Source: Clostridia bacterium | Lineage (GTDB): Bacteria > Bacillota > Clostridia > RGIG7378 | NCBI GenBank assembly: GCA_017559445.1 | Contig: JAFYSJ010000002.1 | Location: forward strand, 36,087 to 100,086 | DNA length: 64,000 bases | Direction: 5' to 3' | Shown here: in pieces, positions 1 through 64,000 of the stretch | How the letters are laid out: every line of letters begins with the position of its first letter | How positions within the stretch are numbered: position 1 is the first letter of the stretch | Notes under the pieces: generated by a model | Seen by the model: only the letters and a program-made list of their open reading frames with translations | Database searches by the model: none | Told to the model about the DNA's origin: nothing | Made by a program: the position numbers and the translations under genes

Positions 1-277
1 TTGTTCCAGGTCCTACGATAAAGGGGCGCTTGCCACAAATGGACTGCATAGCAGAAGCCAAAGATCCAGTTACCTGAGGCACTACTGAGGAAATGATAAC
101 ATCATCTACAGCATCAAAAGCAACACCGTAGTTACCTAAAACTGCGGAGATAGTAGCTGCATATTCATCTGATGTCTTATGGGTATTGGTGTGGATCCTG
201 GCTTGGAAAATCAAAGTTTCACCACGGAAACCACCGAGAACTATGTTGGTATTACCAACGTCGATTGCTATAAGCAT
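1..277 (-). CDS. coaX: Type III pantothenate kinase CoaX. N-terminal part only; the C-terminus lies beyond the window start.
   Basis: Reverse-strand translation from the ATG (cat at 275-277) reads MLIAIDVGNTNIVLGGFRGE..., the hallmark CoaX N-terminus. The ORF runs off the window edge. Confidence 0.8.
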   Translation of the reverse strand, partial: MLIAIDVGNTNIVLGGFRGETLIFQARIHTNTHKTSDEYAATISAVLGNYGVAFDAVDDVIISSVVPQVTGSLASAMQSICGKRPFIVGPGT

Positions 278-346
278 ATTTACTTCCTTTCTACTGTTGC
301 TCACACCATGCAGGTGGATGCAGCGAAGAACTTCGGCATGATTTTA

Positions 347-1138
347 CTATTGTTTTTTTAGTTTTGCAACAACTACAACTGCTACTGTAATTACTGTCAC
401 TGACACAACAGCACAAATATAATAAATAATGTTGCTGTCTTTAAACGGTTTCTCTTCCTGATTATTATACTCCGTAAGCTTTGCTATATCAGCATTGCCT
501 ATTAACTGAACAATTTCCTCACTATTTAGAGCATAAGAACTTCCTACTGTGCAATCAAAGATACATACAATATAGATATCCTTGTATTTCAAATAACCAG
601 TCCAAGAATAACTATCACTTTCTGCAGAAGTCCAATTGTTTTCAATGACGTTATACAAATACAGATTCTTTCCTAATTCTTTAGGTACTCTTATTTGATA
701 TTGTCCCCTTCTAATCAATTCTTCTGTATCAGCTGGATCTAAATATACAGTACAACGTCTTAAATTTACTCCCTCACCAATATATATCCACTCAGTTCTA
801 ATAAACCCATATACCGCGTTGTAATATAAGTAGTCCGGTCCTTCTTCGCCCAACAATATAAAATCTAGGTTTTCAATCCCCTCAATAAATTCTAATACAA
901 ATTGGTTTCGTTCCTCTAAAGTATTACCATGGGGATACTGAACAACTGCTATTTCCTCTGCTAATTCTGCTAAATTATCTGCTTCTTTATCTAAGGCTAA
1001 AAACTCTTGAACTTTACTAAATTCCAGTTTCAATGCATACATTATAGGCATATTTGCCTCAGAAGGCACAGCTACGCAGATCATAGACATCATAATTGCA
1101 ATGCTAAATATGCATAACAGCAATCTGTATTTCTTCAT
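347..1138 (-). CDS. Hypothetical exported protein with an N-terminal signal peptide and a C-terminal transmembrane anchor
   Basis: 263-aa ORF. N-terminus MKKYRLLLCIFSIAIMMSMICVAVPSEA is signal-peptide-like. The C-terminus is a hydrophobic stretch followed by KLKKQ. No recognisable catalytic motif. Confidence 0.45.
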   Translation of the reverse strand: MKKYRLLLCIFSIAIMMSMICVAVPSEANMPIMYALKLEFSKVQEFLALDKEADNLAELAEEIAVVQYPHGNTLEERNQFVLEFIEGIENLDFILLGEEGPDYLYYNAVYGFIRTEWIYIGEGVNLRRCTVYLDPADTEELIRRGQYQIRVPKELGKNLYLYNVIENNWTSAESDSYSWTGYLKYKDIYIVCIFDCTVGSSYALNSEEIVQLIGNADIAKLTEYNNQEEKPFKDSNIIYYICAVVSVTVITVAVVVVAKLKKQ

Positions 1139-1444
1139 AAACCCTCCTTTTTAATCTCTATGATGGTCCTCTAAATGTCTAAGCATTCCACATGGAAATG
1201 AATGAAATATGCACATTTTTCATAATGTCATCATATAAAAATATTTTCCAAAAGCACAAAGAGCGCCTACACTCTTCTCCAGAGTACAGCCGCTCCCACA
1301 TAAGTCTATCTAATATTATTTAGGACTATGGTGGTAGAGCCTCTCCTCTGCCAAGCAAGCAATCACTTCTCGCCTAATTTGTCCTTTACATTTTCTTTAT
1401 AACATATTTATGTATCTTTGAAAACTATTGATCTGCTTCCTAAC

Positions 1445-1478
1445 ACAAAAAACCTTCCACGTATTTCTACATGGAAGG
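1445..1478 (-). terminator. Rho-independent terminator downstream of the M20 hydrolase/ABC operon
   Basis: Hairpin ccttccacgtatttctacatggaagg followed by a T-run on the minus strand. Confidence 0.5.
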
Positions 1479-1520
1479 CTCTAATTTTATATTCATCTGA
1501 TCTTAGGATCGTGGAGACAT

Positions 1521-1655
1521 TCACTAGCGCAGCGGCCTACTAGCGCTACAACGCGGCTCACTAGCGAATGCAATGAGCGGTTACTAGCAACGCAGTTGCG
1601 GCTCACTAGGCATAGCCGGTTCACTAACGAGCTTTGCTCGTGGTTCACTGACAAG
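1521..1655. repeat. Tandem array of CTAGTGAGCCGC-type mini-hairpin repeats (locus A, CACTAGCG orientation)
   Basis: Units cactagcgcagcggcc / tactagcgctacaacgcggctcactagcgaatgcaatgagcgg... The same family recurs at 15771, 18205, 20401, 42251 and 63537. This copy lies between the stop of the M20 gene and its terminator. Confidence 0.7.
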
Positions 1656-3042
1656 TTTTCTCGCAGAACTCTTCTCTAATCTTCACCAGCATCTCGGGCA
1701 TATGCAACAGGTCAACTGCAGTACCTGCCATTACCTTTGCTGCCAAGATCATACCCTTGTCACCAACAGAAGATGCACCACAAGATACATTCTGCCATGA
1801 GTGGCCTGGACAATTTGCTGGGAATGTGGCTGTCTCAACCTGTACTGTGGGGGTCTGCCAGCTTACATCACCTACGTCTGTGGAGCCCATGCGAACCTTA
1901 CGACATGGCTTGTATGGAACAACAAAGTTGTTAATTGCAGCCTTGCCCTTGTCAGACATCTGCCAAACCTTGTCATAGTCCTCAGTATCCAATTCATCTT
2001 CCAACTCCTTTATCTCAGGAATTGCAACAGGCGCCTCATATGACTTAATAAGGTCCTGTGCATACTGGAGTTCTTCCTTTGTGTACTCTGGAAGTCCAAC
2101 CTGAACAAAATTTTCATAAGTCAATCTCTCAAGTGGAGTGTTATTTACTGTGTTTGCTGTACTGTCTATCTGATGCACAGTAACCTGTGTCTCTGTCATA
2201 TCTGCAGCAGCTCTGGCAATTTTGTCCACGCGAGCAGCCAACTTAATGGTGTCGTGAATCTGTGGACATCTAACCATGTACACAACCTTAGCCTGTGCCT
2301 GAACTACATTGGGAGAAACTCCACCTGCATCTGTAATTGCATAGTGAATACGAGTGGAATCCGGCACATGCTCGCGCAAGAACTCAACTCCCATGTTCAT
2401 AAGCTGAATTGCATCCAGCGCACTTCTTCCACAGTCTGGATTGCCTGCCGCATGGGCTGAAATGCCGTTGAAAGTATATTCTCTCTGAATGCTTGCAATG
2501 TAAGAACCTGTTGTTACACGGTTCAAAGAACTAGGATGCCATGTAATAGCCACATCCAAATCTCTCCACACATTGTCCTCTGCCATGTAAGTCTTGGAAG
2601 CATATCCCTCCTCACCTGGGCAACCATAGAAAATAACTGTGCCTGGAAGATTGTTTTCGGTCAAATACTGCTTAACTGCACATGCTGCTGCCAAACTACC
2701 AGCACCTAACATGTTGTGACCACATCCGTGACCATTAGCACCTGCTTCAATAGGGCTGTGATATGTCTTTCCTGCCTCCTGAGAAAGGCCAGAAAGTGCA
2801 TCGAACTCGCCCAAAATACCGATGATTGGTCTACCACTACCATACCTTCCAAGGAAAGCTGTAGCCATACCAGAAAGGCCAGACTCTACTTCAAAACCCT
2901 GCTCAGCCAATACCTTGCAATAAAGCTCTGCAGATTTTGTCTCCATTAAAGAAAGCTCCGCCAGCTCCCATATTCTATGGCTGACGGAGATGAATAAATC
3001 CTGATTATTATCAATATAATTATATATGTCTTTTTTTGTCAT
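1645..3042 (-). CDS. M20 family metallo-amidohydrolase (AbgB / aminoacylase-like)
   Basis: 465 aa. Motifs GHGCGHN and the overall M20 peptidase/amidohydrolase layout are present. RBS aggag sits before the ATG at 3042. It is the last gene of an amino-acid ABC operon. Confidence 0.75.
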   Translation of the reverse strand: MTKKDIYNYIDNNQDLFISVSHRIWELAELSLMETKSAELYCKVLAEQGFEVESGLSGMATAFLGRYGSGRPIIGILGEFDALSGLSQEAGKTYHSPIEAGANGHGCGHNMLGAGSLAAACAVKQYLTENNLPGTVIFYGCPGEEGYASKTYMAEDNVWRDLDVAITWHPSSLNRVTTGSYIASIQREYTFNGISAHAAGNPDCGRSALDAIQLMNMGVEFLREHVPDSTRIHYAITDAGGVSPNVVQAQAKVVYMVRCPQIHDTIKLAARVDKIARAAADMTETQVTVHQIDSTANTVNNTPLERLTYENFVQVGLPEYTKEELQYAQDLIKSYEAPVAIPEIKELEDELDTEDYDKVWQMSDKGKAAINNFVVPYKPCRKVRMGSTDVGDVSWQTPTVQVETATFPANCPGHSWQNVSCGASSVGDKGMILAAKVMAGTAVDLLHMPEMLVKIREEFCEKTCQ

Positions 3043-3058
3043 TTTTTTGCTCCTAGGC

Positions 3059-3796
3059 TTACAAAACCTTTGACAAAAAGTCCTTAGTTCTTGGGTTCTG
3101 TGGGTTGCCGAAAATCTGCTCAGGTGTACCCTCTTCTACAACGTAACCGTCATCCATAAAGAGCACTCTGTCAGAAACTTCCTTAGCAAAGCCCATTTCG
3201 TGAGTTACGATAACAGATGTCATACCTGTCTTAACCAAACCCTTAATAACGTCAAGAACCTCTCCTACCATCTCTGGATCAAGAGCAGATGTGGGCTCGT
3301 CAAAAAGCATAACGTCAGGCTGCATAGCAAGTGCACGAACAATTGCAACTCTCTGCTTCTGACCACCAGACAATGTACCTGGCTTAACGTCTGCCTTATC
3401 TCTAAGGCCGATACGTGCAAGCAAATCCTCTGCCAATGCATTTGCCTCATCCACGGACATCTTGCCAAGAGTTGTGGGAGCCAATGTCAAATTCTGTCTA
3501 ACGGTCAAATGAGGGAACATATTGAACTGCTGGAAAACCATGCCCATCTTCTGACGGTGAATGTCGATATTAACCTTCTTGTCAGAAATATCTACGCCCT
3601 CAAAGAAAATCTGTCCCTTCTCAGGAGTTTCCAACATGTTAAGACATCTAAGGAAAGTAGACTTTCCGCTACCGGAAGGACCGATAATAGAAACAACCTC
3701 ACCCTTGGATACGTGCTGGCTAACACCCTTGAGAACGTGAAGCTTTTCGAAACTCTTGTGAATATCTACAGTTTGAATAATGTAATTGTTTTCCAT
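3059..3796 (-). CDS. Polar amino-acid ABC transporter ATP-binding protein
   Basis: Walker [10 protein letters not shown], signature LSGGQKQR and Walker [11 protein letters not shown] are present. Start chosen at MENNYI (RBS agagaggtgaataat), which overlaps the permease stop. Confidence 0.85.
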
Positions 3797-3797
3797 A

Positions 3798-4481
3798 TTA
3801 TTCACCTCTCTTAAGTCTCTTCTCAAAGGCTGATACAGCGCGTGAAAGAACGAATGTAACTACAAAATAGATCACACCAACTACAAGCAAGCACTCCATA
3901 GCCAAGAATGTGTTACCCTTAACAACCAAGTACTGAGTCATAAGGTCTCCAACGTAGAATGTGGAAGCCAAAGATGTTTCCTTGATAACTGCAACAAACT
4001 CGTTACCTAAAGCTGGCAAAATATTCTTAACAGCCTGTGGCAAAACAACCTTAGTCATTGTCTGTGCCTGAGAAAGACCAAGGCTTCGAGCGGCCTCTGT
4101 CTGACCCTTATCTACAGCCTGAATACCAGAACGAATAATCTCTGTAACGTAAGCTGCACTGTTAAGAACCAAAGCAATGCTTACACTAACAAACTTGTTA
4201 CTAGAAAGTGCAGGAATAAGCTGTGGTACCAAGAAATAACCAATGTAGAGCTGGAGCAACAATGGTGTGCCACGGATAACCTCTACAAAAGCTGTAACAA
4301 GCCATCTAAATGGTGGAATCTTGGACATCTTAAGCAATGCCAAAAGAGATCCCAAAATAGTACCGCACAAAACTGTAATCAAGGAAAGGAGCAATGTGTA
4401 TCCAAGTCCCTCAAAAACAAACAAATGCCAGTACTTTGGCAATATTTTTACAAAAATGTTTTCAATAATTTCTATAAACAT
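3798..4481 (-). CDS. Amino-acid ABC transporter permease (His/Glu/Gln/Arg family)
   Basis: Multi-TM protein with an EAA-like motif ([24 protein letters not shown]). Start set at internal MFIEII, which is preceded by RBS agaggg. Confidence 0.75.
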
Positions 4482-4567
4482 TTTACCCTCTTTACGCAAG
4501 ACGTCACCAGCTAGGTTCTTAGCTGGTGATGTCATCGGTTCATATATTAGACTAAATGGTTTCTAAA

Positions 4568-5494
4568 TTACTCTGCATCAACGATTGGGTTACCATTCTC
4601 GTCGAAGCTGATCTCAGCTGCTGTGTTGATACCGGAGAGAGCCTTGGAAGCCTCATACCACTCACCGTACAAACCAGCTGCATATGCCTTAGCAAGAACT
4701 GCGTTGATCTTGTTTGTCAAATCATCGTTACCCTTACCGATAAGAACAACGTTGTTCTCCTCTTCGGAAGATACCTCAAACTCGAAACCAGACAATGCAA
4801 CCTTGTCATTGTTTGCCATAATGGACTCTGCGTTACCCTTAGCAACTGCAACACCATCTACGATACCGGAGAGAAGTGCCTGAACTGCTGTGTTGATATC
4901 GCCGTAAACCTCAATCTTAGCACCTGTAAGCTGATCCTTGCAAAGGTTCTCCTGAAGGGAAGCGCCCTGAGCACCAATCTTCAAGCCTGCGAAATCATCT
5001 GCCTTGGAGTACTTGTTAGCCTTGTCAGCCTTAACGATGATAACCTGCTCTGTCTCGTTCTCACCAGCGTAGTAGTAATCAGAAAGGTTACAATTCTGCT
5101 TACGCTCATCTGTTACGGAGAAACCGGAAATAGAGCAATCTACAGTACCTGTCTGTACAGCAACCTGACATGCACCGAAGTCAAGTGTTACGATCTCGAG
5201 CTTCATGTTGAGCTCCTTAGCAATGTACATAGCCAAGAGAACGTCGAAACCAACAACCTTGTTCTTATCTGTCTCCATGAACTCCATTGGAGCAAAGTCA
5301 GGAGAAATAGCTACCTTAAGAACTTCTGTAGCACCATCATTCTTGTATGCCTCTTCGAATGCCCAGTACTTAGCAATCTGAGCCTCGTTATATGCCTTCT
5401 CGTTAGCGTCCAATGTATCAACATCACCGCCGCAACCAGCGAATACTGCCATGGACATAACCAATGCCAAAATCAAAGCTAAAATCTTCTTCAT
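4568..5494 (-). CDS. Amino-acid ABC transporter substrate-binding lipoprotein (family 3 SBP)
   Basis: Signal peptide with lipobox VFAGCGG. SBP_bac_3-like body. First gene of the minus-strand operon 5494 to 1645. Confidence 0.8.
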   Translation of the reverse strand: MKKILALILALVMSMAVFAGCGGDVDTLDANEKAYNEAQIAKYWAFEEAYKNDGATEVLKVAISPDFAPMEFMETDKNKVVGFDVLLAMYIAKELNMKLEIVTLDFGACQVAVQTGTVDCSISGFSVTDERKQNCNLSDYYYAGENETEQVIIVKADKANKYSKADDFAGLKIGAQGASLQENLCKDQLTGAKIEVYGDINTAVQALLSGIVDGVAVAKGNAESIMANNDKVALSGFEFEVSSEEENNVVLIGKGNDDLTNKINAVLAKAYAAGLYGEWYEASKALSGINTAAEISFDENGNPIVDAE

Positions 5495-5689
5495 ATGTAA
5501 AAACCTCGTATAAAAATAATGTACTCAAAAAGTGACTTTCACATAATACACCCGAAAAATAGATATTGCAATAGGCTTTTTGAATTTTTATTCAATTTTA
5601 TTTGTATTTCTTTTGTCTGTGCGTATTTTATGCAGTTATAATGCATATTTATTGAATTATATACAAAAATCCTGTGCATTAATTATAAT

Positions 5690-5810
5690 ATCTTACATAA
5701 TAGTGTTTTGTGTATGTCCATTACTTTGGAACGACCCAAAGTAATCAAAGGTCGCCCGCTACTTCCGAAGCGCGGGAGGCACGGGTCGCAATGCTATGCT
5801 TTGCATGCAC
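5690..5810. repeat. Structured element of about 115 bp, copy 1. An inverted near-identical copy lies at 20510-20625.
   Basis: The reverse complement of 5703-5778 matches 20540-20610 exactly over about 76 bp, and similarity extends to about 115 bp. The element contains two hairpins: CCCGCG-cttcggaagta-GCGGG and ATTACTTTGG-gtcgtt-CCAAAGTAAT. Confidence 0.6.
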
Positions 5811-5840
5811 AAAAAAGAAGCAGATCCTAAGACCTGCTTC
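5811..5840 (-). terminator. Rho-independent terminator immediately 3' of tRNA-Leu
   Basis: Hairpin gaagcaggtcttaggatctgcttc plus TTTTTT on the minus strand. Confidence 0.6.
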
Positions 5841-5841
5841 T

Positions 5842-5929
5842 TGGTGCAGCCGGGGGGACTTGAACCCCCATTAGCGTTACACTAACTAGTACCTGAAACT
5901 AGCGCGTCTGCCAATTCCGCCACGGCTGC
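5842..5929 (-). tRNA. tRNA-Leu (anticodon CAG), 88 nt, ending in an encoded CCA
   Basis: Minus-strand sequence GCAGCCGTGGCGGAATTGGCAGACGCGCTAGTTTCAGGTACTAGTTAGTGTAACGCTAATGGGGGTTCAAGTCCCCCCGGCTGCACCA. It has a 7-bp acceptor stem, anticodon stem CTAGT/ACTAG with loop UUCAGGU (anticodon CAG), a long variable arm typical of Leu, and T-arm GGGGG-TTCAAGT-CCCCC. Confidence 0.9.
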
Positions 5930-6118
5930 ATGTTTTTAGCGCAAATCATCTTAACACAGCGCCATTTTCGTGTCAACCAAACCGCAATTCTCCATATAGA
6001 TAATTCTTGTAATTTACTATTTATTACTTTACCGCCCATTTTCCTTGACTTTTGTGCAAATTAGTTGTCAAATATGTGAATCACACATTTTTTCTTATAT
6101 ATAAAGGAGATAGGAACA

Positions 6119-7084
6119 ATGAAAAATCTTAAGAAAATTCTTTCAATGGTTCTCGTAGTGGCTATGCTTGCTACTATGGCAACACTCTTTGCAGGATGTG
6201 GCAAGTCCACTTACACAGTTGGTATTTTGCAGCTTGTTGACCACGAAGCTCTTGATGCAGCTACTGAGGGCTTTAAGCAGGCACTCATCGATCGCCTTGG
6301 CGAAGAAAACGTTAAGTTCGATTACCAGAACGCTGCTGGAGACACAAACACATGTACAACTATTGCTAACAACTTCGTTACAAAGAACGTAGATCTTATT
6401 ATGGCTAACGCAACTCCCGCTTTGCAGGCTTGCGCAGGCGCTACAACAACAATCCCGATCCTTGGTACATCCGTTACTGAGTATGGCGTAGCTCTTAACA
6501 TCGAGAACTTCTCTGGTGTTACAGGTTACAACGTTTCCGGTACTTCTGACTTGGCTCCTTTGGATGAGCAGGCTCAGATGATCCTTGATCTCTTCCCTGA
6601 GGCAAAGACAGTTGGTATGCTTTACTGCTCTGCAGAAGCAAACTCTGCCTACCAGGTAAAGGTTGTTAAGGACTACCTTGAGAGCAGAAACATCACAGTT
6701 AAGGAGTTCAAGTTCTCTGACTCCAACGACGTTCAGGCTGTTACTGAGAACGCTGCTTCTAGCTGCGACGTAATTTACATTCCAACAGATAACACTGCTG
6801 CTTCTTGCACAGAGACAATCAACAACGTTTGCCAGCCTAAGAAGGTTCCGATCGTTGCTGGTGAGGCTGGTATCTGCTGCGGTTGCGGTACAGTTACACT
6901 TTCCATTAGCTACTATGAGCTTGGTTACAAGACTGGTGAGATGGCAGCTGACATCCTTGAGGGTAAGGCTTCTATCGAGTCCATGGCTATCGCATACGAT
7001 CCTAAGCCTGTTAAGAAGTACAACAAGGCTATCTGCGATGCACTTGGAATCACAGTTCCAGAAGGCTACACACCTCTCGACTAA
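6119..7084 (+). CDS. ABC transporter substrate-binding lipoprotein (COG2984/ABC_sub_bind type, TrpX-like)
   Basis: Signal peptide with lipobox LFAGCGK. 321 aa, with a GILQLVDHEALD start typical of this SBP family. Followed by its cognate permease and ATPase. Confidence 0.7.
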   Translation: MKNLKKILSMVLVVAMLATMATLFAGCGKSTYTVGILQLVDHEALDAATEGFKQALIDRLGEENVKFDYQNAAGDTNTCTTIANNFVTKNVDLIMANATPALQACAGATTTIPILGTSVTEYGVALNIENFSGVTGYNVSGTSDLAPLDEQAQMILDLFPEAKTVGMLYCSAEANSAYQVKVVKDYLESRNITVKEFKFSDSNDVQAVTENAASSCDVIYIPTDNTAASCTETINNVCQPKKVPIVAGEAGICCGCGTVTLSISYYELGYKTGEMAADILEGKASIESMAIAYDPKPVKKYNKAICDALGITVPEGYTPLD

Positions 7085-7105
7085 TTTTTTCGGAGTATTT
7101 AACTA

Positions 7106-8005
7106 ATGAACTTTTTTAACGCACTGCCAGGAGCTGTTGCCCAAGGTATTATCTGGGGCATTATGGCCATCGGCGTATATATTACTTACAAGATTCTAGA
7201 TATTGCAGACCTTACAGTAGATGGTTCTATCTGTACAGGCGCTTGCGTATGTACCATGCTTGTTATCAATGGCGTCAATGTTTGGCTAGCTATGCTAGCA
7301 GCCATGATCGTTGGAATGTTGACCGGTCTCGTGACTGGTCTCTTCCACACAGCACTTGGTATTCCACCAATCCTTTCAGGTATTTTGACACAGCTTATTC
7401 TGTGGTCCGTTAACCTTAAGATAATGGGCAAAGCTAACCAGGGCCTCAGCGCTCGTACATACAACGTTGTTATCACTCAGTTAGATAAGCTTGCATCTAT
7501 CTTAATCCTTTTGGGCATTATGCTAGTCCTTGTTGCCCTCTTGTACTGGTTCTTTGGTACAGAGCTTGGATGCTCCCTTAGAGCTACAGGTAATAACTTG
7601 GACATGTGCCGTGCACAGGGCATTAACACCAACATTAACAAGATTCTTGGTCTCGTTATTTCCAACGGTATCGTAGCTCTCTCTGGCGCTCTTCTTTGCC
7701 AGTATCAGGGTTTCTCAGATATCAACATGGGACGCGGTGCTATCGTTATCGGTTTGGCTGCTGTTATTATCGGCGAGGCACTGTTTGGCAAGATTGCAGG
7801 TAACTTTGCTCTCAAGCTTATGAGTGTAGTTGGTGGTGGTATTATTTACTACATCGTTTACCAGACAGTTATTTGGATGGGATTGGATACAGACCTCTTG
7901 AAGATGTTGTCCGCTATCGTGGTTGCAATTTTCTTGGCTGTTCCATACTGGAAGGGTAAGTACTTCTCAAAGCCTGTTAAAAAGGGAGGACATGCAAATG
8001 CTTGA
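7106..8005 (+). CDS. ABC transporter permease (COG4120-type, paired with the COG2984 SBP)
   Basis: 299-aa polytopic membrane protein placed between the SBP and the ATPase. It overlaps the ATPase start by 8 nt. Confidence 0.7.
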   Translation: MNFFNALPGAVAQGIIWGIMAIGVYITYKILDIADLTVDGSICTGACVCTMLVINGVNVWLAMLAAMIVGMLTGLVTGLFHTALGIPPILSGILTQLILWSVNLKIMGKANQGLSARTYNVVITQLDKLASILILLGIMLVLVALLYWFFGTELGCSLRATGNNLDMCRAQGINTNINKILGLVISNGIVALSGALLCQYQGFSDINMGRGAIVIGLAAVIIGEALFGKIAGNFALKLMSVVGGGIIYYIVYQTVIWMGLDTDLLKMLSAIVVAIFLAVPYWKGKYFSKPVKKGGHANA

Positions 8006-8792
8006 GTTAAAGAATATTTCTAAAACATTCTTCCCCGGTACAGTTAATGAGAAGTTGGCTCTCAACAACCTTAACTTGACTCTCAATGACGGCGATTTCG
8101 TAACAGTTATTGGTGGAAACGGTGCTGGTAAGAGTACAATGCTTAACGTTATTGCTGGTGTATTTGCTCCAGATGAAGGCTCCATCGTAATCGATGGCCA
8201 CGACGTAACTCATATGCCTGAGCACAAGCGTGCTAGCTTCTTGGGACGTGTTTTCCAGGATCCTATGAAAGGTACAGCAGCTGGCATGTGGCTTGAAGAA
8301 AACTTGGCTCTCGCATACAGAAGAGGCAAGCGTCGTACACTTCGCTGGGCTATTACAAAGGCTGAAAGACAAAAGTATCGCGACATGCTTAAGCAGTTGG
8401 ATCTTGGTCTCGACACAAGACTTACTACTAGAGTAGGACTTCTCTCTGGTGGACAGAGACAGGCTGTAACACTTCTTATGGCTACCATGAACAGCCCCAA
8501 GTTGCTGCTCCTTGACGAGCACACAGCAGCTCTTGACCCCAAGACAGCTGAAAAGGTTTTGGCTCTCACAGACAAGTTTGTTTCTGAGGAGAAGCTCACA
8601 ACTCTTATGATTACTCACAACATGAATGATGCTATTACCCACGGTAACCGTCTTATCATGATGAACGCTGGACAGATCATCTTCGATGTTAGCGGTGAGG
8701 AAAAGAAGAACCTTACAGTTGAAATGCTTTTGGAGCAGTTCTCCAAGGCAAGCGGTACTCAGTTTGCAAGCGACAGAGCATTGTTAAACTAA
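7998..8792 (+). CDS. ABC transporter ATP-binding protein (COG1101-type)
   Basis: Walker A GGNGAGKST, LSGGQRQ and LLLDEHTAALD motifs. Start set at MLELKNISK, preceded by RBS aagggagga. The ORF-track start at 7923 lies inside the permease. Confidence 0.8.
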   Translation: MLELKNISKTFFPGTVNEKLALNNLNLTLNDGDFVTVIGGNGAGKSTMLNVIAGVFAPDEGSIVIDGHDVTHMPEHKRASFLGRVFQDPMKGTAAGMWLEENLALAYRRGKRRTLRWAITKAERQKYRDMLKQLDLGLDTRLTTRVGLLSGGQRQAVTLLMATMNSPKLLLLDEHTAALDPKTAEKVLALTDKFVSEEKLTTLMITHNMNDAITHGNRLIMMNAGQIIFDVSGEEKKNLTVEMLLEQFSKASGTQFASDRALLN

Positions 8793-8808
8793 TTAAGTTA
8801 AAAATATT

Positions 8809-8842
8809 AAGGCAGACCGTAATGGCCTGCCTTATTTGTTTG
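8809..8842 (+). terminator. Rho-independent terminator after the COG2984-type ABC operon
   Basis: Hairpin aaggcagaccgtaatggcctgcctt followed by a T-rich tail. Confidence 0.55.
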
Positions 8843-8928
8843 GGTAAAAGTTTAATAAAGGCACACCCTCAGGTATGCCTTGCTGTTTCAAAAGTTGTCT
8901 ACTTGTTTGATTCTAATTCCAGATACAT

Positions 8929-9189
8929 TTACGCTGCATGTACGTGATTTCTAATCTGGTCTACATTCTGGAACTTGAATCCATTTGCAATTGGTGCTGT
9001 GCCGAACTGAGATACGTATTCGATAATACCTGCCTCTGCCAACTCGATAAGGTACCCCTTAATCTTAAGTCTGTCATAGGTGGATCCGTTTACGTACATA
9101 GTTACGATTGTACCGCTCAGAGGCTGATTGTGCTCTGTGCGCTGGTAAACTTCTCTAATGAAATCATATGCACCTTGAGTAATAATCAT
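8929..9189 (-). CDS. Small hypothetical protein (86 aa)
   Basis: ORF with good RBS (aggaggtgcacgct ATG) at MIITQG. No recognisable motif. Confidence 0.4.
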   Translation of the reverse strand: MIITQGAYDFIREVYQRTEHNQPLSGTIVTMYVNGSTYDRLKIKGYLIELAEAGIIEYVSQFGTAPIANGFKFQNVDQIRNHVHAA

Positions 9190-9319
9190 AGCGTGCACCT
9201 CCTAATATTATTTAAAGTTCGCTTTAGCTCTTCATGTCTTTAACACGCTAAAGAATTAAACTTTATGCCTGCATTATAGGTCTTGCAAATACCCTTTTCA
9301 ATACGCAGTTTTGATGAAG

Positions 9320-9351
9320 TTGCACAATTTAGACATTCCGTTTTGTGCATA
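9320..9351. promoter_or_regulatory. Imperfect palindrome TTGCACAA-N13-TTGTGCA about 100 bp upstream of engB
   Basis: gttgcacaatttagacattccgttttgtgcat. The same half-site recurs in the surface-protein promoters at 56407, 58133 and 61390. Confidence 0.3.
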
Positions 9352-9445
9352 TTGCACTATACATTCTTTTGTTTCTTTAGATTTGCCCACCTTTATTCTT
9401 TGTGGTAAACTTTCTTAGCACACTCTTTGAATTAGGAGCACGTAT

Positions 9446-10060
9446 ATGAACGTTAACAAGGTTAAATTTCTGTTGTCCGCTGTTAAACTTGCAGATTTCC
9501 CACAAGATGACAGGCCACATATCGTTTTCTCAGGCAGATCCAACGTAGGCAAGTCCTCCGTTATTAACCGCCTGCTTAATCGCAAGAACTTTGCCAGAGT
9601 AGGTGCTACTCCTGGTAAGACTCAGCATATTAACTTTTTTGATGTAGATGGACAGGTTTACTTTGTTGACCTGCCAGGCTATGGCTATGCAACAGTTTCT
9701 AAGCAGGAGCGTCAGCGCTGGGCTAATGTTATCGACACATACTTGGAGTTCGCCAAGGAGCGTGGTATCTGCGTTCAGATTGTGGATATTAGACACAAGC
9801 CTTCTGTAGATGACTGTTCCATGGTTAGCTGGATGGTTGCTAAAGGTATGCCATTCGTTATTTTGGCTAACAAGGCAGACAAGCTTTCTGCTCGCCAGCA
9901 GTCTGAGAGCATTAAGGTTATTAAAGAGACTTTGGGCCTTGAGAGTGCAGAGGGTATCCTTCCCTTCTCCGCCCTTAAGGGTACTGGATGCAAGGACCTT
10001 ATGGATCTCATTGAGAACTTTGCTGCATACCGCTCCGATGAGGGCGAAGTTGAGGACTAA
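9446..10060 (+). CDS. engB: Ribosome biogenesis GTPase EngB (YsxC/YihA)
   Basis: G1 GRSNVGKSS, DLPGYG and NKADK motifs. 204 aa. Confidence 0.9.
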   Translation: MNVNKVKFLLSAVKLADFPQDDRPHIVFSGRSNVGKSSVINRLLNRKNFARVGATPGKTQHINFFDVDGQVYFVDLPGYGYATVSKQERQRWANVIDTYLEFAKERGICVQIVDIRHKPSVDDCSMVSWMVAKGMPFVILANKADKLSARQQSESIKVIKETLGLESAEGILPFSALKGTGCKDLMDLIENFAAYRSDEGEVED

Positions 10061-10743
10061 TCTTCTCTGAAGGCCTCTTTTATACTCTGAATAATTTCGA
10101 CTATCTTAAACCTGACCTGTACACGGACAGGTTTTTCTTTTGCTGTTACAGTGATCATCTCAACTGTATCTGTGGAAAGGGTATCCTCTATATACCCTTC
10201 CTCCTCGGGGCCTAATTTGCCTACTATGCCCTCTTTGAAGCAGAGCTGCGGAAAGAGCACGCACCACCAATTCTGGCCTTCTCCCGCTCCAATATCCACT
10301 CGTAGACAGTCATAGTCCCATGCCGGTAAGGTTAGGCTCAAATACTCCTTGGTCGGGAAAGCCTGATTACAGACCATGGCGGTTACCTGGTAGTCAAAAC
10401 CTGCTTCCTCCACTATGCTCTGTCCTATATTTTGGAAGGTTTCAATGTTCTCTGTAACTAGATCCATGGTCTCTTCCTTAGTCGGATTTTCCTGAGTTTC
10501 AAGGAGCTTTTCCATCTCCACCGCAATAGCATCACGGACCTTCAACTTCAGTTCCTGGTCCACTGTGGAATCGCTGTTGGCTACAATGTGTAGACGAAAC
10601 ACTGCCTGGGACAGTTCCTCCGCCTGTTTCACCGCAATTCCTGCTTCGCACATCAATATCCCCAATGCAAGAAACAAAAAGGCCAGGGTCACAAAACAAA
10701 CTACTGTCCTTTTGCGGCCCCAGCCACTGTTTTTTTTACTCAT
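10057..10743 (-). CDS. spoIIR: Stage II sporulation protein R (SpoIIR)
   Basis: Motif FRLHIVANSDSTVDQELKLKVRD, an N-terminal TM segment, and RBS gggagg before MSKKNSG. Convergent with engB, overlapping by 4 nt. Confidence 0.8.
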   Translation of the reverse strand: MSKKNSGWGRKRTVVCFVTLAFLFLALGILMCEAGIAVKQAEELSQAVFRLHIVANSDSTVDQELKLKVRDAIAVEMEKLLETQENPTKEETMDLVTENIETFQNIGQSIVEEAGFDYQVTAMVCNQAFPTKEYLSLTLPAWDYDCLRVDIGAGEGQNWWCVLFPQLCFKEGIVGKLGPEEEGYIEDTLSTDTVEMITVTAKEKPVRVQVRFKIVEIIQSIKEAFRED

Positions 10744-10890
10744 TTGGTATCCTCCCATTATTTTAAGTATATGGGAAGTGTTCCACCATTTTGTAAATCT
10801 ATTCAATTTGTAAAATTGGTTCTTCAACAAAAATTCATCGATGTAATACTTTTTATGTACCTTTTCTATTCTATTCCTATGGTATTGAAA

Positions 10891-10955
10891 GGGGTGTTAC
10901 ATATTTTCGCCGCAGTCCAGCACAGGGGGTGTTACATATTTTCGCCGCAATCCAT
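10891..10955. repeat. Two tandem copies of a 30-bp sequence (period 35 bp) in the spoIIR upstream region
   Basis: GGGGTGTTACATATTTTCGCCGCA(G/A)TCCA occurs at 10891-10920 and at 10926-10954. Confidence 0.55.
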
Positions 10956-10957
10956 CT

Positions 10958-10995
10958 AAGAAAAAAACCGCCTACAGACATTAATCCGTAGACGG
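10958..10995 (-). terminator. Putative terminator downstream of rsmA/ksgA
   Basis: Imperfect hairpin ccgtctacgg...ccgtaggcgg followed by TTTTTTT on the minus strand. Confidence 0.4.
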
Positions 10996-11012
10996 TGATA
11001 AACTCTATGAAT

Positions 11013-11846
11013 TTACTTTTTGAAAACCTCAGCCAGGTCTGCAAGCTGCTGCAAAGTAAGCTTTTCTGCTCTAGCAGATGGCTCAACGCCAGCCTTTACA
11101 ATTGCCTCCTGAATCTGTGCCTTGTCGCCGCCAAAATATCCTGCTGCAGCTAAGGAGTTAAGGAGAGTCTTACGTCTTAAGAGAAGTGCGTCCTTGATAA
11201 ATCTAAAGAGGTGCTGCTCGTCAGAAGTAACTGCTCTAGGCTTGTCCAAAATACGAATGTGCAATACTGTGGACTGAACTGGTGCAGGTGGGAAGAAGTT
11301 TGAACCGTCTACATTAGTTACAACTTCAACCTCGCCATAGTTTGCCGCCATAATAGACATAAGACCATAGCCGTCCTGTCCTGGCTTTGCAACTACCTTA
11401 TTAGCTACCTCAGTCTGCATCATAACCGTGATGTCGGAGATGTACTCGTGGTATGTAAAAAGCCTCTTCATTATCTCTGTTGTAATGTAATAAGGAAGAT
11501 TGCCAACAACCTTAATCTTAGGGCCAAAGGAACTAAAATCTGCCTCTAGGACGTCCTGATTAATGATTTTGTAGTTGTTATACTCAGAAAGTCTACTTTC
11601 CAATGCAGGCAAAACTCGCTTGTCCAGCTCGATGCCAATCAACTGGCCTGCCTCTGCGCAAAGCTCATATGTAAGAGCGCCAATACCGCATCCAATCTCA
11701 ACAACTGTATCCTCTGGACCTGCCTCTACGCTATCTACAATATCCTCAATAACCTGTTGGTTAATAAGGAAGTTCTGGCCTAAATTTTTGTCTGGGTGTA
11801 TGCCACTAACCTTGCAAAGGTTAAGGCAAATATTTTTGTTCATCAT
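11013..11846 (-). CDS. rsmA: 16S rRNA (adenine1518/1519-N6) dimethyltransferase RsmA/KsgA
   Basis: Motif HPDKNLGQNFLI and SAM-binding VVEIGCGIGALT. 277 aa. Confidence 0.9.
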   Translation of the reverse strand: MMNKNICLNLCKVSGIHPDKNLGQNFLINQQVIEDIVDSVEAGPEDTVVEIGCGIGALTYELCAEAGQLIGIELDKRVLPALESRLSEYNNYKIINQDVLEADFSSFGPKIKVVGNLPYYITTEIMKRLFTYHEYISDITVMMQTEVANKVVAKPGQDGYGLMSIMAANYGEVEVVTNVDGSNFFPPAPVQSTVLHIRILDKPRAVTSDEQHLFRFIKDALLLRRKTLLNSLAAAGYFGGDKAQIQEAIVKAGVEPSARAEKLTLQQLADLAEVFKK

Positions 11847-11855
11847 AAGATCACC

Positions 11856-12938
11856 TTAGAATGGATATCCTGTCTGCTCATACAAAACGTAAGCATATCC
11901 GTACTTACATCCGAATCCATCTGATTCTTCCTGCGTGTTTACGTAAAGGTCCAAGTGGTCACCCTTAACACCTCCACCAATATCTCCTGTCCAACAGAAT
12001 CCGTAATCCGGAAGTCCGTCAATGGTTACATAAAGGTTAGTATTAAGTGGGATATATGCTGGGTCACATGCTACAATGCCAATTCGAGCCATATATCCAG
12101 AATATGTGATTCCAAACTCTGGGTGGTCAGGATGCTTGCCTGTATCCTTGTAGCTGGCTGTGTAGCAAGTAAGACGTACACGAATCTTCTTGGAATAGCG
12201 AACCTTAGTTCCGTTGGAAGCATAGAATACTGGAACTGTACCTACCTCAACGATTGCATTTGTTGGGTAGCTTACAACCTGAGTGGACACTTTTTCCTTA
12301 GAAACAACCTGGCCATTTTCACGGATAACCTTATATGTCTCCACAGTCTTACCGTTTACACCCTTCTGTACAACCTTAGTTGTTCCCTTGTCCATGGTGT
12401 TATTGTCTCTGTATGTTGTGGTGTATGCAACTACAACTTCCTGCTGAACGTACTCGCTGTCTACTCGAACTACATTAATTACCATGCCGTCCTCAATGGG
12501 GCTGCTGCTGGACAAAACTCCTGATGCTGCTTCGCTCCATGTGTACTCTCTCTTTTCAAGTCTGTCAGATGAATCGATATAGACTCCTGCCAACTGGAAA
12601 AGCTCGCCAACTGTGTCCTCCATGCAGTAAACCTTGGTTGTAATACCGTCTGCAATATATGTTACTAACTTTGCGGATGAATCCTCTGTTTCTTCCTTGG
12701 TTTCCTGCTGGATATAGAACTCGGGCTTAGTAATCTCTCCTCTAGATTCCAAATATCTATTAACTTCTTGTGTCTTAACAACAGTCTCTGTCACCTCTGG
12801 AGAAACGCTAGAGTCCGGTGTTAACAAGGCCTTGTTAACCGTTGCAGAAATGGCAAAGCCTAAGCCAACTGCCACAAGCACGGCCAAACAAGCAGTCAAT
12901 ATATCGTTTTTCTTAAGGAAATCGATAATTTTCTTCAT
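11856..12938 (-). CDS. YabE-like cell-wall protein with an N-terminal TM segment, a G5 domain and a C-terminal 3D (RlpA-like) domain
   Basis: 360 aa. The C-terminus YTASYKDTGKHPDHPEFGITYSGYMARIGIVACDP...DGFGCKYGYAYVLY is characteristic of 3D domains. The tatD-yabE-ksgA neighbourhood matches Bacillus. Confidence 0.7.
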   Translation of the reverse strand: MKKIIDFLKKNDILTACLAVLVAVGLGFAISATVNKALLTPDSSVSPEVTETVVKTQEVNRYLESRGEITKPEFYIQQETKEETEDSSAKLVTYIADGITTKVYCMEDTVGELFQLAGVYIDSSDRLEKREYTWSEAASGVLSSSSPIEDGMVINVVRVDSEYVQQEVVVAYTTTYRDNNTMDKGTTKVVQKGVNGKTVETYKVIRENGQVVSKEKVSTQVVSYPTNAIVEVGTVPVFYASNGTKVRYSKKIRVRLTCYTASYKDTGKHPDHPEFGITYSGYMARIGIVACDPAYIPLNTNLYVTIDGLPDYGFCWTGDIGGGVKGDHLDLYVNTQEESDGFGCKYGYAYVLYEQTGYPF

Positions 12939-12952
12939 TTAATGCTTCTTTC

Positions 12953-13720
12953 TTAAATCTTAAATAGCTTTTTGCCATTGTCATATGTAATATTCTCTAC
13001 CATTTCTGGAGAAACATTCCAAATGCTGGCAATTTGCTCTATTACATAGGCTATGTAATCGGAGCGATTTCGATGACCTCTGTGTGGTACAGCTGTCAAA
13101 TAGGGGGCGTCTGTCTCCACAATAAGTCTGTCGTGAGGCAAGGCCTCAACCACCTCTCTAACCTTAACTGCGTTCTTAAATGTGACCACACCACCGATTC
13201 CGATGTGCATATTGATGTCAAATACCTGGCGGAGCATTTCTTTGCTGCCGCTATAGCAGTGCATTACACCTCCAACTTCCCATGCTTTTTCTTGCTTAAG
13301 GATAGTCAAAGTGTCCTGATGAGCCTCTCTGTCGTGAATAACCAGAGGTAGGCCCAACTCACGGCTAATGCCTATTTGACGGATAAACAGCTTGTGTTGT
13401 TCGTCCTTGTCGCCGCCATTAACATAGTCCAACCCCACTTCGCCTATGGCCTTGATCTTAGAGTTAGATGTTGCCATCTGCTGAATGCTGCTAAGGTTCT
13501 CATCCGTGAGCTCCTCAACCCTCTCAGGGTGAATGCCCAAGGCGCCGTACACAAAGTCATACTTGTCACAAAGGTCCATAATCTTGTGGCAGGACTCAAT
13601 ACCATCTGCGCAGTTCAAGATAAGGCCCACATTGCCGCTGGCATGCATTTCCTGCAGCAACGCGTCTCTATCTAAATCATAAGCATCACAGTCATAGTGA
13701 GCGTGGGTATCAAAAATCAT
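12953..13720 (-). CDS. tatD: TatD family metal-dependent deoxyribonuclease (YabD)
   Basis: Starts MIFDTHAHYD and carries the histidine motifs of TatD. 255 aa. Confidence 0.9.
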   Translation of the reverse strand: MIFDTHAHYDCDAYDLDRDALLQEMHASGNVGLILNCADGIESCHKIMDLCDKYDFVYGALGIHPERVEELTDENLSSIQQMATSNSKIKAIGEVGLDYVNGGDKDEQHKLFIRQIGISRELGLPLVIHDREAHQDTLTILKQEKAWEVGGVMHCYSGSKEMLRQVFDINMHIGIGGVVTFKNAVKVREVVEALPHDRLIVETDAPYLTAVPHRGHRNRSDYIAYVIEQIASIWNVSPEMVENITYDNGKKLFKI

Positions 13721-15652
13721 TTAGCAAACCTCAGATCCAAGAGGAATGTCCTTCTCGGGAGTTACGATGCAAAGCTGGCCATCCTGAGATGCGCAAAGCA
13801 CCATACCGTTAGACTCAACGCCGCAAAGTTTAACTGGCTTAAGATTTGTTACAACAACTACTCTCTTGCCTACCATTTCCTCTGGTGTGTAGTACTGAGC
13901 AATACCGGAAACTACCTGTCTTACCTCGTAGCCAAGGTCAATCTGGCTGCAGAGAAGCTTCTTGCTCTTAGCAACGCGCTCACATGCCTTGATCTGGCCA
14001 ACTCTCATCTCAAGCTTAGAGAATGCCTCGTAGTCAATAAGTTCCTTGGGCTCTGGCTTAGGCTGTGCCTTAGGTGCCTCTGCCTGTGCCAAAAGCTCGT
14101 CTACCTGCTGGTTAACAACTGCAGGGTCAAGTCTTGCAAAGAGAATCTCTGGCTTGTCTGTAACCTGTCCGCCGTTGTAAAGGCCGAATGTGGAGAGCTC
14201 CTCAAGCTTTCTAGCAGGGCTGTTGAGCATCTTGAGAATCTTAGCAGATGTCTCTGGCATGAAGGACTCCAACAAAGATGCGCCAATAACAAGGCTCTCT
14301 ACCAAGTTGTAAAGTACTGTCTTAAGTCTATCTGCTGTCTCAGGATTCTTAGCCAATACCCATGGTTCTGTCTCGTCGATATACTTGTTGCATCTCTTGA
14401 ACAAGTTAAAGATCTCAGTAATAGCATCTGCTACTCTAAGCTCCTCCATCTTAGCTGTTACCTTGTCTACACATGCTGTAGCAACTGCCTTAAGCTCTGC
14501 ATCTACATCTGCAGAAACACCGCCGTCTACAACCTGTCCACCAAAGTACTTGTTGCTCATGGCGATTGTACGATTAACAAGGTTACCCATTGTGTTAGCA
14601 AGGTCAGAGTTAACTCTCTCAACCATAAGGTCCCAAGTAATGGAGCCGTCGCTCTCAAATGGCATTTCGTGAAGAACAAAATATCTAACTGCGTCTACGC
14701 CGAAAAGCTTAACCAAATCGTCTGCGTAAATAAGGTTTCCGCGGGACTTGGACATCTTGTCGCCGTTTTGCAGAAGCCAAGGATGACCGAATACCTGCTT
14801 AGGCAATGGCAAATCCAAAGCCATGAGGAAAATAGGCCAGTAAATTGTATGGAAACGAATGATGTCCTTTCCGATAAGGTGAAGGTCTGCAGGCCAAAGT
14901 TCGCCAAACTGCTCTGTGCTGTCGCCAAGTGGATTGTATCCAATACCTGTGATGTAGTTTGTAAGAGCATCTAGCCATACGTATACAACGTGTCTTGGAT
15001 CGAATGGAACCTGAATACCCCACTTAAAGGAGCTACGAGAAACGCAAAGATCCTGAAGTCCTGGCTTAAGGAAGTTGTTCATCATCTCGTTCTTACGGGA
15101 AACTGGCTGGATGAACTCAGGGTGTGCCTCAATATGGTCAATAAGACGCTGAGCGTACTTGCTCATACGGAAGAAGTAAGCCTCCTCCTTAGCTGGCTGG
15201 CACTCTCTGCCACAGTCTGGGCACTTGCCATCTACCAACTGAGACTCTGTCCAGAAGGACTCACATGGTGTGCAGTACATACCCTCGTATGCACCCTTGT
15301 AAATATCACCCTGCTCGTAAAGTCTTGTGAAAATTTCCTGTACGCACTTTTCGTGATAATCGTCTGTTGTTCTAATAAATTTATCGTAAGAGGTGTTAAG
15401 CATGTCCCAAAGGCCGCGAATAACACCTGCTACGTTATCTACGTACTCCTTGGGTGTAACGCCTGCTGCGGCTGCCTTCTCCTCAATCTTCTGTCCGTGC
15501 TCGTCTGTACCTGTCTGGTAGAAAACGTTGTAGCCCTGGAATCTCTTATAACGGGCAATGGCGTCTGCCAAAACTGCCTCGTAGCAGTTGCCTATATGAG
15601 GCTTGCCAGATGTGTAAGCAATAGCTGTTGTAATGTAATAATTCTTTGCCAT
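13721..15652 (-). CDS. metG: Methionine--tRNA ligase with a C-terminal tRNA-binding (EMAP-like) domain
   Basis: HIGN motif (AYTSGKPHIGN), KMSKS, and a C-terminal tRNA-binding domain. Start set at MAKNYYITT, which is internal to the ORF-track call. Confidence 0.9.
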   Translation of the reverse strand: MAKNYYITTAIAYTSGKPHIGNCYEAVLADAIARYKRFQGYNVFYQTGTDEHGQKIEEKAAAAGVTPKEYVDNVAGVIRGLWDMLNTSYDKFIRTTDDYHEKCVQEIFTRLYEQGDIYKGAYEGMYCTPCESFWTESQLVDGKCPDCGRECQPAKEEAYFFRMSKYAQRLIDHIEAHPEFIQPVSRKNEMMNNFLKPGLQDLCVSRSSFKWGIQVPFDPRHVVYVWLDALTNYITGIGYNPLGDSTEQFGELWPADLHLIGKDIIRFHTIYWPIFLMALDLPLPKQVFGHPWLLQNGDKMSKSRGNLIYADDLVKLFGVDAVRYFVLHEMPFESDGSITWDLMVERVNSDLANTMGNLVNRTIAMSNKYFGGQVVDGGVSADVDAELKAVATACVDKVTAKMEELRVADAITEIFNLFKRCNKYIDETEPWVLAKNPETADRLKTVLYNLVESLVIGASLLESFMPETSAKILKMLNSPARKLEELSTFGLYNGGQVTDKPEILFARLDPAVVNQQVDELLAQAEAPKAQPKPEPKELIDYEAFSKLEMRVGQIKACERVAKSKKLLCSQIDLGYEVRQVVSGIAQYYTPEEMVGKRVVVVTNLKPVKLCGVESNGMVLCASQDGQLCIVTPEKDIPLGSEVC

Positions 15653-15770
15653 GTTGTGGGTTTTGCGACAAATGTGCCGCTCTCCTTTTCCAATTGTTCC
15701 ATGTCTGTACATAGATGGTGTTATTATATGATAGATAAAGACATCACGCAAGAAATAGTACGATGTCTTT

Positions 15771-16195
15771 AGTGAACCGCTACGCTAGTGACCGCTCATT
15801 GCATTCGCTAGTAGGCCACGAGCAAAGCTCGTTAGTGAGCCGCAAGCAAAGCTTGCTAGTATACGCTCGTTTCACTCGCTAGTGAGCCGCTACGCTAGTA
15901 ACCGCAACTACGTTGCTAGTGAACCGCAAGCGGGGCTTGCTAGTATACGCTCGTTTCACTCGCTAGTGAGCCGCTACGCTAGTGGCCGCGCTGTCGCGCT
16001 AGTGAACCGCAAGCGGGGCTTGCTAGTATACGCTCGTTTCACTCGCTAGTGAACCGCTGCGCTAGTAGGCCGCAACTACGTTGCTAGTGAGCCGCTACGC
16101 TAGTAGGCCGCGCTGTCGCGCTAGTGAACCGCAAGCGGGGCTTGCTAGTATACGCTCGTTTCACTCGCTAGTGAGCCGCTACGCTAGTGAGCACA
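15771..16195. repeat. Largest tandem array (about 425 bp) of CTAGTGAGCCGC-type mini-hairpin repeats (locus B), with a higher-order period of about 90 bp
   Basis: At least 20 units of CTAGT(G/A)(A/G/T)(G/A)CCGC separated by 4-13-nt GC-rich spacers, many of which are palindromic (GCAAGCGGGGCTTGC, GAGCAAAGCTCG). The block ctagtgaaccgcaagcggggcttgctagtatacgctcgtttcactcgctagtgagccgctacgctagtNgccgcgctgtcgcg repeats three times. Confidence 0.8.
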
Positions 16196-16284
16196 GCGAA
16201 CCTTCCACGTGCACAGCACATTCCCAATTCATCATTTCTCATTAACACACATACACTTTTCCCAAACCTACTTTGGAGTTTTAC

Positions 16285-16911
16285 ATGCTAGATTTTGTTT
16301 GGCTTTTCCTACTACTTTCCGGGGCAATTTATGGCATGGTTACAGGACATCCTGGTGACATTTCCCAAGCCATACTCCAAGGAGCTGGGGATGGCATCCA
16401 AATTACCATTGGCCTTGCTGGAATGTTTTGCCTATGGAGTGGACTTACTGAAATTGCTTCACGAGCAGGGATTTTGACCTGGCTTAGCAACCTTTTATGG
16501 CCAGTAATCCATATTCTAATGCCAAACCTGCCCAAAGACTGTGATGCATCGCGAGCCATTTCCATGAACCTTGTGGCTAATATGCTTGGTGTAGGCAACG
16601 CTGCCACTCCCTTGGGAATAAAGGCAGTGCAGGAGTTAAAGATTCAAGAACGCACAGGTGACACAGTCTCCAATTCCATGATCATGTTCCTACTTTTGAA
16701 TGTGGCTGGACTACAATTGGTTCCTACCATGGTGCTTTCCATCCGCCAAGGTTGCGGTGCCACTGTAGCTTCATCTGTTCTTCCTAAGATTTGGGTTGTG
16801 CAAATCGTTTCCCTGCTGTGCGGAATAATCACCTGCGCCATATGTAGCTGTATTTCCTCCGTATCTAAAGCTCGTTTTCACAAAAAAGAGGCCCTTGTAT
16901 GTCAGGCATAA
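16285..16911 (+). CDS. spmA: Spore maturation protein A (nucleoside-recognition/Gate-domain membrane protein)
   Basis: About 208-aa polytopic protein. Size and organisation fit SpmA, and SpmB follows immediately. ATG at 16285 with RBS ttggag. Confidence 0.75.
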   Translation: MLDFVWLFLLLSGAIYGMVTGHPGDISQAILQGAGDGIQITIGLAGMFCLWSGLTEIASRAGILTWLSNLLWPVIHILMPNLPKDCDASRAISMNLVANMLGVGNAATPLGIKAVQELKIQERTGDTVSNSMIMFLLLNVAGLQLVPTMVLSIRQGCGATVASSVLPKIWVVQIVSLLCGIITCAICSCISSVSKARFHKKEALVCQA

Positions 16912-17405
16912 CTGAAATCATAGGGGCTTATGCCTTGCCTGTTATTGTGCTTCTCATTTTGGTAATTGGATTTGCCAAAAAGGTCCCCCTTTTTGACGCC
17001 TTCGTGGACGGAGTGAAACAAAGTTTGCCATCACTTGTTCGACTGATTCCTGTAATGGTGGGGCTCGTCACTGCAGTTACGGTTTTCCGTGCAGGTGGAG
17101 CGGCTCAGTTTATTAGCACCCTAGTTTCTCCAATTGCAAAATTCATGGGGTTTTCTTCAGAATTAATTTCCTTAGCAATTCTAAAACCCATTTCAGGATC
17201 CGCCTCTGCCACTTTAGCTGCAGACATAATGGAACAATTTGGACCCGATTCCATCACCGGCGTACAAGCTGCAATTTTACTGGGCTGTGGCGACACTGTC
17301 ATGTATGTAATCTCCGTATATTTTGGTTCTGCGGGCATAAAAAAACTGCGCTATGCCATACTTCCTATTCTGGTCTCTAGCGCAGTAGTTATTTTGTTAT
17401 TGTGA
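16899..17405 (+). CDS. spmB: Spore maturation protein B
   Basis: 168-aa Gate-domain membrane protein that overlaps spmA by 13 nt. RBS aaagagg. Confidence 0.75.
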   Translation: MSGITEIIGAYALPVIVLLILVIGFAKKVPLFDAFVDGVKQSLPSLVRLIPVMVGLVTAVTVFRAGGAAQFISTLVSPIAKFMGFSSELISLAILKPISGSASATLAADIMEQFGPDSITGVQAAILLGCGDTVMYVISVYFGSAGIKKLRYAILPILVSSAVVILLL

Positions 17406-18176
17406 TTTCTTGGTTTTCCATGCCTTTACAAAGAATGGAAGATAGAACAAGGCGGCTATTACGATAACCATTGTTCCAATTACGCCCAAATATATGAACC
17501 AATGGGTCTCCGTGGTCAAAGGAATATTAATTGGAGGTCTGTTTGTAAAAAAGAAGTTTGTAGCATAGTCTACACTAACAAGTTCTCCATTAATGTATGT
17601 AGGGGACGCAAATACTGAGTTAAGGAAAATGGATACAAATCCCATGGCTCCCAAAAGTCCCACTGTAGACAAATAGTGTCTTGGCTTTATCTCAAACTCT
17701 TTTGAGAATGGGATGTACAAACCCAATAAAATCAGCATTACATGGTACAAAAAGTACTGGTATGCCAATGGGTGTGTAAATGCCTGAGAAACTGTTATTG
17801 TCTCGTCAAAAACAATGGGAATAAACAAAGAAAATGCCGCTCCAACTCCACATGTTGGATACATAAAAGCAAGAAGATTCTCCCTGAATTTACAATCCTT
17901 TGCAAATCTTGTGTAGAAAATGAAGATCATTTGTATTGAACAAAGATGTAATGGCAACTGACCCACATCCAAATATGGATACATCATACTTCCGTCAGTG
18001 GAAGGAACCATTTCTACTGTGCTGAATAACCTTATTGCTTCTGCAACAACGGCAAAAATGCTGGCCCACTTAAGAACAAGGCGCAAAGGCGGTCTTTTCT
18101 TAAGCAGGAAATATAATCCCGCTCCAATTAACAAGAAACTTATAATCAGCCAAATAATGTGATTTGTTGTAAACAT
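17397..18176 (-). CDS. Polytopic integral membrane protein of unknown function (possibly YwaF/TIGR02206-like). A paralogue-like protein lies at 61603.
   Basis: 259 aa with 7-8 predicted TM segments. Motif PLHLCSIQ. Architecture resembles the ORF at 61603 (FPFQLCG). Confidence 0.45.
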   Translation of the reverse strand: MFTTNHIIWLIISFLLIGAGLYFLLKKRPPLRLVLKWASIFAVVAEAIRLFSTVEMVPSTDGSMMYPYLDVGQLPLHLCSIQMIFIFYTRFAKDCKFRENLLAFMYPTCGVGAAFSLFIPIVFDETITVSQAFTHPLAYQYFLYHVMLILLGLYIPFSKEFEIKPRHYLSTVGLLGAMGFVSIFLNSVFASPTYINGELVSVDYATNFFFTNRPPINIPLTTETHWFIYLGVIGTMVIVIAALFYLPFFVKAWKTKKSQ

Positions 18177-18204
18177 CGTCTATTCCTTTCACCATTAAGA
18201 CAAT

Positions 18205-18372
18205 TCACTAGCGAATGCAATGAGCGGCCACTAGCACAGCGGCTCACTAGCGAATGCAATGAGCGGCCACTAGCGCAGCGGTTCACTAGCAACGTAGTTG
18301 CGGCCTACTAACGAGCTTTGCTCGTGGCTCACTAGCGAATGCAATGAGCGGCCACTAGCGCAGCGGCTCACT
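18205..18372. repeat. CTAGTGAGCCGC-type mini-hairpin repeat array (locus C)
   Basis: cactagcgaatgcaatgagcggccactagcacagcggctcactagcgaatgcaatgagcgg..., lying between the rsmI stop and the next gene. Confidence 0.7.
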
Positions 18373-19219
18373 TCTCACTATCTAAATAAATCTGATAAGC
18401 ATCTCTTGCCGGGATTCCCAATGCCTTTGCTGCTTCCTTGGATGCATCCTTAAGTCTCATGCCAGCGTCGATTCTTTCCTGAATAGCTGCCACAATACCC
18501 TCGTTGGTGAGCTCCGCAGTTTCTTCCACTTCCTCGCCACCTGCCACGACAATTACGAACTCACCCTTTGGTGGAACTTCCTCGTACATTGCCAAGGCCT
18601 CGCCAATGGTCACGCGAACAATCTCCTCGTGGAGCTTAGTGAGCTCTCTACAAAGCGCAATCTTGCGCTCCGCTCCCCATGTTTCCTGCATGTCCTCCAA
18701 AGTGTTAACCAACTTGTGTGGTGCCTCGTAGAAAATCATGGTACGTGTCTCATTTGCCAACTGAGCCATGCGAGCACGCCTATTCTTTTTGTTAAGGGGC
18801 AAAAATCCCTCAAAAGTAAATCTATTTGTGTCCATTCCAGACAAAACAAGGGCCTGAATGCATGCAGCAGGACCTGGTGCCATGGTTACCACATAACCTG
18901 CCTCAGTAGCTGCCTGAATAAGAACCTGACCTGGGTCGCTGATTCCTGGTGTACCTGCATCGGAAACAAGTGCTATGTTTTGTCCCTGCTCCAAAAGAGA
19001 AAGCATATAGTCAACGCGAGCCTCCTCGTTATGTCTGTAGTAGCTAATGAGGTTATTCTTAATACCCAAGTGGTTAAGTAGCTGCAATGTTCTACGTGTG
19101 TCTTCGGCTGCAATTACATCTGCCTCTGCCAAAGTTTCCACAGCTCTAGGGGTGATGTCGCCCAAATTGCCAATGGGGGTGGCAACAACTGTTAATACGC
19201 CCAATGTATTGTTATCCAT
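18368..19219 (-). CDS. rsmI: 16S rRNA (cytidine1402-2'-O)-methyltransferase RsmI (YabC)
   Basis: N-terminal tetrapyrrole-methylase-like motif LTVVATPIGNLGDITPRAVETL. 283 aa. Confidence 0.9.
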   Translation of the reverse strand: MDNNTLGVLTVVATPIGNLGDITPRAVETLAEADVIAAEDTRRTLQLLNHLGIKNNLISYYRHNEEARVDYMLSLLEQGQNIALVSDAGTPGISDPGQVLIQAATEAGYVVTMAPGPAACIQALVLSGMDTNRFTFEGFLPLNKKNRRARMAQLANETRTMIFYEAPHKLVNTLEDMQETWGAERKIALCRELTKLHEEIVRVTIGEALAMYEEVPPKGEFVIVVAGGEEVEETAELTNEGIVAAIQERIDAGMRLKDASKEAAKALGIPARDAYQIYLDSEK

Positions 19220-19976
19220 TTGTCTCTCCCTCTCCCTTGTTGTAAATATCTAATAGTTCAGCTGTATATGTACCATCTGCATTATACACCACAAGCTCTG
19301 GATGTATTGCCAAACTGCCTGGCCTTCCGCCGCACACTGCTTTGATCAGCATGACGTTGGGAGCTTTGCCCTTATGGGAAACCACAAATCTAATGGCCTT
19401 TGGTTCCAACTTGTTTTTGCGCAAAAGATACATTAAATCTGTCAATCTGTCTGGCCTATAAACCATGTACAAGGCGCCACCCTGCTTAAGCAACATGGCT
19501 GCTGTCCTTACGAAATCCTCAAGTCCCCCTGCAACTTCATGTCGAGCCATGTCCACAGATGGATTAGCATTGGGTAGACCTGCCTGAGCCTTCATGTAAG
19601 GTGGATTGGCAGTCACTATATCCTGAGTTTGATTCATTTCCTTAAGGTCCCTAAGATCTTTACAAAGAATGGTTACCCTTTCCTGCAAACCATTAAGCTC
19701 CACACTTCGACTTGCCATGTCAGCCATCTGTGGTTGGATTTCCACAGCTGTAATATGCTGGCACTGTGTCTTGCCTGCTAGCAAAATTGGAATAATGCCA
19801 GTACCAGTTCCTAAGTCACAAATATGTTTGTTGGCATAACCCTGTCTCTCGCCACCGACCGCTCCAGCTCTAGCTGCAAAATCGGACAACAAAACAGCAT
19901 CCATGCCAAATTTGAAACCTTGGTCTGACTGGATTATCTTTAGTCCCTTAAGTTGTAAATCGTCAATATATTCCAT
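19212..19976 (-). CDS. Class I SAM-dependent methyltransferase, YabB/TrmN6-like (tRNA m6A37 methyltransferase family)
   Basis: SAM-binding motif DLGTGTGIIPILLA and an NPPY motif (TANPPYMKA). Start set at MEYIDD (cat at 19974-19976). Confidence 0.7.
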   Translation of the reverse strand: MEYIDDLQLKGLKIIQSDQGFKFGMDAVLLSDFAARAGAVGGERQGYANKHICDLGTGTGIIPILLAGKTQCQHITAVEIQPQMADMASRSVELNGLQERVTILCKDLRDLKEMNQTQDIVTANPPYMKAQAGLPNANPSVDMARHEVAGGLEDFVRTAAMLLKQGGALYMVYRPDRLTDLMYLLRKNKLEPKAIRFVVSHKGKAPNVMLIKAVCGGRPGSLAIHPELVVYNADGTYTAELLDIYNKGEGETNG

Positions 19977-19981
19977 ACTAA

Positions 19982-20010
19982 TAAAAAAAGACCGGGTTAT
20001 TAGCCCGGTC
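19982..20010 (-). terminator. Rho-independent terminator after the ferredoxin gene, directly abutting the methyltransferase start
   Basis: Hairpin gaccgggctaataacccggtc plus TTTTTTT on the minus strand. Confidence 0.6.
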
Positions 20011-20025
20011 AAAACTGGTTAAAAA

Positions 20026-20196
20026 TTATGCCTCAACAGGTGCTCCAACAGGGCATGTCTCTGCGCAGTTGCCGCAATCGATGCATGTATCTGCGTCGAT
20101 AACGTACTGACCATCACCCTCTGTGATAGCGCTTACTGGACAATCTGCTGCGCATGCGCCGCAAGAGATGCAAGCATCAGTAATCTTATATGCCAT
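20026..20196 (-). CDS. 2[4Fe-4S] clostridial-type ferredoxin (56 aa). It is absent from the ORF track because it falls below 60 aa.
   Basis: Manual translation gives MAYKITDACISCGACAADCPVSAITEGDGQYVIDADTCIDCGNCAETCPVGAPVEA, with two CxxCxxCxxxCP motifs. RBS ggaggt. Confidence 0.8.
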   Translation of the reverse strand: MAYKITDACISCGACAADCPVSAITEGDGQYVIDADTCIDCGNCAETCPVGAPVEA

Positions 20197-20400
20197 AATC
20201 ATGTACCTCCAAATATTCTATGTGGTCTATAAATAATACTCCAAAAAAATGACTTTGTCCATAAGTGGACATAGTTTCGCAAATCGAAACTGGTGTTTAA
20301 TATTGAATAAAAGTCTTTGTGTTACTATGCAAAAGACCCTTGGAACACAGCGACCAGCACTAATCACTCAACACTAAACACTAGATGCAAAGTGAAGAGT

Positions 20401-20495
20401 GATCCGCTACGCTAGTAGGCCGCAAGCAAAGCTTGCTAGTAACCGCAACTGCGTTGCTAGTGAAACGAACGCGTTGCGTTCTAGTGAAATGACCA
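20401..20495. repeat. CTAGTGAGCCGC-type mini-hairpin repeat array (locus D)
   Basis: gctagtaggccgcaagcaaagcttgctagtaaccgcaactgcgttgctagtgaaacgaacgcgttgcgttctagtgaaatgacc. Confidence 0.65.
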
Positions 20496-20509
20496 CTGCA
20501 ACATAGGTA

Positions 20510-20625
20510 CCAGCACTAAACACTGCAAAGCAAAGCTTTGCGAACCGTGCCTCCCGCGCTTCGGAAGTAGCGGGCGACCTTTGATTACTTTGGGTCGTTC
20601 CAAAGTAATGGACATACACCAAACA
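20510..20625. repeat. Structured element of about 115 bp, copy 2, inverted relative to the copy at 5690-5810
   Basis: gcaaagcaaagctttgcgaaccgtgcctcccgcgcttcggaagtagcgggcgacctttgattactttgggtcgttccaaagtaatggacatacacc matches the reverse complement of 5690-5810. Confidence 0.6.
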
Positions 20626-20654
20626 CTAAATAAGAAGCTCGCTCCGCGTTCAAT

Positions 20655-21467
20655 TTACTTCTTAATAACCTTAACCTCGTCTGCCTTGAACACAATCTGG
20701 TCGCTCTCAGACTTTCCGTCAATGCGCACCTTAACTTGTTCTCTCAAAAGATTTACCTCAGTAACAACGCCTCTGCCACAGTCTGTCTCAACCATAGAAC
20801 CTGCCTTAGGCACTCTAGCAAGCAAATCCTCATATGCCTCAGACTCGTACTTGAGACAGCACATAAGTCTGCCACATGTACCGGAGATCTTAGTAGGGTT
20901 CAAAGAAAGATCCTGTTCCTTGGCCATCTTAATGGATACGGGATGGAAGTCGTCCATGTAAGAATGGCAGCATACTGGTCTACCACAGATTCCAAGTCCA
21001 CCCATCATCTTAGCCTCATCTCTAACGCCTACCTGACGAAGCTCGATTCTTGTCTTAAAGATTGTTGCCAAATCCTTAACCAAATCTCTAAAATCTACTC
21101 TGCCCTCTGCAGTGAAATAGAAGAGAATCTTGCTGCTATCCAATGTATATCCAACGTCAATGAGTTTCATCTCAATGCCGCGAGAAATAATCTTTTCCTT
21201 ACAAATTCTGAAAGCTTCCTTTTCCTTAATACGGTTAGCCTCGTAGTTATCCAAGTCCTCCTGAGTTGCCACACGGAGTACTGTCTTAAGGGGCTGTGTG
21301 ATACGGCTATCGTCCATCTCTGTGGGGCCGAACGTAATCTTGCCACACTCAAGACCTCTGGAAGTTTCTACCACGCAGGAATCGTTAACCTTGAGAGTCA
21401 ACTCACCTGGATCAAAGTAATATGCCTTGCCTGAATTTCTAAATCTAACTCCAACTACTGTTGTCAA
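20655..21467 (-). CDS. ricT: PSP1-domain protein RicT (YaaT, stage 0 sporulation/RNA maturation complex)
   Basis: Conserved Cys cluster GICGRPVCCHSYM...CGRLMCCLKYE. 270 aa. Confidence 0.8.
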   Translation of the reverse strand: MTTVVGVRFRNSGKAYYFDPGELTLKVNDSCVVETSRGLECGKITFGPTEMDDSRITQPLKTVLRVATQEDLDNYEANRIKEKEAFRICKEKIISRGIEMKLIDVGYTLDSSKILFYFTAEGRVDFRDLVKDLATIFKTRIELRQVGVRDEAKMMGGLGICGRPVCCHSYMDDFHPVSIKMAKEQDLSLNPTKISGTCGRLMCCLKYESEAYEDLLARVPKAGSMVETDCGRGVVTEVNLLREQVKVRIDGKSESDQIVFKADEVKVIKK

Positions 21468-21517
21468 TGTTAATTACCTCTTTAATTTAATCTGTAAATT
21501 ATATCCTATGCTGCGAC

Positions 21518-22282
21518 TTAGTGCAAAACTCGTGAAATACAGCCCTTTCGTGCCAATTCCTCCACTGCAAAATCAGGCGTGTTTGCCATTGCCTGATCTG
21601 CCACTTCCTGTCCGTACTTGCCAACCAAAGCTCTGCTAATCAGCAAGTCTGTAAGTCTATAATTCTTTGGAAGCAAACTGCCGTGCAAATATGAGCAAAA
21701 AATGTTGCCCACAACTGCGCCTTCGGTACCATCTGTTCCATTATTTCCCTGTCCTACCAAAACCTTTGCAAGGGGTTCCACACCCTCCCCCAAATAAGTT
21801 CTGCCGCTGTGACTTTCAAAGCCAACCACATATGTGTCCTGATCCTCTACGCCACCTACTAAATTGCACTCTGCAACTACGTCACCTTGGATTTTGTTCT
21901 TTGAAGCTTCTGTCCAAAAGTCCACCGCTCCAAGGCCTTGTATCTTTTCGCCCTGGGAGTTTACATAGTACTTTCCCATGATTTGCATGCCGCTTGAAAT
22001 GCAAAGCCAAACCTTTCCCTGGGCCAAAGAAGCCTTTATGGAATCTGCCTTATCGATCATATCCTGGCAAACTGTTGCCCGTTCGCGCTCCTGACCGCCG
22101 CCAATACATACAATGTCGTACTGATCCGGGTCAAAGGCATCTCCCAAAGATACTGGAACTACCTCTGCTTCAATGTTTCTCCACTGGCATCTCTTAAGCA
22201 GTGCTGTGACGTTGCCCTTATCTCCATATGTGTTCAGGAGGTCGGGGTACAGGTGACAAATTCTAATGCTAAGTCCATCCAT
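21518..22282 (-). CDS. gatD: Lipid II isoglutaminyl synthase glutaminase subunit GatD (CobB/CobQ-like GATase)
   Basis: N-terminus ICHLYPDLLNTYGDKGN. Sits directly downstream of murT and overlaps its stop. Confidence 0.75.
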   Translation of the reverse strand: MDGLSIRICHLYPDLLNTYGDKGNVTALLKRCQWRNIEAEVVPVSLGDAFDPDQYDIVCIGGGQERERATVCQDMIDKADSIKASLAQGKVWLCISSGMQIMGKYYVNSQGEKIQGLGAVDFWTEASKNKIQGDVVAECNLVGGVEDQDTYVVGFESHSGRTYLGEGVEPLAKVLVGQGNNGTDGTEGAVVGNIFCSYLHGSLLPKNYRLTDLLISRALVGKYGQEVADQAMANTPDFAVEELARKGCISRVLH

Positions 22283-22283
22283 A

Positions 22284-23663
22284 CTAATTCCAGAACTCCT
22301 TCATCTTGATTTTATCTTGCAAGAAGCTGCGCACCTCAAACATGGCTGTATAGGAAGGCAATACGAGCAATGTCTCGCCATCCTCCATTTGCTCAAGGAT
22401 CTGGTTCATGACCTCTGCAACGGACTTTGGTGTCTCCTGATACTCCACCTCAAGGCCTGCGTACTTTAATCGAACTGCCACGTCTGCTCCACGCATTCCA
22501 CAAGTGTACATGCCCTTTAGGTCATCTCCCAACTTCTCCAAATTCTCGAAGTTTACGTCCCAAAGCCATGAAATGTCCACTCCGTCTGCAATGTTGTCGT
22601 TTAAGGCAAAGCAAATGCGAAGGGGCTGCTTAACTTCCAACAAATAGTTAATTACCTGATTGTATCCCATGGGGTTCTTAACCAAAACTGTACGAACAGC
22701 CTTATTTCCAATGCGAACTGTCTCCATTCTGCCAAAACCAGGATTGCTGCTCTCCAAGGATGCTGACACCTGATCCCTGTCAAAGCCAAGTGCCTCACCA
22801 AAACCGATGGCGCCCATGGCGTTGTAAACGTTATAAAGGCCAGAAACCTTGATTGTGCAGTTATGTCTTGACTCTCCAATTGCATACGCAAACTCTGCGG
22901 AGTCAATGCTAAGCTTGTAGGAATCCATTTCCACCTGTAGTTCAGGTCTTGCATATCCACAAGCAGGACAATGGAACTTGCCCAAATGGCCGTAGGATGT
23001 GAATGCATACTCGAGCTTGGACTGGCATTTGATGCAATATCCTGCCTCCACCTCGCTGTTGCCACCATCCTTCACCTTAGCAGTGGAGTTGTCCATGCCG
23101 TAGTAAATAGCCTTGTTTGGCAAATCCGCTCCGATAGAAGCGCAGAGCTGGTCATCTCCGTTTAATACAAAGATTGCTTCCTTTGCCTTAGATGCACCTG
23201 TCTTAACAAGCTCCAAGGTATGTGTAACCTCGCCGTATCTATCTAGCTGGTCCTTAAAGAAATTGGTAACAACCAAAACCTTGGGGTTAAGTTTGTCTGC
23301 CACCTTTGCAAAAGCTGCCTCATCGCACTCAATTACTGCATGTGTGGGACCCTTTGGCTTGCCCATGACTGTAACGCCCTCAGCAAAGCATGCCACGATG
23401 CCTCTCTCCAAATTAGAGCCAGATCTGTTACTAATATATGGGATGCCCTGTCCGTCCAAAACGGCAGACATGAGCAAAGCTGTTGTTGTCTTACCATTTG
23501 TGCCTGAAACCACATATACATCGAAATCCTTGGCTAAACTGGTCAAAATGTCTGGACACACCTTCAGTGCCAACTTGCCGGGCAAAGCAGTGCCACCCCT
23601 GTGCAAAGTTCTCAGAACCCAGGTGGTAAATTTACATATCCATAGCGCTAATAAGTATCTCAT
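22284..23663 (-). CDS. murT: Lipid II isoglutaminyl synthase MurT (Mur ligase middle domain plus DUF1727)
   Basis: N-terminus MRYLLALWICKF...GGTALPGKLALKVCPD, P-loop SGTNGKTTT and Cys motif CIKCQ...CPACG. Start set at MRYLL. Confidence 0.75.
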   Translation of the reverse strand: MRYLLALWICKFTTWVLRTLHRGGTALPGKLALKVCPDILTSLAKDFDVYVVSGTNGKTTTALLMSAVLDGQGIPYISNRSGSNLERGIVACFAEGVTVMGKPKGPTHAVIECDEAAFAKVADKLNPKVLVVTNFFKDQLDRYGEVTHTLELVKTGASKAKEAIFVLNGDDQLCASIGADLPNKAIYYGMDNSTAKVKDGGNSEVEAGYCIKCQSKLEYAFTSYGHLGKFHCPACGYARPELQVEMDSYKLSIDSAEFAYAIGESRHNCTIKVSGLYNVYNAMGAIGFGEALGFDRDQVSASLESSNPGFGRMETVRIGNKAVRTVLVKNPMGYNQVINYLLEVKQPLRICFALNDNIADGVDISWLWDVNFENLEKLGDDLKGMYTCGMRGADVAVRLKYAGLEVEYQETPKSVAEVMNQILEQMEDGETLLVLPSYTAMFEVRSFLQDKIKMKEFWN

Positions 23664-23758
23664 GTGGTCTCCACTTCTGTGCAATTACACATATCTTAAC
23701 TGGAATATTATATACTTCCTACAGCATAAAGTAAACGAAGTAACGTGGGAGACACCCC

Positions 23759-25342
23759 TTGTCCTATCGCAAAATAAGCCTAAACACAAATTCTGTTGCA
23801 TATGGGGCCAGCATCCTCATGGGGTCCTCCATTGTGCTCAATTTGCTTGGGGTTATTTACCGCCTCATCCTAGCACGAGACCTTGGTTCTCAAGGCTTAG
23901 CACTTTACCAACTGACAATCTCCATTTACACCATTTTGTCCGGCATTGCTATTTCTGGATTTACAAGCAGTGTTTCCCAAGGTGCCTGCATTTTAAAAGG
24001 GTCTGGCCATAGCAAGGACATTCCATCCCTACTGCGTCACTGTGTCTTCTATTTCTTCGCCATTTACTCCATATTGTTGGTTGTGGTCTTGCCTCTTAGT
24101 CCATTCTTGGCCGAAACTTTTCTGGGAGGTAAAAGTCGCGCCACCTTAATTGCCCTGCTTTTTCCTTATATGCTTTTGACAGGAGTGGAAAACATCCACA
24201 AATCCCTGTTTCTAGGATTGGGTAAAAGTCTCCTTCCCAGTATTTCAGAAATTGTTGAACAAACAATCCGTATCCTTTTGTTCCCACAAATAATTTGGGT
24301 TGCCCATGCCTACTCACCAGACGCCAAGGCTACATGCCTTTTGGTTACCATGTTTTTAGGTGAAATCTTTGCCTCATCTTTTATGCTCTTGTCTTTCGCC
24401 CGGCACAAAGGAGAAATAACCACCGAAAAAGCTTTAGCCACTGCACCATGCGCAACCATTCCTAAGCTCATTCTCTCTATTGGCATACCAACTGCCACTG
24501 CTGGACTTGGAATTCGCATAATCTCCTCTGCCTGTAGCATCTTTATGCCCCAATGTCTCATGTGGTCAGGCCTTAGTCAACAGGAGGCTAACCATATATT
24601 TGGAACTTTTACTGGCATGACCATGCCCCTGATGACCATGTGCACTACGGTAACCTTGCCCCTCTTTACTGCTGTTATGCCTAAGATTAGTCAAGCAATG
24701 GCCGCTGGAAACATGGCCGTTTGCAGGCGAAAGTGCGGCAAATTTTTGCACATCAGTAGCATTGTTGTTTTGCCCTGCATGGCCATTCTCCTAATCTGCC
24801 CCAAGGAAATCTCTACCCTTTTGTATGGAGTCCCCTACCCAGGTGCCTTATGCCCCATGTTTGTCCCATGCATAACCCTATCACTTTTTGCCGGAGCTAC
24901 TACTTTTATGCTTTCTTCCATGGGATTCAATGGTATTTCTGGCGTTTTAGCAATTTCCAGTGGCATATTGCAACTTCTTAACCTGTGGTTGGGACCTGTA
25001 TTTCTTGGAAAAGGGCTTTTAGGTTATGCAATTTTAGAAACTCTTAACGACCTTACCATCCTTTCCATAGGGCTAAGACTCGTGTGCAAAAAAAGTGGTC
25101 TCAAAATCATGTGGCATAACTGGTTTATTAAGCCTATTCTAGCCCTACTGCCTGCTTTGCTTATGGCATATGGAGCATACTACTATTTGCGTAGCTACTC
25201 CCTATGGCTACAGGTCATAGCTACTTGCATTTTGCTATTTGGAACATATTTCTTTCTACTTATTTGCGTATGGAAAGTAAACATACGCCAATACCTTTTC
25301 TCGTTGCTGGACAAAAAAACACCCGAGGTTTCTCGGGTGTAG
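23759..25342 (+). CDS. MOP-superfamily flippase (SpoVB/MurJ-like polysaccharide or lipid II flippase)
   Basis: 527-aa protein with 14 predicted TM segments. The N-terminal helix LMGSSIVLNLLGVIYRLILARDLG is typical of this family. Probable TTG start at 23759 with RBS gggaga. Confidence 0.65.
   Translation: MSYRKISLNTNSVAYGASILMGSSIVLNLLGVIYRLILARDLGSQGLALYQLTISIYTILSGIAISGFTSSVSQGACILKGSGHSKDIPSLLRHCVFYFFAIYSILLVVVLPLSPFLAETFLGGKSRATLIALLFPYMLLTGVENIHKSLFLGLGKSLLPSISEIVEQTIRILLFPQIIWVAHAYSPDAKATCLLVTMFLGEIFASSFMLLSFARHKGEITTEKALATAPCATIPKLILSIGIPTATAGLGIRIISSACSIFMPQCLMWSGLSQQEANHIFGTFTGMTMPLMTMCTTVTLPLFTAVMPKISQAMAAGNMAVCRRKCGKFLHISSIVVLPCMAILLICPKEISTLLYGVPYPGALCPMFVPCITLSLFAGATTFMLSSMGFNGISGVLAISSGILQLLNLWLGPVFLGKGLLGYAILETLNDLTILSIGLRLVCKKSGLKIMWHNWFIKPILALLPALLMAYGAYYYLRSYSLWLQVIATCILLFGTYFFLLICVWKVNIRQYLFSLLDKKTPEVSRV
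25313..25340 (-). terminator. Terminator for the PC4-like gene, embedded in the 3' end of the flippase CDS
   Basis: Hairpin cacccgaggtttctcgggtg plus TTTTTTT on the minus strand. Confidence 0.55.
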
Positions 25343-25345
25343 GTG

Positions 25346-25672
25346 TCAGAAAGGCTGATTGTCTGGTGTTGGGAAATCTGCATCTCCCTTAGAACTACCA
25401 TTTTGACCTGTTGCCATATCTGCTGGCAGCAAGTCCATGTTAATGCCATTTAAGATATCGCGAAGATTACGCATTTCCTCCTTAGTAAGAGTAATTCCCT
25501 TGCCTGCCTTATCGCCGTTCCACTCGCGAATATCGAACTTAGCGGGGCGATCGTTCCAGCTAACAAGTCTTACGCATCTGGCCCAGCCCTGCTTATCATT
25601 AGCTGAAACCTGACCATACTCTACCAAAACATGGCTTGTAATCTTACGTTCTGTATTCATTTGTTCTGACAT
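25346..25672 (-). CDS. PC4/YdbC-like single-stranded DNA-binding protein (108 aa)
   Basis: Motif WARCVRLVSWNDRPAKFDIREWNGDKAGKGITLTKEE resembles bacterial PC4-fold (YdbC) proteins. Start set at MSEQ with RBS ggaggt. The ORF-track start is upstream. Confidence 0.55.
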   Translation of the reverse strand: MSEQMNTERKITSHVLVEYGQVSANDKQGWARCVRLVSWNDRPAKFDIREWNGDKAGKGITLTKEEMRNLRDILNGINMDLLPADMATGQNGSSKGDADFPTPDNQPF

Positions 25673-25763
25673 ATTGTATACCTCCAAAATCTGGAGATTA
25701 CCGCATGTCCTATTATATTCTTTGTCGAACGAGGTTATCAACCAACTAAACCGACAAGAATCG

Positions 25764-27146
25764 TCAATTACCGCTTTGCAAGACCGAAATTGCGTCCACA
25801 ATAGGCTGAAGACTAGTTCTATAGAACAGTAGACCTGTTGCAAAGCCGTCGTCGTAAAGGAGATATTGTGCCCCCTGGTCGTCTAGACTTCTAAACTCAA
25901 GCTGTCTAGTCGTTCCATCTTTAAAATAATATGTAATCGCAAGATAATCTGTCTCCTCTACGGTGAGCAAGAAAATCTCATCTGCCTGTATCCATACGCC
26001 ACTTGTGTAAAGGCTAATAATGTCCTCGTAAGCAACTACTTTGTCGTTAAGCTTATAGATGAACTCGTCGCCCTCCTTAGAAATATCGACTCTGTATGTC
26101 AAATCTCCAAGCTTGTACTCAAATCCTGCCAAGGTCTTAATCTCAGCATAGTAGGCAACAGATGCAACTAAGCTAAAGGTTGTAATGTCCAAGAATCCCA
26201 TGTCGTACTGGTTGATCAAGAAAACATCGTCTTCGCCTTCATAGCAAGCATACATTTTACCATTACCACCAGTCTCTCTAGCAGAAACAAGTAATACTGT
26301 GGGGCTCTTGCCGTACTCCTGAACGTAGAGCTTATAAGATGGATTATCTAGACCGTACTTGGACAAGTCCTGACAATCCTTTTCCTCGATTGTCTGGTAC
26401 TGCAAGTTAACAAGATCTACAAGAAGACTATCCTCGATTGTTGTACGCTCTCCAAGGGCTGTAACTGGTGCAATTACCGCCCAGTTCTTTTCGCCCATTA
26501 CTTCGCGGCGAATATGCCAGATAAGCTCACCATTTCTAACAAAGGCAACTTCCTGTACTCTATCTTTTCTGTTAACGAACAAATAATCGGATGCAAGATT
26601 CTCAACAGTAAAAGCTTCGATGCTTTCAAAAACAGAATTTGAAACGATGTAAACTGTCCTACCACTATCTACTGTTGCGTAGTATCCACTGTTAGTAGGT
26701 GTAGCAGATCCAATGATTAACTCAACAACACCTTCCTCTGTACCATATTTAACCTGTGCTGTTGGCTTATCAAAACCATATACAGAAATATCTGCAGATA
26801 CCTCATCAAATTTAGACATGCCAACTACTGTAAGCAATGCAGAACAATACTTGTACGCATAGTAAGGATACTCTTCAAAAGTATTTGGATGTTCCTTAAT
26901 CCACTTAAAGTCCAAGGATTCATCATCTGAATAAGAGAAAATATATGTATCATTGCTATTTACAATAGTAATCTGCTTAAGTTCGCTTTCCTTGAAGTTA
27001 ATAATTGTCAAATCATCTCCGCCCTGAGTTACTTCAGGAGTTTTATCCCCAAAAATATCAAATACCTGGAATAGCAAGAAATAAACACCAACCATTAGAA
27101 TGGCGACAAACAATGTAATTATCAAAATCAAATTAGATTTCTTCAT
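25764..27146 (-). CDS. DUF4340-like protein with an N-terminal TM anchor
   Basis: 460 aa. N-terminal hydrophobic anchor and beta-rich repeats. Resembles DUF4340 proteins that usually accompany ABC-type export systems. Confidence 0.45.
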   Translation of the reverse strand: MKKSNLILIITLFVAILMVGVYFLLFQVFDIFGDKTPEVTQGGDDLTIINFKESELKQITIVNSNDTYIFSYSDDESLDFKWIKEHPNTFEEYPYYAYKYCSALLTVVGMSKFDEVSADISVYGFDKPTAQVKYGTEEGVVELIIGSATPTNSGYYATVDSGRTVYIVSNSVFESIEAFTVENLASDYLFVNRKDRVQEVAFVRNGELIWHIRREVMGEKNWAVIAPVTALGERTTIEDSLLVDLVNLQYQTIEEKDCQDLSKYGLDNPSYKLYVQEYGKSPTVLLVSARETGGNGKMYACYEGEDDVFLINQYDMGFLDITTFSLVASVAYYAEIKTLAGFEYKLGDLTYRVDISKEGDEFIYKLNDKVVAYEDIISLYTSGVWIQADEIFLLTVEETDYLAITYYFKDGTTRQLEFRSLDDQGAQYLLYDDGFATGLLFYRTSLQPIVDAISVLQSGN

Positions 27147-27222
27147 AAACTTATCCTTTTCAAATACGTTCTTTATATTTTACCACATTCTACTCATAAG
27201 CATAAATGGAATTTTTGTAAAC

Positions 27223-27254
27223 AAAAAAGCGTCCCTGTATTTCTACAAGGACGC
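27223..27254 (-). terminator. Terminator closing the carbohydrate-uptake locus
   Basis: Hairpin gcgtccttgtagaaatacagggacgc plus TTTTTT on the minus strand. Confidence 0.55.
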
Positions 27255-27272
27255 CAATTTATGTTTTACAAA

Positions 27273-28319
27273 TTATCCTACGATACCGGATCTCTCAACA
27301 GACTCAACGAAGAATCTCTGAGTGAAGATGTAGAGTACCAACAATGGAGCAGCTACGAGGATGCTACCAATGTTGTTAATCTGAGAAGCAAGAGCGTTAG
27401 GAATGTTGCCCTGCTCCAAAGCAGACTTGAATGCTACCCAGTATGTCTGTGCCAAGGAGTTCAATACCTTAGACATAACCTTTGTATTCTCAAGGAATAC
27501 GCCAGAGTAATATGTATCTGTCCACTGCCATACGAATGCGAACAAGAAGATAGATACGAGGATAGATACTGCGGAAGGAAGCATAACCTGAACGAAAGTT
27601 CTAAGGTTACCTGCGCCGTCTACGTATGCAGCCTCTTCAAGCTCCTTAGGAAGGTTACGGAAGTTCTGTCTAATCATGTAAATGTAAAGACCGTTCTTGT
27701 AACCCTGAGCTGTAAGACCAATCAATGCGAATGGAAGTGCGCTATCCAAAAGGTTTACTCTTGTGCAGAACAAGTAGTTAACGATTCCGAAGAAGTCGAA
27801 GTTCTGCATGTGCAAGGAGTATGTCAACTGGATTGTCTGTGGAGGAACAACCAAGCAAAGGATAACCAATGCGAATACAACGTTCTTACCAGGGAACTTA
27901 AATCTTGCAAAACCATAACCAACCAATGTACATGCAATTGTCTGTGTTACAGCAGCAAGGAGAGAAGTCCAAACTGTATTAACAATGATGTTGTTCTCCA
28001 TAGTTACTACCTGATCCTTAAGAACCAAGTCCCAGATACTCTTAAAGGTCTCAAGGGAAAGGTGCTTAGGAATGTAGATAACTGTTGTGTCATAAAGGTC
28101 AGCCTGTGATCTGATTGCTACTGAGAACTTAACAAACAGAGGATACAGGATGATGAAGCAGATACCGAATACGATTACGAAAAGGCCGATACCAACTCCA
28201 ACTTTGCCAAGCTTCTTCTTAATCTTAGCCTTCTGTCTTGTCCTATATTCTTCGGGAGTAAGGACTTCGTGAGTTACAGGATCAATGTACTTGCTTTTTA
28301 CTTCTGTAGTAGTAGACAT
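27273..28319 (-). CDS. Carbohydrate ABC transporter permease (MalG/BPD_transp_1-like)
   Basis: EAA motif LEEAAYVDGAGNLRTFVQVMLP. 348 aa with 6 TM segments. Confidence 0.8.
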   Translation of the reverse strand: MSTTTEVKSKYIDPVTHEVLTPEEYRTRQKAKIKKKLGKVGVGIGLFVIVFGICFIILYPLFVKFSVAIRSQADLYDTTVIYIPKHLSLETFKSIWDLVLKDQVVTMENNIIVNTVWTSLLAAVTQTIACTLVGYGFARFKFPGKNVVFALVILCLVVPPQTIQLTYSLHMQNFDFFGIVNYLFCTRVNLLDSALPFALIGLTAQGYKNGLYIYMIRQNFRNLPKELEEAAYVDGAGNLRTFVQVMLPSAVSILVSIFLFAFVWQWTDTYYSGVFLENTKVMSKVLNSLAQTYWVAFKSALEQGNIPNALASQINNIGSILVAAPLLVLYIFTQRFFVESVERSGIVG

Positions 28320-28336
28320 AATCTCTTCTCCTTTCC

Positions 28337-29818
28337 TTATCTCTCGTCGTAGTAGAATACGAACTTATTAACGATTGCAACAATCACAACCATGATCAAA
28401 CCAATGCAGAGGAAGTAAATCCAAGACATTGCGGAACCCAAACCGTAATCCATGTTTACGAAGCTGATGTCATAAATGAAGTCAAGGATTGAGCTGTAGG
28501 AGCTGTACTTATCTCCGATCTTAGCTGCGGATGTGAAGCAGTCTACAACAGTATAAACGATGTTTACAACGAAGTAGGGAGATACCATAGGAAGTGTAAT
28601 CTTCCAGAAATCTTCCCAACCTGTAGCACCTTCAATACTGGATGCCTCGTACAAGGATCTTGGAACTGACTGCAATGCTGCAAGGAATACCAAAATCTGT
28701 ACACCGGAAGCAGAAATGATGGAGTACAAGTTGTTAACAACTGCCATAACTACTGTAACGATTTTCTCAGGAATATTGAGGGCTGTGAGCATTGTCTGAA
28801 GCTCGAAAGCCTGCATGCCTGATGAACCACTGCTTGCTACCTGATTCTGGAAGCTGGCCTGCATTGCTGTCATCAATACGTCAGATGTCTCAATTGCAAG
28901 GATAACACCAGAAGTCAAAATAACTGGCATGAAGAATACGGCACGAACAAAACCTCTACCCTTGAAGGATCTGTTAAGCAATACAGCAGCGAAGAAGCTG
29001 AAGATTACAACAAGAGGAAGTGTTGTTGCCATGTTTGTGATAGATGTCAACAAGTAAGAAGAGAAGTTAACATCTACAAACAAAGCTCTGTAGTAGTTGT
29101 ATGGAACATAAATTGTTCCTGTAGCTGCCTGATACCAACCTGCGTTTGTGATTGTGTAACCACCAGTACCGTGTACGTCTACGATACTAAGGCTGAATAC
29201 CAAGGACTTAACAACAGGTGTAAGGAAGAAGAGCAAGAAACCAATGATAAATGGCAACAGGAACAAATAACCTGTAATAGCTCTCTTCTGAACCAATGTT
29301 GTCTGAACCTCATTGATGGGGCTGAAAATGTTAGCAAGAATTCCGATTACAAGCTGTAATGCGAATACTCCCACCATAACGAAGAGCCAAATTGTGAATG
29401 TGAACTTTGGCCAAGATGTGAAGCTATACTGAGTGTCTGCAGACAACTGAGCAATCTTCATTGCAAGACCATTATTCATCTCAACCATCAAGAGGACGGA
29501 AGCCAGGACTCCCACTCCGGATGCAGCAGCACCGAAGCGGAGACCATACTTGTTTTTAATGAAAAATGCAACTGTTGCAAGGATGGCACATGCTACGATT
29601 AAGATGCCGATATCCATTGTAACTGTCTGTGTTGAATCTCTAAGAATATCAAGAGAAGCAGCAAAATCGATGCCGGAAATCAGCTTCCAACCTGTGTAGC
29701 TTGTGAAGAACTTTCCACCATTAGTAACATTAACAAGTGGGAAGAACATGCATGCAATTGCTACGATTGAGCAAACTGTAACCAGTAAAGAATACGGTAA
29801 TTTCTTCAAAAATTTCAT
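28337..29818 (-). CDS. Carbohydrate ABC transporter permease (MalF-like, long form with an N-terminal extension)
   Basis: 493 aa. EAA-like motif SLYEASSIEGATGWEDFWKITLP. Carries extra N-terminal TM segments. Confidence 0.75.
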   Translation of the reverse strand: MKFLKKLPYSLLVTVCSIVAIACMFFPLVNVTNGGKFFTSYTGWKLISGIDFAASLDILRDSTQTVTMDIGILIVACAILATVAFFIKNKYGLRFGAAASGVGVLASVLLMVEMNNGLAMKIAQLSADTQYSFTSWPKFTFTIWLFVMVGVFALQLVIGILANIFSPINEVQTTLVQKRAITGYLFLLPFIIGFLLFFLTPVVKSLVFSLSIVDVHGTGGYTITNAGWYQAATGTIYVPYNYYRALFVDVNFSSYLLTSITNMATTLPLVVIFSFFAAVLLNRSFKGRGFVRAVFFMPVILTSGVILAIETSDVLMTAMQASFQNQVASSGSSGMQAFELQTMLTALNIPEKIVTVVMAVVNNLYSIISASGVQILVFLAALQSVPRSLYEASSIEGATGWEDFWKITLPMVSPYFVVNIVYTVVDCFTSAAKIGDKYSSYSSILDFIYDISFVNMDYGLGSAMSWIYFLCIGLIMVVIVAIVNKFVFYYDER

Positions 29819-29838
29819 AATTTCACCTCTCCTACTGT

Positions 29839-32418
29839 TTACTTAGTTACCAAATAGCCCTGAGCATCAACAACAAATCCCTCACCGATGTAAGCGTCCT
29901 TGTTGTAGTTAACGATGATCTTAGTACCATTTGCGTATGTTGTACGGAATACATTATCTGCAAGAATCTCGTGGTTAGTGATCTCAACTGTCTGCAAATC
30001 CTTGAGAATGTTGTTAATCTCAACGTACTCCTCAGCAATTCTGCTTACCCAACCCTCATAATTTACGGAGTAGAGGAAGGAGAAGTCTGTCTTGGAAACG
30101 ATAGAGTTCTCAACATAAATCAATGTAGCGCTAAGAGAAGCACCAGTCTCAATAGTCTTGAGAATATTCTTTGTGTAGTTTGTGGACAAGTTCATATCTG
30201 CACCTGTGTAATCAACGTAGTTATGAACTACGATCTGATAGAATGGAACAGATACGTCTGTGCTGTTGAACTCGTTGCTTGTAAGAGAAGAATTAAGAAT
30301 AACGTCTGCACTTGCAAGTGTGTAATCATTACCTGTAAGAGTCATTACCTTATAGTTCTCAGCCATCTTTGCAAACAATGTTGTGTACAAATCTGCAGCC
30401 ATAGTTCTATCAAATGTGCTCTTTACATAGAAGTCAGAGTTAACATCCTTACCAAGAGTTCTAGCACTGATACCACCAATGTTGCCATAATCGTTCAAAA
30501 TCTCGATGTAGCTCTCTACATACTTCTGAACAGATGTTGGCTTTACGATGAACTTCTTGAAAAGCTTGTTATGCTGGTATGTTGCGATATCCAAGTCATA
30601 AGCAGGCTTTGTTGTTCTATCCAAGAAACGAATACTGTCTCTGAATGTTGTAAATCCATCGAACATCTTATCCTTGTGTGCATACTCGAAAGTTGCATCA
30701 AGGAACAATGTTTCATTCTTGCTGTTAAGGTAATCTGCCAATGCAAGCAAGTCCTTCTCGCCGCCCAAGCTCTTCTCTACCTTAACATTGTTTGTTACAT
30801 AGTGATTGTAACCGCCGTTCATCCATCCTACATAACGAACATCCAAGTTGAGAACACCAGCATTATACAATGCCTCTGTAATCTCCTTAGCCTGATCGAA
30901 TGTTGTCAATGGCTCACGAACTTTAACTGGCATACCGAATACAGTCTTAACTCTATCGATAGCACCTACGTATGTAACATAAAGTTCTGTGTTGTCATCA
31001 TAATCAGTCTGGTTAAGAAGGTTATTCTTAAGCAAGTACTCTCTGTATGCCTTAGCCATGCCTGCGTAAGATGCTTCATCACCAGACAAGAATGTGTAGT
31101 TAAGCACGATATTTGTCTGACAGATTGTCTCCTGATATACGTTTCTGGAGTTCTTACCATCCAAGCTGGACAAGTCAAGGGAGTTGAACTGAATCATGTA
31201 GAATGTTGCATATACGTTGTTATAGCTGTATCTATAACCTGCAACCTCTGCGGAAATCTTAGCAACTGCTGCACCATCTTCAATAATTGTAAGGAATGCA
31301 TTGTTACCTTCCTTAATACCATATACTGGCATTGTAATCTGGTCGTAAGACTGGAAAGTCTCCTTAATGTTTGTGGACTTATCCAAACCATATACGTTGT
31401 TCATATATGTAGGAGCAACCATGTTGCCATTGTTGAGATAAATCAATGCGCCAGAAGCATCTGGAACGAAGATATATCCCTCTTCCTCTGTCTCAGCATA
31501 TGCTGCGTCAAAGAAAGGTGCAACGGAAATTGTGTACAATGGGAATGTTGGATTGTACTGAATATCCTTTGCCTTGCAGTCGATAACGAAATTGCCATCA
31601 ACAAGCTTGTAATCAACTGTAACAATGAAGTAGGGAGTTGTAATTTCCTTCTCATCACCAAGTGTGATATCGAGCTTATTATCAATCTCCTTCTGCTCCT
31701 CTGTGTAGTTAAGAGTTGCAAAAACGGCCTCAACTTCATCCTTAATATAATCCTGCAAACCGTTACGCAAGATTCTCAAGTTCTGCTCTGCCAATGTTGG
31801 GAACTGTGCAAGATCCTCTGGTGTTGCTGTATCTGCTGTTGCAAGACGATATCTCTTCTTAAGAGTCTTAGCACCCTCGTCATCGCCATTTGCTTCCAAT
31901 GTAGCAACATAAGCATCAAAGTCTGCCTCTGTCATAACAGAAGGCATGAGCCAAAGCTTCTGGAATACACCAAGTGTATAAACAGCTCTTACACCATCCT
32001 CAATAGCATAATACTTTGTAGCATCCTTATACTCATTAGAGTACATGTTCTTAGCTGTTGCGCTGTCAAAGTAAGACAACAAAATTGGAGACTTCTGAGT
32101 GAGCTTGTTAATACCAGATGTTGCTGTAACAGAATCTGTATCCAATGTTGCTGGGAACAAATAGTGATACTCACCTGTTGTCTTATCAAGAATAGCAATG
32201 TTGGAATCATCCTGCTTAAGGAACATAGCCAACTTATCATTCTCGTAAGCACCCTCAAAACCATCCAAGGAAGTGGAGAGTTTAACAGCTGTAAACTCTT
32301 CCAATCCTTCAGCAGGATCAAACATCTCTCCTGCCTCTGCTGCAAATGCAGATGTGAATGTTGTGAACAACATTCCAAGTACAAGCAGCATACTGATTAA
32401 AGATTTAAAATTCTTCAT
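29839..32418 (-). CDS. Large secreted protein of unknown function (859 aa), possibly carbohydrate-active
   Basis: Signal peptide MKNFKSLISMLLVLGMLFTTFTSAFA. No LPXTG motif and no TM segment. Embedded between sugar permeases. No recognisable catalytic motif was identified. Confidence 0.55.
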   Translation of the reverse strand: MKNFKSLISMLLVLGMLFTTFTSAFAAEAGEMFDPAEGLEEFTAVKLSTSLDGFEGAYENDKLAMFLKQDDSNIAILDKTTGEYHYLFPATLDTDSVTATSGINKLTQKSPILLSYFDSATAKNMYSNEYKDATKYYAIEDGVRAVYTLGVFQKLWLMPSVMTEADFDAYVATLEANGDDEGAKTLKKRYRLATADTATPEDLAQFPTLAEQNLRILRNGLQDYIKDEVEAVFATLNYTEEQKEIDNKLDITLGDEKEITTPYFIVTVDYKLVDGNFVIDCKAKDIQYNPTFPLYTISVAPFFDAAYAETEEEGYIFVPDASGALIYLNNGNMVAPTYMNNVYGLDKSTNIKETFQSYDQITMPVYGIKEGNNAFLTIIEDGAAVAKISAEVAGYRYSYNNVYATFYMIQFNSLDLSSLDGKNSRNVYQETICQTNIVLNYTFLSGDEASYAGMAKAYREYLLKNNLLNQTDYDDNTELYVTYVGAIDRVKTVFGMPVKVREPLTTFDQAKEITEALYNAGVLNLDVRYVGWMNGGYNHYVTNNVKVEKSLGGEKDLLALADYLNSKNETLFLDATFEYAHKDKMFDGFTTFRDSIRFLDRTTKPAYDLDIATYQHNKLFKKFIVKPTSVQKYVESYIEILNDYGNIGGISARTLGKDVNSDFYVKSTFDRTMAADLYTTLFAKMAENYKVMTLTGNDYTLASADVILNSSLTSNEFNSTDVSVPFYQIVVHNYVDYTGADMNLSTNYTKNILKTIETGASLSATLIYVENSIVSKTDFSFLYSVNYEGWVSRIAEEYVEINNILKDLQTVEITNHEILADNVFRTTYANGTKIIVNYNKDAYIGEGFVVDAQGYLVTK

Positions 32419-32450
32419 AATTTCTTTCCTTTCTCAAAAAACCGCTTGTA

Positions 32451-34829
32451 TTATCTAAATGAAAGTTCACGATAGATAACGTATACGAAGCCCCATACCT
32501 GCTGCAAGATACTGAAGAACAGTACGCCGATGAAGATAATAATTACGGCTGCAAGCAAGATTACGAGAGTTACCAACATTGTCTTAGCAAATGAGTACTG
32601 GTGAGTAATCATTGTACCAACAACAATCAGCAAACCTGCCCAAACCAATCCGAAGATTGCGAGGAATGAGTGGATAGCACCTTCCTCAAGTGTTACACAG
32701 TAGCTGAGCAATACATTTGGAATGTAGAGCACTGGGATTGGCAACAATGCGTAGCAGGATGCCATAAAGATCTGCTTCATGTTTCCTTCGCCGTCCAACA
32801 AAGTTGTTGTACACCAGTTAGCAATTACCCACAAAGCCAAAGGTGCAAGTACTGCCAAGAACTCAATCCAAATATTAATCTTAGTTACATCGTTCTTGTT
32901 AAATGTGAATGATGTAAGCTGCTTCTGAAGAATCAAGGAGAAGATTGTAAGGGCAACGATGCCAATTGCAATCCAGATGTTTCCTCTGTTTTCCATCTTA
33001 AGTTCATAGAATCCCTTAACTGGGTTAAGCATATTCCTAAATGCAAATTTGATCTTCTCGCTTAAGCACTGTGGATCCTTAGCGGGCTTACCCTCTGGAC
33101 CATACTTCTTAAGAATCTGCTTCTTGCGAATTGCCTTGAATACTGCAATAGCAATTACAAGTACGAGAGCACATGTCATGAATGGACCGAATGCGTCATC
33201 AATCAACTCACTTCTTCTCTGCTTCCAAGCATTGGAGTAGTTTGTCTTCTTGTCGCCCAGCTTGAAGTACTTCATAGCTGTGTCGTAGTTCTTGTTCATG
33301 TACTCAACTCGGCCTACACCGATGTAAGCAAGCTGGAAGTTTGCGTTGTGGTAATCAATAATCTCCTGCCACAACTTTGCTGCATCATCCCACTTACCTT
33401 CATCCTGAAGTGCAAGAGCCTGGAGGATGTATCCGCCGTACTCAGTAATCTGGAACAAGGATACATAACCAGTTGTCTGGTCAAGTACCATCATGTCTGT
33501 ACCAAGGTACTCAATGGATACTGGCTTCTTGAATGTACCAGCTCTGATACCCAAGCCGCCGAAAATATAGAGGAGGTTACCATCCTGGTCGTATGTGAAA
33601 ACACGTCCTCTTGTGGAGTCCAATACGGAGTATACACCGTTGTTGGAACCATTGTTCAAAAGTGCTACGTCAACAATTCTGGATACACCAGCCTGCTCTG
33701 TTGCGTAGTAGTCAACCTGAACGTCTCCACCAGGAGCGAACCATGATGTTCTATAAAGAACGTCATTACCCAATGGGTTAAGTCTCTTTACAGAAGCATA
33801 ACGGTCGTCGTCTGTACCTGATGTAATATGTGCCTGGAACTCATACTGAGATACAGAAGAAGATGTTACGTAGATGAAGGACTTATCATCAATAGCAACG
33901 GAACTGTACTCAGAAGGAGTGAATGTAGCCTGTCTAGCTCTCTGCTCTCTGGTCATGAACCATCTCTTAATAACCTGGAAAATGGAAACACGAACCTTAG
34001 CTCTGCCGAAGAATGCTGTGAAGTTACCATCAGCATCAAACTTAAGCAAACCAGAAGTTACGTTCTTAGCAGCTACATAAAGTCTACCACCATCATCAAC
34101 TACCAAGGAGATTGGATAGTAAACATAGCCTGCTTCGAAGAGGTCGGACTCTGGAGCACCCAAAAGTCTTAAAACATCGTACTCCTTAGTCTCTTCGTTT
34201 AATCTGAAATGTACGATTCTAGAGTTGTTTGTATCACAAACATAGAATGTACCATCATTATCTACGAACATACCCTGAGGCTCACAGAACTGATACTGCT
34301 TACCCTCAAATGTATAGCCTGTAATTTCTCCAACAAGTGTCCAAGCATCTGGGTTCTCAGTCTTGTAAGAGAAAATCAAAAGACGACCCTTAGGAGTTGT
34401 ATCTACAACATCCTCTGTTGAGTCTGTTGTAACATCTGTTGTTACGTCTGTTGTTGCATCAGTTGTAACGTCTGTTGTTACATCACCTGTCTCATCAACA
34501 GTAGCAACACCCTCATCTGTTGTTACATCAGTTGTTGTATCACCTGTTACAGGAGCAATCCACTTAGAATCCAAGTAGTAGATCAAGTTGTTTGCTTCGT
34601 CACAAATAATAGCAACTGGATAAACAACAGGAGAATCTACGCCTTCAATCTTAGATACATCGATAACGGATGATACCTCGTATGCTGGTGGAGCGTAGAG
34701 AACATTCTTTGTAGAACTATATGTATAGTTAGAGAATGCTGCTGTTTCAGCAAAAGCTGGATAACAGCTAGATACCAACATAACAACAAGGAGAATTAAT
34801 GTTGAAATTTTAATTAATGCTTTCTTCAT
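32451..34829 (-). CDS. Fusion protein: signal peptide, a (T-D-V-T)n linker, an NHL-like beta-propeller, and a C-terminal Yip1-like multi-TM domain
   Basis: 792 aa, starting at MKKALIKIST with RBS aggagg. NHL-like blades (YVCDTNNSRIVHF, LYVAAKNVTSGLLKFDADGN). The C-terminal roughly 230 aa has 5 or more TM segments, Yip1-like. Low-complexity TTDVTTDATTDVTTDVTTD stretch. Confidence 0.5.
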   Translation of the reverse strand: MKKALIKISTLILLVVMLVSSCYPAFAETAAFSNYTYSSTKNVLYAPPAYEVSSVIDVSKIEGVDSPVVYPVAIICDEANNLIYYLDSKWIAPVTGDTTTDVTTDEGVATVDETGDVTTDVTTDATTDVTTDVTTDSTEDVVDTTPKGRLLIFSYKTENPDAWTLVGEITGYTFEGKQYQFCEPQGMFVDNDGTFYVCDTNNSRIVHFRLNEETKEYDVLRLLGAPESDLFEAGYVYYPISLVVDDGGRLYVAAKNVTSGLLKFDADGNFTAFFGRAKVRVSIFQVIKRWFMTREQRARQATFTPSEYSSVAIDDKSFIYVTSSSVSQYEFQAHITSGTDDDRYASVKRLNPLGNDVLYRTSWFAPGGDVQVDYYATEQAGVSRIVDVALLNNGSNNGVYSVLDSTRGRVFTYDQDGNLLYIFGGLGIRAGTFKKPVSIEYLGTDMMVLDQTTGYVSLFQITEYGGYILQALALQDEGKWDDAAKLWQEIIDYHNANFQLAYIGVGRVEYMNKNYDTAMKYFKLGDKKTNYSNAWKQRRSELIDDAFGPFMTCALVLVIAIAVFKAIRKKQILKKYGPEGKPAKDPQCLSEKIKFAFRNMLNPVKGFYELKMENRGNIWIAIGIVALTIFSLILQKQLTSFTFNKNDVTKINIWIEFLAVLAPLALWVIANWCTTTLLDGEGNMKQIFMASCYALLPIPVLYIPNVLLSYCVTLEEGAIHSFLAIFGLVWAGLLIVVGTMITHQYSFAKTMLVTLVILLAAVIIIFIGVLFFSILQQVWGFVYVIYRELSFR

Positions 34830-34839
34830 TTTGTCCTCC

Positions 34840-35751
34840 TTACTTAATACCTGAAGATGCCATTGTCTCAACAACGTTGGACTCTGTCAGCATGAACATT
34901 ACGATAGGAACGATCATGATGAATACGGCTACAGCAGAACCTGCACCCTGTCTAGCTACACCACCAGCCAAAATCTGGTTAAGAGCATAAGGCAAAGTCT
35001 TGAACTGCTCACTGAATACGTATACACCACCAGTTGTGTTCCAGAGAGACTGGAAGGAGAAGATAATCAATGTGAGCCAAGCTGGCTTAACGTTGGGCAT
35101 CGCAATGCTCCAGTAAACTCTGAACTCGTTTGCACCGTCGATACGAGCGGATTCGCAAAGAGCTGTTGGAAGTCCTTCCATGAACTGCTTCATAAGGAAG
35201 AGACCCATTGTGCTGGCAAATGCTGGAACTACAAGAGCAAGGTATGTATCCAACCATCCCAAACCAGAAAGAATCAAGTAGTTAGGAATGTATGTAACAG
35301 TTGCTGGGAACATCAAAGCCCAAATAACAGCTGTGAACAAGAAGTTCTTGCCAGGGAACTCATGCTTAGCCAATGCGAAAGCTGCCATTGAAGCCAAGAA
35401 CAAGTGTCCAATTGTACCGCATGCTGTAATGAATACGGTATTGAAAATGTATCTTGAGAATGGAACCCAAGACTCAGACATGATAATGAACAAGTCACTA
35501 AAGTTGTCCAATGTAGGGTTACGAGCAAAGAATCTCGGAGGGAATGCGAACAGCTCATCCATAGGCTTAACGGAGTTACTGATTGCATATACGAAGGGCA
35601 AAAGCATGAAGATACCTACGCCGATAAGCATTGCCATAATTGCTACGTCGCCGCCAACGGATCTGTTAGGCTTTCTTCTGCGGATAAACTTGCCTCCGAT
35701 CTTTGTTACTTTTTCTTCTTTAATTTTAGGTTCTTTAGCTTTTCTTGCCAT
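34840..35751 (-). CDS. Carbohydrate ABC transporter permease (MalG-like)
   Basis: EAA-like motif ESARIDGANEFRVYWSIAMP. 303 aa. Confidence 0.8.
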   Translation of the reverse strand: MARKAKEPKIKEEKVTKIGGKFIRRRKPNRSVGGDVAIMAMLIGVGIFMLLPFVYAISNSVKPMDELFAFPPRFFARNPTLDNFSDLFIIMSESWVPFSRYIFNTVFITACGTIGHLFLASMAAFALAKHEFPGKNFLFTAVIWALMFPATVTYIPNYLILSGLGWLDTYLALVVPAFASTMGLFLMKQFMEGLPTALCESARIDGANEFRVYWSIAMPNVKPAWLTLIIFSFQSLWNTTGGVYVFSEQFKTLPYALNQILAGGVARQGAGSAVAVFIMIVPIVMFMLTESNVVETMASSGIK

Positions 35752-35752
35752 A

Positions 35753-36700
35753 TCAAGTACCTACTTTCTGGAGAAGATTTTGAATCAGTCTGTTAAGACC
35801 GAGACAAGCGCCAAACAACAGAACGGCGATTGCAGATGCGTAGCCCATTTCGAATCTAACATCACCATAGTCCTGAAGGTGGTTAACAATTGTGTGTACC
35901 GCATAGTCTGTGCTGGGGAATCCACACATAGCTGTCATGATGTCTGCTGCACCGAATGTGGATGTAATAGACATAACAGCTGCGAACAACAACTGAGGCT
36001 TCATTGAAGGAAGTGTGATATACCACAACTCCTGCCATCTGTTGCTGATACCGTCAACATATCCAGCCTCGTAAAGCTCCTTATCGATACCCTGCAAACC
36101 AGCTACGTGAGACAAGAAGCCAGCGCCCAAGGAACTCCAAAGAGCAACAACGATACATACAAACATCATAGTCTTAGTATCTGTTGTCCACTGAACGGCC
36201 TTGTTGATAATACCCCAGTTCATAAGAACACCGTTAATCCAACCGTAAGAGTCACCAGAGAACATGATGCTCCATACCATGTAAACCTGACCTGAAATTG
36301 TAGGTGCATAGAATACAAGGATCATGATAGCTCTTACCTTAGGAGGAAGTTCGTTAATGAACCATGCAAATACGAATGCTGCCAAATAGCCCAAGGGGCC
36401 AGTAATAATAGCGAAAATAAATGTATTCTGAATAGCGAGGATGAATACATCGTCATGCAGGAAAAGGTTGAGGAAGTTAGTCCAACCTATAAACTGCGGT
36501 GCCTCCAAGATATTATAGTAAGTAAAGCTATAATATACGGAGATAATAACAGGTACGATTGTGAACATTACGAAGAGAATGTAGTAAGGCATCAAGAACA
36601 AATAGGATGCCTTGCTCTCCTTAATGCGACCCCAGAGAGTCCATTTCTTCTCGTAATCTTTGAGTTCACGTCTTTTCTTTGTAGCAACTGCTGTACTCAT
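35753..36700 (-). CDS. Carbohydrate ABC transporter permease (MalF/UgpA-like)
   Basis: EAA-like motif ELYEAGYVDGISNRWQELWYITLP. 315 aa. Confidence 0.8.
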   Translation of the reverse strand: MSTAVATKKRRELKDYEKKWTLWGRIKESKASYLFLMPYYILFVMFTIVPVIISVYYSFTYYNILEAPQFIGWTNFLNLFLHDDVFILAIQNTFIFAIITGPLGYLAAFVFAWFINELPPKVRAIMILVFYAPTISGQVYMVWSIMFSGDSYGWINGVLMNWGIINKAVQWTTDTKTMMFVCIVVALWSSLGAGFLSHVAGLQGIDKELYEAGYVDGISNRWQELWYITLPSMKPQLLFAAVMSITSTFGAADIMTAMCGFPSTDYAVHTIVNHLQDYGDVRFEMGYASAIAVLLFGACLGLNRLIQNLLQKVGT

Positions 36701-36725
36701 TGTTTACTCCTTTCGAAATGTCTCT

Positions 36726-39700
36726 CTAGTTTCCGTTCTTACCAGCTGCAATATCATCAGCAGTTGGAAGTCCGAACTCAATACGCTTATTTGTAATTTC
36801 GTCATTGATTGTACGCAAGTACTCAATCAATGTTTCACGAGGGTCAACCTTGTTATATACGCACTTTCTGAATGCGTTAGAAAGGTGACGGCTTGTGAAG
36901 TAGCTACCAGGCAACTGTGGAATACCCTGTGCCCAATCCCACTGCTCAAGAATCATTGCGTGATCCTTAGTTGTCCAGGAGATCTGGTCAAATGCCTCAA
37001 GGTTTGCTGTTGCATATCTTGCAGCAGAACCCATAACGGACTCAAGGTTCTTACCGAACTTAACCTGAGTATCTGCAGATGTCCACCACTTCATGAACTC
37101 CCAAGATGCATCAGGATCCTCTGTAGCAGCAAGCATCATACATGCATTACCTGCAGAAGCAACGCTTCTGTCGATATATGTGTTACCGTTCTCGTCTACG
37201 CGCTCAACGCCAGGAACGAGGGACCAGTTCCACTTACCTCTGATTTCGGGAGCGAATACAGACAATGTGTTGTACAAGCTGTAGTCGGAAATACCAATTG
37301 GCATCTCACCGATTCTGAAACGGTTAAGGAAGTCATAAGTTACTTCGCAACCGTAGTCTGTATAGAACAAGCAAAGAAGCTTAAATGCCTCGATAGCCTC
37401 ATCGCTATCCATAGCTGTCTGTGTACCATCATCTGTATAAAGCTGTCCGCCATGCTGATACAAGAACATGGAGTAAATAGACAATGTAGTAGCTACGTCA
37501 GACATGGAAGCAAGACCGAATGCCAAGTTGTGCTCAGCCAAGTCAGGAAGGATGTTAATAACATCTGTCCATGTGTTAGGAACCTCAATGTTAAGTTCGT
37601 CCAAAACGTCTGTTCTGTAGAACAACATTGGGAATGTCTCTGTCTCAGGCAATCCGTAAACACCAACGTGTCCATTTGCGCCCTCAAACTTAAGAGCCTC
37701 AAGAGCACTGTCGTTAAATCTCTTAGCGATTTCCTCATAATCATCGAACTGAGTCAAATCGTAAGCTGCGCTACGGATAGCATAGTTAACAGGTTCTGTG
37801 CACCATACCTGAACAACAACGTCAGGACCGATACCAGCAACTACAGCAGGAAGAAGGTTACCACCTGTAACCAACTGAAGGTTAACGTAGATGGGGTGAC
37901 CAGATGCCTCTGTGTTAGGAACAAATGTATCGTCGATCAAAGCCTTAAGGATGTTGGACTGGTCACGACCAGTTGTGATCCAAACTCTAACGCTAGAAGA
38001 ATTACCATCCTCCTCGTAAACGTTACCGATAGAGCTGTAATCGTTGAAGAAGGAGTTAATAAATGCGCTAAACTCGTGAGCAATGCTCTGCCACCATCTA
38101 TCGTGTGCACGAGGAAGCTCAGCAATCTGATCCTCAGATGTTACATAGAAGCAATCCATCTCCAATGGAGTAGATGCCATGTTAATCATCCATGTAGACA
38201 AAGAACCGATGTTTGTCTTGAGCTGATCCAAAGCTTTTGGAATATTCTCAGGCTTTGCAACCAACTGTCTAAGCTGCTTAGAAAGAGTCTGAAGTGTACC
38301 TACCTTATCACCCTTTTCACCATCTGTAAGGATAAGGAGGTCTTCAATCATCTTATCAAGTTCGTTTGCTGTATTCTCGAAGATGAGGATAACGCCAGGA
38401 AGCTTCTTATCAAGCTGATAGTCAGCATATGTATCAGGAGTTGTACCTGTAATCATCAAAATCTTACGATAGCAAACGTTAAGCAAGTTAACGAGCTCGT
38501 TAGCCTTAGTGATCAATGTTGTCATGTCACCAATAGAAGCCTCGAGTCTGATTGTATGTGTACCCTTTGTCAAATAGAAAGTATATGGATTACCTGCATC
38601 GTCGCCGATTGTCATGTTAACCCACTTATTTTCGTACTCAAACTGAAGATTCTCGCACTCTGCAAATGGTACGGAACCATCAATTGTAAGGATACGTGTA
38701 GAATAGTTACCTCTTGCGATATTCTGTCTGTACTTAAGAGTCAAGCAGTAAAGGCCATCCTCTGGTACTTCAATAACGTACTCAATCCACTGACCAGATG
38801 TATTCCAAGTCTCACCACCAATTGTGTTGTATCTAATCTTGGAAACGCTGTAAGGTGTAACGTTAGCAGAAGATCTGTTGCTCTGAGCAATCAAAGTTGT
38901 GGAGGATGTGCGGTTTGTAAGCTCAGCCTCATACTTCTTGAAATAACCATCAACAACGTTCTTGTTTGTCAACTGACTAAGATATGTCTCGTATGTAGGT
39001 GCAGATACTCTATTTGCAATAGTAATCTGACCAATAACAACGGGCTCCTTAGTAGCCTCAAATGTAATTGTGTTCTCGCCTGCCTCAAGGTAGAAGTAAT
39101 ATGGCTCTACATAATAACCGTTAGGGTCAGTAATGTATGCGCCATTCCAAATTGGATCTTCAACCAGTCCAGGACGAATGTCATTGTCTCTGTTATCTAC
39201 TGCAAATCCTGTAACGGGATTCTTGTTAGTTGCAGTAACTTCCTTATTCTTCCATGTGCGCACGAACAACACTGTACCTGCATCAAAGAAAGGCAACTCG
39301 CCGTTGATCAAGAACTTACGCTCTGCATCAGATCCCTTGCCCTCTGTGGGAGAATATTCTACGAATACCTGGTAAAGTCCAGATGTCTGAACAGTGAACT
39401 TGTATGTAACACTGGATACCTCGTCTGTCTTGACTGCAGATCCGCCCTTATAACCGTTGTAATTATCAACAACGGAGAAACCATAAGAGTTCTCTGTATC
39501 CAAGTCAGCAGGTGTTACCTTAATAACATCTGTAGGCTTAACTGTAGACTTAACATGGCTAATGTAGTATGCATAAGAATTCATATCGATGTACGCAGGG
39601 TCATTCAATATGCTCTCAATAGTAATACCTTCGCCTGTAAAGTCGTCAGAGCCTACATCTCCAGTGGAATCAACTTCACCATTCGCTGAATTTCCTGCAT

Positions 39701-39791
39701 CTGTGTCTGCTGCAAATGAAACTGCTACACCTGCAACACAAACAATTGTCAATGCCAAGAAAACAGCAATGAATTTGGTCCATTTTGACAT
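36726..39791 (-). CDS. Giant secreted protein (1021 aa): N-terminal unknown domains of about 560 aa fused to a C-terminal domain resembling a family-1 carbohydrate solute-binding protein
   Basis: Signal peptide MSKWTKFIAVFLALTIVCVAGVAVSFA. The C-terminal half (VRVWITTGRDQSNILKALIDDTF...WNWSLVPG...) resembles sugar solute-binding proteins. It is the first gene of the locus, with RBS gaggaagaga. Confidence 0.6.
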   Translation of the reverse strand: MSKWTKFIAVFLALTIVCVAGVAVSFAADTDAGNSANGEVDSTGDVGSDDFTGEGITIESILNDPAYIDMNSYAYYISHVKSTVKPTDVIKVTPADLDTENSYGFSVVDNYNGYKGGSAVKTDEVSSVTYKFTVQTSGLYQVFVEYSPTEGKGSDAERKFLINGELPFFDAGTVLFVRTWKNKEVTATNKNPVTGFAVDNRDNDIRPGLVEDPIWNGAYITDPNGYYVEPYYFYLEAGENTITFEATKEPVVIGQITIANRVSAPTYETYLSQLTNKNVVDGYFKKYEAELTNRTSSTTLIAQSNRSSANVTPYSVSKIRYNTIGGETWNTSGQWIEYVIEVPEDGLYCLTLKYRQNIARGNYSTRILTIDGSVPFAECENLQFEYENKWVNMTIGDDAGNPYTFYLTKGTHTIRLEASIGDMTTLITKANELVNLLNVCYRKILMITGTTPDTYADYQLDKKLPGVILIFENTANELDKMIEDLLILTDGEKGDKVGTLQTLSKQLRQLVAKPENIPKALDQLKTNIGSLSTWMINMASTPLEMDCFYVTSEDQIAELPRAHDRWWQSIAHEFSAFINSFFNDYSSIGNVYEEDGNSSSVRVWITTGRDQSNILKALIDDTFVPNTEASGHPIYVNLQLVTGGNLLPAVVAGIGPDVVVQVWCTEPVNYAIRSAAYDLTQFDDYEEIAKRFNDSALEALKFEGANGHVGVYGLPETETFPMLFYRTDVLDELNIEVPNTWTDVINILPDLAEHNLAFGLASMSDVATTLSIYSMFLYQHGGQLYTDDGTQTAMDSDEAIEAFKLLCLFYTDYGCEVTYDFLNRFRIGEMPIGISDYSLYNTLSVFAPEIRGKWNWSLVPGVERVDENGNTYIDRSVASAGNACMMLAATEDPDASWEFMKWWTSADTQVKFGKNLESVMGSAARYATANLEAFDQISWTTKDHAMILEQWDWAQGIPQLPGSYFTSRHLSNAFRKCVYNKVDPRETLIEYLRTINDEITNKRIEFGLPTADDIAAGKNGN

Positions 39792-39916
39792 GTCTCTTCC
39801 TCGCTTTGTGTGTATTTCTTAGGCTTTCGTCGCTTTCTACAAAAACAAAGAAAACCCCGTTCAGTTTAGCACGGGATTTGGGAAAAGTCAACAATTAAAA
39901 GGGGGAAAATATATCA

Positions 39917-39938
39917 ATTGTGACAAAAAAGTCACAAT
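39917..39938. promoter_or_regulatory. Perfect inverted repeat ATTGTGAC-N6-GTCACAAT in the divergent promoter region between the sugar locus and the M23 peptidase gene
   Basis: attgtgacaaaaaagtcacaat, with 8-bp arms (TGTGA-N8-TCACA core). Confidence 0.45.
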
Positions 39939-40106
39939 TTAGGAATTAACATAAATATAGATTTGTATATAAGAATAATACCCCTACAGTTATTCAATGT
40001 CAATAAAACAAGGGCCTTCTTTTGCACTTATTTTTGTGAATTTACAATATCTTTGACACCGCCATTTTGTATATATATAATTTTCCTTCAGGAGGATTAT
40101 GGAAAC

Positions 40107-40976
40107 ATGACATCAAACCGCAGATTTTTCGCCATTTGGGCCCTTATTTCTACATCTATATGTATTATATTAGCAGTTTCGCTAGTTGTTTTTACGACAA
40201 ATTCCGACAAGGTTATTAAGAATCTTGAACAACAAAATTCCACAAGTGCCAGCACATCAGCTTCACTGTCACAGGAATTGTCTAATTTGCAGACAGAACT
40301 TGACCTTTACCAAAATGCACAAGATTTATTTAACCTAAATTTTGCTACAACTTCCAATTCTAGCTCCATCCACAGCTATTCACAGGTAGCATTGCAAAAC
40401 GGAATCAGCGGATCTTTAGCAACTCCCAGCATTCCAGGCGTTGAGGCCTCTATCGATACTGTTTGGGAAGCCCTGCAGGTAATCAAATGGGCATATACAG
40501 AGAATTCTCTTTCTCATAAGTACGTTTCATCTGCAGATGTCTCCTCTGTTCTTAACGGAACAACCAATATTATGAACACCTTGGAGCATTATCCTGATCT
40601 GTGGCCCACAGATGGTGGTTACATAACATCCTACTTTGGATATCGAGCAGACCCCTTCACTGGCCAGACTAAATACCACAGCGGTGTGGATATTGCAGTT
40701 AACACTGGCACAAACGTATATGCATCAGGTGCTGGTAAAGTTTACTACGCAGGCTACGACGAGGGTGGATATGGTTATTTTGTTATGATTGACCACGGCA
40801 ACGGCCTTATTTCCCTGTACGGACACCTTTCCAAGATTAAGGTTACCACAGGACAGACTGTTTCAAAGGGACAAGTTATTGCTCTTTCAGGTAACACAGG
40901 TCGAAGCACAGGTCCTCACCTTCATGCCGAGCTTAGAATTAACGGTGTAAGGTCAACTCCAAAATTTCCACATTAA
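40107..40976 (+). CDS. M23 family (LytM-like) peptidoglycan endopeptidase with an N-terminal TM anchor
   Basis: HSGVDIA...GYGYFVMIDHGNGLISLYGHL...GNTGRSTGPHLHAELRING. Start set at MTSNRRFF with RBS ggagga. Confidence 0.8.
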   Translation: MTSNRRFFAIWALISTSICIILAVSLVVFTTNSDKVIKNLEQQNSTSASTSASLSQELSNLQTELDLYQNAQDLFNLNFATTSNSSSIHSYSQVALQNGISGSLATPSIPGVEASIDTVWEALQVIKWAYTENSLSHKYVSSADVSSVLNGTTNIMNTLEHYPDLWPTDGGYITSYFGYRADPFTGQTKYHSGVDIAVNTGTNVYASGAGKVYYAGYDEGGYGYFVMIDHGNGLISLYGHLSKIKVTTGQTVSKGQVIALSGNTGRSTGPHLHAELRINGVRSTPKFPH

Positions 40977-40983
40977 AAGCAAA

Positions 40984-41020
40984 AAGACGAGTTGGAATAT
41001 TTCCTTCTCGTCTTTTTTAG
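40984..41020 (+). terminator. Rho-independent terminator after the M23 peptidase gene
   Basis: Hairpin aagacgagttggaatatttccttctcgtctt plus TTTTT. Confidence 0.6.
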
Positions 41021-41068
41021 TATTTAGTGTTGGACGTTTAGTGTCCCGTCTTATGCTAGAACTGGAAT

Positions 41069-41605
41069 TTACTTAGTTCTATTTTCAGCCCATTCATCAA
41101 TTTTATCGCGGATGAAAATATAACTATCACCTACAACAAAATATGTTCCCTCGAGTTCTCCTGAAGACAATAGTTCATCTATATCGTCACTATAGATGCC
41201 AAGGTATCGAGCCACATCGTACTTGTCCATATAGTTGTCAAATTGCTCTCCCTGGTCTTCTAGGTCTACAGATATATATCCAGGCACCTGTGTTGTTTCG
41301 GGCAGCTCTTCGCTAATAAGATACCCTGCTACAATAATGCTGATACCAATAACACATGAACCCAAAAATGTTGCAACACCACTATTCTTCATACTTTTCT
41401 TTCCTTTCGAATCAGTTTTTTCCATTGGATACTTAATTCTAATGTACAACAGCAATCCCGAACACGCCAAAACCAAAGCAAGATAAGCGCAATATAATCC
41501 AAAGTTCCCATATGGATTTACAATAGACACTATAATTACGATTGCTCCAGTGACAAGCATAAGCATTAATAGTCCTACGATAAGGTTTCTTTTGTTGTTT
41601 TCCAT
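41069..41605 (-). CDS. Membrane protein (3 TM segments) with a C-terminal excisionase/MerR-like helix-turn-helix
   Basis: 178 aa. C-terminus DKYDVARYLGIYSDDIDELLSSGELEGTYFVVGDSYIFIRDKIDEW resembles the HTH_17 pattern (xxYLGvSxxTIyrlixxGeLPaxKIGxxwRIxxxxLdeW). Confidence 0.45.
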   Translation of the reverse strand: MENNKRNLIVGLLMLMLVTGAIVIIVSIVNPYGNFGLYCAYLALVLACSGLLLYIRIKYPMEKTDSKGKKSMKNSGVATFLGSCVIGISIIVAGYLISEELPETTQVPGYISVDLEDQGEQFDNYMDKYDVARYLGIYSDDIDELLSSGELEGTYFVVGDSYIFIRDKIDEWAENRTK

Positions 41606-41612
41606 TCTGATT

Positions 41613-41813
41613 TTACTCCGTTACTTGTTCTGACTTTGATTTCTTCTTTTTGCGGATCTTGTTTATACAGCGCAGAAGCCATGCCCAACATATCAAAAAC
41701 CACAAACACATAAGTAGTGCATTCTCGTTATGCATGTATTTCAGGAGAATCACCATTCCGAATCCAATTGCTCCAACTGCAAACAAGATAACGCAAATTA
41801 TATCTTTTTTCAT
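41613..41813 (-). CDS. Small membrane protein (66 aa, 2 TM segments)
   Basis: MKKDIICVILFAVGAIGFGMVILLKY... ending in a KKKKSK tail. Directly upstream of the HTH membrane protein. Confidence 0.35.
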   Translation of the reverse strand: MKKDIICVILFAVGAIGFGMVILLKYMHNENALLMCLWFLICWAWLLRCINKIRKKKKSKSEQVTE

Positions 41814-41836
41814 AACAATCTCCTTTTCTTACACGG

Positions 41837-42010
41837 TCAAGTTTGCTTGTTCTTACACTTCTTAATAGCCATGCCTATTCCATAACCCGCAGCTATTCCT
41901 GCCAAAATACAAATCAGCGCCTTAACGATGTTGGTCAGAGCGATATATATAATTGCACAAACCACTCCCAACAAAAGATACAGCAGAATTTTCTTAGCAT
42001 TGTCGCTCAT
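41837..42010 (-). CDS. Small membrane protein (57 aa), absent from the ORF track
   Basis: Manual translation gives MSDNAKKILLYLLLGVVCAIIYIALTNIVKALICILAGIAAGYGIGMAIKKCKNKQT. No clear RBS, so confidence is low. Confidence 0.3.
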   Translation of the reverse strand: MSDNAKKILLYLLLGVVCAIIYIALTNIVKALICILAGIAAGYGIGMAIKKCKNKQT

Positions 42011-42250
42011 AAACGTCTCCCTACAAATCAGCTTGATATGTTTTAACGCAGAATAGTCCTGTAAAAAACCAATGTCAATTCAAAGAAAGACCATTTTCTA
42101 TTTCAATCCATTTTCGTTTCCATTTATTTCCAGTTATTATTCTGGCTGTCGACAAATTGAGACATTCACTTTTCCACGATTTCGAAGACAAAATAAAAAG
42201 ATCGAGCCCGGTTTAATCCCAAACTCAATCCTTGATTGTTATTTTGTTTT

Positions 42251-42432
42251 AGCAAGCTTTGCTTGCGGCCACTAGCCGAAGGCGATTCACTAGCGAATGC
42301 AATGAGCGGATACTAGCAAGCTCTGCTTGCGGCTCACTAGGACCGAAGGTCCGGCCTACTAGGCGTAGCCGGCTCACTAGCGCAGCGGCCTACTAGGCGT
42401 AGCCGGTTCACTAGCGCGAAGCGCGACCACTA
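42251..42432. repeat. CTAGTGAGCCGC-type mini-hairpin repeat array (locus E), abutting the pncB stop
   Basis: agcaagctttgcttgcggccactagccgaaggcgattcactagcgaatgcaatgagcggatactagcaagctctgcttgcggctcactagg... Confidence 0.7.
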
Positions 42433-43875
42433 TCTCTTAGACTTACTGCCTTCTCTAAGCAAGTTCCACTTAAGGTCGTACAACTTCTGAGACAAGTCAA
42501 CGTAGTACTTGTGAGGATTCTCAAATCTAAGAACGGAATCCCACATTGTTGCTACCTGCTCCTTGCAGTATGCCTGAATCTCCTGAGTTGTCTTGCGCTC
42601 GCATACTAACTGGCCCTTTTCAAAAAGCTTAACTCTAAGCTTCTTTGCGTGGAAGTCATATACGTCCTTGCGCTTCCATGTGTTCTCTGGATCGAAGATC
42701 TCATAATCCTGGCTATCGTCAATAACCTCGTCTGCCAATGTAATAACGTCAGCCAAAGCCTTGCCTGTCTGGTTATCGTAAAGTCTCCAAAGCTCCTTAA
42801 CACCTGGATTGTTAATCTTACCAATGTTTTCGCTGAGCTTAATCTTAGGCTCAATTGTTCCGTCCTGGTGTTCAATAGCGCAAAGCTTGTAAACACCGCC
42901 AAAAATAGGCTCAGACTGAGATGTAATAAGTCTCTCACCTACGCCGAAGGAATCAATAGGAGCTCCATCGCGAATAAGTTCACGAATTACATACTCATCA
43001 AGGGAGTTAGAAACGCAAATCTTACAATCTGGGTATCCAGCCTCGTCCAACATTCTGCGCACTTCCTTAGAAAGCCAACCCAAGTCACCGCTGTCGATAC
43101 GAACGCCTGCAGGTCTAGCACCCAAGGGCTTAAGGATTTCGTCAAAGCAACGAATTGCATTGGGAACACCAGACTTAAGAACGTTATATGTGTCGATAAG
43201 CAATGTACATGCATGAGGATATGTTCTAGCGTATGCACAGAAAGCCTCATACTCACTTGGGAAAGTCTGTACCCAGCTATGAGCCATTGTTCCCAAAGCA
43301 GGAATACCATACTCTCTGTCGGATAAAGTACATGCTGTTCCAGAACATCCGCCAATATATGCTGCTCTTGCACCCAAAATAGCTGCGCCAGAAGACTGAG
43401 CACGTCTGGAACCAAACTCCAAAACAGGTCTACCCTCTGCAGATCTGCAGATACGGTTAGCCTTTGTGCAAATCAAACTCTGATGGTTAATAACCAAGAG
43501 CACCATTGTTTCGATGAACTGAGCCTGAATAATAGGACCACGAACTGTCAAAATTGGCTCGCCTGGGAAAATAGGTGTACCCTCTGGAACGCACCATACA
43601 TCGCACTCAAACTTGAAGTTGCGCAAGTAATCCAAGAACTCAGGTGAGAAAATCTCCTTAGACTCAAGATATGCAATATCCTCATCTGTAAATGTGAGCT
43701 CCTGCAAATACTCGATAAGCTGGTCTACGCCACACATAATAGCCAAACCGCCTCCATCTGGAACTCTGCGGAAGAACATGTCAAAATATGCAATCTTCTC
43801 TGCCTGGCCCTGCTCCAAGTAGCCATTAGCCATAGTTAACTCATAAAAATCTGTAAGTAATGTTAAGTTCATCAT
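42430..43875 (-). CDS. pncB: Nicotinate phosphoribosyltransferase
   Basis: N-terminus LLTDFYELTMANGY. 481 aa, NAPRTase family. Confidence 0.85.
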   Translation of the reverse strand: MMNLTLLTDFYELTMANGYLEQGQAEKIAYFDMFFRRVPDGGGLAIMCGVDQLIEYLQELTFTDEDIAYLESKEIFSPEFLDYLRNFKFECDVWCVPEGTPIFPGEPILTVRGPIIQAQFIETMVLLVINHQSLICTKANRICRSAEGRPVLEFGSRRAQSSGAAILGARAAYIGGCSGTACTLSDREYGIPALGTMAHSWVQTFPSEYEAFCAYARTYPHACTLLIDTYNVLKSGVPNAIRCFDEILKPLGARPAGVRIDSGDLGWLSKEVRRMLDEAGYPDCKICVSNSLDEYVIRELIRDGAPIDSFGVGERLITSQSEPIFGGVYKLCAIEHQDGTIEPKIKLSENIGKINNPGVKELWRLYDNQTGKALADVITLADEVIDDSQDYEIFDPENTWKRKDVYDFHAKKLRVKLFEKGQLVCERKTTQEIQAYCKEQVATMWDSVLRFENPHKYYVDLSQKLYDLKWNLLREGSKSKR

Positions 43876-43876
43876 A

Positions 43877-44896
43877 CTATTCGGCCCTCTTACTCAATTC
43901 TGAAAGATTATCCATTGCAACACCTGTACCCTTTGCTACGCACATTTCGGGCTCATCTGCCACAATAACTCTAATACCAGTTCTATTCTGCAAGTACTTA
44001 TCCAAACCCTTAAGTCTAGCAGCACCGCCTGTCATGATAATGCCTCTCTCACTAATGTCTGCAGAAAGTTCTGGTGGAATCTTCTCCAAAACCATGCAAA
44101 CTGTGTCGGTAATTGTATCTGCGATTTCGTTAAGTGGCTCGTAAAGGTCTTCTGCTGAAACCTTAACAGACATTGGAAGTCCAGTTGCTGTGTTACGGCC
44201 CCTAACGTCCATGGTGTCGTCCTTGGATGGAGATGACAATGTACCAATTCGAATCTTAATATTTTCGGCTGTTCTGTCACCGATAAGAATGTTAAATCTC
44301 TTACGAAGGAATCTAACAATGGCCTCATCGAACTTATCGCCTGCAATCTTAACTGAGCTGCTCTCTACGATACCGCCCATGGAAATAACAGCAACGTCTG
44401 TTGTACCACCTCCGATATCTACGATCATGGAACCGCATGGCTTGGAAATATCAAGCCCCGCTCCCAACGCAGCTGCAACAGGCTCTTCCAAAATATATGT
44501 CTTACGTGCTCCACAATATTCTGCTGCCATAACTACAGCTCGCTTTTCTACCTCTGTGATACCGCAAGGAACACAAATAACAATACTTGGCCTGAACAAA
44601 ATTCTGCTGATATTGTTTTGACTTGTGGCTGTGTCCACAAATGTCTTGAGCATCTTCTTGGTAATCTCGTAGTCAGAGATAACACCATCTCTCAAAGGCT
44701 TAATGGCAACAACGTTACCTGTTGTTCTGCCTAGCAATCCATATGCTGCCTCGCCAACCTTGATAATTTCGTCAGTATCCTTGTTAACGGCAACGATGGA
44801 CATGTCGCTTAAAACGACGCCCTTATTCTTGTTATAGATTAAAACTGTGGATGTTCCCAGGTCGATACCCAGGGTAATACCAAAATCTATTTTCAT
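43877..44896 (-). CDS. Rod-shape-determining actin homologue of the MreB/Mbl family
   Basis: GIDLGTSTVLIY and DIGGGTTDVAVIS motifs. 339 aa. Confidence 0.85.
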   Translation of the reverse strand: MKIDFGITLGIDLGTSTVLIYNKNKGVVLSDMSIVAVNKDTDEIIKVGEAAYGLLGRTTGNVVAIKPLRDGVISDYEITKKMLKTFVDTATSQNNISRILFRPSIVICVPCGITEVEKRAVVMAAEYCGARKTYILEEPVAAALGAGLDISKPCGSMIVDIGGGTTDVAVISMGGIVESSSVKIAGDKFDEAIVRFLRKRFNILIGDRTAENIKIRIGTLSSPSKDDTMDVRGRNTATGLPMSVKVSAEDLYEPLNEIADTITDTVCMVLEKIPPELSADISERGIIMTGGAARLKGLDKYLQNRTGIRVIVADEPEMCVAKGTGVAMDNLSELSKRAE

Positions 44897-44906
44897 ATTT
44901 TCCTCG

Positions 44907-45386
44907 CTATCCCTTTACGCCAGTGCTGCCAAATCCGCCGCCTCTGTCTTCGCCAATAGATGCTACATCCTCACAAGGGATAATGTCAATTACTTCATAT
45001 TTATTAAGCACAAACTGTGCAATTCTATCTCCCTTTGAAATCACATATGTGCCAGGTCCACCTTCGGAAAGTGTGCGTCTCTTACGCTGCCATGGCCAGG
45101 ATGTGTTGTGGATAATAACTCCAACCTCTCCTCTATAGCCACTGTCTACTGTGCCGACGCCATTTGCAACTCTCAAAGGAGTCTTAAGGGATACGCCACT
45201 TCTGGCCCTCACCTGGAGCTCATATCCAACTGGTACTGCAACCTTGAGTCCTGTGGGAACAATGCATGTTTCGCCTGGCTTAATAACCATGTCCACGCAG
45301 GATGTCACATCCATACCTGCATCACCTGTGTGCTTGTACTGTGGAATCGCAGCATCTAGATGAATTTTCTGAAAATATACGTCCAT
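44907..45386 (-). CDS. dut: dUTP diphosphatase
   Basis: Motifs AGMDV, RSG and GTVDSGYRGE. 159 aa. Confidence 0.85.
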   Translation of the reverse strand: MDVYFQKIHLDAAIPQYKHTGDAGMDVTSCVDMVIKPGETCIVPTGLKVAVPVGYELQVRARSGVSLKTPLRVANGVGTVDSGYRGEVGVIIHNTSWPWQRKRRTLSEGGPGTYVISKGDRIAQFVLNKYEVIDIIPCEDVASIGEDRGGGFGSTGVKG

Positions 45387-46300
45387 TATAGTCCCCTTTC
45401 TCTTAGCATCTTAAGTGCCTCTTCCATATATCCTGGAACTCCTGAATCTATGGCCATGGGCTCCCCTGTAATTGGGTGATCAAATTCAATATGTTTTGCG
45501 TGGAGCAACTGTCCTCCAGCCTTAGCAAAAAGCTTATCCCCCTTGCCATAAAGTGGATCTCCTGCAACTGGATGGCCAATGTGGCTCATATGAACTCTAA
45601 TCTGATGAGTTCTACCTGTCAAAATCTCCACGTCCAAAAGCGTGTACTTATTAAATCTCTCCACAACAGTGTACAAAGTAATAGCCTGTCTACCATCTGG
45701 AAAAACGCCGTACTTAAGTCGGTTGCGAGGGTCTCTGCCAATAGGCTCCTCAATACGACCGCTGTCCTCTGTCCTGCCACAAACAAGAGCCAAATAATGT
45801 TTATGCACCTGTCTCTCTGCGAACATCTGAGACAACGCCTCGTGGGTTGGGTTATCCTTAGCAGAAATAATAACTCCAGAAGTATCCTTGTCCAGTCTAT
45901 GTACAATACCCGGTCTCACAACACCTCTAATGTCGGACAATCTACCCTGACAATGGTGAAGCAACGCATTGACCAATGTGCCATCGTGGTTGCCCGCTCC
46001 TGGATGCACTACCATGCCCTTAGGCTTATTAATTGCAATAAGGTGATGGTCCTCGTACAAAACATCCAATGGAATGTCCTGTGGCTCTGCCTCGTCTGGT
46101 ATTGGCTCTGGCAAATCTACCTGAACCTCCATGCCCACCTCAACCTTAAGACTAGGCTTAACAGGCTTACCACCAACAGACACCAACCCATCCTTAATGA
46201 GCTGCGCCACGTAGGATCTGGAATATCCATCCATCTGTCCTGTAAGCCATGCGTCTATGCGAAGGCCCTCTGTATTACTAACAAATAAGCATTGTTCCAT
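45386..46300 (-). CDS. rluD: RluA/RluD-family 23S rRNA pseudouridine synthase
   Basis: S4-like N-terminus and catalytic HRLDKDTSG motif. 304 aa. Confidence 0.85.
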   Translation of the reverse strand: MEQCLFVSNTEGLRIDAWLTGQMDGYSRSYVAQLIKDGLVSVGGKPVKPSLKVEVGMEVQVDLPEPIPDEAEPQDIPLDVLYEDHHLIAINKPKGMVVHPGAGNHDGTLVNALLHHCQGRLSDIRGVVRPGIVHRLDKDTSGVIISAKDNPTHEALSQMFAERQVHKHYLALVCGRTEDSGRIEEPIGRDPRNRLKYGVFPDGRQAITLYTVVERFNKYTLLDVEILTGRTHQIRVHMSHIGHPVAGDPLYGKGDKLFAKAGGQLLHAKHIEFDHPITGEPMAIDSGVPGYMEEALKMLRERGL

Positions 46301-46302
46301 AA

Positions 46303-46806
46303 TTAAGCCTGTCCCTTAAGGGCTGCAACCTCTGCCTCATCCTGCTCCTGACGACGCTTTTCGGCCTTGTCAAAGAAGAAAATAATATATACGCAAAGGA
46401 AAATAGTTCCACAAACAACGAGAATATCTGCAATGTTAAATGTGGGGAAATCGTATCCAAAAATATCGAATGCAAGGAAATCAACAACCTTACCCTGCCA
46501 TACTCTATCGATCAAATTACCGAGAGCTCCGCTAATAATAAGGCTCAAGCTCATCTTAACGTACTGGTCTCTAGAGAAAACCATGTATCTAACCATAACT
46601 GTAACCATAAGCAATGAAACCATTGTAAGAATCCATGTATGGTCTGCCAAAATAGACCATGCTCCTCCGGAGTTGGTCACATAATATATATCGAAAAAGC
46701 CGTTTATTACTGGGACGGTCTCGTAGAGATCCATAAATGCTCTAATCAAGAACTTAGAACCCTGATCAAGCAAAAGACCCATTATTATAATAAGTGCGGA
46801 TGCCAC
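46303..46806 (-). CDS. lspA: Lipoprotein signal peptidase (signal peptidase II)
   Basis: Motifs NSGGAW and FNIADI. 167 aa. The lspA-rluD adjacency is conserved. Confidence 0.85.
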   Translation of the reverse strand: MASALIIIMGLLLDQGSKFLIRAFMDLYETVPVINGFFDIYYVTNSGGAWSILADHTWILTMVSLLMVTVMVRYMVFSRDQYVKMSLSLIISGALGNLIDRVWQGKVVDFLAFDIFGYDFPTFNIADILVVCGTIFLCVYIIFFFDKAEKRRQEQDEAEVAALKGQA

Positions 46807-46871
46807 TAACTTTTCCTCCGAAACGTATAATCAAAATAATTTTATCAAATAGGATGGTCCGTTGCAATTAC

Positions 46872-47663
46872 TCACAACTCCACAACCCTATTTATCCTAA
46901 TAATCTCTCTACAAATACCCTTAACTGGATCAAGGTCAACCACAACTGCATTCACATGGCCCCTGCCTGTTGCTGGCTTATATCTGCACATCATACCTGT
47001 TGTAAGCTTATAAATAGAAAGCTCAGGCTCAACGCCCAAAATGCTGTCGTATGGTCCTGTCATACCAACATCTGTCAAAAGAGCTGTGCCCCTGGGGAGA
47101 ATTCTCTCATCTGCTGTCTGAACGTGAGTATGTGTACCAACTACTGCACCAACTCTACCATCAAGGTGCCATGCCATGGCTCCCTTTTCGGATGTGGCCT
47201 CTGCGTGAAAGTCCACGAAGATCATGTTTGTCTGTGTCTTAGCCTCCTTAACAAGCTTATCTGCACATGCAAATGGATCTCCCTGATTAAGTTCGCCACA
47301 GTTATGTCTACCAATCAAGTTTATGATGGCCACCTTTTCGCCATTTGGCAGTGTAAAAATCACCAATCCCTTACCTGGAAGATTCTCTGGCAAGTTGCCT
47401 GGTCTAATGAGTCTAGGATTGTTACTTACAAGATCATACGTATCATCCTTGGACCAAACATGGTTACCCAATGTAATAACATTTACACCTGCATCAAAGA
47501 TTTCTCTCATGGACTGGGCGTTGATACCAAGTCCTCCTGCAGAGTTTTCGCCATTGGCAACTACCATGTCCACGTTGAACTCTTTCTTCAGTTCTGGCAA
47601 TGTAGCCTTAAGGATGTCCTTTCCTGATTTTGCAACCAAATCTCCGTAAAATAGAAGTCTCAT
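46872..47663 (-). CDS. ymdB: YmdB-like metallophosphoesterase (TIGR00282)
   Basis: MRLLFYGDLV...GNH...GTHTHV motifs. Sits directly downstream of rny, as in Bacillus. Confidence 0.8.
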   Translation of the reverse strand: MRLLFYGDLVAKSGKDILKATLPELKKEFNVDMVVANGENSAGGLGINAQSMREIFDAGVNVITLGNHVWSKDDTYDLVSNNPRLIRPGNLPENLPGKGLVIFTLPNGEKVAIINLIGRHNCGELNQGDPFACADKLVKEAKTQTNMIFVDFHAEATSEKGAMAWHLDGRVGAVVGTHTHVQTADERILPRGTALLTDVGMTGPYDSILGVEPELSIYKLTTGMMCRYKPATGRGHVNAVVVDLDPVKGICREIIRINRVVEL

Positions 47664-47733
47664 TTTGTCTCCCTCTAGTTATAGAAAAGGACGTGAATTA
47701 ACACGCCCTGTCCATTTCGTAAATTGTATTGTA

Positions 47734-49311
47734 TTACTTAGCGTATCCAGTGGCTCGAGTCTCTCTAACCATAGTAACCTTGATCTGACCGGGATATTCC
47801 ATCTCTTCCTCGATCTTCTTAACAATGTCACGAGTCTTAAGAATCATCTCGTCATCGTTAACGACCTCAGGCTTAACCATGATACGAATCTCTCTACCTG
47901 CCTGAATTGCGTAGCACTTGTCGATACCCTCGAAGGACATCGCGATGCCCTCAAGCTTCTCCAAACGCTTAATGTAGTTCTCCAAGCTCTCTCTGCGAGC
48001 ACCTGGTCTAGCACTGGAAATAGCATCTGCTGCCTGTACCAAAACTGCGATAACAGACTCTGGCTCTACGTCGCCGTGGTGAGCCATAATTGCGTTAACA
48101 ACAATATCGCTCTCCTTGTACTTACGTGCCAAATCTGCACCGATCATGATATGTGTACCCTCAACCTCGTGGTCGATAGCCTTACCAATATCGTGGAGCA
48201 AACCAGCTCTCTTAGCAAGTACAGAATCAACACCAAGCTCATCTGCCATGATACCAGCCAAAATAGCTACCTCAACGGAGTGTCTCAATACGTTCTGGCC
48301 GTAACTTGTTCTGTACTTAAGCTTACCAAGAGTCTTAATAATCTCTGGATGAAGTCCGTTAACGCCTGTCTCAAATGCTGCGTCCTCACCGGCCTTCTTA
48401 ATAACGGAGTCAACCTCTCTACGAGCCTTGTCCACCATTTCCTCAATACGAGTTGGGTGAATACGTCCGTCAAGAACAAGCTTCTCCAATGCAATTCTAG
48501 CAACTTCTCTTCTAACTGGATCAAAACCAGAAAGGATAACTGCCTCAGGTGTATCGTCGATAATCAAATCAACACCTGTCATTGTCTCAATAGTGCGGAT
48601 GTTACGTCCCTCACGACCGATGATACGTCCCTTCATCTCGTCGCTAGGAAGTGCAACTACAGATACTGTAACCTCGGAAGCCTGATCAGCAGCACATCTC
48701 TGAATAGCTGTTGTGATGATCTCGCGAGCTCTAGCCTCGCCCTCTTCCTTAGCCTTGGACTCGATGTCACGGATAATGGCTGCTGCCTCTCTCTTAACAT
48801 CGTTCTCAACGTTCTTAAGCAAGTACTGCTTAGCCTCTTCAACGGTAAGGCCTGCAATCTTCTCAAGTTCTGCGAGCTGCTGTGCGTAAACTTCCTTAGT
48901 CTTAGCCTCGATATCAAGGATCCTAACCATACGCTCTGCGTAAGCCTCTTCCTTGCGATCCTGCTGCTCAATCTTACGATCCAATGTCTCCTCGCGCTGT
49001 GCAAGACGGTTCTCTGTACGAGCCAACTCAGCCTTACGCTCACGAAGCTCAGACTCCCACTCTGTACGAGAGCGATGAATCTCCTCCTTAGCCTCAAGCA
49101 AAAGTTCACGCTTACGAGCCTCTCCGCTCTTCTCGCCCTCAGCTACGATACGACGAGCCTCCTCCTCGGCACTGCCGATAGCCTGCTCTGCAACTTGTTT
49201 TCTGTACTCTACGCCCTTATTAAAGGACTTCTTTGAATTGATCTTAAGCAAGATCAAACCTATAACTAGGCCAGCGACTGCGCCGATGGCCGCATAAATC
49301 CATTCGTTCAA
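47734..49311 (-). CDS. rny: Ribonuclease Y
   Basis: N-terminal TM segment, KH domain ([12 protein letters not shown]) and HD domain (HSVEVA...LLHDIGK). Probable TTG start with RBS aaaggggag. Confidence 0.9.
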
Positions 49312-49545
49312 AGTCTATGCTCCCCTTTCGGAAAATTGATACATAGCACATGGATCACGAAATATGCAACTTAATAAGGTATATTGGCTGTGACAACGCC
49401 CAAATCACCCCTATGCGAGGCTAGATTAAAACTAAACAGCTAACTATAACAATAATTGTATATATCTAACACCAAAATGGTGAACTTAGTTTCCACGAAA
49501 CTATGTAATCTTCATTATAGTAAAGTTTTATAGTCAATTTGTCAA

Positions 49546-49579
49546 TAAAAAAACGGGCTTTCGCAGTCAAAAGCCCGTT
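49546..49579 (-). terminator. Rho-independent terminator after ftsK
   Basis: Hairpin aacgggcttttgactgcgaaagcccgtt plus TTTTTTT on the minus strand. Confidence 0.6.
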
Positions 49580-49587
49580 CTAAAACT

Positions 49588-52239
49588 TCACATTTTTGAT
49601 TTTAATTCCATCCACTCAGAGTGGGATATACGCACCTGGCGAGGCTTACTACCCTCAGAAGGACCAACAATTCCTCTCTCCTCCATCTGGTCGATAATAC
49701 GGCCAGCACGTGAATGTCCAACCTTAAGCCTACGCTGCAAATAAGATACAGAAATTGTCTGTGCCTCTACTGCAATGTCAATGGCCTTTTCGAGGAATTC
49801 GTCTGCCTCATCATCAAAATCACCATCATCGCTGGATCCTGTGGAACCATTTCTATCGATCTGGTCCTGAATCTCTTCGTCGTACTCATCCTCGTAGTTT
49901 TTCTTAAGGTACTCTACAACATCCTCTACCTCTTGGTCGGAAACAAATGCGCCCTTAACACGGATAGGGTTCTGCTCACCAATTGGATAATAGAGCATAT
50001 CACCGCGACCCAAAAGTTTCTCTGCGCCAGCCATATCCAAAATAGTTCTGGAGTCGATCTGGCTCTTAACAGCAAATGCAATACGAGATGTAATATTCGC
50101 CTTAATAATACCTGTAATAACGTCAACAGATGGTCTCTGTGTAGCTACGATAAGGTAAATACCAGCTGCTCTTGCCTTCTGTGCTAAACGGCAAATTGCA
50201 TCTTCAACACCTGTTGGAGCAACCATCATAAGGTCTGCCAACTCGTCGATGATAATAACAATCTTTGGCAAAATTGCCTCTGGATCGCGCTTGCGCTTCA
50301 TGATCTCGTTGTAACCAGCCAAATCACGAACGCCTTTTTCGCTAAACAAAGCATATCTGCGCTCCATTTCGTTAACTCCCCAACCCAAGGCACCTGCTGC
50401 CTTCTTAGGGTCTGTAACTACTGGAACCATAAGGTGGGGAATGCCGTTATACACGCCAAGCTCTACAACCTTAGGGTCAATCATAATGAGCTTAACCTGG
50501 TCTGGGCTAGACTTGTAAAGCAAACTCATAATAATGCAGTTAATGCAAACAGACTTACCAGAACCTGTGGCACCTGCAATAAGCAAGTGGGGCATCTTAG
50601 CAAGATCGGAGATTACGATGTCGCCTGTAATGCTCTTGCCGAGAACAACTGCCAAATTAGAAGGGTTGTTGTTGAATGCCTCGGACTCCAAACCCTCACG
50701 GAGCATAACGTTATCTACGTGCTTGTTAGGAATCTCAATACCAACTGCTGCCTTACCTGGAATTGGAGCCTGAATACGGATGCCACCTGCTGCCAAGTTA
50801 AGGGCAATGTCATCTGCAAGGCTTGTAATCTTGTTAACTCTAACGCCCTGGTTAGGTGTGAGCTCGAATCTAGTAACAGCTGGTCCTCTTGTAATGTTCT
50901 TAACTGTGGCTGCAACGCCAAAGTTAGCCAATGTGGTCTCCAAAACCTTAGCCTGCTCCATGGCTTCCCTACGTGCCATCTCCATATCTCTAGCTGCATT
51001 TGCTGCTGGAGCCTTAAGAAGTGCTACGTCAGGCTTAACATAGTCACTACCTGTGTGCTTACGCTTAACCTTAACTGCCTCAACTGGCTGGTCTGCCACT
51101 ACAAATGTAATATTTGCGTTATCCTCTGTGGTCTCTGCCTCAGGCTGTCTGAGACTAGATACGTCGAGAATCTTGACTTCATTGGACTTTTCGTCAGGTT
51201 GCTCTGAATTCTCCTCAGAAACTGCCTCCGTTACCTTAGGCTCATCATCCACAATGTTCATTGTAGAAATAGGTCTATTTCCGCCGTATGTTGTCATAAC
51301 GGGCTGCTCATCTGGATCAAAGGAGTATGGGCTGTTTGCGTTGTCCTCTGGAATAATTGGTTCATCTCCCATGTCCGGAATCTTGAACTTTTTCTTGGGG
51401 GCATTGTTGCCGTACTGCTCTTCCTTGCGGTTAACGCCATTAAATGTAATCTTTTCTCTCTTAACTACATCATCGCCAAAGTCATATTCTTCTTCGGTTT
51501 TGCCATTATATGTAGGCTTTTGGCTCTCCTTAAGCTGTCTCTTGTCACGGCGGCTATCTGACTTCTGCTTAGTCTGCTTAGCCTGACGGCGAATAGCTCT
51601 ATAAATAGCTGAAATTACTCTACCAATTGCCACGGCAATTGTCTTAATAACGTACCAAATGTCTCCGAGAGTAACCTCTGTCACAATCATAAGACCACCA
51701 AATGCAAACAAGCCAAGAAGCAATACTGCAAATGGAATCTGCACCAACTTAACCAATGGCACTGCCAAAATGCCACCCCATGCACCACCTGCAGCCATCT
51801 GTGCGTACAAGTCCTTAAATGCCTGAGCTGTTGTGGATCCTGCGTATGCATCGCCTACCATGATTGCGGAAATGATTGCTGCCACGAACCAGTGAACGAA
51901 CATTGCCACAACCCACTTAATTGCGAACAAATCTCCATCCTTTTTAACAAAAATGAGACCAATACCTGCTACCAAAAGGAAAATGGGGGTTACATATGCT
52001 GTAACTCCAAACATACCAAAGAGGAACTTGGAGAACAAAACTCCCAATGTTCCGGACTTGTCCAACGCGAACAAGCAAATAGCTGCGAAAATCGCAATTA
52101 GGCAGCACAAAGAGCCTAGTCCCTCATGGAGGAAATAGCTGAGCTTGGTCCTCTTGCGGCGACGACGCTTAGCCTGAGCCTTGTTAGATGACTCGGGCTT
52201 ATTCTTTTTAACTGTATCCTTTGCCTTAGTCTCTGCCAT
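49588..52239 (-). CDS. ftsK: DNA translocase FtsK/SpoIIIE
   Basis: N-terminal TM segments, Walker A GATGSGKS and a C-terminal winged-helix gamma domain. Start set at MAETKAK. Confidence 0.9.
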
Positions 52240-52343
52240 AATGTATCTCTCCAAAATTTAGTAAATACTACGAAAAATAAATAAGGGTTATCCTACCTCG
52301 GATAACCCTTACATTATATGATACCTATCTTTTTACTGTCAAA

Positions 52344-54125
52344 TCACAGAGTAGCCAAAACATCTCCGGAGTTAACTGTTGCGCCCTTCTGTACGCAAAC
52401 TGCAGATACTGTGCCATTCTCAGGAGCAACAATCTCGTTCTCCATCTTCATAGCCTCGAGGATCATGAGAACCTGACCCTTAGTAACTGTCTGACCAGCA
52501 GAAACCTTAACATCAAGGATTGTGCCGGGCATTGGGCAAACTACCTTAACGCCGCCTGCTGCAGGTGCTGCAACTGGTGCGGGTGCTGCTGCAGGAGCAG
52601 GAGCTACTGCTGGAGCAGCAGGTGTTGCGCCAGGAGTATACTCCTCAACATCTACGATGTACTCTACGCCGTTAACCTTAACGCTGTAGGAACGCTCAAC
52701 TGTGTCTGTAGTCTTCTTAGCCTTAGGAGCCTCTTCCTTCTTCTCTTCTAGAGCAACGTATGTGCCATTCTGCATAGCAAGTCTTGTCTCGAAGAACTTA
52801 GGAGCTACCTTTGGGAACAATGCATAAGTGAGGATATCCTCATCCTGCTGAATCCAACCCTCTGGCATCTTGGAGCACTCTTCGCGAAGGGAAGGAAGCT
52901 CAGGTGCAATGTTGTCTGCAGGACGGCATGTAATGGGCTGCTCGTCGCCAATAATCTTAGTTCTGATTTCCTCAGAGATAGGAGCTGGTGTCTGACCGTA
53001 CTTACCTCTTACGATATCCTTGGACTCAACTGGAACCATCTTGTAACGCTCACCTGCAATTACGTTCATAACTGCCTGTGTACCTACGATCTGGCTGGAA
53101 GGAGTAACGAGTGGTGGGAAACCCATGTCCTCTCTAACTCTTGGAACTTCCTTAAGTACATCCTCGAGCTGATCAAGCTTACCTGCCTGAGAAAGCTGAG
53201 AAACCAAGTTGGAAAGCATACCGCCAGGAACCTGGTACTTAAGTGTGTTAACGTCAACGCCCATAACCTTGGGGTTAAGGAGCTTATTTGCCAAGTACTT
53301 CTCACGAAGAGGCTTGAAGTAATCTGCAATCTCTGTAAGGAGGTTGAGATCCAAACCTGTGTCGAACTCTGTGCCCTGCAAGGAAGCAACCATAGGCTCT
53401 GTAGCAGGCTGAGATGTACCAAGTGCCAAGGGGCTCATAGCACAGTCAACAATGTCTACACCAGCCTCAATAGCCTTGAGGTATGTCATGGAAGCAACAC
53501 CACTTGTGTAGTGTGTATGAAGCTCGAGAGGAAGATCTACGTTCTCCTTAATAGCCTTAACGAGCTCATATGCATCGTAGGGAAGAAGAAGACCTGCCAT
53601 GTCCTTAATACAGATGGAGTCTGCACCCATCTCCTTAAGGAGCTTACAGTCAGCAACATACTTCTCAATGCTGTGGTAAGGAGAAATTGTGTAGCTGATA
53701 CAACCCTGAGCGTGACCGCCCTCCTTGTGAGTTGCCTTCATTGTGCGCTCGATGTTTCTGTAATCGTTAAGAGCATCGAATACGCGGATAATATCAATAC
53801 CGTTAGAAACTGCCTTCTGTGTGAAGTAGTCTACTACGTCATCTGCATAGTGCTTGTAACCGAGGATATTCTGACCTCTGTAAAGCATCTGCAAAGGAGT
53901 CTTCTTAGCAACTGCCTTAATCTTGCGAAGTCTCTCCCATGGATCCTCGTTAAGGAATCTCATACATGCATCGAATGTAGCACCACCCCATGCCTCGAGA
54001 GCGTTATATCCAACGTTGTCGAGCTTCTCCAAAATGGGAAGCATCTCTTCTGTAGTCATACGAGTCGCGATCAATGACTGATGAGCGTCTCTCAAAACTG
54101 TTTCCGTAATTCTAACCTTAGCCAT
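52344..54125 (-). CDS. Biotin-dependent carboxyltransferase/decarboxylase alpha subunit with a C-terminal biotinyl domain (OadA / pyruvate carboxylase subunit B-like)
   Basis: TIM-barrel carboxyltransferase N-terminus (VRITETVLRDAHQS), Ala/Pro linker and AMKM biotinylation motif. Start set at MAKVRI with RBS aggaga. Confidence 0.8.
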   Translation of the reverse strand: MAKVRITETVLRDAHQSLIATRMTTEEMLPILEKLDNVGYNALEAWGGATFDACMRFLNEDPWERLRKIKAVAKKTPLQMLYRGQNILGYKHYADDVVDYFTQKAVSNGIDIIRVFDALNDYRNIERTMKATHKEGGHAQGCISYTISPYHSIEKYVADCKLLKEMGADSICIKDMAGLLLPYDAYELVKAIKENVDLPLELHTHYTSGVASMTYLKAIEAGVDIVDCAMSPLALGTSQPATEPMVASLQGTEFDTGLDLNLLTEIADYFKPLREKYLANKLLNPKVMGVDVNTLKYQVPGGMLSNLVSQLSQAGKLDQLEDVLKEVPRVREDMGFPPLVTPSSQIVGTQAVMNVIAGERYKMVPVESKDIVRGKYGQTPAPISEEIRTKIIGDEQPITCRPADNIAPELPSLREECSKMPEGWIQQDEDILTYALFPKVAPKFFETRLAMQNGTYVALEEKKEEAPKAKKTTDTVERSYSVKVNGVEYIVDVEEYTPGATPAAPAVAPAPAAAPAPVAAPAAGGVKVVCPMPGTILDVKVSAGQTVTKGQVLMILEAMKMENEIVAPENGTVSAVCVQKGATVNSGDVLATL

Positions 54126-54156
54126 TATTGTTCTCCTTATCTGCTTCAACAGCTAA

Positions 54157-54528
54157 TTATGCCAAATCAACCAAAATATCACCGGAGTTAACTGCAGCGC
54201 CCTTAGTAACGCGAACACCTGCAACAGTGCCGTCCTGGGGAGCAACAATCTCGTTCTCCATCTTCATAGCCTCAAGAATCAAAAGTACCTGACCCTTAGT
54301 AACTGCCTGACCAGCAGAAACCTTAACGTCAAGGATAGTGCCAGGCATAGGGCATACTACCTGTGCACTGCCAGCTGCTGCGGGTGCAGGTGCTGCTGCA
54401 GGTGCTGCCACTGGAGCTGCAGGTGCGGGTGCTGCAACTGGTGCGTTGCTTGCAACTACACGGGAGTCAAGCTCTGTAATTTCAATATCAAACTTCTGTC
54501 CATTAACACTAACAATGTACTTATTCAA
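54157..54528 (-). CDS. Stand-alone biotin carboxyl carrier protein (OadG/GcdC-like N-terminus plus a biotinyl domain)
   Basis: Ala/Pro linker plus an EAMKMENEI biotinyl domain nearly identical to the C-terminus of the preceding gene. Probable TTG start (MNKYIVSVNG) with RBS agagagg. The start is uncertain. Confidence 0.6.
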   Translation of the reverse strand: MNKYIVSVNGQKFDIEITELDSRVVASNAPVAAPAPAAPVAAPAAAPAPAAAGSAQVVCPMPGTILDVKVSAGQAVTKGQVLLILEAMKMENEIVAPQDGTVAGVRVTKGAAVNSGDILVDLA

Positions 54529-54602
54529 ATCAATCAGCCTCTCTTTCGCCAAATTATAGTCATTATATAATAAGCCTTTGATTGTATCAACCCTATATAT
54601 AT

Positions 54603-54630
54603 AAAAGACGGGCCCTTTTAAGGCCCGTCT
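54603..54630 (-). terminator. Terminator after surface-protein paralogue A
   Basis: Hairpin gacgggccttaaaagggcccgtc followed by a U-rich tail on the minus strand. Confidence 0.45.
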
Positions 54631-54653
54631 CACTGCTAAATTTTAACTATGTA

Positions 54654-55517
54654 TTACTTTTTCTTCTTAGCAACAACAATTACAACAACTGCTGCTACGA
54701 GAACTACGCCAACAACTGCGCCTGTGATAATCCAGATTTTGCCAGCGCCCAAATCGTCGGCCTTATCATCTGCCTTGTCGTCTGTCTTATCGCCAGTTGC
54801 ATCTGTCTTGTCATCTGCACCTGTATCTGGTGTTACATCACCTGCAGATGCATTAGGATTTGTAGACTCCTCTGCCTTAATAGCCATTGTCCAATCCATC
54901 TGATATGCCTTAGCTGCTGTGAACTCTGTGCCATCATCAAACTTAAATGTAGCTGTATTTGTCTCACCAATTGCTACTGCGTTTGTCTCGTTGAAAGAAC
55001 AAACCTTGTCACCAACCTTAAGATTGTCTACGTCAAACTTAAGAACTGTGCCTACCTCATATGCTGCTGCATCACCATAGTAGAATCTTACGAAGAAGCC
55101 CTCTTCCAAATCGGATGCTGCTGTGAATGTAACATTTGTCCATCCATCATAACCTGCTGTAATAATGATTGAATCCTCTGCTGCGAACTCTTCATCAATG
55201 CACTCAATATAGTAAGCTGTAACATTGTTGTTATCATCATACTCTTCTGGAATAACGTTGAATGCCTTAGATGCAGCCTGGAAGAAACGAATGGAAAGGC
55301 CGTTATACATCAGATCATCTGTCAAGTAGGGTCTAAAGTCAAAGCTAACTGTCTGACCAGTAGTAACAGGAGTAGCGAAGTCTACCTGCAATGCGCACAT
55401 GTTCTCCTCGTCAACAGTACCGGAGATCTCCATGTAGGAGTTAGTGCCTGCAAATGCAACTGGGGCTACAGACAATGCAAGTGCCAAAATTGTAAGAATA
55501 GCAATTAATTTTTTCAT
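54654..55517 (-). CDS. Surface-protein paralogue A (287 aa): signal peptide, K/D-rich linker, and anchor module type 1 (KIWIITGAVVGV...KKKK)
   Basis: MKKLIAILTILALALSVAPVAFA signal peptide. The YYIECI core is shared with the paralogues. C-terminus DLGAGKIWIITGAVVGVVLVAAVVVIVVAKKKK. Confidence 0.7.
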   Translation of the reverse strand: MKKLIAILTILALALSVAPVAFAGTNSYMEISGTVDEENMCALQVDFATPVTTGQTVSFDFRPYLTDDLMYNGLSIRFFQAASKAFNVIPEEYDDNNNVTAYYIECIDEEFAAEDSIIITAGYDGWTNVTFTAASDLEEGFFVRFYYGDAAAYEVGTVLKFDVDNLKVGDKVCSFNETNAVAIGETNTATFKFDDGTEFTAAKAYQMDWTMAIKAEESTNPNASAGDVTPDTGADDKTDATGDKTDDKADDKADDLGAGKIWIITGAVVGVVLVAAVVVIVVAKKKK

Positions 55518-55625
55518 GTTCCACCTCTAGTGTGTTTTATTTTTATACTAAAGATTTTACCATGGCATAATTTGTAGTCAATGGTAGAAATACCTTTGTA
55601 TTCACAATTTGTTCACTTTCTACTC

Positions 55626-55657
55626 AAAAAAAGAAGACCTAATTTCTTAGGTCTTCT
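55626..55657 (-). terminator. Terminator after paralogue B
   Basis: Hairpin agaagacctaagaaattaggtcttct plus TTTTTTT on the minus strand. Confidence 0.55.
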
Positions 55658-55679
55658 TGAGTGACTATCTAACTTTAAA

Positions 55680-56321
55680 TTAGAACTCTCTCTTCTTGAG
55701 AACTACTGCACCACCGATAACTGCTGCAACTGCAACAACTGCGATAGATACAACGCCTGTCTCCTCAACTGGTGCATCCTCTGTCTCAACTGGTGTCTCC
55801 TCAACAACAACTGGCTCCTCCATAGCTGTAGCTGTAAGAGCCTCGCCAGAGTTGTATGCGTTAAGAGCAACCTCAACACCGTTAACCTTAACGCCAGCAA
55901 TCTGAGCACCTGTCATTGTGCCACCAGCAACGTTACCGCAGTCAACAGAAAGCTCGTAACCTGTGGAATCAGACATTGCTACGCACTCAATGTAGTACCA
56001 ACCATCAACCTCAGCAAGAGCGTTGTCTGTGATGTGCTTACCAGAGTAAACTTCCTTACCTGTATCGTTGCCCTCTGCATCAAGGTAGTGAGCCTTAGCA
56101 CCATCTCTAGCATACATATCAGCATTCTCAATTGTAGCAGGCTTTACCCAGAATGTGATCTTATCACCAGTCTTAACCTCACCTGCAATCTTAGCGGACC
56201 ATCTAGAACCATCACCGTTCTTGTCTTCCATATCATAGCTGTTGATAGAAGCTGCGAATGCAACGGACATGCAAGAAACTACCATAACAACTGCAATAAG
56301 AGCTGCCAAAATCTTCTTCAT
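55680..56321 (-). CDS. Surface-protein paralogue B (213 aa): signal peptide, GWYYIECV core, anchor module type 2 (PVEETGVVSIAVVAVAAVIGGAVVLKKREF)
   Basis: N-terminus MKKILAALIAVVMVVSCMSVAFA. C-terminus ...ETEDAPVEETGVVSIAVVAVAAVIGGAVVLKKREF. Confidence 0.7.
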   Translation of the reverse strand: MKKILAALIAVVMVVSCMSVAFAASINSYDMEDKNGDGSRWSAKIAGEVKTGDKITFWVKPATIENADMYARDGAKAHYLDAEGNDTGKEVYSGKHITDNALAEVDGWYYIECVAMSDSTGYELSVDCGNVAGGTMTGAQIAGVKVNGVEVALNAYNSGEALTATAMEEPVVVEETPVETEDAPVEETGVVSIAVVAVAAVIGGAVVLKKREF

Positions 56322-56406
56322 ATTTGTTTACCTCCAAAATATTTTGAATAGAAATTAAATTTCTCCCTAGATTTTAACAATGTAAATATATGGTGTCAAT
56401 GGTCCT

Positions 56407-56439
56407 TTTGCACAATTTACTTCTCTGTTTTTGTGCAAA
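56407..56439. promoter_or_regulatory. Palindromic operator TTTGCACAA-N15-TTGTGCAAA upstream of the -35 box of paralogue B
   Basis: ttttgcacaatttacttctctgtttttgtgcaaaa. On the coding strand it is followed by TTGACA-N16-TGTTAAAAT. Confidence 0.5.
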
Positions 56440-56468
56440 AAGCAAGATTTCACTTGAAATCTTGCTTT
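56436..56468 (-). terminator. Terminator after paralogue C, overlapping the paralogue-B operator half-site
   Basis: Hairpin aagcaagatttcaagtgaaatcttgctt plus T-run. Confidence 0.5.
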
Positions 56469-56483
56469 AAAAAAATTGCTTAA

Positions 56484-57233
56484 TTATGCCTTTTTCCTCT
56501 TAAGAATAATCGCAATAACTGCTGCAATAAGGGCCACACCTACCACAGCACCTGTGATAATCCACACTTTGTCTACGGACAATCCATCGTCTACTTTATT
56601 TTCATTGTTATCGTTCTTATCTGTTTCCGTATCATCTGCGATATCACCAGAAGTGTCATCTGTTGGTTCTAAATCTGAATATGGGCTTGTCATCTTAATT
56701 TTCTCTGCTTCAAGAACAAGATTGGATCCCTCAAACAAATCTGCATCAAGAGCCAACTCTACGCCGTTTATTGACATGGATGCAAAATAAATAACGGAAC
56801 CGTCTGCAGGTCGTACCTCCTTACCTGTCTCTGTGCCGTCTTCATAGAAATAGAAGAATCCCATTGTTATACCCTCTGACTCAACGGTAACATCAAAGGT
56901 AATCTTGTACCAATCATTACCGAGGAACTCTACCCAAGTCTCATCAAAAGTTTTTTCATCTGTCCACTTCTCACCAGCACCATAAACTCTAGCTGTAAGA
57001 TTTCTAACAGTAGCTTCTGTTCCTGTTTCCTGTTCCAAAATATTTGGAAGATTAATCAGAATTTCTACCTTAGCCCCTTCTACAAATTCACCCTCTGCAT
57101 AATGGAACTGAATTCTAGACTGTTCACCATCTGTAACTGTAAGCTTACAAACCTCTATTTCCTGTGCAGAAGCAAATGATGACATAGACAGCACCATTGC
57201 CATTACTGTAAGGATAGCTAATACCTTTTTCAT
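56484..57233 (-). CDS. Surface-protein paralogue C (249 aa): signal peptide, WYKITFDV core, anchor module type 1 (KVWIITGAVVGV...KRKKA)
   Basis: Start set at MKKVLAILTV with RBS aggagg. C-terminus SVDKVWIITGAVVGVALIAAVIAIILKRKKA. Confidence 0.7.
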   Translation of the reverse strand: MKKVLAILTVMAMVLSMSSFASAQEIEVCKLTVTDGEQSRIQFHYAEGEFVEGAKVEILINLPNILEQETGTEATVRNLTARVYGAGEKWTDEKTFDETWVEFLGNDWYKITFDVTVESEGITMGFFYFYEDGTETGKEVRPADGSVIYFASMSINGVELALDADLFEGSNLVLEAEKIKMTSPYSDLEPTDDTSGDIADDTETDKNDNNENKVDDGLSVDKVWIITGAVVGVALIAAVIAIILKRKKA

Positions 57234-57287
57234 GTTTTCCTCCTGAAGTTTTTGCGACATATCTATCGTCTTATATATATTACCTAA

Positions 57288-57318
57288 AATAAAAGAAGGC
57301 TCCAAAACGGAGCCTTCT
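57288..57318 (-). terminator. Terminator after paralogue D
   Basis: Hairpin gaaggctccgttttggagccttc plus TTTTATTTT. Confidence 0.55.
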
Positions 57319-57339
57319 TCAATATGTATCTAACTTAGA

Positions 57340-58050
57340 TTAGAACTCTCTCTTCTTGAGAACTACTGCACCGCCGATAACTGCTGCTACTGCAACAACT
57401 GCGATAGATACAACGCCTGTCTCCTCAACTGGAGCGTCCTCTGTCTCTGCAGGTGTCTCTGTTGCTGCGGATCTAGGATCTGCCATAGTTGTCTTAGCTG
57501 CCAATGTAGTTGCTGCAGAACCATCGAATCCGTAAACTCTAGCTGGATCTACTGCAACGCCGTTAACTGTAATGCCTGCTACCAAGCACTCTGCTACCTG
57601 AGCGTCAGGATATGTGGAGCTCTCGCCCTCATCATATGTTACAACTGCCAAGAAGTTGTCTCCGTCCTTCTGGATCTCTGCCTCGATGTAGAACCAACCA
57701 TCATCGTTCTTCCAGAGATATGCATCCTCGCTATCGAACCAAATGTCATAGCAAAGCTTATCTGTGATGTTGCCCTCAGCATCAAGTCTCTTACCCTTTG
57801 TAGAACCGCCATCAACGTGTCTTACATACATCTTAAGCTGACCAACGCCATCAATACCTGTGCCAGGAACTGCCTTTACGTAGAAACCTACGATATCGCC
57901 CTGCTTCATATCCTTAATTGCAACGCCTTCTCTGCGTCCGCCCTGATAGGACTCCATCTCATAGCAATCAATCTCATCTGCTGCAAATGCAACGGAAGAC
58001 ATAGAGAGAGCCATAGCGAGAACCAAAAGAACTGCTAAAATCTTCTTCAT
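57340..58050 (-). CDS. Surface-protein paralogue D (236 aa): signal peptide, GWFYIEAE core, anchor module type 2
   Basis: MKKILAVLLVLAMALSMSSVAFA. C-terminus PAETEDAPVEETGVVSIAVVAVAAVIGGAVVLKKREF. The 3' roughly 110 nt are nearly identical to those of B and E. Confidence 0.7.
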   Translation of the reverse strand: MKKILAVLLVLAMALSMSSVAFAADEIDCYEMESYQGGRREGVAIKDMKQGDIVGFYVKAVPGTGIDGVGQLKMYVRHVDGGSTKGKRLDAEGNITDKLCYDIWFDSEDAYLWKNDDGWFYIEAEIQKDGDNFLAVVTYDEGESSTYPDAQVAECLVAGITVNGVAVDPARVYGFDGSAATTLAAKTTMADPRSAATETPAETEDAPVEETGVVSIAVVAVAAVIGGAVVLKKREF

Positions 58051-58132
58051 TTTTGTTACCTCCATATATTAGAAAAATTACTTTCTCTTTAGTTGCATTT
58101 TACCAACGCCCACATGCATAGTCAATCATCCT

Positions 58133-58165
58133 TTTGCACAATTTTTACAATACAATTTGTGCAAA
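58133..58165. promoter_or_regulatory. Palindromic operator TTTGCACAA-N15-TTGTGCAAA upstream of the -35 box of paralogue D
   Basis: tttgcacaatttttacaatacaatttgtgcaaa, immediately 5' (on the coding strand) of TTGACT-N17-TGGTAAAAT. Confidence 0.5.
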
Positions 58166-58190
58166 GCAACAAAACCTAAGTTTCCGCATC

Positions 58191-58217
58191 AAAAAAGAGA
58201 GCCTGTAATAGGCTCTC
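58191..58217 (-). terminator. Terminator after paralogue E
   Basis: Hairpin gagagcctattacaggctctc plus TTTTTT. Confidence 0.55.
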
Positions 58218-58247
58218 CCGTGTTTGCAATATTGATCTAATTTAAAA

Positions 58248-58931
58248 TTAGAACTCTCTCTTCTTAAGAACTACTGCACCACCGATAACTGCTGCTACTG
58301 CAACAACTGCGATGGAAACAACACCTGTCTCCTCAACTGGTGCATCCTCTGTAGCTGCATCCTCTGTCTCAGCAGGTGTCTCTTCTGTTGCGCCAGGAAG
58401 AGTTACCTTAACTGCCTCAGCTGCAAGAGTAAGACCCTTACCTGTGAAGTTAGCTGCATCAAGAGTAACGTCTGTGCCGTTAACCTTAATACCTGCAACT
58501 GTCATAACAGAACCATCTGCAGGCTGAGCCTCTGTGTTGTCCTCTGTGTAGTAGAAGAATGCAACCATCATACCCTCACATGCTGCTGTTGCCTTGAATG
58601 TAAGCTCATACCAGCCATCGCCAAGGTCCTTTGCCCATGTCTCATCAATTGCCTGTCCGTTGATGAACTTGTCACCACCGTCATAAACTCTAGCTGTAAG
58701 GCTCTTAACCTTAGCTGTAGCGCCAGTAGCTACGTCTGTGATGTCAGGAAGCTGTACTGTAAGTACTACTTCATCATTAGCTGCAAGTGTAACGCCTGCA
58801 ATGTTGTACTGGAATCTTGTCTGTGTTGTAGCTGTAGCTGTAAGCTTAACTGCGTCAACGTCTGCGAATGCAACTGCAGATACAGAAAGAACCATAACAA
58901 CTGCAATAAGAGCTGCTAAAATCTTCTTCAT
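58248..58931 (-). CDS. Surface-protein paralogue E (227 aa): signal peptide, GWYELTFK core, anchor module type 2
   Basis: MKKILAALIAVVMVLSVSAVAFA. C-terminus ATEDAPVEETGVVSIAVVAVAAVIGGAVVLKKREF. Confidence 0.7.
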   Translation of the reverse strand: MKKILAALIAVVMVLSVSAVAFADVDAVKLTATATTQTRFQYNIAGVTLAANDEVVLTVQLPDITDVATGATAKVKSLTARVYDGGDKFINGQAIDETWAKDLGDGWYELTFKATAACEGMMVAFFYYTEDNTEAQPADGSVMTVAGIKVNGTDVTLDAANFTGKGLTLAAEAVKVTLPGATEETPAETEDAATEDAPVEETGVVSIAVVAVAAVIGGAVVLKKREF

Positions 58932-59031
58932 TTTTGTTACCTCTCAAAATATTAATTAATATTAGGGTATTCCCCTAATGCGAATTTTACATCATGAATC
59001 CAATGAAATCAACATTTAATTTTCTTGCACG

Positions 59032-59060
59032 AAAAAGAGGCAGAGCCTAAGCCCTGCCTC
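59032..59060 (-). terminator. Terminator after paralogue F
   Basis: Hairpin gaggcagggcttaggctctgcctc plus TTTTT. Confidence 0.55.
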
Positions 59061-59088
59061 AAATAACCTAAAACTTTATCGTTCTAAA

Positions 59089-61335
59089 TTAGAACTCCTT
59101 CTTCTTAAGAACAACTGCGCCGCCCATAATTGCTACCATAGCAACTACTGCGATAGAGATAGCACCTGTCTCCTCAGGTGTAACATCCTCTGTAATCTCA
59201 GCTGTAACAACCTCAACTACAAGGCCCTCTACTACGATAACTGTTGTGCCTGCCTCATATGCCTCACCGTTTACTGTAACGGATACAAGCTCATAACCCT
59301 CAGCAACCTCAACCTCAACTACAACCTCTGTGCCTTCGTCAATATCGCCCTCAAGAACATTACCCTCAGCATCCTTAAGAACAACTGTAGCATTCTCAGC
59401 TGTTACGTCAGGAGCGAAGATTCTAGTTGTAGCAACCATAACCTCAATACCTTCGTCTGCAATGATGCTCTTGCCAGACTCGAACTCTTCGCCGTTTACC
59501 AAGATGCCTGTAACAACGAAGCCCTCTAAAGCCTCAACCTCAATTGTGTACTCATACTTCTCTGTAAGAGCTTCCTCACCTGGGTTAACTACGTTGCCGT
59601 CAATATCCTTTACAACAACAGTAGCGCCTGCGCCTGTTACGATAAGCTGAAGAGCATCTCTTGTTGGAAGCTCAACACCTGTTGCATCAAGGAGATCTGG
59701 TTCAACAACATTGCTGTTGTTGTCTGTAACAACAGTTGTCTCGTCAAGAGCAACACCATTCACTGTAATGTTGGCAACTGCTGTTGCACCGATAGCACCA
59801 TCTGTTACATTGCCTCCATCTACAGAGAACTCAAGCTTAGAGACATCCTCTTGGAGAACGCACTCAATGTAGTACCAACCTGTCTCTTCTCCTTCGTAAA
59901 GCAAAGGAAGTGCATAGTCTACAATGTGCTTACCACTATAAACTTCATCATCTGTTCCAAGATACAATGCCTTAGCACTCTTACGAACATACATATCTGT
60001 CTTGTCAACCTCTGCTGAATCTCCAATATATACAAGGAATGTAACAACATCACCTGTCTTGAACTCATACTCTACAAAGATAGTATTTCTGCTGGAACTC
60101 TTTGCTGGCATCTCGTAGCCCAACCACCAAATTGTCTCTGTGTCCTGTGCCTGCCAATAGAAAACTGCAGAAATCCAATTAATCTTTGTATACTTCTCAA
60201 CAATTACAAGTTCAGAACCGTCGTCCCATGTATATGTAACTGTGTTCTCCTGAGAATTATCAACTACCTGATCATCATTGAAGGAAGCTGTCTTATCGCC
60301 GATCTTAAGATCGTCAATAATAATAATGCTTGCATCTGGATCAGAAACAACAAATCTAAAGAAAATACCTGTCTGCTCTGCAAGGTTCTTATATGTAACC
60401 TTATAGAAACCATCTCCCAAATCCTCAATAACAAGGTCAGAAGCAAGAGAAGCAGTCTTAATAGAGCCACTCAATCCTTCTGCATTAGCAGTAACTGCAA
60501 TAAGCTTGTTATTTGCGCTTGCATCTCTTACAGAAATCTCAGAGAAGGAGAATTCACTTTCAGAGTCATTGTAAACAACAAAAGAAACCTCTGCGTCTGC
60601 AGCAACGGACTCTTTAACAACGAACTGAATGTACTTATCATTCTCGCCCTCTGCCATACCGTTAGCCATAAAGCCTACCAAATAGTTAACTTCTAACTCT
60701 GCTCCACCCTCAACTACAAGAGATGCTGCCCAATCAAAGCCATTAACACTTCTCTCGATTGTGAACTCTGTACCATCATCATACTTAAGGGATGCGGCGT
60801 TCTTGTCTGCGAACTCTACAACATTTGCCTCGCCAAAAGAGCAAACTTTATCACCAACTGTAAGATTATCTACATCCAATGCAGCATAACCAAATGCAAT
60901 GTGAAGACCATCAGCAAGGTCTACTGTGATCTGGAAGGATACTCTGTACCAACCATCCTCAAGTGCTGTGAAAGATACTGTATCCATCGCAACAGTACCA
61001 TTATTCTTTGCCTCACCAACCTGCTCATTTACACTCCATGTGCCAGGAGTAGAAGAGCTAGGCTTTGCATAGAACAACTTTCTAGCGCCATTGTGTGTAC
61101 GAACGTCAAAAATACCACCATCATTAGTTGCTTCACCAATAGGTCTAAAATCAAATGTAACTACATCTCCTGCTGCAATTGACACAACCATGTTTAACTG
61201 GTTCTCGGGTCTGCTTGGGTAATCTTCCAAAGCTTCAACATGCATGTAAGATGTTGCCTCATCAGCAAATGCCATAGTTGGAACCAATGTCATAACCATT
61301 GCAACTGCAAGAAGAATAGCTAAAAACTTCTTCAT
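59089..61335 (-). CDS. Surface-protein paralogue F (748 aa): signal peptide, several beta-rich repeat domains, GWYYIECV core, anchor module type 2 variant (TPEETGAISIAVVAMVAIMGGAVVLKKKEF)
   Basis: Start set at MKKFLAILLAV with RBS ggagga. Carries internal Ig-like repeats (VVTGILVNGEEFESG / LVSVTVNGEAYEAG). Confidence 0.7.
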   Translation of the reverse strand: MKKFLAILLAVAMVMTLVPTMAFADEATSYMHVEALEDYPSRPENQLNMVVSIAAGDVVTFDFRPIGEATNDGGIFDVRTHNGARKLFYAKPSSSTPGTWSVNEQVGEAKNNGTVAMDTVSFTALEDGWYRVSFQITVDLADGLHIAFGYAALDVDNLTVGDKVCSFGEANVVEFADKNAASLKYDDGTEFTIERSVNGFDWAASLVVEGGAELEVNYLVGFMANGMAEGENDKYIQFVVKESVAADAEVSFVVYNDSESEFSFSEISVRDASANNKLIAVTANAEGLSGSIKTASLASDLVIEDLGDGFYKVTYKNLAEQTGIFFRFVVSDPDASIIIIDDLKIGDKTASFNDDQVVDNSQENTVTYTWDDGSELVIVEKYTKINWISAVFYWQAQDTETIWWLGYEMPAKSSSRNTIFVEYEFKTGDVVTFLVYIGDSAEVDKTDMYVRKSAKALYLGTDDEVYSGKHIVDYALPLLYEGEETGWYYIECVLQEDVSKLEFSVDGGNVTDGAIGATAVANITVNGVALDETTVVTDNNSNVVEPDLLDATGVELPTRDALQLIVTGAGATVVVKDIDGNVVNPGEEALTEKYEYTIEVEALEGFVVTGILVNGEEFESGKSIIADEGIEVMVATTRIFAPDVTAENATVVLKDAEGNVLEGDIDEGTEVVVEVEVAEGYELVSVTVNGEAYEAGTTVIVVEGLVVEVVTAEITEDVTPEETGAISIAVVAMVAIMGGAVVLKKKEF

Positions 61336-61389
61336 ATTTGTTTCCTCCATTTATTTATTGGATTAATTTCCATTTAAAAGAATATCACT

Positions 61390-61415
61390 CTGCACAATAC
61401 AATTCAATGTGCAAA
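61390..61415. promoter_or_regulatory. Palindrome TGCACAAT-N10-TGTGCAAA upstream of paralogue F
   Basis: ctgcacaatacaattcaatgtgcaaac. Confidence 0.4.
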
Positions 61416-61602
61416 CAAGCTTTTTGTCACTTTCTACAATCTGCAATCTAATAATTTATGCAAAACAACAACTCTTCTTATCTGTTTCACAATATAACCA
61501 ATTTTTTGTCATTATTTTTGTACACAATTTAGTCATATTTCTGTGCCATTGATCACATTTTTTGGTATAATTCCTTTATATACCTTATATATGGAGGTAC
61601 AT

Positions 61603-62418
61603 ATGAATTTTTGGGCTAGGTTAATAGAAATTCTTCAAACAGAAGCAACATGTCCCACCAGTTACGGTTGGTTCCACCTTGTTTGGGTAGCGATTATTAT
61701 TGCCTCAACCGTTTCCTTGTGTTACTTCTACCGCAACGCAGATGACAAACAATATCGTAAGATTATGCTTATTATGTGGGTGGCAATGGTTGCCTTCGAG
61801 ACATTTAAGCAGCTCATGTATATATTCTCCGTTTCCGATGGTGTCGTGGAAGCAGACTATAGTTGGTACGTGTTCCCATTCCAGCTTTGTGGTACACCTC
61901 TTTTTGTTCTTCCTTTTATCATTTGGGGTAAGGATAGCTCATTTAGAGACGCCATCATGGCATTCATTTGTATATTCTCTTTCTTTGGTGGATTAGTAAC
62001 ATATATCTACCCCGAGGATGTTTTCATCGCAGAGGTTGGCATTAGCCTTCAGTCCATGTTCCATCACGGATCTCAGATTGTTATGGGCATTTTCACCATC
62101 ACACATTTGAGGAAAAGATATGACCTTTCCCTGTACAAAAAGGGCGCAATTGCATTTGCTGCACTTTGTGGAGTGGCGCTTATTCTCGATGTAGTTGGCT
62201 ATAAACTTTTAAGAGCAGCTGGCATGGATGATACATTCAACATGTTCTTTATTAGTCCTTACTTTGAGTGCTCTCTTCCAGTTCTTAACAAGATCGATCA
62301 GGCTTTGCCATACGTACCTTTCTTGGCACTCTACATTTTTGGATTCTTGCTCATCGGCTTTGTAATGTTCTGGATTCAGAAGGGCTGCATCAAATTGGCA
62401 ACAAGAAAGCATTCTTAA
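61603..62418 (+). CDS. Polytopic membrane protein of unknown function, paralogue-like to the protein at 17397-18176
   Basis: 271 aa. RBS ggaggt before MNFWARL. Motif FPFQLCG and 7-8 TM segments. Confidence 0.45.
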   Translation: MNFWARLIEILQTEATCPTSYGWFHLVWVAIIIASTVSLCYFYRNADDKQYRKIMLIMWVAMVAFETFKQLMYIFSVSDGVVEADYSWYVFPFQLCGTPLFVLPFIIWGKDSSFRDAIMAFICIFSFFGGLVTYIYPEDVFIAEVGISLQSMFHHGSQIVMGIFTITHLRKRYDLSLYKKGAIAFAALCGVALILDVVGYKLLRAAGMDDTFNMFFISPYFECSLPVLNKIDQALPYVPFLALYIFGFLLIGFVMFWIQKGCIKLATRKHS

Positions 62419-62496
62419 ATAGACAACTTTAGTATATCTTTTTAGCGTGCTGTCTTTTATAATCGAAATATAAATAATAAACGGAGGAACCCACAC

Positions 62497-63528
62497 ATGA
62501 CACCAAAGATGTTTTGTTATCATTGCTATATGAAGACTCCAGAGGATTTAACTGGTTTTGTCGCATTAGCTCTTAACAACCTTATCCCCATGGGATATGA
62601 CACCTTTATTGCCGAAATCGGACACAACGTAATTACTAGAAGCCATCCTGAGATCGCAGGTGGCACAGTACATATCGACCAGGTTAAGGAAGCTGCTGAG
62701 GCTATTGCTAAGGCTGGCGGACAGTTGATCCCATTGTTCAACTGCTTTGGTCATCAGGGTTGGCAGTGTGAGCGTAACGGTTTGCTTCAGGCATATCCTG
62801 AGTTTGACGAGACACCTGAGTATACAGAGGAGTCTCACCCAGACAATTTCTACACACCTTCCTGGTGCGGAAACAAGCCTGAGATTTACAACATTGTACT
62901 TCCTGTAATCGACGAGCTTATCGACGCAACAAATTGTAAGTACTTCCACGTTGGTATGGATGAAATTTTCGAAATGGCACATTGCCCTGCATGTAAGGAT
63001 ATTCCTCGTCCAGAGCTTATGGCCAAGAACGTTAAGATTCTTCATGACCACCTTACTAAGCGCGGCGTTCGTATGATGATGTGGGGTGATAGACTTATCG
63101 ACACAAATATCTGCTTCGGCCACACATGGGAGGCAGATATCTACGGCACATGGCCTGCAGTAGATATGATTCCAAAGGATATTATCATCACAGACTGGCA
63201 CTATGAGCACACAGAGTTCCCATCTGTTCATATGTTCATGGAGAAGGGCTTTGACGTAATCCCATCCACATTCATGACAAACCACAGCGTAAAGGCTATG
63301 AGCAATATGGTTTATGGTAGCGGCGCTCCTGGTGAAGTGCCACTTATCAACAATGAGCATATGTTGGGTATGTGCGTAACTAACTGGATTGGTGGCAACA
63401 GCAACAGCGAGATTGACACAATGCTTACAACAACACGTCCAGGTGTTAGCCAGATGGGTCAGACAATCCGCGACGTAGCAGCATGGCATACAGCATACCT
63501 TGATCCTTCCAAGAGAAGAAGATGGTAA
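62497..63528 (+). CDS. Cytoplasmic protein with a GH20-like (beta-N-acetylhexosaminidase-like) catalytic-core motif. Function uncertain.
   Basis: 343 aa. RBS ggagga. Motif FHVGMDEIFEMAHCPAC resembles the H-x-G-x-D-E catalytic stretch of GH20-fold enzymes. No signal peptide. Confidence 0.4.
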   Translation: MTPKMFCYHCYMKTPEDLTGFVALALNNLIPMGYDTFIAEIGHNVITRSHPEIAGGTVHIDQVKEAAEAIAKAGGQLIPLFNCFGHQGWQCERNGLLQAYPEFDETPEYTEESHPDNFYTPSWCGNKPEIYNIVLPVIDELIDATNCKYFHVGMDEIFEMAHCPACKDIPRPELMAKNVKILHDHLTKRGVRMMMWGDRLIDTNICFGHTWEADIYGTWPAVDMIPKDIIITDWHYEHTEFPSVHMFMEKGFDVIPSTFMTNHSVKAMSNMVYGSGAPGEVPLINNEHMLGMCVTNWIGGNSNSEIDTMLTTTRPGVSQMGQTIRDVAAWHTAYLDPSKRRRW

Positions 63529-63536
63529 GTCATTAG

Positions 63537-63562
63537 TTAGCCGCTCGTTTCACTCGCTAACG
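63537..63562. repeat. Short remnant of the CTAGTGAGCCGC repeat family (locus F)
   Basis: ttagccgctcgtttcactcgctaacg matches the unit tacgctcgtttcactcgctagtg of locus B. Confidence 0.35.
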
Positions 63563-63734
63563 AAAATAAATTATCTAAAGCAATCGTTAAAAGACGGTTG
63601 CTTTTTTGTTTGTCGAACGAGTATAGTGACCTTGGCAGAAACGGGAGGTGGAATTTCCCACAAGCGCAACTTTGACTCACGCACATTATTTCTATATAAT
63701 ATATTGTGCGAATGTCACAAAAGGGGGTGCGCAT

Positions 63735-64000
63735 ATGGACAATAAAGAGTTAATCAGCAACATATTAGAAGCATCAACAAATGGAGTAATTACTACCAAA
63801 GATATTAATTCCGCAGGATTACATCGCAATGTATTGCAAAAACTTGTTATTACAGGAGAGCTTACGCGCTTTGGAAGAGGATTATATATTCGCAACAATG
63901 TTTGGGAAGATGATTTTTACATGCTCCAATCCAAATATAGTCGCGGTGTTTTTTCTCACGAAACTGCCCTATATTTATGGGGATATACTGATCGAACTCC
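63735..64000 (+). CDS. AbiEi-like antitoxin (N-terminal AbiEi_4 domain). The 3' end is truncated by the window end.
   Basis: MDNKELISNILEASTNGVITTKDINSAGLHRNVLQKLVITGELTRFGRGLYIR matches the AbiEi N-terminal HTH-like pattern (..vitskda..lGisrsaLsrLvksGeLervsrGvY). RBS aaggggg. Confidence 0.55.
   Translation, partial: MDNKELISNILEASTNGVITTKDINSAGLHRNVLQKLVITGELTRFGRGLYIRNNVWEDDFYMLQSKYSRGVFSHETALYLWGYTDRT

Follow-up and report, generated by a model that had tools for sequence, protein, structure and literature searches.

What is the structured element of about 115 bp that occurs twice, in inverted orientation, in the window, that is, the whole 64,000-nt stretch of Clostridia bacterium DNA analysed here? 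The initial annotation, made from the sequence alone, had offered three candidate identities: a small non-coding RNA gene in two copies, a MITE-like mobile element, or a recombination site. To our knowledge, hardly any of the small dispersed repeats have been charted in Gram-positive gut anaerobes.

We observed that a repeat search of the window returned a single long inverted repeat, in which 5701-5805 and 20524-20628 were 96% complementary over 105 nt. Pairwise alignment of the two copies gave 101 identities in 105 positions, with the mismatches at positions 10, 14, 21 and 97 in the orientation of the initial annotation. The longest uninterrupted identity was 75 nt (5710-5784 against 20545-20619), in agreement with the 76 bp or so that had been claimed. 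The hairpin cores of 22 nt and 26 nt each occurred exactly twice in the window when up to three mismatches were allowed, while none was expected from 100 shuffles. When the entire window was scanned with a covariance model, filters off, copy 1 scored 59.9 bits and copy 2 scored 57.3 bits; everything else stayed at or below 14 bits, and there was no third copy in the 64 kb. The inverted pair was thus real.

Read 5' to 3' (on the minus strand for copy 1), the module consists of hairpin 1, a junction, hairpin 2, a pseudoknot with hairpin 3, and a tail. All three hairpins that had been described were found; the pseudoknot (CGAC:GUCG in the window) had not been part of that description. The parts are as follows.

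5701-5805, minus strand: copy 1 of the 105-nt module (inverted repeat, alignment and covariance-model score)
5788-5804, minus strand: hairpin 1 of copy 1, GCAAAGC-AUA-GCAUUGC, with one A.A mismatch
5755-5783, minus strand: invariant centre of copy 1, made up of the junction CGUGCCU and hairpin 2 (CCCGC-GCUUCGGAAGUA-GCGGG)
5751-5754, minus strand: 5' strand of the pseudoknot of copy 1, CGAC, pairing with GUCG at 5732-5735
5720-5745, minus strand: hairpin 3 of copy 1, AUUACUUUGG-GUCGUU-CCAAAGUAAU, its loop containing the 3' strand of the pseudoknot
20524-20628, plus strand: copy 2 of the 105-nt module (inverted repeat, alignment and covariance-model score)
20525-20541, plus strand: hairpin 1 of copy 2, GCAAAGC-AAA-GCUUUGC, perfect
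20546-20574, plus strand: invariant centre of copy 2, on the same basis as in copy 1
20575-20578, plus strand: 5' strand of the pseudoknot of copy 2, CGAC, pairing with GUCG at 20594-20597
20584-20609, plus strand: hairpin 3 of copy 2 (hairpin core search, folding and covariation)

The surroundings of both copies were as the annotation had them. Copy 1 lies between the terminator of a tRNA-Leu(CAG) gene (5842-5929, minus strand) and the promoter-like site of an SBP_bac_3/ABC operon that starts at 5494 on the minus strand. A promoter-like site TATACA-18-TATAAT adjoins copy 1 on the complement of the folding strand. Copy 2 has a repeat array on one side and, on the other, the 3' end of ricT (PSP1), whose stop codon at 20655 (minus strand) is just 3' of the copy, and is oriented antisense to ricT and fdx. 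The adjoining features are listed here.

5815-5842, minus strand: terminator hairpin of tRNA-Leu, directly 5' of copy 1, AAGAAGCAGGUCUUAGGAUCUGCUUCUU followed by U6 (terminator scan)
20395-20500, plus strand: CTAGT-phased repeat array beside copy 2, belonging to the same lineage-specific insert of ~390 nt (about 20267-20660)
20629-20660, plus strand: lineage-specific filler from copy 2 to conserved ricT (alignment with the sister species)

The filler gives ricT the codons AAG AAG and its stop (20655-20657), and can be folded into a hairpin, AAGAAG...CTTCTT. Copy 2, but not copy 1, is flanked by an AAACACT repeat, which is part of another repeat module. The 14.7 kb that separate the copies hold housekeeping genes (metG, tatD, ksgA, spoIIR, engB, rsmI), and no integrase, transposase, reverse transcriptase or recombinase was present among the 20 window proteins checked.

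We also searched for the element in other genomes. An exact 20-mer of the central hairpin, which proved to be a rare variant, was used to scan genome contigs and returned a Faecalibacterium MAG (locus L005) and one chance match. At L005, 32 nt (CCGTGCCTCCCGCGCTTCGGAAGTAGCGGGCG) were identical to the window, and the hairpins on both sides differed in sequence. The centre CGTGCCT-CCCGC-GCYTCGRAAGTA-GCGGG was then seen unchanged in more than 100 distinct human-gut loci, on Faecalibacterium chromosomes and phage contigs, and the hairpins around it differ between loci yet still pair. Scans of viral contigs for the centre gave 7 loci and then 29-45, and a metagenome scan gave more than 120 stretches among the matches listed. 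The hairpin-3 junction of the window type had no match in the viral contigs, and BLAST against GenBank phages gave only 3 matches, all to unannotated human-faecal phage contigs. The check for further copies was answered in the affirmative: the family was present in Faecalibacterium, in phages and in a sister species of the window genome.

Nearly all instances come from human-gut assemblies of ~57% GC, and the window has 43% GC. The assignment to Faecalibacterium is based on the L005 MAG and on a neighbouring MnmG named Faecalibacterium. No named genus has a RicT more than 65% identical to the window protein, whose identity to the RicT of rumen Clostridia MAGs is 89%; the matches in Faecalibacterium therefore mean that the family spans distant Clostridia. 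It occurs in the chromosomes of at least two distant lineages of Clostridia and in Faecalibacterium phages. What looked like a two-copy oddity of a rumen MAG is therefore a large family in Faecalibacterium and its phages. Faecalibacterium is among the most abundant genera of the human gut, and F. prausnitzii can be cultured. Our literature searches found no published description of Faecalibacterium intergenic repeats, and the family is one of undescribed, folded intergenic repeats.

The Faecalibacterium element is longer (~230 nt) and modular. Its 5' part consists of a small GC hairpin, AAATCGG, HP0, CTTYGGGRTT and hairpin 1, after which come TCGTGCCT, hairpin 2 and the pseudoknot with hairpin 3. 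HP0 is a long hairpin with A- and T-tracts, terminator-like in both directions, and the tRNA-Leu terminator at copy 1 takes the equivalent position. We also looked for a helix that would close the module by pairing its two flanks, and found none that was conserved. The neighbouring genes are unrelated to each other (capsid, mnmE/mnmG/parB, MFS, SBP, sbcD, rqcH, ricT, tRNA-Leu); those that recur are phage capsid and scaffold genes and, in the host, mnmE, mnmG, parB, sbcD, MFS and SBP. Copies often sit at gene 3' ends, 0-100 nt from a stop codon. Some contigs carry the element twice, among them L054, L011, L166 and IMGVR_UViG_3300030365_000067 (L012/L028). Many copies, including many of the metagenome loci, are within ~100 nt of a contig end, which suggests that the repeat breaks short-read assemblies of Faecalibacterium.

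The fold was evaluated on one alignment of 70 distinct sequences, with 500 shuffles and slid 3' partners as controls. Standard pairs made up 98.9% of the cells, compared with 91.6% in the shuffles and 44-53% in the slid controls. Eleven pairs changed on both sides (158 cells), and the observed values of pairing and covariation were reached by none of the 500 shuffles. The fold comprises three hairpins, a pseudoknot and an invariant centre of ~30 nt. At the position of hairpin 1, each lineage has a different hairpin sequence (the covarying variants include ACTAGGGGC, ATCAAGGGC, GAAAGGGGC and CCAAGGGGC), and five of its pairs vary in both partners; UA/AU swaps are seen in hairpin 3. The folding energies of the two window copies were modestly unusual (z -1.95 and -3.06).

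In the pseudoknot, the loop of hairpin 3 pairs with the 3-4 bases that follow hairpin 2, giving 3-4 bp; in the 70-sequence set, 2-3 bases take part. Columns 67-69 and 90-92 were paired in 100% of the 70 sequences, and all three pairs changed on both sides (UA46/CG19/UG4, GC59/AU9/GU2 and CG68/AU2). The combinations seen were UG:CA (46 sequences), CG:CG and CA:UG, along with the wobble forms UG:CG and UG:UG. The junction CGUGCCU and hairpin 2 were invariant in the 70-sequence set, partly by construction of the search patterns. When viral contigs were scanned with the stem left free, no compensated variants of hairpin 2 appeared; the sister-species copy has the stem CCGGC/GCCGG, a compensated change of C-G to G-C. 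The fold is unusually well supported, and the 30-nt centre is identical across genomes of very different base composition.

As to which strand folds, the helices contained 29 G.U cells and 1 A.C cell when read in the orientation of the initial annotation, and 10 against 1 when the pair 52-59 (Y52:G59) was left out; read on the opposite strand, the two counts would change places. All six 'recombinant' haplotypes of the pseudoknot were wobble-compatible on this strand, hairpin 3 of the sister-species copy contains two wobbles on it, and the upstream hairpin region was more stable on it in 42 of 61 cases. The excess of G.U over A.C marks this as the folding strand, and with about 10 independent wobble sites as the base of the comparison, we consider it probable that this is the strand under selection. 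The UUCG-type loops and the pseudoknot hint at RNA, over single-stranded DNA, as the molecule that would fold. Relative to the gene that it adjoins, the strand that folds runs antisense in four settings (the phage capsid gene, rqcH of L005, ricT at copy 2 and rsmI in the sister species), and in the sense direction at copy 1 and near MFS, PAP2-like and SBP genes at several sites in Faecalibacterium; overall, by a crude gene call, the orientation relative to neighbours is mixed.

We compared both window loci with those of relatives. At the tRNA-Leu locus, copy 1 was absent from three strains (L179, L180 and L181; SBP 97% and 92% identical). Their sequences match the window up to the end of tRNA-Leu, resume the match at TATGTAAGATATTATAATTAA, and between these points have only a different terminator, AAGGGGGGAGAAAATTCCCCCTT followed by T7, where the window and L001 have AAGAAGCAGGTCTTAGGATCTGCTTCTT, T6 and then the 105-nt module. 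The terminator at 5815-5842 (minus strand) is wholly unlike that of these strains with neighbour proteins of 92-97% identity, and it appears to have arrived together with copy 1.

At the ricT locus, the insert was absent from the sister species (L173-L178; RicT 89% identical), in which the ricT-fdx spacer is 81 nt, compared with 452 nt in the window. The gene order MurT-GatD-ricT-fdx-trmN6-rsmI-TMEM164 is the same in both, and the homology stops at ...GTTATTAAG. RicT has 270 aa in the window (20655-21467, minus strand), 289 aa in the sister species and 288-292 aa in the listed homologues; the window protein has lost its last 19 residues, and its end codons AAG AAG TAA come from the repeat insert. 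By these alignments, both window copies are lineage-specific.

The spacer between rsmI and TMEM164 in the sister species holds a diverged copy of its own (45 bits), and the stop of rsmI falls inside the loop of hairpin 3 of that copy (L173, 6859-6861). The same position in the window has a CTAGT array, whose first unit provides the rsmI stop: the TGA of this TP_methylase gene falls within the first CTAGTGAGCCGC unit (18368-18380, minus strand). The 3' end of rsmI has thus been rebuilt repeatedly by repeats, once by the window array and once by the sister-species copy. The element itself remodels gene ends, having truncated RicT, supplied stop codons and replaced terminators.

A similar picture was seen in the phages, where ~20 of 50 occurrences with the same capsid gene 3' end carry the element. 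The 30 phage contigs (225 kb) that share this 3' end and have other spacers gave no match to the covariance model. Both here and at the tRNA-Leu site, the entire spacer or terminator was swapped and not interrupted.

With these results we returned to the identity of the element. Rfam 15 at gathering thresholds (cmscan) identified tRNA-Leu only in the whole window and nothing at eight Faecalibacterium and phage loci. A permissive search (E<=10) with both window copies, the full Faecalibacterium element and the sister-species copy gave chance matches only, with E of 0.065-10, far under threshold. No known RNA family therefore accounts for the element. The proposal of a small RNA gene in two copies found no positive support either. 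No promoter-like site was seen upstream of either copy on the folding strand, the promoter-like site on the complementary strand of copy 1 has no counterpart at copy 2, and neither copy ends in a terminator. Hairpin 3 is followed by no U-tract in either copy, so that the module is not itself an intrinsic terminator; a terminator hairpin adjoins it instead (5815-5842 in the window, HP0 in Faecalibacterium).

Of the three candidates, the MITE-like element came closest. The family is dispersed, and like the MITEs (Correia, RUP, ERIC) it is small, non-coding, multi-copy and insertion-polymorphic, and may overlap gene ends and supply stops. However, it does not have the terminal inverted repeats and target-site duplications that define MITEs. 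The ends TGCAAAGC... and ...AAACACTA are not complementary, and a comparison of filled with empty sites at both window loci gave no target-site duplication at either copy, the flanking sequence having been replaced. The two window junctions showed no conserved target tetranucleotide, the first and third hairpins are not related to each other as subterminal hairpins would be, and no transposase-like ORF cluster, reverse transcriptase, recombinase or tnpA/tnpB recurred within 3 kb of more than 150 copies.

A few other candidates were tried and dropped. A small protein (MSITLERPKVIKGRPLLPKRGRHGSQ... ORF, 5708-5830 on the plus strand and 20481-20615 on the minus strand, on the complementary strand of the copies) had no RBS/Shine-Dalgarno and its C-termini differed; it was judged non-coding also because the family varies by compensatory pairs and not by codons. 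A sigma-54 promoter and an SD/anti-SD pairing were judged by eye and dropped for misfit of spacing or consensus or for want of a match. A T-arm or tRNA-like fold, attC, c-di-GMP-II and an HDV-like fold were likewise dropped by eye, for misfit or for having no Rfam or ARAGORN match. A composite transposon or an inversion of the segment was ruled out by synteny and gene content.

On balance we lean, with confidence a little above even, towards a dispersed, non-coding, non-autonomous repeat that is constrained by its structure and is of the BIME/BOX type. Members of the family come and go, as cassettes, in the short spacers that follow genes, beside or carrying a terminator-type hairpin, and selection appears to keep the fold of one strand: a variable hairpin 1, CGUGCCU-CCCGC-GCYUCGRAAGUA-GCGGG, and hairpin 3 with its pseudoknot loop. 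New copies would come about by copy-and-insert or by cassette replacement, acting in trans on the folded single strand, and the two window copies (96% identical) would be recent products of this process. Such recognition of the folded single strand would explain why the fold is kept in either orientation, and a fold so kept argues for selection on the propagation or an autonomous function of the element and not on the mRNA of its neighbours. The whole-spacer swaps, the mosaic left boundaries and the lack of terminal inverted repeats and target-site duplications would fit recombinational cassette exchange as well as they fit transposition. Against this reading stand the lack of any recurring transposase, reverse transcriptase or recombinase near the copies, and also a centre of 30 nt that is invariant at both 43% and ~57% GC, the UUCG-type loops and the pseudoknot, all of which one would sooner meet in a functional RNA than in selfish DNA. 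The element is a candidate for a new trans-mobilised element or a new RNA class.

The first alternative, which we consider unlikely but which deserves to be weighed, is that the element is a cis-acting RNA module of transcript 3' ends (an exonuclease block, a processing site or a terminator back-up), useful to host or phage and spread by recombination between spacers, not by transposition. The location at gene 3' ends, often 0-100 nt from a stop and beside a terminator-type hairpin, is what would be looked for in such a module, and the fold is RNA-like in its G.U pairs, UUCG loops and pseudoknot. In the phages, four different spacers can follow the major capsid gene, which is highly expressed; the element is one of them, and each of the four has strong GC hairpins. 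However, in the phages, at rqcH of L005, at ricT and at the sister-species rsmI, the strand that folds runs antisense to the gene whose end it adjoins, and the transcript that is certain at these sites is the complement, with A.C mismatches. The orientation relative to neighbours is mixed, and close relatives manage without the element. It is mainly because the fold is kept in either orientation that we rank the dispersed mobile repeat above a 3'-UTR module.

The second alternative is at best as probable as the 3'-end module and perhaps less so. Here the element would represent a structured RNA of a new class, such as a self-cleaving ribozyme or a binder of a protein, a ligand or a host factor, carried on a mobile cassette; the invariant 30 nt and the pseudoknot would be its catalytic or binding centre, common to gut and rumen Clostridia and their phages. 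Invariant nucleotides in a junction and internal loop between covarying helices, together with a pseudoknot, would be in keeping with this, as would the multi-copy, phage-associated occurrence with no fixed gene partner and the lack of a match to known families. The strand-specific covariation also keeps a structured-RNA function alive. Bacterial self-cleaving ribozymes are frequently found near phage genes, in roles that are unknown (review, PMC6765202). Against this stand the lack of a promoter common to the copies, the frequent placing of the folding strand downstream of a terminator or antisense to an operon, and the modest folding z-scores of the window copies. The self-cleaving ribozymes (twister, hatchet, pistol, hammerhead and HDV-like ones including HDV-F-prausnitzii) are similar in size, with three helices and a pseudoknot, and share the invariant junction bases, the phage association and the absence of a fixed gene context. 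Carriage on a mobile cassette would resemble the scattered occurrence of hammerhead and twister motifs among bacteria and phages. However, no Rfam model of these classes matched the present element, even at E<=10.

A site for site-specific recombination, for a 14.7-kb inversion or for phage attachment, now appears very improbable. The copies are inverted, copy 1 is beside a tRNA gene and the same centre is found in phages and hosts, but the sister species, which does not have copy 2, shows the same order and orientation of the genes around that site. No integrase, transposase or other recombinase is encoded among the intervening housekeeping genes, the phage element follows the capsid gene, sometimes twice per contig, and is not beside an integrase, and the selection on a single-strand fold with a pseudoknot also speaks against such a site. 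A chance or purely local duplication, which the count of only two copies in 64 kb might have suggested, can be set aside as next to impossible, as the identical centre, with compensatory changes around it, is present in other genera and in phages.

We also compared the element with known systems. The closest analogues appear to be REP/BIME, the pneumococcal BOX and the palindromic elements derived from IS200/IS605, and its behaviour would be nearest to that of REP/BIME and BOX. Like REP/BIME, the element is non-coding, intergenic, often at gene 3' ends or near terminators, and built of hairpins; it folds strand-specifically, is combined with further repeat modules (here the CTAGT arrays and HP0) into mosaics that occupy extragenic spacers, and has no terminal inverted repeats or target-site duplications, any mobilising enzyme being encoded elsewhere. 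REP/BIME are mobilised by the RAYT Y1 transposases. No RAYT was present among the 20 window proteins scanned, the annotated neighbours or the surroundings of family copies. A REP unit is a single imperfect palindrome of 20-40 nt with a GTAG-type head, whereas the present unit is 105 nt long, or about 230 nt in its Faecalibacterium form, combines a pseudoknot and a 30-nt invariant centre with three hairpins that differ from one another, and is also found in phages.

BOX elements of Streptococcus pneumoniae are modular boxA-boxB-boxC repeats. With these the element shares the form of a modular, highly structured intergenic repeat of Firmicutes, about 100-200 nt long and with no transposase of its own, which can sit in the transcripts of neighbouring genes and whose mode of spread is unknown; this likeness, compared by description, is one of architecture only. 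We know of no report of a pseudoknot or a cross-genus invariant core in BOX. The covarying pseudoknot, the cross-genus invariant centre and the presence in phages set the element apart from both REP/BIME and BOX.

The PATEs and TnpB omega/reRNA scaffolds of IS200/IS605 also have no terminal inverted repeats or target-site duplications and carry subterminal hairpins on one active strand, and in both cases a pseudoknotted segment of ~100 nt ends at the element boundary with variable flanks beyond. In the present element, however, the left and right hairpins are unrelated, and tnpA/tnpB and a target tetranucleotide were missing in the searches described above. A preference for the lagging template has been described for IS608. 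The folding strand here is mostly antisense to co-oriented genes, which would be the opposite of that preference.

The window contains other repeats, of which the CTAGT arrays are the most prominent. Five arrays of 5 to 20 units each were seen.

1520-1650, minus strand: CTAGT array
15770-16195, plus strand: CTAGT array
18200-18375, minus strand: CTAGT array
20395-20500, plus strand: CTAGT array beside copy 2 (listed above)
42250-42430, minus strand: CTAGT array

The unit is 16-24 nt long and starts with CTAGT(G/A)..CCGC, followed by a tiny GC hairpin such as GCAAGC-GGGG-GCTTGC or GCAAC-TAC-GTTGC. Hairpin 1 of copy 2 is similar to the GCAAGC-AAA-GCTTGC units of the adjoining arrays. The arrays lie in spacers beside metG, rsmI, ricT and the NAPRTase gene, and are absent from the sister-species locus L173. 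A 13-mer of the units, TAGCGCAGCGGCT, is also found at the tip of HP0 in Faecalibacterium elements, which suggests that the 105-nt module and the arrays may be parts of a single mosaic system of repeats.

A second structured repeat (...GCAACGGCGACGACCGCCGCCAGTGGCGG...GGGAGGAGCTGTTGGGGC...GGGAGCCGCAACCC) was seen in the loop of the spacer hairpin of some Faecalibacterium phages (L187, L194, L196, L198 and L200), ~150 nt after the capsid stop, and also upstream of the element in L007-L011 and L114. Its pieces in L010 and L011 had no Rfam match at gathering thresholds. Hybrids of the element with this second family occur in L114 and in phage form C.

Finally, the window has repeats within genes. 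The region 54.6-61.4 kb (minus strand) and 5456-5507 contain paralogous genes with near-identical 5' ends (repeat families D1, D3 and D9), which encode a signal- or lipoprotein-like N-terminus, ATGAAGAAGATTTTAGC...; the SBP gene beside copy 1 has the same start. At 34409-34550, 12-nt tandem repeats of the GTTGTTACxTCT type (family D2) lie inside a large ORF (32451-34874, minus strand).

Follow-up and report, generated by a model that had tools for sequence, protein, structure and literature searches.

Repeat arrays and the genes that they adjoin

The DNA analysed here, a 64-kb stretch to which we refer as the window, is core chromosomal sequence from a member of the Lachnospiraceae, with metG, rsmI, ksgA, mreB, rny and ftsK among its genes and pyr genes nearby. 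Most of its genes lie on the minus strand and its GC content is 39-47%. An exact look-up of its MetG gave no match, and the best match among GTDB species representatives stands at 74%. Dispersed among these genes are arrays of short repeats (Table 1), six of which had been named in a first-pass annotation of the sequence and are all present within a few bases of where that annotation had placed them. The pattern CTAGTRDRCCGC occurs 18 times in the window as against 0.04 ± 0.20 expected from 100 dinucleotide shuffles, and all 18 matches are confined to five of the six named loci, the sixth consisting of a single degenerate unit. A broader linker motif was found 35 times in the window, as compared with 0.54 times per 64 kb in 1.42 Mb of sequence from 80 other Lachnospiraceae. 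Nor is the motif restricted to the window: a seventh locus (A7) lies just outside it in the same species, and the approximately 84 kb of sequence analysed from this species contains seven loci and about 60 units. Within the window, the arrays amount to about 15% of the intergenic DNA. The idea that these loci form a dispersed, lineage-specific family is borne out both by this excess over shuffled sequence and by the absence of the repeat from the wider searches described below. The arrays constitute a real, dispersed and apparently undescribed repeat family in one uncultured gut or rumen species of Lachnospiraceae.

Table 1. Repeat arrays, their unit content and the sites that adjoin them (positions in the window, except for A7)
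Feature	Position	Strand	Units and ends	Context
Terminator-like hairpin and T-run	1449-1482	-		39 nt past A1
A1	1521-1649	-	6 units and terminal CTAGTGA	first linker, CAGTGAACC, provides the TGA stop (1645-1647) of the M20 peptidase gene (1645-3042, -)
A2	15769-16191	+	20 units and terminal CTAGTGAG, a partial unit; order a b c d e a f d e a g d e a f a g d e a	between divergent metG (13721-15652, -) and Gate-domain gene (16286-16911, +); sense to the Gate-domain gene
A3	18204-18379	-	8 units	replaces the last three codons and gives the TGA stop (18368-18370) of rsmI (18368-19219, -); ends 24 nt before the ATG of a TMEM164 family gene (17397-18176, -)
A4	20390-20489	+	4 units and terminal CTAGTGAAA	between PSP1 (20655-21467, -) and a 56-aa ferredoxin gene (about 20026-20196, -)
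Terminator-like site	42197-42233	-		17 nt past A5
A5	42250-42432	-	9 units	first unit provides the TAG stop (42430-42432) of the NAPRTase gene (42430-43875, -)
A6	63533-63559	+	single degenerate unit (TTAGTTAGCC + GCTCGTTTCACTCGC + TA)	4 nt past the TAA stop of a GH20-like gene (62497-63528, +)
Terminator-like site	63577-63604	+		17 nt past A6
A7	outside window; contig L145, 14377-14703	-		begins at or 3-7 nt past the stop of an aspartate/ornithine carbamoyltransferase-family gene (OTCace domains, beside pyr genes); hairpin and T-run follow

The arrays show a consistent relationship to the ends of genes. Five of the seven are oriented in the sense direction and either start 0-7 nt from an upstream stop codon or contain it. 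A terminator-like site follows four of these five (A1, A5, A6 and A7), and the hairpin and T-run beyond A1 place that array within the 3′ untranslated region, downstream of the stop codon but ahead of the terminator. A3, the remaining one of the five, lies between two cistrons, as indicated by the short distance from its end to the next ATG. In three genes (i.e., those ending at A1, A3 and A5), the TAG or TGA stop codon is itself part of the first linker. The earlier description of the arrays as always intergenic is therefore nearly but not entirely accurate, since at three loci the upstream gene takes its stop codon from the array, and at one of these the array also replaces the last three codons. 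Most of the remaining genes in the window have a TAA stop with ordinary sequence beyond it.

The direction of the adjacent transcript is matched at six of the seven loci (binomial p about 0.06, from seven loci only), and A4 is the only array that is antisense to its flanking genes. The replication strand, as judged from the constant negative GC skew, is matched at only four of the seven. Tracts of related heptads, (T/G)AGTGNN, were also seen after other genes, both here and in one related species. A promoter-like site within A2 on the minus strand (16053-16025, 9/12 matches) was rejected, as it was no better than those in shuffled sequences.

Modular units of linker and insert

When split at TAGT, the arrays resolve into units of 16-25 nt, each composed of a linker and an insert, and the units within each array are all arranged head-to-tail in the same orientation. 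The linker, (C)TAGT[GA][AG][GA]CC, is a conserved, non-palindromic stretch of 8-10 nt whose main variants are TAGTGAGCC, TAGTGAACC and TAGTAGGCC, with shorter or variant forms TAGTGGCC, TAGTAACC, TAGTATAC and TAGTATCC; each A2 unit starts with (C/T)TAGT. The insert is the variable part, its final base being the C (or T) immediately before the following TAGT, and its repertoire comprises about 25 types, mostly perfect mini-palindromes, in which the palindromic part spans 7-15 nt.

To be scored as a stem, pairing had to be perfect over at least 3 bp, enclose a loop of 3-4 nt and end exactly at the last base of the insert. Perfect stems of 3-6 bp with loops of this size are present in 29 of the 43 distinct units, whereas 2000 shuffles gave 2.8 ± 1.6 with a maximum of 12; the other 14 units have no stem of 3 bp or more. 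Ten different stems were recognized (GCAAGC, ACGAGC, GAACGC, GCAAC, GCACC, GGACC, GCGC, GCCG, GGC and GCC), such that the palindrome is retained despite its changing sequence while the linker is the part that is conserved. After stems closed by an A:T pair (ACGAGC...GCTCGT), the next unit opens with TTAGT and not CTAGT, which implies that the C of CTAGT belongs to the stem. The proposal that the spacers are palindromic thus holds for those 29 units but does not extend to two of the commonest inserts, type b (GCTCATTGCATTCGC) and type e (GCTCGTTTCACTCGC), neither of which is a hairpin. The tetranucleotides CTAC/GTAG are present only in the loop of one unit type.

The ends of the arrays are direct, not inverted: the 5′ ends read AGTGA..CC and the 3′ ends CTAGTGA or CTA, with CTAGTGA(A/G) terminating four of the six arrays in the window. 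The linker holds TAG and TGA in one frame and stops any reading frame that enters an array. As unit lengths modulo 3 take each of the three possible values, these stops leave no frame open across an array.

Unit types recur at three to five loci, and a 75-nt block of three units is 91% identical between A2 and A3. Within A2, two higher-order periods were detected by Tandem Repeats Finder, one of 84 nt (3.1 copies, 87%) and the other of 122 nt (1.9 copies, 97%), so that the period of about 90 bp originally ascribed to this array exists as a periodicity, though at 84 and 122 nt and not exactly at 90. The recent tandem amplification that had been read from it is upheld, since a 122-nt period at 97% identity points to a real and recent duplication of blocks within A2.

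A conserved motif of 9-12 nt that is regularly spaced and contains the palindrome CTAG, in arrays in which other 4-bp palindromes are abundant, might suggest that the arrays serve as binding sites at the level of the DNA, with the CTAG-containing linker recognized by a nucleoid-associated, partition or restriction-related protein. We consider this very improbable: the distance from linker to linker is irregular, varying over 16-25 nt, and hence is not phased on the helix; the orientation of the arrays tracks transcription; the arrays are dispensable and variable between strains; and no supporting gene context was found.

At the level of RNA, units with six-bp stems have predicted folding energies of -7 to -8 kcal/mol and those with stems of 2-3 bp of about -3 kcal/mol, and insert type e is assigned 0 kcal/mol (RNAfold); in several units, the unit's own linker can instead pair with the next CTA. 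Whole arrays are predicted to fold barely better than shuffled sequences (z = -2.0 and -2.1). We dropped whole-array folding as support for RNA structure, the z-score being only about -2 and due in part to pairing between linkers. The view that transcribed arrays would form strings of short stem-loops therefore suits the units with six-bp stems, but several common units are predicted to be unfolded and the arrays as wholes have z-scores near -2.

Turnover between strains and absence from relatives

Contigs from the same species were obtained by exact-protein look-ups, which yielded 14 ENA metagenome assemblies and two Logan runs (16 samples), and their identity to the window outside of the arrays is 96.8-100%; the samples behind ERZ28653814 and ERZ28653723 contain strains with 100% and 99.8% identity, respectively. 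Array content turns over far faster than the flanking sequence, and arrays differ between strains whose flanks are 97-99.8% identical. Because the copy-number comparison was made from short-read metagenome assemblies, some of the differences may represent collapse; with this proviso, variation between strains, a matter already raised in the first-pass annotation, is evident at A7, A5 and A2. A7 contains 6, 8, 12 and 18 units in four samples, and one of its alleles has an altered 5′ end that includes a change of the stop codon from TAA to TGA. A5 occurs as four alleles of 7-12 units, which share the start at the TAG stop and the final GCAAGC-NNN-GCTTGC unit; units have been gained and lost in the interior, where type b is exchanged for type e at one slot. 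A2 has about 20-21 units in the window as against 11 in a 99.8%-identical strain, an allele that could be either a real deletion or a collapse during short-read assembly, and in a 97%-identical strain it has 12 units of another composition, including types otherwise confined to other loci.

Some arrays have been exchanged altogether. In two strains (L081 and L082), A3 is swapped for a different repeat ("family 2"), which is probably ancestral at this site since it is present also in a sister species, and A4 is absent from the same two strains. A6 has an alternative allele of three different units in strains without an AbiE island. At A5 and A7, the array is kept, with its ends fixed, in all of the strains sampled. 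No clean empty site was found at any of the seven loci: the alternatives at A3 and A4 are other repeat families in complex replacements, and A2, A5, A6 and A7 contain some array in every strain compared and so have no empty allele.

Contigs often break within the arrays (at their ends, L081 in A2 and L139 and L140 in A3; at their starts, L098 in A5 and the 88-kb scaffold_151 in A2), as expected for real repeats in short-read assemblies. These breaks, along with a layout that superficially resembles repeats and spacers, are what could be cited in favor of an assembly artefact or a degenerate CRISPR-like array, to which we attach almost no credence. Identical arrays with both of their flanks were recovered in many independent assemblies made from different samples with different assemblers, and the same arrays are present in contigs from 16 separate sequencing samples, which effectively removes the possibility of misassembly entertained at the outset. 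Moreover, the dimensions are far from those of CRISPR, with repeats of 12 nt and with 4-15-nt spacers that come from a small repertoire common to the arrays, and no cas gene was detected among the 30 window ORFs scanned (Pfam) or the pre-annotated flanking genes.

Homologues of RsmI supplied a graded series of relatives of this species. In sister species (RsmI 83% and 79% identical, DNA about 70% identical), there are no arrays at the same genes and the linker is at background frequency, and none of the 80 MetG loci from other Lachnospiraceae (1.42 Mb) contains an array. A 21-nt pattern spanning two units had no match in 185,579 species genomes, in viral contigs (IMG/VR) or in JGI metagenomes; a looser pattern returned 37 single matches from JGI metagenome contigs, which is about the chance level, and no convincing array. 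Two contigs (L111 and L114) with three occurrences of CTAGT at array-like spacing were set aside because their contexts are unrelated, L111 being 70% GC and L114 a tandem of three 21-nt copies. The largest array had no match among plasmids and phages by BLAST. Rfam at gathering thresholds recognized only a tRNA-Leu and had no match to the arrays, and a sub-threshold match (E ≤ 1) to a fluoride riboswitch inside metG was dismissed. Searches of the literature for the six commonest 12-mers returned only two unrelated papers in eukaryotic cell biology, presumably through chance or primer sequences. Nothing comparable emerged from the literature on Lachnospiraceae or Firmicutes concerning REP/RAYT systems or intergenic repeats that form stem-loops. 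The array family is restricted to this species and is locally dense within it.

These comparisons bear directly on whether the arrays are RNA elements maintained by selection on the host. Single-stranded UAGUGA linkers held between hairpins could provide a platform for an RNA-binding protein or ribonuclease, and the effect could be to tune mRNA decay or processing or to ensure the termination of translation in all frames; we find both the platform and these effects rather doubtful. Several features would fit: the arrays are in sense orientation at six of seven loci, with placement between stop codon and terminator; the linker is conserved and the stems change while staying complementary; A5 and A7 keep their arrays in all sampled strains; and related heptad tracts follow other genes, as noted above. 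However, predicted folding is weak (an array z of about -2, with the commonest unit, e, at 0 kcal/mol), copy number and composition are free to vary between near-identical strains, A4 is antisense, and there is no match in Rfam. In addition, A3 and A4 are absent from conspecific strains and sister species have no arrays at the same genes, which indicates that no gene depends on them.

Origin of the arrays and their relation to known repeats

Our main reading, to which we assign a probability of about one half, is that the family is a lineage-specific, dispersed, minisatellite-like selfish repeat, built of modular units and having a REP-like placement. We regard it as mainly selfish or neutral DNA and not as a dedicated regulatory device, and it most likely behaves like other bacterial intergenic "junk" repeats.

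Under such a process, arrays would gain and lose units through slippage during replication or through unequal recombination, kept in register at the linkers, and unit types would be homogenized and moved between loci by ectopic gene conversion, by template switching or by a putative enzyme. Exchange of units through conversion or template switching is suggested by the swap of type b for type e within an otherwise conserved array, since point mutation would not readily account for a change at three positions. Stems might be kept perfect by hairpin-templated (quasi-palindrome) correction, by weak selection for hairpins, or by both. Arrays would persist where insertions are tolerated, i.e., in the stretch from a stop codon to the terminator or to the next cistron; the TAG-TGA linker would make an overlap with the end of a gene harmless, and may also provide the microhomology that seeds arrays at stop codons in the sense orientation. 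Once on an mRNA, the chain of weak stem-loops may modestly alter decay or processing of the 3′ end, by analogy with REP sequences.

Several points run against the minisatellite reading. The search for an empty site with clean boundaries, which would show the route by which arrays reach new loci, found none. RecA-dependent exchange would have little to work with in linker homology of 9-12 nt, so that an enzyme-driven process is conceivable. The bias toward stop codons and the sense strand could instead reflect selection for a function of the RNA, the orientation bias being drawn from seven loci, and some of the copy-number differences may be due to assembly collapse.

The enzyme might be the agent of insertion itself. 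According to this unlikely alternative, a protein encoded elsewhere in the genome (e.g., a RAYT-like Y1/HUH enzyme that acts on hairpins in single-stranded DNA) would insert units, singly or in blocks, beside a (C)TAGTGA-like target, and each insertion would recreate the target, leading to a head-to-tail build-up seeded at natural TAG or TGA stops. Transposases of the IS200/IS605 type and those associated with REP sequences recognize a conserved non-palindromic sequence beside a hairpin, and the units have this same layout. Also consistent with such a mobile module are the boundaries of the arrays, which open with AGTGA..CC and, in four of the six in the window, close with CTAGTGA(A/G); the start of five of the seven arrays at or within 7 nt of a stop codon; the sharing of unit types in mosaic order across loci and alleles, including differences of a single unit; and the high density of seven loci in about 84 kb. 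Yet neither the 30 window ORFs compared with Pfam nor the pre-annotated genes of the syntenic and flanking contigs revealed a transposase, and the units have neither a GTAG nor a CGTC tag. Hairpins of 2-6 bp in at least ten sequences, interspersed with units that form no hairpin at all, would make poor specific substrates. There is, moreover, no clean comparison of a filled with an empty site, the alternatives at A3 and A4 being complex replacements, and the ends of A5 and A7 are fixed in all strains, as expected of a minisatellite.

That the family represents a new class of repeat, consisting either of 16-25 nt mobile modules (a hairpin with a guide-like linker) pasted by a putative single-stranded DNA enzyme or of a UAGUGA platform for a putative RNA-binding protein, is a proposition that we hold to be improbable, and none of the results so far points to a new mechanism. 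Should there prove to be an enzyme or a protein that binds the RNA, a new repeat system would thereby be defined. Short interspersed repeats have been studied extensively in Proteobacteria (REP/REPIN-RAYT) but have scarcely been described in the Clostridia that dominate the gut and rumen, and this family offers a tractable case of the spread of tiny repeats and of their possible effect on the 3′ ends of mRNAs. There are practical consequences as well: the arrays, which vary between strains that are about 99% identical, are a ready-made, high-resolution strain marker, and they cause contig breaks in metagenome assemblies of the species.

Among known repeats, the first-pass annotation had likened the arrays to REP/BIME or MITE elements. 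A MITE is an element of 50-500 bp with terminal inverted repeats and a target-site duplication. That likeness does not stand, as the arrays have no terminal inverted repeats, their ends are direct, and no clean empty site is available by which to define a duplication. Sequences of the REP class, the repetitive extragenic palindromes of Enterobacteria, Pseudomonas and Stenotrophomonas, whose mosaic clusters are the BIMEs, are extragenic, number more than 100 copies per genome, and are linked to the gene for a RAYT (Y1/HUH) transposase, which is usually single-copy. An individual REP is an imperfect palindrome of about 20-40 nt, conserved in sequence and bearing a GTAG or CGTC tag at one end (PMC3733652), and in BIMEs, REPs are regularly spaced and alternate in orientation (PMC2817692). 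REPs are species-specific, abundant, extragenic, clustered and variable between strains, and they typically occupy either the stretch from a stop codon to the terminator or the gap from one cistron to the next (PMC2817692, PMC3733652).

The arrays resemble REPs and BIMEs in being short, GC-rich, palindrome-containing, species-specific, extragenic, clustered and strain-variable, and by analogy would be expected to be transcribed as stem-loops; placement in 3′ untranslated regions and between cistrons is the portion of the likeness that holds. Membership does not. In REPs the conserved part is the palindrome, whereas here it is a non-palindromic linker of 8-10 nt; the palindromes here are only 7-15 nt, have at least ten different sequences, and are missing from about a third of unit types. 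In place of a GTAG or CGTC tag, the flanks are (C)TAGT[GA][AG][GA]CC and CTAGT. Unlike those of BIMEs, all units are head-to-tail and do not alternate, and whereas REPs have a RAYT, none was found in the sequence covered (i.e., the 30 scanned window ORFs and the pre-annotated genes of the flanking contigs). The family is analogous to REP in its placement but is a member neither of REP/BIME nor of MITE.

CRISPR arrays consist of repeats of 24-48 nt and unique spacers of similar size, accompanied by cas genes or a leader. The arrays share with them the alternation of a constant repeat with a variable spacer but differ in that the repeat is 12 nt and the spacers, of 4-15 nt, are for the most part self-complementary and recur both inside one array and from array to array; there is no leader, and the scanned ORFs include no cas gene.

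In their population behavior, the arrays act as a dispersed minisatellite. MIRUs (mycobacterial interspersed repetitive units) are near-identical units of 46-100 bp arranged head-to-tail, which contain small ORFs that couple translation and occupy intergenic positions inside operons. With MIRUs and other VNTRs the arrays share their head-to-tail arrangement, many intergenic loci, orientation along with the flanking genes, overlap with stop codons, copy-number polymorphism and fixed boundaries. Unlike MIRUs, the units are 16-25 nt, modular and heterogeneous, with a variable hairpin insert and with stop codons instead of ORFs, such that overlap with the upstream stop codon is all that they have in common with MIRU in the strict sense. 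In the broader sense of a dispersed minisatellite or VNTR the arrays do conform, with seven head-to-tail loci and copy-number polymorphism among strains, as seen in short-read assemblies in which collapse is possible.

Firmicutes also possess modular intergenic repeats, such as BOX in Streptococcus pneumoniae and STAR in Staphylococcus aureus, which are GC-rich and have variable tandem modules (boxB and the STAR direct repeats); BOX modules are 45-59 nt, and STAR has 14-nt repeats with spacers of about 40 nt. The present family is likewise modular, variable in unit number, GC-rich relative to the genome and variable between strains, but it differs from both in size, sequence and design, neither BOX nor STAR alternating a constant linker with different mini-palindromes. 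What is unusual here, among intergenic interspersed repeats, is the modular architecture, the association with stop codons and the fast turnover.

Repeats around rsmI and within the largest array

At the position held in this window by the CTAGT array A3, other strains and a sister species carry a different element: a repeat of about 105 nt (family 2) there directly adjoins the rsmI stop codon, exactly where A3 stands. Family 2 includes two hairpins, TACTTTGG-AACGA-CCCAAAGTA and CCCGC-TACTTCCGAAGC-GCGGG, and comparison with Rfam returned no match. Its copies, like the other features discussed here, are collected in the table.

The largest array, A2, lies beside metG, and its linker variant CTAGTATAC creates a -10-like hexamer, TATACT, on the minus strand, with TTCACT 17 nt away. 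We rejected this site as a promoter: it scores 9/12, and shuffled sequences do equally well. A2 is also an obstacle to assembly. Because scaffold_151 of ENA ERZ28653814 (88 kb; L149 and L145) is 100% identical to the window across 20 kb, the window's strain is present in that sample; by coordinate offset the scaffold starts inside A2, and it is the A2 repeat that breaks the assembly there.

Features of the window and of compared contigs (L-numbers)
Feature	Position	Strand	Remarks
Family 2 repeat	window 5701-5805 and 20524-20628		mutually inverted; 96% identity
Family 2 repeat, other contigs	L081 5821-6152; L082 4328-4559; L083 10840-10932
Promoter-like site within A2	16025-16053	-	points toward metG
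4Fe-4S ferredoxin gene, 56 aa	~20026-20196	-	between A4 and methyltransferase gene
Promoter-like site near ferredoxin gene	20261-20233		TGGACA-17-TATTAT
Pair of short called genes (57 aa, 66 aa)	window ~41620-42010; L096 3596-3993	- (window)	between A5 and 178-aa gene
Gene cluster with common parts	window 55680-61350	-	several adjacent genes
AbiEi/AbiEii gene pair (abortive-infection/toxin-antitoxin)	window ~63700-64000		downstream of GH20-like gene
12-nt (four-codon) tandem repeat, ~11 copies	34409-34550	-	inside 807-aa ORF 32451-34874
Tandem of 21 nt, three copies of CTAGTGRGCCGCCGCTGCGCG	L114 (JGI contig Ga0310345_10304480) 1430-1478		contig end
Family 3 heptad tracts	window 20350-20385, 41020-41050; L081 3752-3843; L089 10837-11050		20350-20385 as reverse complement

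Genes beside the arrays and repeats within genes

The ferredoxin gene next to array A4 falls below the length cut of the default ORF list. Beside array A5, the two small genes are kept in all strains, and Pfam gives no match for either. The AbiEi/AbiEii pair near A6, a single degenerate unit, is carried by window-type strains and is missing in others (L090 4239-5578 vs. L091 3247-3467), and the A6 unit itself differs between haplotypes with and without the pair.

Repetition also extends into coding regions. Four minus-strand genes (55680-56321, 57340-58065, 58248-58931 and 59089-61350) have a 125-nt 3' end in common, and a signal-peptide-like 5' end occurs in five copies, four of them in the same cluster. 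Since a Pfam scan of 55680-56321, 59089-61350 and the neighbouring 54654-55517 found no match, the cluster looks like a lineage-specific secreted protein family.

Possible relatives of the CTAGT arrays

The 21-nt copies on L114, an unrelated metagenome contig of 52% GC, are similar to the 16-nt 'a' unit, one of the unit types of A2; the likeness may be due to chance or may mark a distant relative.

Family 3 consists of (T/G)AGTGNN heptads, three to five per tract, often followed by CTGGTC.C...GTTCC, and genes with such tracts downstream occur in both the window's species and one related species (RsmI 79% identical). The heptads and the CTAGT arrays have a TAGTG core in common, and family 3 may be the ancestor of the arrays. 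The regular NAG triplets of family 3, one per 7 nt, are reminiscent of the sites to which HutP and other ring-shaped RNA-binding proteins bind.

Follow-up and report, generated by a model that had tools for sequence, protein, structure and literature searches.

Gene organisation of the locus

In the window (the whole stretch of DNA that was analysed, 64,000 nucleotides), a gene encoding a fusion of an N-terminal module to an ABC solute-binding protein (SBP) leads an uncharacterised seven-gene sugar-uptake cassette that is present in hundreds of Gram-positive species. The genes of the cassette and the signals around them are as follows:

39975..40003 (-): promoter candidate of sigma-70 type, TTGACA-17-TATTAT, preceding the operon
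36726..39791 (-): fusion-protein gene, a 1021-aa ORF, stop codon included
35753..36700 (-): permease 1, MalF/UgpA type
34840..35751 (-): permease 2, MalG/UgpE type
32451..34874 (-): NHL beta-propeller / TPR / Yip1 membrane protein, 807 aa
29839..32418 (-): secreted protein of the DUF5696 family, 859 aa, candidate glycosidase resembling GH129
28337..29818 (-): permease 3, MalF/UgpA type
27273..28319 (-): permease 4, MalG/UgpE type
27228..27255 (-): intrinsic-terminator-like hairpin (12-bp stem and T-run) at the end of the seven-gene operon

The ORF of the fusion gene starts with an ATG directly preceded by GAGGAAGAG, and full-length homologues of its product were found at 42-86% identity. The gene is separated by 25 nt from that of permease 1 (BPD_transp_1, UgpA/GlcT-like, at the orthologous position in all related loci), which is followed after 1 nt by permease 2. 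The product of the next gene combines the Pfam families NHL, TPR_16 and Yip1 with predicted TM segments, and its translation probably begins with the ATG at 34829; the NHL and Yip1 parts form one fused gene here and two genes in most relatives. Permease 3 carries in this lineage an extra N-terminal extension of ~170 aa with ~4 predicted TM segments. No ATPase gene was found in the operon and no ordinary SBP elsewhere in the window.

The promoter candidate, obtained by a consensus scan (11/12 matches), is a pattern match only, and shuffled sequence gives such matches no less often. A perfect palindrome upstream of the gene, AATTGTGAC-N6-GTCACAATT, was considered as a conserved operator and rejected, as it was found in 0 of 84 related loci. 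The DUF4340 gene lying beyond permease 4 was also rejected as a member of the cassette because a strong terminator separates the two; this gene was seen behind the cassette in just the window and the near relative L004, most other flanks ending near permease 4. NCBIfam models gave no match for the fusion SBP, the DUF5696 protein or the DUF4340 protein.

Domain organisation of the fusion protein

The 1021-aa protein was divided into six segments:

39711..39791 (-): residues 1-27, hydrophobic N-terminus (hydropathy highest over residues 7-25)
39525..39710 (-): residues 28-89, acidic leader of low conservation and beginning of the folded N-module (delimited by pLDDT and family identity)
39018..39524 (-): residues 90-258, CBM6/35-like beta-sandwich 1
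38535..38942 (-): residues 284-419, CBM6/35-like beta-sandwich 2 (BLASTP, CBM_6 match of homologue P0015, AF2 model)
38037..38531 (-): residues 421-585, four-helix bundle plus one beta-strand and one helix
36729..37946 (-): residues 616-1021, CUT1 (family 1) ABC solute-binding domain (Pfam and PDB sequence matches)

The initial annotation had likened the C-terminal part to family-1 sugar-binding proteins, and the similarity persisted in HMM searches: Pfam SBP_bac_8 matched residues 647-914 (58.1 bits, cutoff 27) and SBP_bac_1 residues 615-909 (52.3 bits, cutoff 26), the latter over profile positions 10-306 of 307. Matches to PDB sequences were CUT1 sugar-binding proteins throughout, the top one being Lin1841 (5ysb; E 3.7e-11, residues 602-918). 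By sequence, the C-terminal domain is a member of the CUT1 / family-1 SBPs. Its ~410 aa belong to the same Pfam families as the beta-1,2-glucooligosaccharide-binding protein Lin1841 and Lmo0181 (5f7v), to which it was matched by sequence, and, as for CUT1 binding-protein genes, the fusion gene is followed by genes for MalF/MalG-type permeases. In contrast to ordinary CUT1 SBPs of ~400-450 aa, however, it carries ~590 extra N-terminal residues forming three folded domains. Ordinary Gram-positive CUT1 SBPs are typically lipoproteins; here the lipobox motif [LVI][ASTVI][GAS]C is absent from the whole protein and was matched only once among 70 homologues (P0115 at residue 10, probably by chance), which bears out the earlier statement that there is no lipid anchor. 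As the lipobox is a typical and not a defining trait, its absence leaves membership of the CUT1 SBPs intact.

The N-terminal module has a CBM-like fold

The N-terminal half had been described as devoid of detectable motifs, and indeed no Pfam or NCBIfam family reached threshold in the N-terminal ~590 aa. The AF2 model of the N-module is confident (pLDDT 88.4, pTM 0.85), with pLDDT <50 over approximately residues 28-50 (1-23 in the model) and ~88 reached by residue 77. According to this model the N-terminal half, reported as beta-rich, contains ~305 aa of beta-sandwich but also an alpha-helical bundle of ~165 aa. A richness in Y, W, N and T had likewise been noted; there is a modest enrichment of Y, N and T, but W accounts for 1.1% of residues against 2.5% in the SBP domain. 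Sandwich 2 is an internal duplicate of sandwich 1 (BLASTP between the two: E 3e-6, 25% identity), and sandwich 1 holds a conserved loop insertion of ~58 aa with the family consensus DNRGNDLRPxQVExPxWQ. Structural neighbours of the helix-bundle region (421-585) gave nothing informative. Pairwise identity across the family is 47-60% in all domains, which are thus about equally conserved (47-57% for the sandwiches), and averages 22% for residues 28-89.

Sequence links of the module to CBM35 and CBM6 are weak. CBM_35 and CBM_6 did not match the window protein, in which Golvesin_C reached 22.4 (cutoff 31.6); two homologues, P0050 and P0058, barely pass the CBM_35 cutoff (28.1 and 29.0 versus 28), and the region of P0015 homologous to sandwich 2 matches CBM_6. 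The sandwiches nevertheless show the beta-jelly-roll fold of CBM35 and CBM6, and the structural neighbours of the N-module are CBMs and not SLH domains, although individual matches of the fold search are not attributable to sandwich 1 or sandwich 2. Among these neighbours the fold is overwhelmingly linked to carbohydrate binding. The module differs from known CBM35/CBM6 modules in several respects: the CBM35 domains of Xyn30D (4qb1) and CsxA (2vzp) are attached to enzymes, whereas here the fusion is to the binding protein of a transporter; the sandwiches form a duplicated pair, apparently packed rigidly with the helix bundle; sandwich 1 holds the conserved insertion; and the window protein falls below the Pfam cutoffs.

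Residues 1-27 are either a signal-anchor or a Sec signal, in which SFA|AD is a possible cleavage site. The missing lipobox and this plausible signal-peptidase I site in the present clade are consistent with cleavage of the signal peptide followed by docking on the cell's own wall polysaccharide through the CBM-like domains, an alternative raised in the initial annotation that would make the protein no more than a binding protein with an unusual anchor. We consider such wall docking quite improbable, since an HMM search of the N-terminal region for SLH, LysM, CW_binding and SH3 modules returned none even at E<=1, several homologues possess a long hydrophobic N-terminus with no obvious AxA site, suggestive of a membrane signal-anchor, and the wall polymers of Bacilli and Clostridia differ, yet the sandwiches keep their level of identity across the family.

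Typical CBMs sit on flexible linkers. In contrast to such loosely tethered modules, the packing of the N-module appears from the model to be rigid and co-conserved, and with this packing and a conservation like that of the SBP domain, a structural or protein-docking role fits equally well.

The fusion and its cassette are widespread and invariant

Relatives of the N-module amounted to 1884 cluster representatives (50%-identity clusters, E<=1e-3), and the module is encoded in at least 519 species genomes, almost invariably as part of one ~970-aa architecture; the family spans Bacilli and Clostridia. The fusion, which the initial annotation took to be rare, is therefore a fixed and common architecture; the four-helix bundle, the co-conserved packing of the N-module and the invariant seven-gene cassette with its second permease pair, NHL/Yip1 proteins and GH129-like secreted protein had not been mentioned. 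Free-standing or otherwise-fused N-modules were considered and rejected: longer matches remain SBP fusions, and shorter ones, covering the N-terminal part alone, look like truncated gene calls. Full-text literature searches found no paper on the SBP-fusion architecture or on the cassette.

Gene order in the cassette is invariant, with NHL, Yip1 and DUF5696 at fixed offsets in 78 of 78 loci, and an identical nine-block layout was found in the 71 related loci with enough downstream sequence. The neighbourhoods of the relatives contain triads of a sugar-sensing HK, an AraC-type response regulator and a sensor SBP, LacI and AraC regulators, genes for GH43, GH10 and GH5 enzymes, MsmX-like ATPases and an accompanying ordinary lipoprotein SBP. 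The CAZymes adjoining the cassette differ between taxa. The ordinary SBP of the cassette was considered as a recent duplicate of the fusion protein's binding domain and this was rejected (BLASTP E 0.18).

These neighbourhoods bear on whether the fusion protein could be a sensor or co-receptor that reports glycan availability to a regulator instead of an SBP serving transport. SBP-like sensor proteins with HK/AraC-RR pairs adjoin the cassette in ~22-25 of 75 loci, and a second, ordinary SBP that could serve transport is often present in it. However, a MalF/MalG-type pair always lies directly downstream of the fusion gene, the two-component systems, where present, own a separate sensor SBP, and in the window no regulator or kinase gene adjoins the cassette. 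A sensor role is very improbable indeed.

The invariance of the cassette is also what would be expected if the N-module were mainly a protein-protein docking stalk, joining the SBP to NHL-Yip1, DUF5696 and the permeases and retaining a lipid-less SBP at the membrane. Besides the 78 invariant loci, the apparent rigidity of the module (pTM 0.85), its SBP-like conservation, a helix bundle with no precedent for glycan binding, the invariant D/N/P/W residues in the loop insertion of sandwich 1 and the missing lipid anchor all point in this direction, as does the Yip1 protein adjoining a YknX/FtsX-type ABC system at locus L085, where a Yip1-YknX-ABC-FtsX cluster is present. We nonetheless regard docking as the main function as somewhat unlikely, because the structural neighbours with the CBM6/35 fold are overwhelmingly carbohydrate-associated. 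Docking and glycan capture are compatible and do not exclude each other.

The Yip1 part of the cassette was likened to YknW of Bacillus subtilis, a protein with a Yip1 domain that belongs to the ABC system YknWXYZ. In both cases a Yip1-type membrane protein is encoded, and presumably acts, with an ABC transporter, but YknWXYZ is a MacB-type exporter, whereas here Yip1 is found with an extracellular NHL propeller inside an importer cassette.

The DUF5696 partner is related to GH129 glycosidases

The DUF5696 protein possesses a signal peptide and is GH129-like both by fold and by profile: its fold has three domains, the central one a TIM barrel, and homology is detectable. Its identity to the GH129 and GH129-like enzymes NagBb, an alpha-N-acetylgalactosaminidase (5wzn), and DagB, a 3,6-anhydro-D-galactosidase (5opq), is only 15-16%, and it differs from GH129 in forming a distinct Pfam family and in carrying an extra helical insertion. 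Residues D346, D662 and E757 show 93-98% conservation across the family. The catalytic Asp nucleophile is D435 in NagBb and D486 in DagB, and interpolation in the profile alignment would put the nucleophile at D662 (PMC5698469).

A model for glycan capture and import

We lean towards the view, at slightly better than even, that the fusion protein serves as the surface-tethered capture subunit in an ABC sugar importer of the CUT1 type, with a CBM-like stalk built in. Which domains are present, how large the family is and how well the cassette is conserved are observations; that the sandwiches bind glycan, what is transported and in which order the steps follow is what we infer for this model. 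The protein would be exported via its N-terminal hydrophobic segment, which would then be kept as a membrane anchor or cleaved. Firstly, a glycan, either a polymer or a large oligomer, would be bound by the CBM-like stalk at the cell surface and kept beside the DUF5696 candidate glycosidase. Secondly, the released sugar or oligosaccharide would be captured by the SBP domain and, thirdly, passed on to permeases 1 and 2, the putative cognate pair. Energy would finally be supplied by an ATPase encoded elsewhere, through MsmX-type sharing. Counted in favour of this capture model were the SBP domain with its downstream permease genes, the confident model of the N-module with its weak CBM links and even conservation, the fixed architecture and cassette order, the GH129-like DUF5696 protein with its signal peptide and the carbohydrate-related genes near the cassette in relatives. 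Counted against it were the following observations: W is not enriched, the N-module lies below the CBM Pfam cutoffs, it appears rigidly packed and is as conserved as the SBP domain, the neighbouring CAZymes differ between taxa, the operon is without an ATPase, and the window contains no ordinary SBP to pair with permeases 3 and 4.

The system of the capture model would resemble in concept the Sus-like systems of Bacteroidota, which also join surface capture, extracellular cleavage and import in one locus. The proteins are unrelated: Sus-like systems rely on a SusC/D TonB-dependent transporter, whereas the present system has an ABC importer in a Gram-positive envelope, with the putative capture module built into the binding protein of the transporter itself. 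A more ambitious version, in which the rigid SBP stalk docks with NHL-Yip1 and with DUF5696 as a new GH129-related glycosidase family in a Gram-positive surface machine that feeds two distinct permease pairs, is unlikely; if true, capturing, cleaving and importing glycans would fall to a previously undescribed machine, a functional analogue of the Bacteroidota utilisome with an ABC importer at its centre.

Should the capture model hold, the cassette would offer three untapped parts, namely a transporter binding protein with CBM-like domains, a new family of GH129-related glycosidases and an NHL/Yip1 membrane component, and hundreds of Bacillota species from soil and gut (among them Paenibacillus, Bacillaceae, Lachnospiraceae, Hungateiclostridiaceae) would carry an unstudied, self-contained glycan-uptake module. 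Once defined, the substrate would bring with it a further CAZy-type family and explain how a lipid-less Gram-positive binding protein is retained at the surface. For annotation, a recognisable system would replace the labels 'extracellular solute-binding protein' and 'DUF5696'; the first of these is the generic public name that members of the fusion family carry.

The large binding protein and its N-terminal module

The large solute-binding protein (SBP) is encoded on the minus strand at 36726..39791 by an ORF of 1021 aa, which starts with an ATG preceded by the ribosome-binding motif GAGGAAGAG. Residues ~615-914 match the Pfam families SBP_bac_8 (58.1 bits, cutoff 27) and SBP_bac_1 (52.3 bits, cutoff 26), and a sequence search of the PDB returned only CUT1-type sugar-binding proteins, over residues ~600-996, with Lin1841 (5ysb) as top match (E 3.7e-11). 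No Pfam or NCBIfam family reached threshold in the first ~590 residues. The ORF, its SBP-like C-terminal domain and an N-terminal half without recognisable family had been reported in the initial annotation, and these results therefore confirm that observation. HMM scores and gene context place the protein in the CUT1 SBP family.

An AlphaFold2 model of residues 28-620, computed from an alignment of 70 homologues, reached a mean pLDDT of 88.4 and a pTM of 0.85. Two beta-sandwiches and a helical bundle, together termed the N-module, precede the SBP domain.

Domain layout of the large SBP (full-length residue numbering)
1-27: hydrophobic N-terminus
28-89: poorly conserved leader and start of the fold; confident disorder only to ~residue 50
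~90-258: beta-sandwich 1 (AlphaFold2 model)
~284-419: beta-sandwich 2 (AlphaFold2 model)
~421-539: four-helix bundle (AlphaFold2 model)
~543-582: one strand and one helix (AlphaFold2 model)
~586-615: conserved connecting stretch (55% pairwise identity), of low confidence in the fragment model
~616-1021: SBP domain

The N-terminal half, described earlier as beta-rich and rich in Y, W, N and T, is not beta throughout, given the helix bundle; enrichment was found for Y, N and T, modestly only, and not for W. In Foldseek, the N-module model matched the CBM35 of CsxA (2vzp) with a TM of 0.76 (normalised to 2vzp) and a probability of 1.00. Weak sequence signals agree with this fold: the N-module matched 2vzp at E 0.012, Golvesin_C scored below its cutoff, and some homologues had CBM_35 just at cutoff or CBM_6 just below it. 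The two sandwiches match each other in BLASTP (E 3e-6) and are, by sequence, duplicates. Because the CBM35/6 fold is present but the sequence of the large SBP itself fails the family cutoffs, we named them CBM6/35-like rather than CBM family members, and their glycan binding is putative. The helix bundle had no informative structural neighbour in the fold search.

Foldseek of residues 28-620 against the PDB also gave full-length Cry protoxins (8w7n, 9h9a) and Vip3 toxins at E ~1e-6 to 1e-4. These matches probably reflect domain types in common; an overall kinship is disfavoured by their low TM scores (0.12-0.18).

Pfam detected no SLH, LysM or other wall-binding module, the kind of N-terminal domain that would have made this a routine anchored binding protein; docking of the large SBP on the cell wall is a less likely reading. 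The proposed lack of a lipid anchor was upheld: the protein and its 70 homologues carry no lipobox, except for one match at residue 10 of homologue P0115 that is probably due to chance. A basic, hydrophobic N-terminal segment starts all listed homologues bar a few shorter entries, which are probably N-truncated. SFA|AD is a plausible signal-peptidase site in the window clade, and reading of the N-termini revealed no obvious AxA in several other homologues; the segment may either be cleaved or act as a membrane anchor.

The large SBP gene heads an invariant cassette

The gene leads a seven-gene operon, termed the cassette, with gaps of 25, 1, -35, 32, 20 and 17 nt in gene order. No ATPase gene is present within the window operon.

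Cassette in the window, in gene order
36726-39791 (-): large SBP, position 1 (lead gene)
after the large SBP: two MalF/MalG-type permeases (1 and 2)
32451-34874 (-): NHL-propeller/TPR/Yip1 membrane protein, 807 aa
after the NHL/TPR/Yip1 protein: secreted DUF5696 protein, 859 aa
after DUF5696: two more MalF/MalG-type permeases (3 and 4)
27255-27228: strong terminator-like hairpin closing the operon

When the window proteins were used as tblastn queries against 84 related loci, the order large SBP, permeases 1 and 2, NHL, Yip1, DUF5696, permeases 3 and 4 was identical in 71; the remaining loci were mostly truncated copies or had extra or split permease matches. NHL, Yip1 and DUF5696 lay on the same strand at fixed offsets in all 78 loci with at least 8.5 kb downstream. 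Gene calls confirmed the cassette order in Paenibacillus, Lederbergia, Lachnospiraceae and metagenomic contigs. Across loci, permeases 3 and 4 form orthologous sets that differ from permeases 1 and 2.

An ordinary lipoprotein SBP of ~450 aa is encoded directly upstream in 64 of the 84 loci, mostly from Paenibacillus and other Bacilli; in the three Clostridial loci whose flanks reach far enough, its gene comes right after permease 4. Sequence comparison ruled it out as a paralogue of the large SBP's binding domain. A search across the window did not find it in this lineage.

DUF5696 is a remote relative of GH129 enzymes

The DUF5696 protein carries a signal peptide. A single-sequence search gave no PDB match and the searchable literature yielded no study of the family. 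Its profile, in turn, finds by sequence the GH129-like and GH129 enzymes DagB (5opq; E 7.7e-7) and NagBb (5wzn; E 6.7e-6), and it resembles DagB as described in its layout of beta-sandwich, TIM barrel and C-terminal beta domain (PMC5698469). Residues D346, D662 and E757 are 93-98% conserved in the family, and D662 falls, by interpolation only, at the place expected of the GH129 nucleophile. We class DUF5696 as a remote GH129 homologue, a candidate rather than a demonstrated member.

Related cassettes lie among carbohydrate-utilisation genes

Neighbours upstream of the cassette were counted in 75 related loci: GH43 genes were found in 23, GH43-CBM6 genes in 8, LacI regulators in 16, MsmX-like ATPases in 11, and triads of histidine kinase, AraC-type response regulator and sensor-SBP in ~22-25. 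That the large SBP itself acts as a sensor is a less likely reading. Locus L001 also has GH10 and GH5, and its ordinary SBP is closest to an arabino-oligosaccharide-binding protein (6rjy, E 5.7e-11); this resemblance is a weak hint, not an assignment, that the glycans may contain arabinose or xylose.

Conservation of the N-module and a proposed mechanism

The fusion had been considered rare. A phmmer search of 1.84 billion cluster representatives with the N-module alone (residues 85-585) instead returned 1884 proteins at E<=1e-3 and 878 at E<=1e-30, and at least 519 genomes in a scan of one genome per species encode a relative, some of them two copies. The best 80 of these genomes belong to Paenibacillus, Cohnella, Lederbergia, Halalkalibacter, Neobacillus, Lachnospiraceae, Herbinix, Mobilitalea, Anaerotaenia and Hungateiclostridiaceae. 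In almost all of the best 150 of the 1884 proteins, the N-module occupies the same position in a protein of ~950-1000 aa; longer outliers also end with an SBP domain, and shorter ones, with the match confined to the N-terminal part, look truncated. A word-indexed search found 1142 relatives, the best 120 of which are nearly all 913-1022 aa long. Their public names, where given, are generic ('extracellular solute-binding protein'). Taken alone, the gene is an unremarkable representative of a large, already catalogued family.

Mean pairwise identity is 47-60% across every domain, helix bundle included, and the leader (22%) is the sole variable part. Because the architecture recurs and all domains are similarly conserved, the N-module has long belonged to the protein as a fixed component, rather than being a CBM gained recently and attached through a flexible linker; the model suggests that its domains pack rigidly together.

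The analysis establishes which domains the protein has, that its architecture is fixed and its cassette invariant, that its partner is secreted and GH129-like, and that the context is one of carbohydrate utilisation. We propose that, at the cell surface and close to DUF5696, the CBM-like stalk would bind a glycan, polymeric or oligomeric, and that the SBP domain would next capture a product and hand it over to permeases 1 and 2, with import energised by a shared ATPase; permeases 3 and 4 would pair with the ordinary SBP wherever one is present. The apparent rigidity of the N-module, and its conservation to the same degree as the binding domain, also fit the main rival, in which it would chiefly be a docking stalk that brings the SBP, itself without a lipid anchor, together with NHL-Yip1, DUF5696 and the permeases or retains it there. 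Glycan capture and docking are compatible. The searchable literature contained no description of the architecture or the cassette. The system is an ABC importer whose binding protein has a built-in double-CBM-like stalk, in a rigid cassette with a new GH129-related family. The system is widespread, uncharacterised and readily testable.

Other features of the cassette and its surroundings

Permease 3 (28337-29818 (-)) has 493 aa in the window and in the near relative L004, and ~284-326 aa in the other lineages compared; ~4 TM segments are predicted within the additional ~170 residues at its N-terminus. In the 807-aa protein, the NHL propeller and Yip1 are fused, with a TPR stretch; they are two adjacent genes in each of the five more distant loci for which genes were called (L001, L002, L003, L085, L086). 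Near the N-terminus of this gene, a 12-nt tandem repeat (34407-34497) encodes a T/D/V-rich (TTDV-like) low-complexity tract. Upstream of its cassette, L085 has a separate cluster (1265-5394) of Yip1, YknX-like, ABC ATPase and FtsX/MacB genes; there too, independently, a Yip1-domain protein is encoded alongside an ABC system.

The stretch from the candidate promoter to the SBP start codon contains a perfect 9-bp inverted repeat, AATTGTGAC-TTTTTT-GTCACAATT (39916-39939), which looks like an operator; none of the 84 related loci contains its core pattern. Opposite the large SBP (36660-39689 (+), 1009 aa) and DUF5696 (29971-32400 (+), 809 aa) run very long antisense ORFs; the translation of the former is Cys/Val/Leu-rich, and it seems to be a shadow ORF, not a true gene.

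Past the strong terminator, a separately transcribed gene (25764-27146 (-)) encodes a TM-anchored DUF4340 protein of 460 aa, in the slot held by the ordinary SBP in Clostridial relatives; among the loci compared, it follows the cassette only in the window and in L004. Further downstream, at 21518-23684 (-) and 23759-25342 (+), come housekeeping cell-wall genes: the lipid II amidation pair MurT/GatD, here a MurT-like ligase with a CobQ-type glutamine amidotransferase, and next to it a gene for a Polysacc_synt/MurJ-like flippase.

Follow-up and report, generated by a model that had tools for sequence, protein, structure and literature searches.

A tandem array of six minus-strand genes (A-F, 54654-61335) in the window, the 64,000-nucleotide stretch of DNA analysed here, encodes predicted cell-surface binding proteins that carry one of two C-terminal anchors. 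The array is best explained, with slightly better than even confidence, as a fast-evolving, lineage-specific set of separately transcribed surface binding proteins with two swappable anchors, one of which (type 2) is likeliest a sortase signal. The host is an uncultured, spore-forming, single-membrane ruminant-gut Clostridia bacterium, with genes for MurT/GatD, SpoIIR and SpoIID near the array. Each of the six proteins consists of a Sec signal peptide, at least one module modelled as a beta-sandwich, an acidic stalk and one of the two anchors:

54654..55517, minus strand: gene A, 287 aa; signal peptide, A-type predicted beta-sandwich ectodomain, D/K/T-rich stalk, type 1 anchor (ORF; gene call repeated in independent assemblies)
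55680..56321, minus strand: gene B, 213 aa; signal peptide, B/D-type predicted beta-sandwich, acidic stalk, type 2 anchor (ORF)
56484..57233, minus strand: gene C, 249 aa; C/E-type ectodomain and type 1 anchor (ORF; gene call repeated in independent assemblies)
57340..58050, minus strand: gene D, 236 aa; B/D-type ectodomain and type 2 anchor (ORF, BLASTP)
58248..58931, minus strand: gene E, 227 aa; C/E-type ectodomain and type 2 anchor (ORF)
59089..61335, minus strand: gene F, 748 aa; several modules and type 2 anchor, TPEETG (ORF, BLASTP segments)

An earlier sequence-only reading had described six minus-strand genes on one plan, and all six open reading frames are found, with shared signal peptides (MKK[ILFV][IL]A... 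at the N-terminus and an A-x-A cleavage site in all six) and a GGAGG-like ribosome-binding site in front of each gene. The starts of C, D and F are MKK ATG codons and agree with the gene calls of independent assemblies. The ectodomain core motifs and the two tail types that were quoted in that reading are present as described. In F, BLASTP segments delineate an A-type module (aa 25-209), an A-like one (aa 298-391) and a B-type one (aa 407-528), followed by two Ig-like repeats (approximately aa 540-715) and the type 2 anchor; the sets of N-terminal modules vary among F orthologues.

Three distantly related subtypes of ectodomain can be distinguished, represented by A and the N-terminal part of F, by B, D and the middle of F, and by C and E. 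In BLASTP comparisons, the A ectodomain shows 33% identity to residues 1-209 of F (E 4e-30), B is 45% identical to residues 407-528 of F, and C and E share 42% identity across 184 aa (E 3e-48), with different anchors; the B/D-type and C/E-type profiles are related as well (hhalign probability 81%, E 1.3e-5). A Pfam scan of the ectodomains finds no model at or above threshold; the match to PPC (bacterial pre-peptidase C-terminal) is weak and below threshold, and profiles give a weak link to the PPC repeats of P0112. Structure prediction, which had been proposed as a check, yields confident beta-sandwich models (AlphaFold2 pLDDT >90 for residues 25-170 of B and 24-180 of E) followed by a disordered stalk and tail, and the best structural matches of these models are weak and come mostly from carbohydrate-binding modules (CBMs). 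The modelled sandwiches of about 140-155 residues resemble CBM4/22/32/35, PPC, ColH collagen-binding and GOLD domains, and the attachment to enzymes that is typical of CBMs is also seen in relatives, where a B-like module is fused to GH18 (P0099) or to alkaline phosphatase (P0106). The modules of the array differ from these jelly-roll binding modules in that they score below every Pfam threshold, allow no assignment of ligand-binding residues, and in A-F are attached to anchors and to no enzyme. These observations make a variable family of binding modules, of the sort suggested in the sequence-only reading, plausible, with proteins that would be located at the surface and bind ligands.

Type 1 anchors are present in A and C:

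54654..54743, minus strand: type 1 anchor of A, GKIWIITGAVVGVVLVAAVVVIVVAKKKK (NF041738 21.1 bits, cutoff 22)
56484..56573, minus strand: type 1 anchor of C, DKVWIITGAVVGVALIAAVIAIILKRKKA (NF041738 15.0 bits)

The two tails share 64% nucleotide identity. The interpretation of type 1 as a TG-type sorting signal does not hold because orthologues read WIIVG, so that the TG is not a conserved motif, and because type 1 evolves no slower than the ectodomain (71% versus 67% protein identity between genomes). Type 1 is an ordinary single-pass transmembrane (TM) anchor like those covered by NF041738, the model of the GGIII-like C-terminal transmembrane region, in which a C-terminal TM helix likewise precedes a basic tail. 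The tails of A and its orthologue P0070 align to positions 1-26 of the 28 positions of this model with 21.1-21.7 bits, and those of C and L003 score 15.0-17.0, all under the cutoff of 22; a literature search on the role of the GGIII region found nothing.

The type 2 anchor, [VTP]E[EDP]TG followed by 19 hydrophobic residues and KK[KR]EF, is found in the other four genes:

55680..55795, minus strand: cassette of the type 2 anchor in B, with its conversion tract; ETEDAPVEETG, then a hydrophobic segment of 19 aa, KKREF and stop
57340..57455, minus strand: cassette of the type 2 anchor in D, with its conversion tract; core 87 nt share 98% identity with B
58248..58355, minus strand: cassette of the type 2 anchor in E, with its conversion tract; core 87 nt share 94% identity with B and D
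59089..59175, minus strand: diverged type 2 anchor cassette of F, PEETG-AISIAVVAMVAIMGGAVVL-KKKEF; 80-82% identical to the tails of the small genes

As had been noticed, the family has no canonical LPXTG, the type 2 tails of the window reading VEETG or PEETG. The T-G is invariant in all 42 type 2 tails compared. The preceding three residues are variable (VEE, VEP, TEE, PEE, VED, PAK, PAR, TPK, TTK, TSK), and 37 of the 42 tails have Glu at position 2 of the pentapeptide. No curated sorting-signal model scores type 2 or type 1 above threshold. The only such models that type 2 matches are those of sortase signals, NF033846 (NPXTG; 15.5-20.5 bits, cutoff 23.5) and TIGR01167 (LPXTG; 13.3 bits, cutoff 15.9), in alignments that begin at the T-G. 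Type 2 thus fits no defined signal above threshold, and the match to a known family that would have undercut the claim of novelty is not found; however, the tail is confined to one protein family and one syntenic array. This family is rare and is encoded in a few ruminant-gut metagenome-assembled genomes (MAGs). Among 1.84 billion representative proteins, none unrelated to the family has the tail, and only one of 185,579 GTDB species genomes encodes it, a distribution that gives no hint of a general sorting pathway relying on this tail.

The 3' ends of B, D and E were reported to be nearly identical next to divergent ectodomains, and the comparison bears this out (the 3' string quoted at the time is the reverse complement of the B 3' end). 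In the final 120 coding nucleotides, identity is 94% for B/D, 85% for B/E, 86% for D/E and 73-76% for each of these against F; it drops to about 30% upstream of approximately -105 to -120 nt and is also lost a few bases beyond the stop codon, the next 100 nt being 25-34% identical. The last 87 nt of type 2 genes are 97.4% identical between paralogues within a genome, compared with 91.8% between orthologues and 91.7% between non-orthologues of different genomes (permutation 2/10000). Paralogues in one genome are thus more alike than orthologues across genomes, which indicates concerted evolution and agrees with the proposed gene conversion. The proposed module shuffling is also borne out: C and E, like A and the N-terminal part of F, have related ectodomains and different anchors, and in a related genome an A-like ectodomain is joined to a type 2 tail. 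Anchor type therefore cuts across ectodomain subtypes, that is, anchors have been swapped.

The sequence-only reading assigned each gene its own sigma-A promoter and its own terminator. Candidate signals, all on the minus strand, are as follows:

55554..55581, minus strand: promoter-like site of A, TTGACT-16-TAAAAT, TG upstream
56371..56399, minus strand: promoter-like site of B, TTGACA-17-TAAAAT, TG upstream
58097..58125, minus strand: promoter-like site of D, TTGACT-17-TAAAAT, TG upstream
58984..59012, minus strand: weaker promoter-like site of E, TTGATT-17-TAAAAT
54605..54631, minus strand: terminator-like hairpin after A (scan)
55631..55658, minus strand: terminator-like hairpin after B (scan)
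56436..56465, minus strand: AT-rich hairpin and T run after C (read by eye; below the G+C criterion of the scan)
57292..57320, minus strand: terminator-like hairpin after D (scan)
58195..58219, minus strand: terminator-like hairpin after E (scan)
59037..59060, minus strand: terminator-like hairpin after F (scan)
56405..56439, minus strand: inverted repeat TTTGCACAAA-N13-AAATTGTGCAAAAG resembling an operator, immediately upstream of the B -35 element
58131..58165, minus strand: second copy of the TTTGCACAAA-N13-AAATTGTGCAAAAG inverted repeat, upstream of the D -35 element

The promoter assignment stands for four of the six genes (A, B and D with TTGAC[TA]-16/17-TGnTAAAAT, and E more weakly), C and F having no clear match in the scan, and the terminator assignment stands for all genes other than C, where only the weaker hairpin is seen. 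In L004 and L005, too, B-like and D-like genes have the inverted-repeat motif upstream.

The layout of type 2, with its invariant T-G, 19-residue hydrophobic segment and terminal basic cluster (KK[KR]EF), on signal-peptide proteins and after a low-complexity stalk, is that of sortase signals (LPXTG, TIGR01167; Ruminococcus NPXTG, NF033846; Clostridioides difficile SrtB (S/P)PXTG), and a degenerate sortase signal, [VTP]E[EDP]TG, is its most likely reading, to which we give about even odds. The window tails differ from such signals in lacking Pro or Ala at position 2; we know of no characterised sortase that accepts Glu there, since known sortase motifs, including LAXTG of class E, have Pro or Ala at this position. 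Moreover, in sortase signals the motif is usually more conserved than the hydrophobic segment and basic tail, whereas in type 2 this order is reversed. The tails of a more distant sub-lineage (TPKTG, PAKTG, PARTG) are close to the clostridial motif (S/P)PXTG (PMC4155245) and to the class E motif LAXTG (covered in part by PMC5148588).

The same features admit the possible, if rather unlikely, alternative that type 2 is never cleaved and acts as an anchor spanning the membrane once, its helix and KK[KR]EF being conserved because they dock onto a common membrane partner or each other; the binding modules might then, with similarly low probability, be gathered in one membrane complex, the T-G being a feature of the helix start or of the interface. 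Compatible with this are the conservation of the entire 19-residue segment and KK[KR]EF while the charge of the pentapeptide varies from E-E to A-K, the 94% protein identity of the tail between genomes versus 65% for the ectodomain, the restriction of the tail to this family, the sub-threshold scores against sortase-signal models, and the lack of a nearby sortase gene, no sortase domain or TLxTC motif being detected in the window or the 10 kb on either side (~84 kb). Nevertheless, the T-G, placed exactly where the hydrophobic segment begins, does not vary across two sub-lineages that differ in everything upstream, the family already possesses an ordinary TM anchor (type 1) that is under no such constraint, and the tail resembles no sorting-signal models other than those of sortase signals.

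It is improbable that type 2 is instead an undescribed sorting signal, read via the membrane helix and processed by a dedicated non-classical enzyme, perhaps an intramembrane hydrolase or transferase, with a logic that might be like that of PEP-CTERM/exosortase or GlyGly-CTERM/rhombosortase. Several copies per genome (four in the window) of a near-invariant motif-helix-basic module on diverging domains, with no known model above threshold, would fit such a signal, and a gene of the TMEM164/YwaF family, membrane proteins with a predicted intramembrane nucleophile/His dyad (bioRxiv 10.1101/2022.07.06.498872), adjoins the array both in the window and in L003. However, no partner is specifically tied to the array: the window has a second TMEM164-like gene elsewhere (17397-18176), in L004 an ABC-transporter gene stands between the array and the TMEM164-like gene, and in L006 a 561-aa ORF takes the position of the latter. 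Furthermore, known sorting signals mark diverse proteins, unlike this tail of one family at one locus, and gene conversion accounts for the identity within genomes. There is no exosortase-like gene, as there is no sortase gene, within the ~84 kb, so the new sorting class with a dedicated partner put forward in the sequence-only reading is hypothetical. An assembly or binning artefact, with collapsed or chimeric short-read repeats mimicking near-identical 3' ends, is hardly credible even though the window comes from a metagenome assembly and one cluster member (P0080) looks chimeric, an unrelated C-terminus following its A ectodomain, given that the six-gene array has identical gene calls on three contigs from different samples and is also found in an NCBI MAG (IKV30 locus tags), that three related genomes carry an array of this plan, each with tail variants of its own, and that the copies differ at a few synonymous sites and so are not collapsed.

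The streptococcal emm/mrp/enn M-like genes are a tandem surface-protein family with conserved ends and variable middles, and the array may be viewed by analogy with them, as tandem paralogues with conserved signal-peptide and anchor ends, divergent exposed parts and recombination between copies; the analogy would not extend to the fold (a coiled coil in the M-like proteins, an unrelated predicted beta-sandwich here), nor to the two exchanged anchors and the lack of a canonical LPXTG. On the favoured explanation of the array, each protein would be exported by the Sec pathway, with the signal peptide cut after A-x-A, and would display one (A-E) or several (F) jelly-roll modules of CBM-/PPC-like type on an acidic disordered stalk, attached to the envelope through one of the two interchangeable C-terminal cassettes; under the sortase-signal reading, a sortase encoded elsewhere would cut type 2 between T and G and link the protein to peptidoglycan. 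Gene conversion inside each genome homogenises the ends of the genes, the signal-peptide 5' end and most of all the 3' end of type 2 genes, and these conserved ends may double as homology arms for the exchange of ectodomain cassettes and anchors. If type 2 is indeed a sortase signal, the bacterium would hold similar binding modules both in its membrane and in its wall, as two layers.

The tandem array of six minus-strand genes is best read as a variable set of surface binding modules with two destinations. Its genes, A to F, are the following:

54654-55517, minus strand: gene A, 287 aa
55680-56321, minus strand: gene B, 213 aa
56484-57233, minus strand: gene C, 249 aa
57340-58050, minus strand: gene D, 236 aa
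58248-58931, minus strand: gene E, 227 aa
59089-61335, minus strand: gene F, 748 aa

The sequence-only reading had described such an array, and the description holds: gene calls on independent metagenome contigs, derived from other samples, give the identical six genes, and the array is present in an NCBI MAG, 'Clostridia bacterium', with IKV30 locus tags, so that it is no assembly accident. All six proteins carry a predicted N-terminal Sec signal peptide, with an MKK[ILFV][IL]A start, a hydrophobic core and an A-x-A site (6/6), and a GGAGG-like ribosome-binding site is located 5' of each gene. The proposal that every gene has a sigma-A promoter and a terminator of its own stands in part: the promoter (TTGAC[TA]-16/17-TGnTAAAAT) is clear at A, B and D, weaker at E, and unconvincing at C and F; a hairpin-plus-T terminator is found downstream of A, B, D, E and F, and C has only a weaker AT-rich hairpin. 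An inverted repeat, TTTGCACAAA-N13-(A)ATTGTGCAAA(AG), precedes the -35 element of B-type and D-type genes by a few bases, in the comparison loci L004 and L005 as well:

56405-56439, minus strand: inverted repeat TTTGCACAAA-N13-ATTGTGCAAA
58131-58165, minus strand: inverted repeat TTTGCACAAA-N13-ATTGTGCAAA
61453-61530: weaker copies of the repeat
L004 14111-14143 and 15528-15560: same repeat in a relative
L005 6282-6314: same repeat in a relative

Conserved across three genomes, the repeat resembles a site bound by a dedicated transcription factor, i.e., a putative operator.

None of the proteins A-F matches a Pfam or NCBIfam model at threshold, and 5 of the 6 are named hypothetical protein by NCBI. 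The sixth, D (57340-58050), is called 'acid shock protein', which is a misannotation; the name seems to derive from a sub-threshold match of the signal peptide (residues 1-26) to the Asr model NF033636 (22 bits, cutoff 50). The possibility that B is a lipoprotein was considered, given its lipobox-like VVSC, and was rejected: the cysteine is replaced by serine or valine in the related proteins P0030 and P0092, and an A-x-A site is found downstream.

AlphaFold2 models of B and E, built from family alignments, are beta-sandwiches (pLDDT >90 at B residues 25-170 and E residues 24-180) with a disordered stalk and tail, and the predicted fold is a jelly-roll beta-sandwich, as in carbohydrate-binding modules and PPC domains. 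A Foldseek search of the PDB with the ectodomain models returned nothing below E 0.026, and the Pfam matches of the ectodomains are sub-threshold (PPC, 18.9, cutoff 25.9; CBM53, 16.7, cutoff 27.6). In other organisms, the B-like module is found on enzymes, in the manner of accessory binding modules of the CBM/PPC type: it precedes a GH18 catalytic domain in the related protein P0099, occurs together with Big_2 and alkaline phosphatase in P0106, and is weakly related to the PPC repeats of P0112. Because this fusion pattern is typical of accessory binding modules, it is reasonable to infer that the ectodomains bind ligands, probably glycans. In F, two repeats of ~85 aa (AEGYELVSVTVNGEAYEAG; about aa 540-715, 59191-59718) are located between the binding modules and the anchor; they resemble Ig-like stalk domains of the InlB B-repeat kind and score below every Pfam threshold.

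A BLASTP comparison among the six proteins relates A to F residues 1-209 (33% identity, E 4e-30) and F residues 298-391, B to D and F residues 407-528 (45% identity), and C to E (42% identity, E 3e-48); a profile-profile comparison (probability 81%, E 1.3e-5) reveals a distant relationship between the B/D-type and C/E-type ectodomains. The distribution of anchors cuts across this kinship: the type 1 anchor, a plain TM-like tail, is found on A and C, and the type 2 anchor on B, D, E and F. In L004, an A-like ectodomain carries a type 2 tail, and the N-terminal module sets differ among the large, F-like orthologues of different genomes. Since both module sets and anchors vary between orthologues, cassettes are shuffled within and between genomes, which bears out the module shuffling suggested earlier. 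A diversity-generating retroelement was considered to explain how the ectodomains vary, and was discarded: no reverse transcriptase was identified in Pfam scans of those ORFs taken to be real genes, supplemented for five further genes by precomputed Pfam calls in the comparison locus L001, and whole modules vary rather than a C-terminal variable region.

When the type 2 genes are aligned from the stop codon, identity over the last 120 nt is 94% for B/D, 85% for B/E, 86% for D/E, and 73-76% for each of these against F; beyond -105 to -120 nt on the upstream side, only about 30% remains, and there is also a drop a few bases past the stop. The signal-peptide-coding 5' end (first 30-70 nt) is unusually alike in B, D and E as well (71-84% over 69 nt). 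Concerted evolution was assessed on the 87-nt core of the small-gene type 2 tails, for which mean identity is 97.4% between paralogues of the same genome, 91.8% between orthologues of different genomes, and 91.7% between non-orthologues of different genomes; the gap between the within- and between-genome values was matched by 2 of 10,000 permutations. Tail states specific to one genome, synonymous ones included, are common to all its paralogues, and the type 2 tail bears no mark of orthology, which is obvious in the ectodomains. These observations identify gene conversion of the type 2 3' ends, as had been proposed from the sequence: the anchors are converted as well as shuffled.

Conversion within genomes cannot by itself explain why type 2 is conserved between species. 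Orthologue pairs from different genomes were compared, with the same-codon values measured at identical residues; the effect is large, and as the pairs share genomes, the p-values overstate their independence.

Conservation of tails and ectodomains in between-genome orthologue pairs
Type 2: protein identity, tail 94%, ectodomain 65%; same codon, tail 84%, ectodomain 68%
Type 1: protein identity, tail 71%, ectodomain 67%; same codon, tail 67%, ectodomain 66%

For housekeeping proteins of the compared genomes, protein identity is 79-91%, and 50-64% of the codons are identical. By this comparison of sequences, type 2 is under sequence-specific constraint. Synonymous sites are unusually conserved in the following tails and in their orthologues from L003 (GCA_054295925.1), L004 and L005:

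55680-55766, minus strand: type 2 tail of B
57340-57426, minus strand: type 2 tail of D
58248-58334, minus strand: type 2 tail of E

RNA structure does not account for this conservation, because the tail mRNA folds no better than shuffled sequence (z +0.06 to -1.15); an Rfam scan of the window detected no RNA other than a tRNA. Codon preference or exchange between strains are possible sources of the synonymous conservation.

The two tail types had both been taken for TG-type sorting modules, a claim that reduces to one module. Type 1 tails keep only [KT]VWII[TV]GAVVG, and the TG is replaced (WIIVG) in two genomes; being weakly kept, with a TG that is not conserved, type 1 behaves as a generic membrane anchor. 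It is a borderline case for a model already described, NF041738 (GGIII-like C-terminal TM region, cutoff 22), scoring 21.1 bits for A, 21.7 for its orthologue P0070, 15.0 for C, and 17.0 for the L003 tail. The GVDTG sorting-domain model NF058571 (cutoff 29) matches, weakly (15.5-16.7 bits), only type 1 tails of orthologues, and no type 2 tail. Among the exosortase, archaeosortase and rhombosortase models (PEP-CTERM, PGF-CTERM, GlyGly-CTERM and others), searched at E up to 10, none is listed for either tail type, save a negligible Loki-CTERM match (7-10 bits) on type 1.

The type 2 tail has 19 hydrophobic residues followed by KK[KR]EF, i.e., a hydrophobic segment with at least two basic residues behind it. 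Among the sorting-signal models (E up to 10), it matches those for sortase signals only, all below cutoff: 15.5-20.5 bits for NF033846 (Ruminococcus NPXTG, cutoff 23.5), where the alignment begins at model position 4, T-G, and leaves N-P-x unmatched, and 12.9-13.3 bits for TIGR01167 (LPXTG, cutoff 15.9). The pentapeptides in the window are VEETG (B, D, E) and PEETG (F), with no LPXTG or accepted variant. T-G, the only invariant part of the pentapeptide, is present in 42/42 type 2 tails, and position 2 is Glu in 37 of them; the residues preceding T-G are VEE in 21, VEP in 7, TEE in 5, and PEE and VED in 2 each, followed by PAK, PAR, TPK, TTK and TSK, one each, in a more distant sub-lineage. We know of no precedent for Glu at position 2 of a sortase pentapeptide. 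The pentapeptides of the distant sub-lineage resemble the clostridial motif (S/P)PXTG, in which C. difficile SrtB cuts between T and G (PMC4155245), as well as the LAXTG motif of class E.

The hypothesis that type 2 is a degenerate sortase signal has about an even chance of being correct. The simplest history would then be that of a sortase-type signal whose pentapeptide drifted to x-E-x-T-G in the clade of the array. The unprecedented Glu speaks against it, as do the helix, which is better conserved than the pentapeptide, and the failure of Pfam and motif searches to detect a sortase domain or TLxTC in the 64-kb window or 10 kb either side. That type 2 is a constrained anchor that is never cleaved appears rather unlikely. 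It is decidedly improbable that type 2 is an undescribed sorting signal belonging to a private new system in one uncultured Clostridia clade; the results neither bear out nor contradict the earlier suggestion of such a class with a dedicated partner. In such a system, the cassette would consist of x-E-x-T-G, the helix VVS[IV]AVVAVAAV[IV]GGAVVL and KK[KR]EF, the array would be the substrate set, and a dedicated membrane enzyme would read type 2 mainly by helix and tail; recognition by an enzyme would account for a helix and tail that are near-invariant, even at synonymous sites, on ectodomains that are only 65% identical.

The window encodes two membrane proteins of the TMEM164/YwaF family:

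61543-62418: TMEM164/YwaF-family membrane protein
17397-18176: TMEM164/YwaF-family membrane protein

The gene beside F is divergently transcribed, and its product is 57-63% identical between genomes, compared with 90-99% for the GH20 neighbor; an intramembrane nucleophile/His dyad has been predicted for the family (bioRxiv 10.1101/2022.07.06.498872). As a candidate partner enzyme, the TMEM164/YwaF protein encoded beside F was downgraded, given the paralogue elsewhere in the window and another gene that intervenes in L004 and L006.

The family is rare, with 6 relatives of F and 27 of E among 5.8 billion proteins and 48 matches in a profile search of 1.84 billion representative proteins. The array is flanked by biotin-carrier, oxaloacetate-decarboxylase and FtsK genes on one side and by the TMEM164-like and GH20 genes on the other. 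Syntenic arrays are present in L003, L004 and L005/L006, each made up of four small genes and a single large one with several modules; gene content thus differs between genomes. A DNA scan for ExTG-19 aa-KK[KR]EF-stop in one genome per GTDB species identified a single genome with four copies, all within the array, and one additional chance match; a looser scan of JGI metagenomes (TG-x13-GG-x4-KK[KR]EF-stop) yielded nothing but one chance match on a high-GC contig. The spacer between two array genes in L004 (15014-15495) contains an ORF-less group II intron (Rfam RF02001, 90.9 bits; RF00029, 42 bits) that is absent from the window. One member of the 90% identity cluster of gene A, P0080, has an unrelated sequence at the end where the type 1 anchor would stand, and probably reflects a chimeric contig; presumably because of this unrelated end, the cluster also contains short fragments named by their source as histidine-biosynthesis proteins (phosphoribosyl-ATP pyrophosphatase).

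The window, which includes genes for SpoIIR, MurT/GatD, MreB, RNase Y and FtsK, with SpoIID just outside, is an ordinary chromosomal stretch from a spore-forming bacterium whose wall is of the Gram-positive type; the names and sources of the samples indicate metagenomes from the ruminant gastrointestinal tract. The gene for a GatD-like amidotransferase adjoins the MurT gene (21518-23684), which fits this wall type because the MurT/GatD pair amidates lipid II. A large transport cluster (27273-39791) encompasses four permease-domain genes. It also encodes proteins of 1021 aa, with a solute-binding domain confined to the C-terminal third, 859 aa (DUF5696) and 807 aa (NHL/TPR/Yip1). An AbiEi/AbiEii toxin-antitoxin pair (about 63735-64000 and past the window end; 11239-12578 in the overlapping locus L010) is placed between the GH20 gene and a xanthine/uracil permease gene; it is missing at the equivalent position of L004, which marks it as a strain-specific insertion.

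Since only a few closely related MAGs carry the family, these findings have little practical reach. The locus illustrates, in compact form, how concerted evolution and the shuffling of cassettes combine in the surface proteins of an uncultured rumen/gut organism. If a sortase processes type 2, the accepted motif space would widen to Glu at position 2, and surface-protein annotation based on motifs or HMMs would be overlooking such proteins in gut Clostridia. If type 2 is unprocessed, constrained and unconstrained anchors on the same ectodomains in one genome would make a natural comparison, and a clean setting in which to study the role of a conserved membrane helix.
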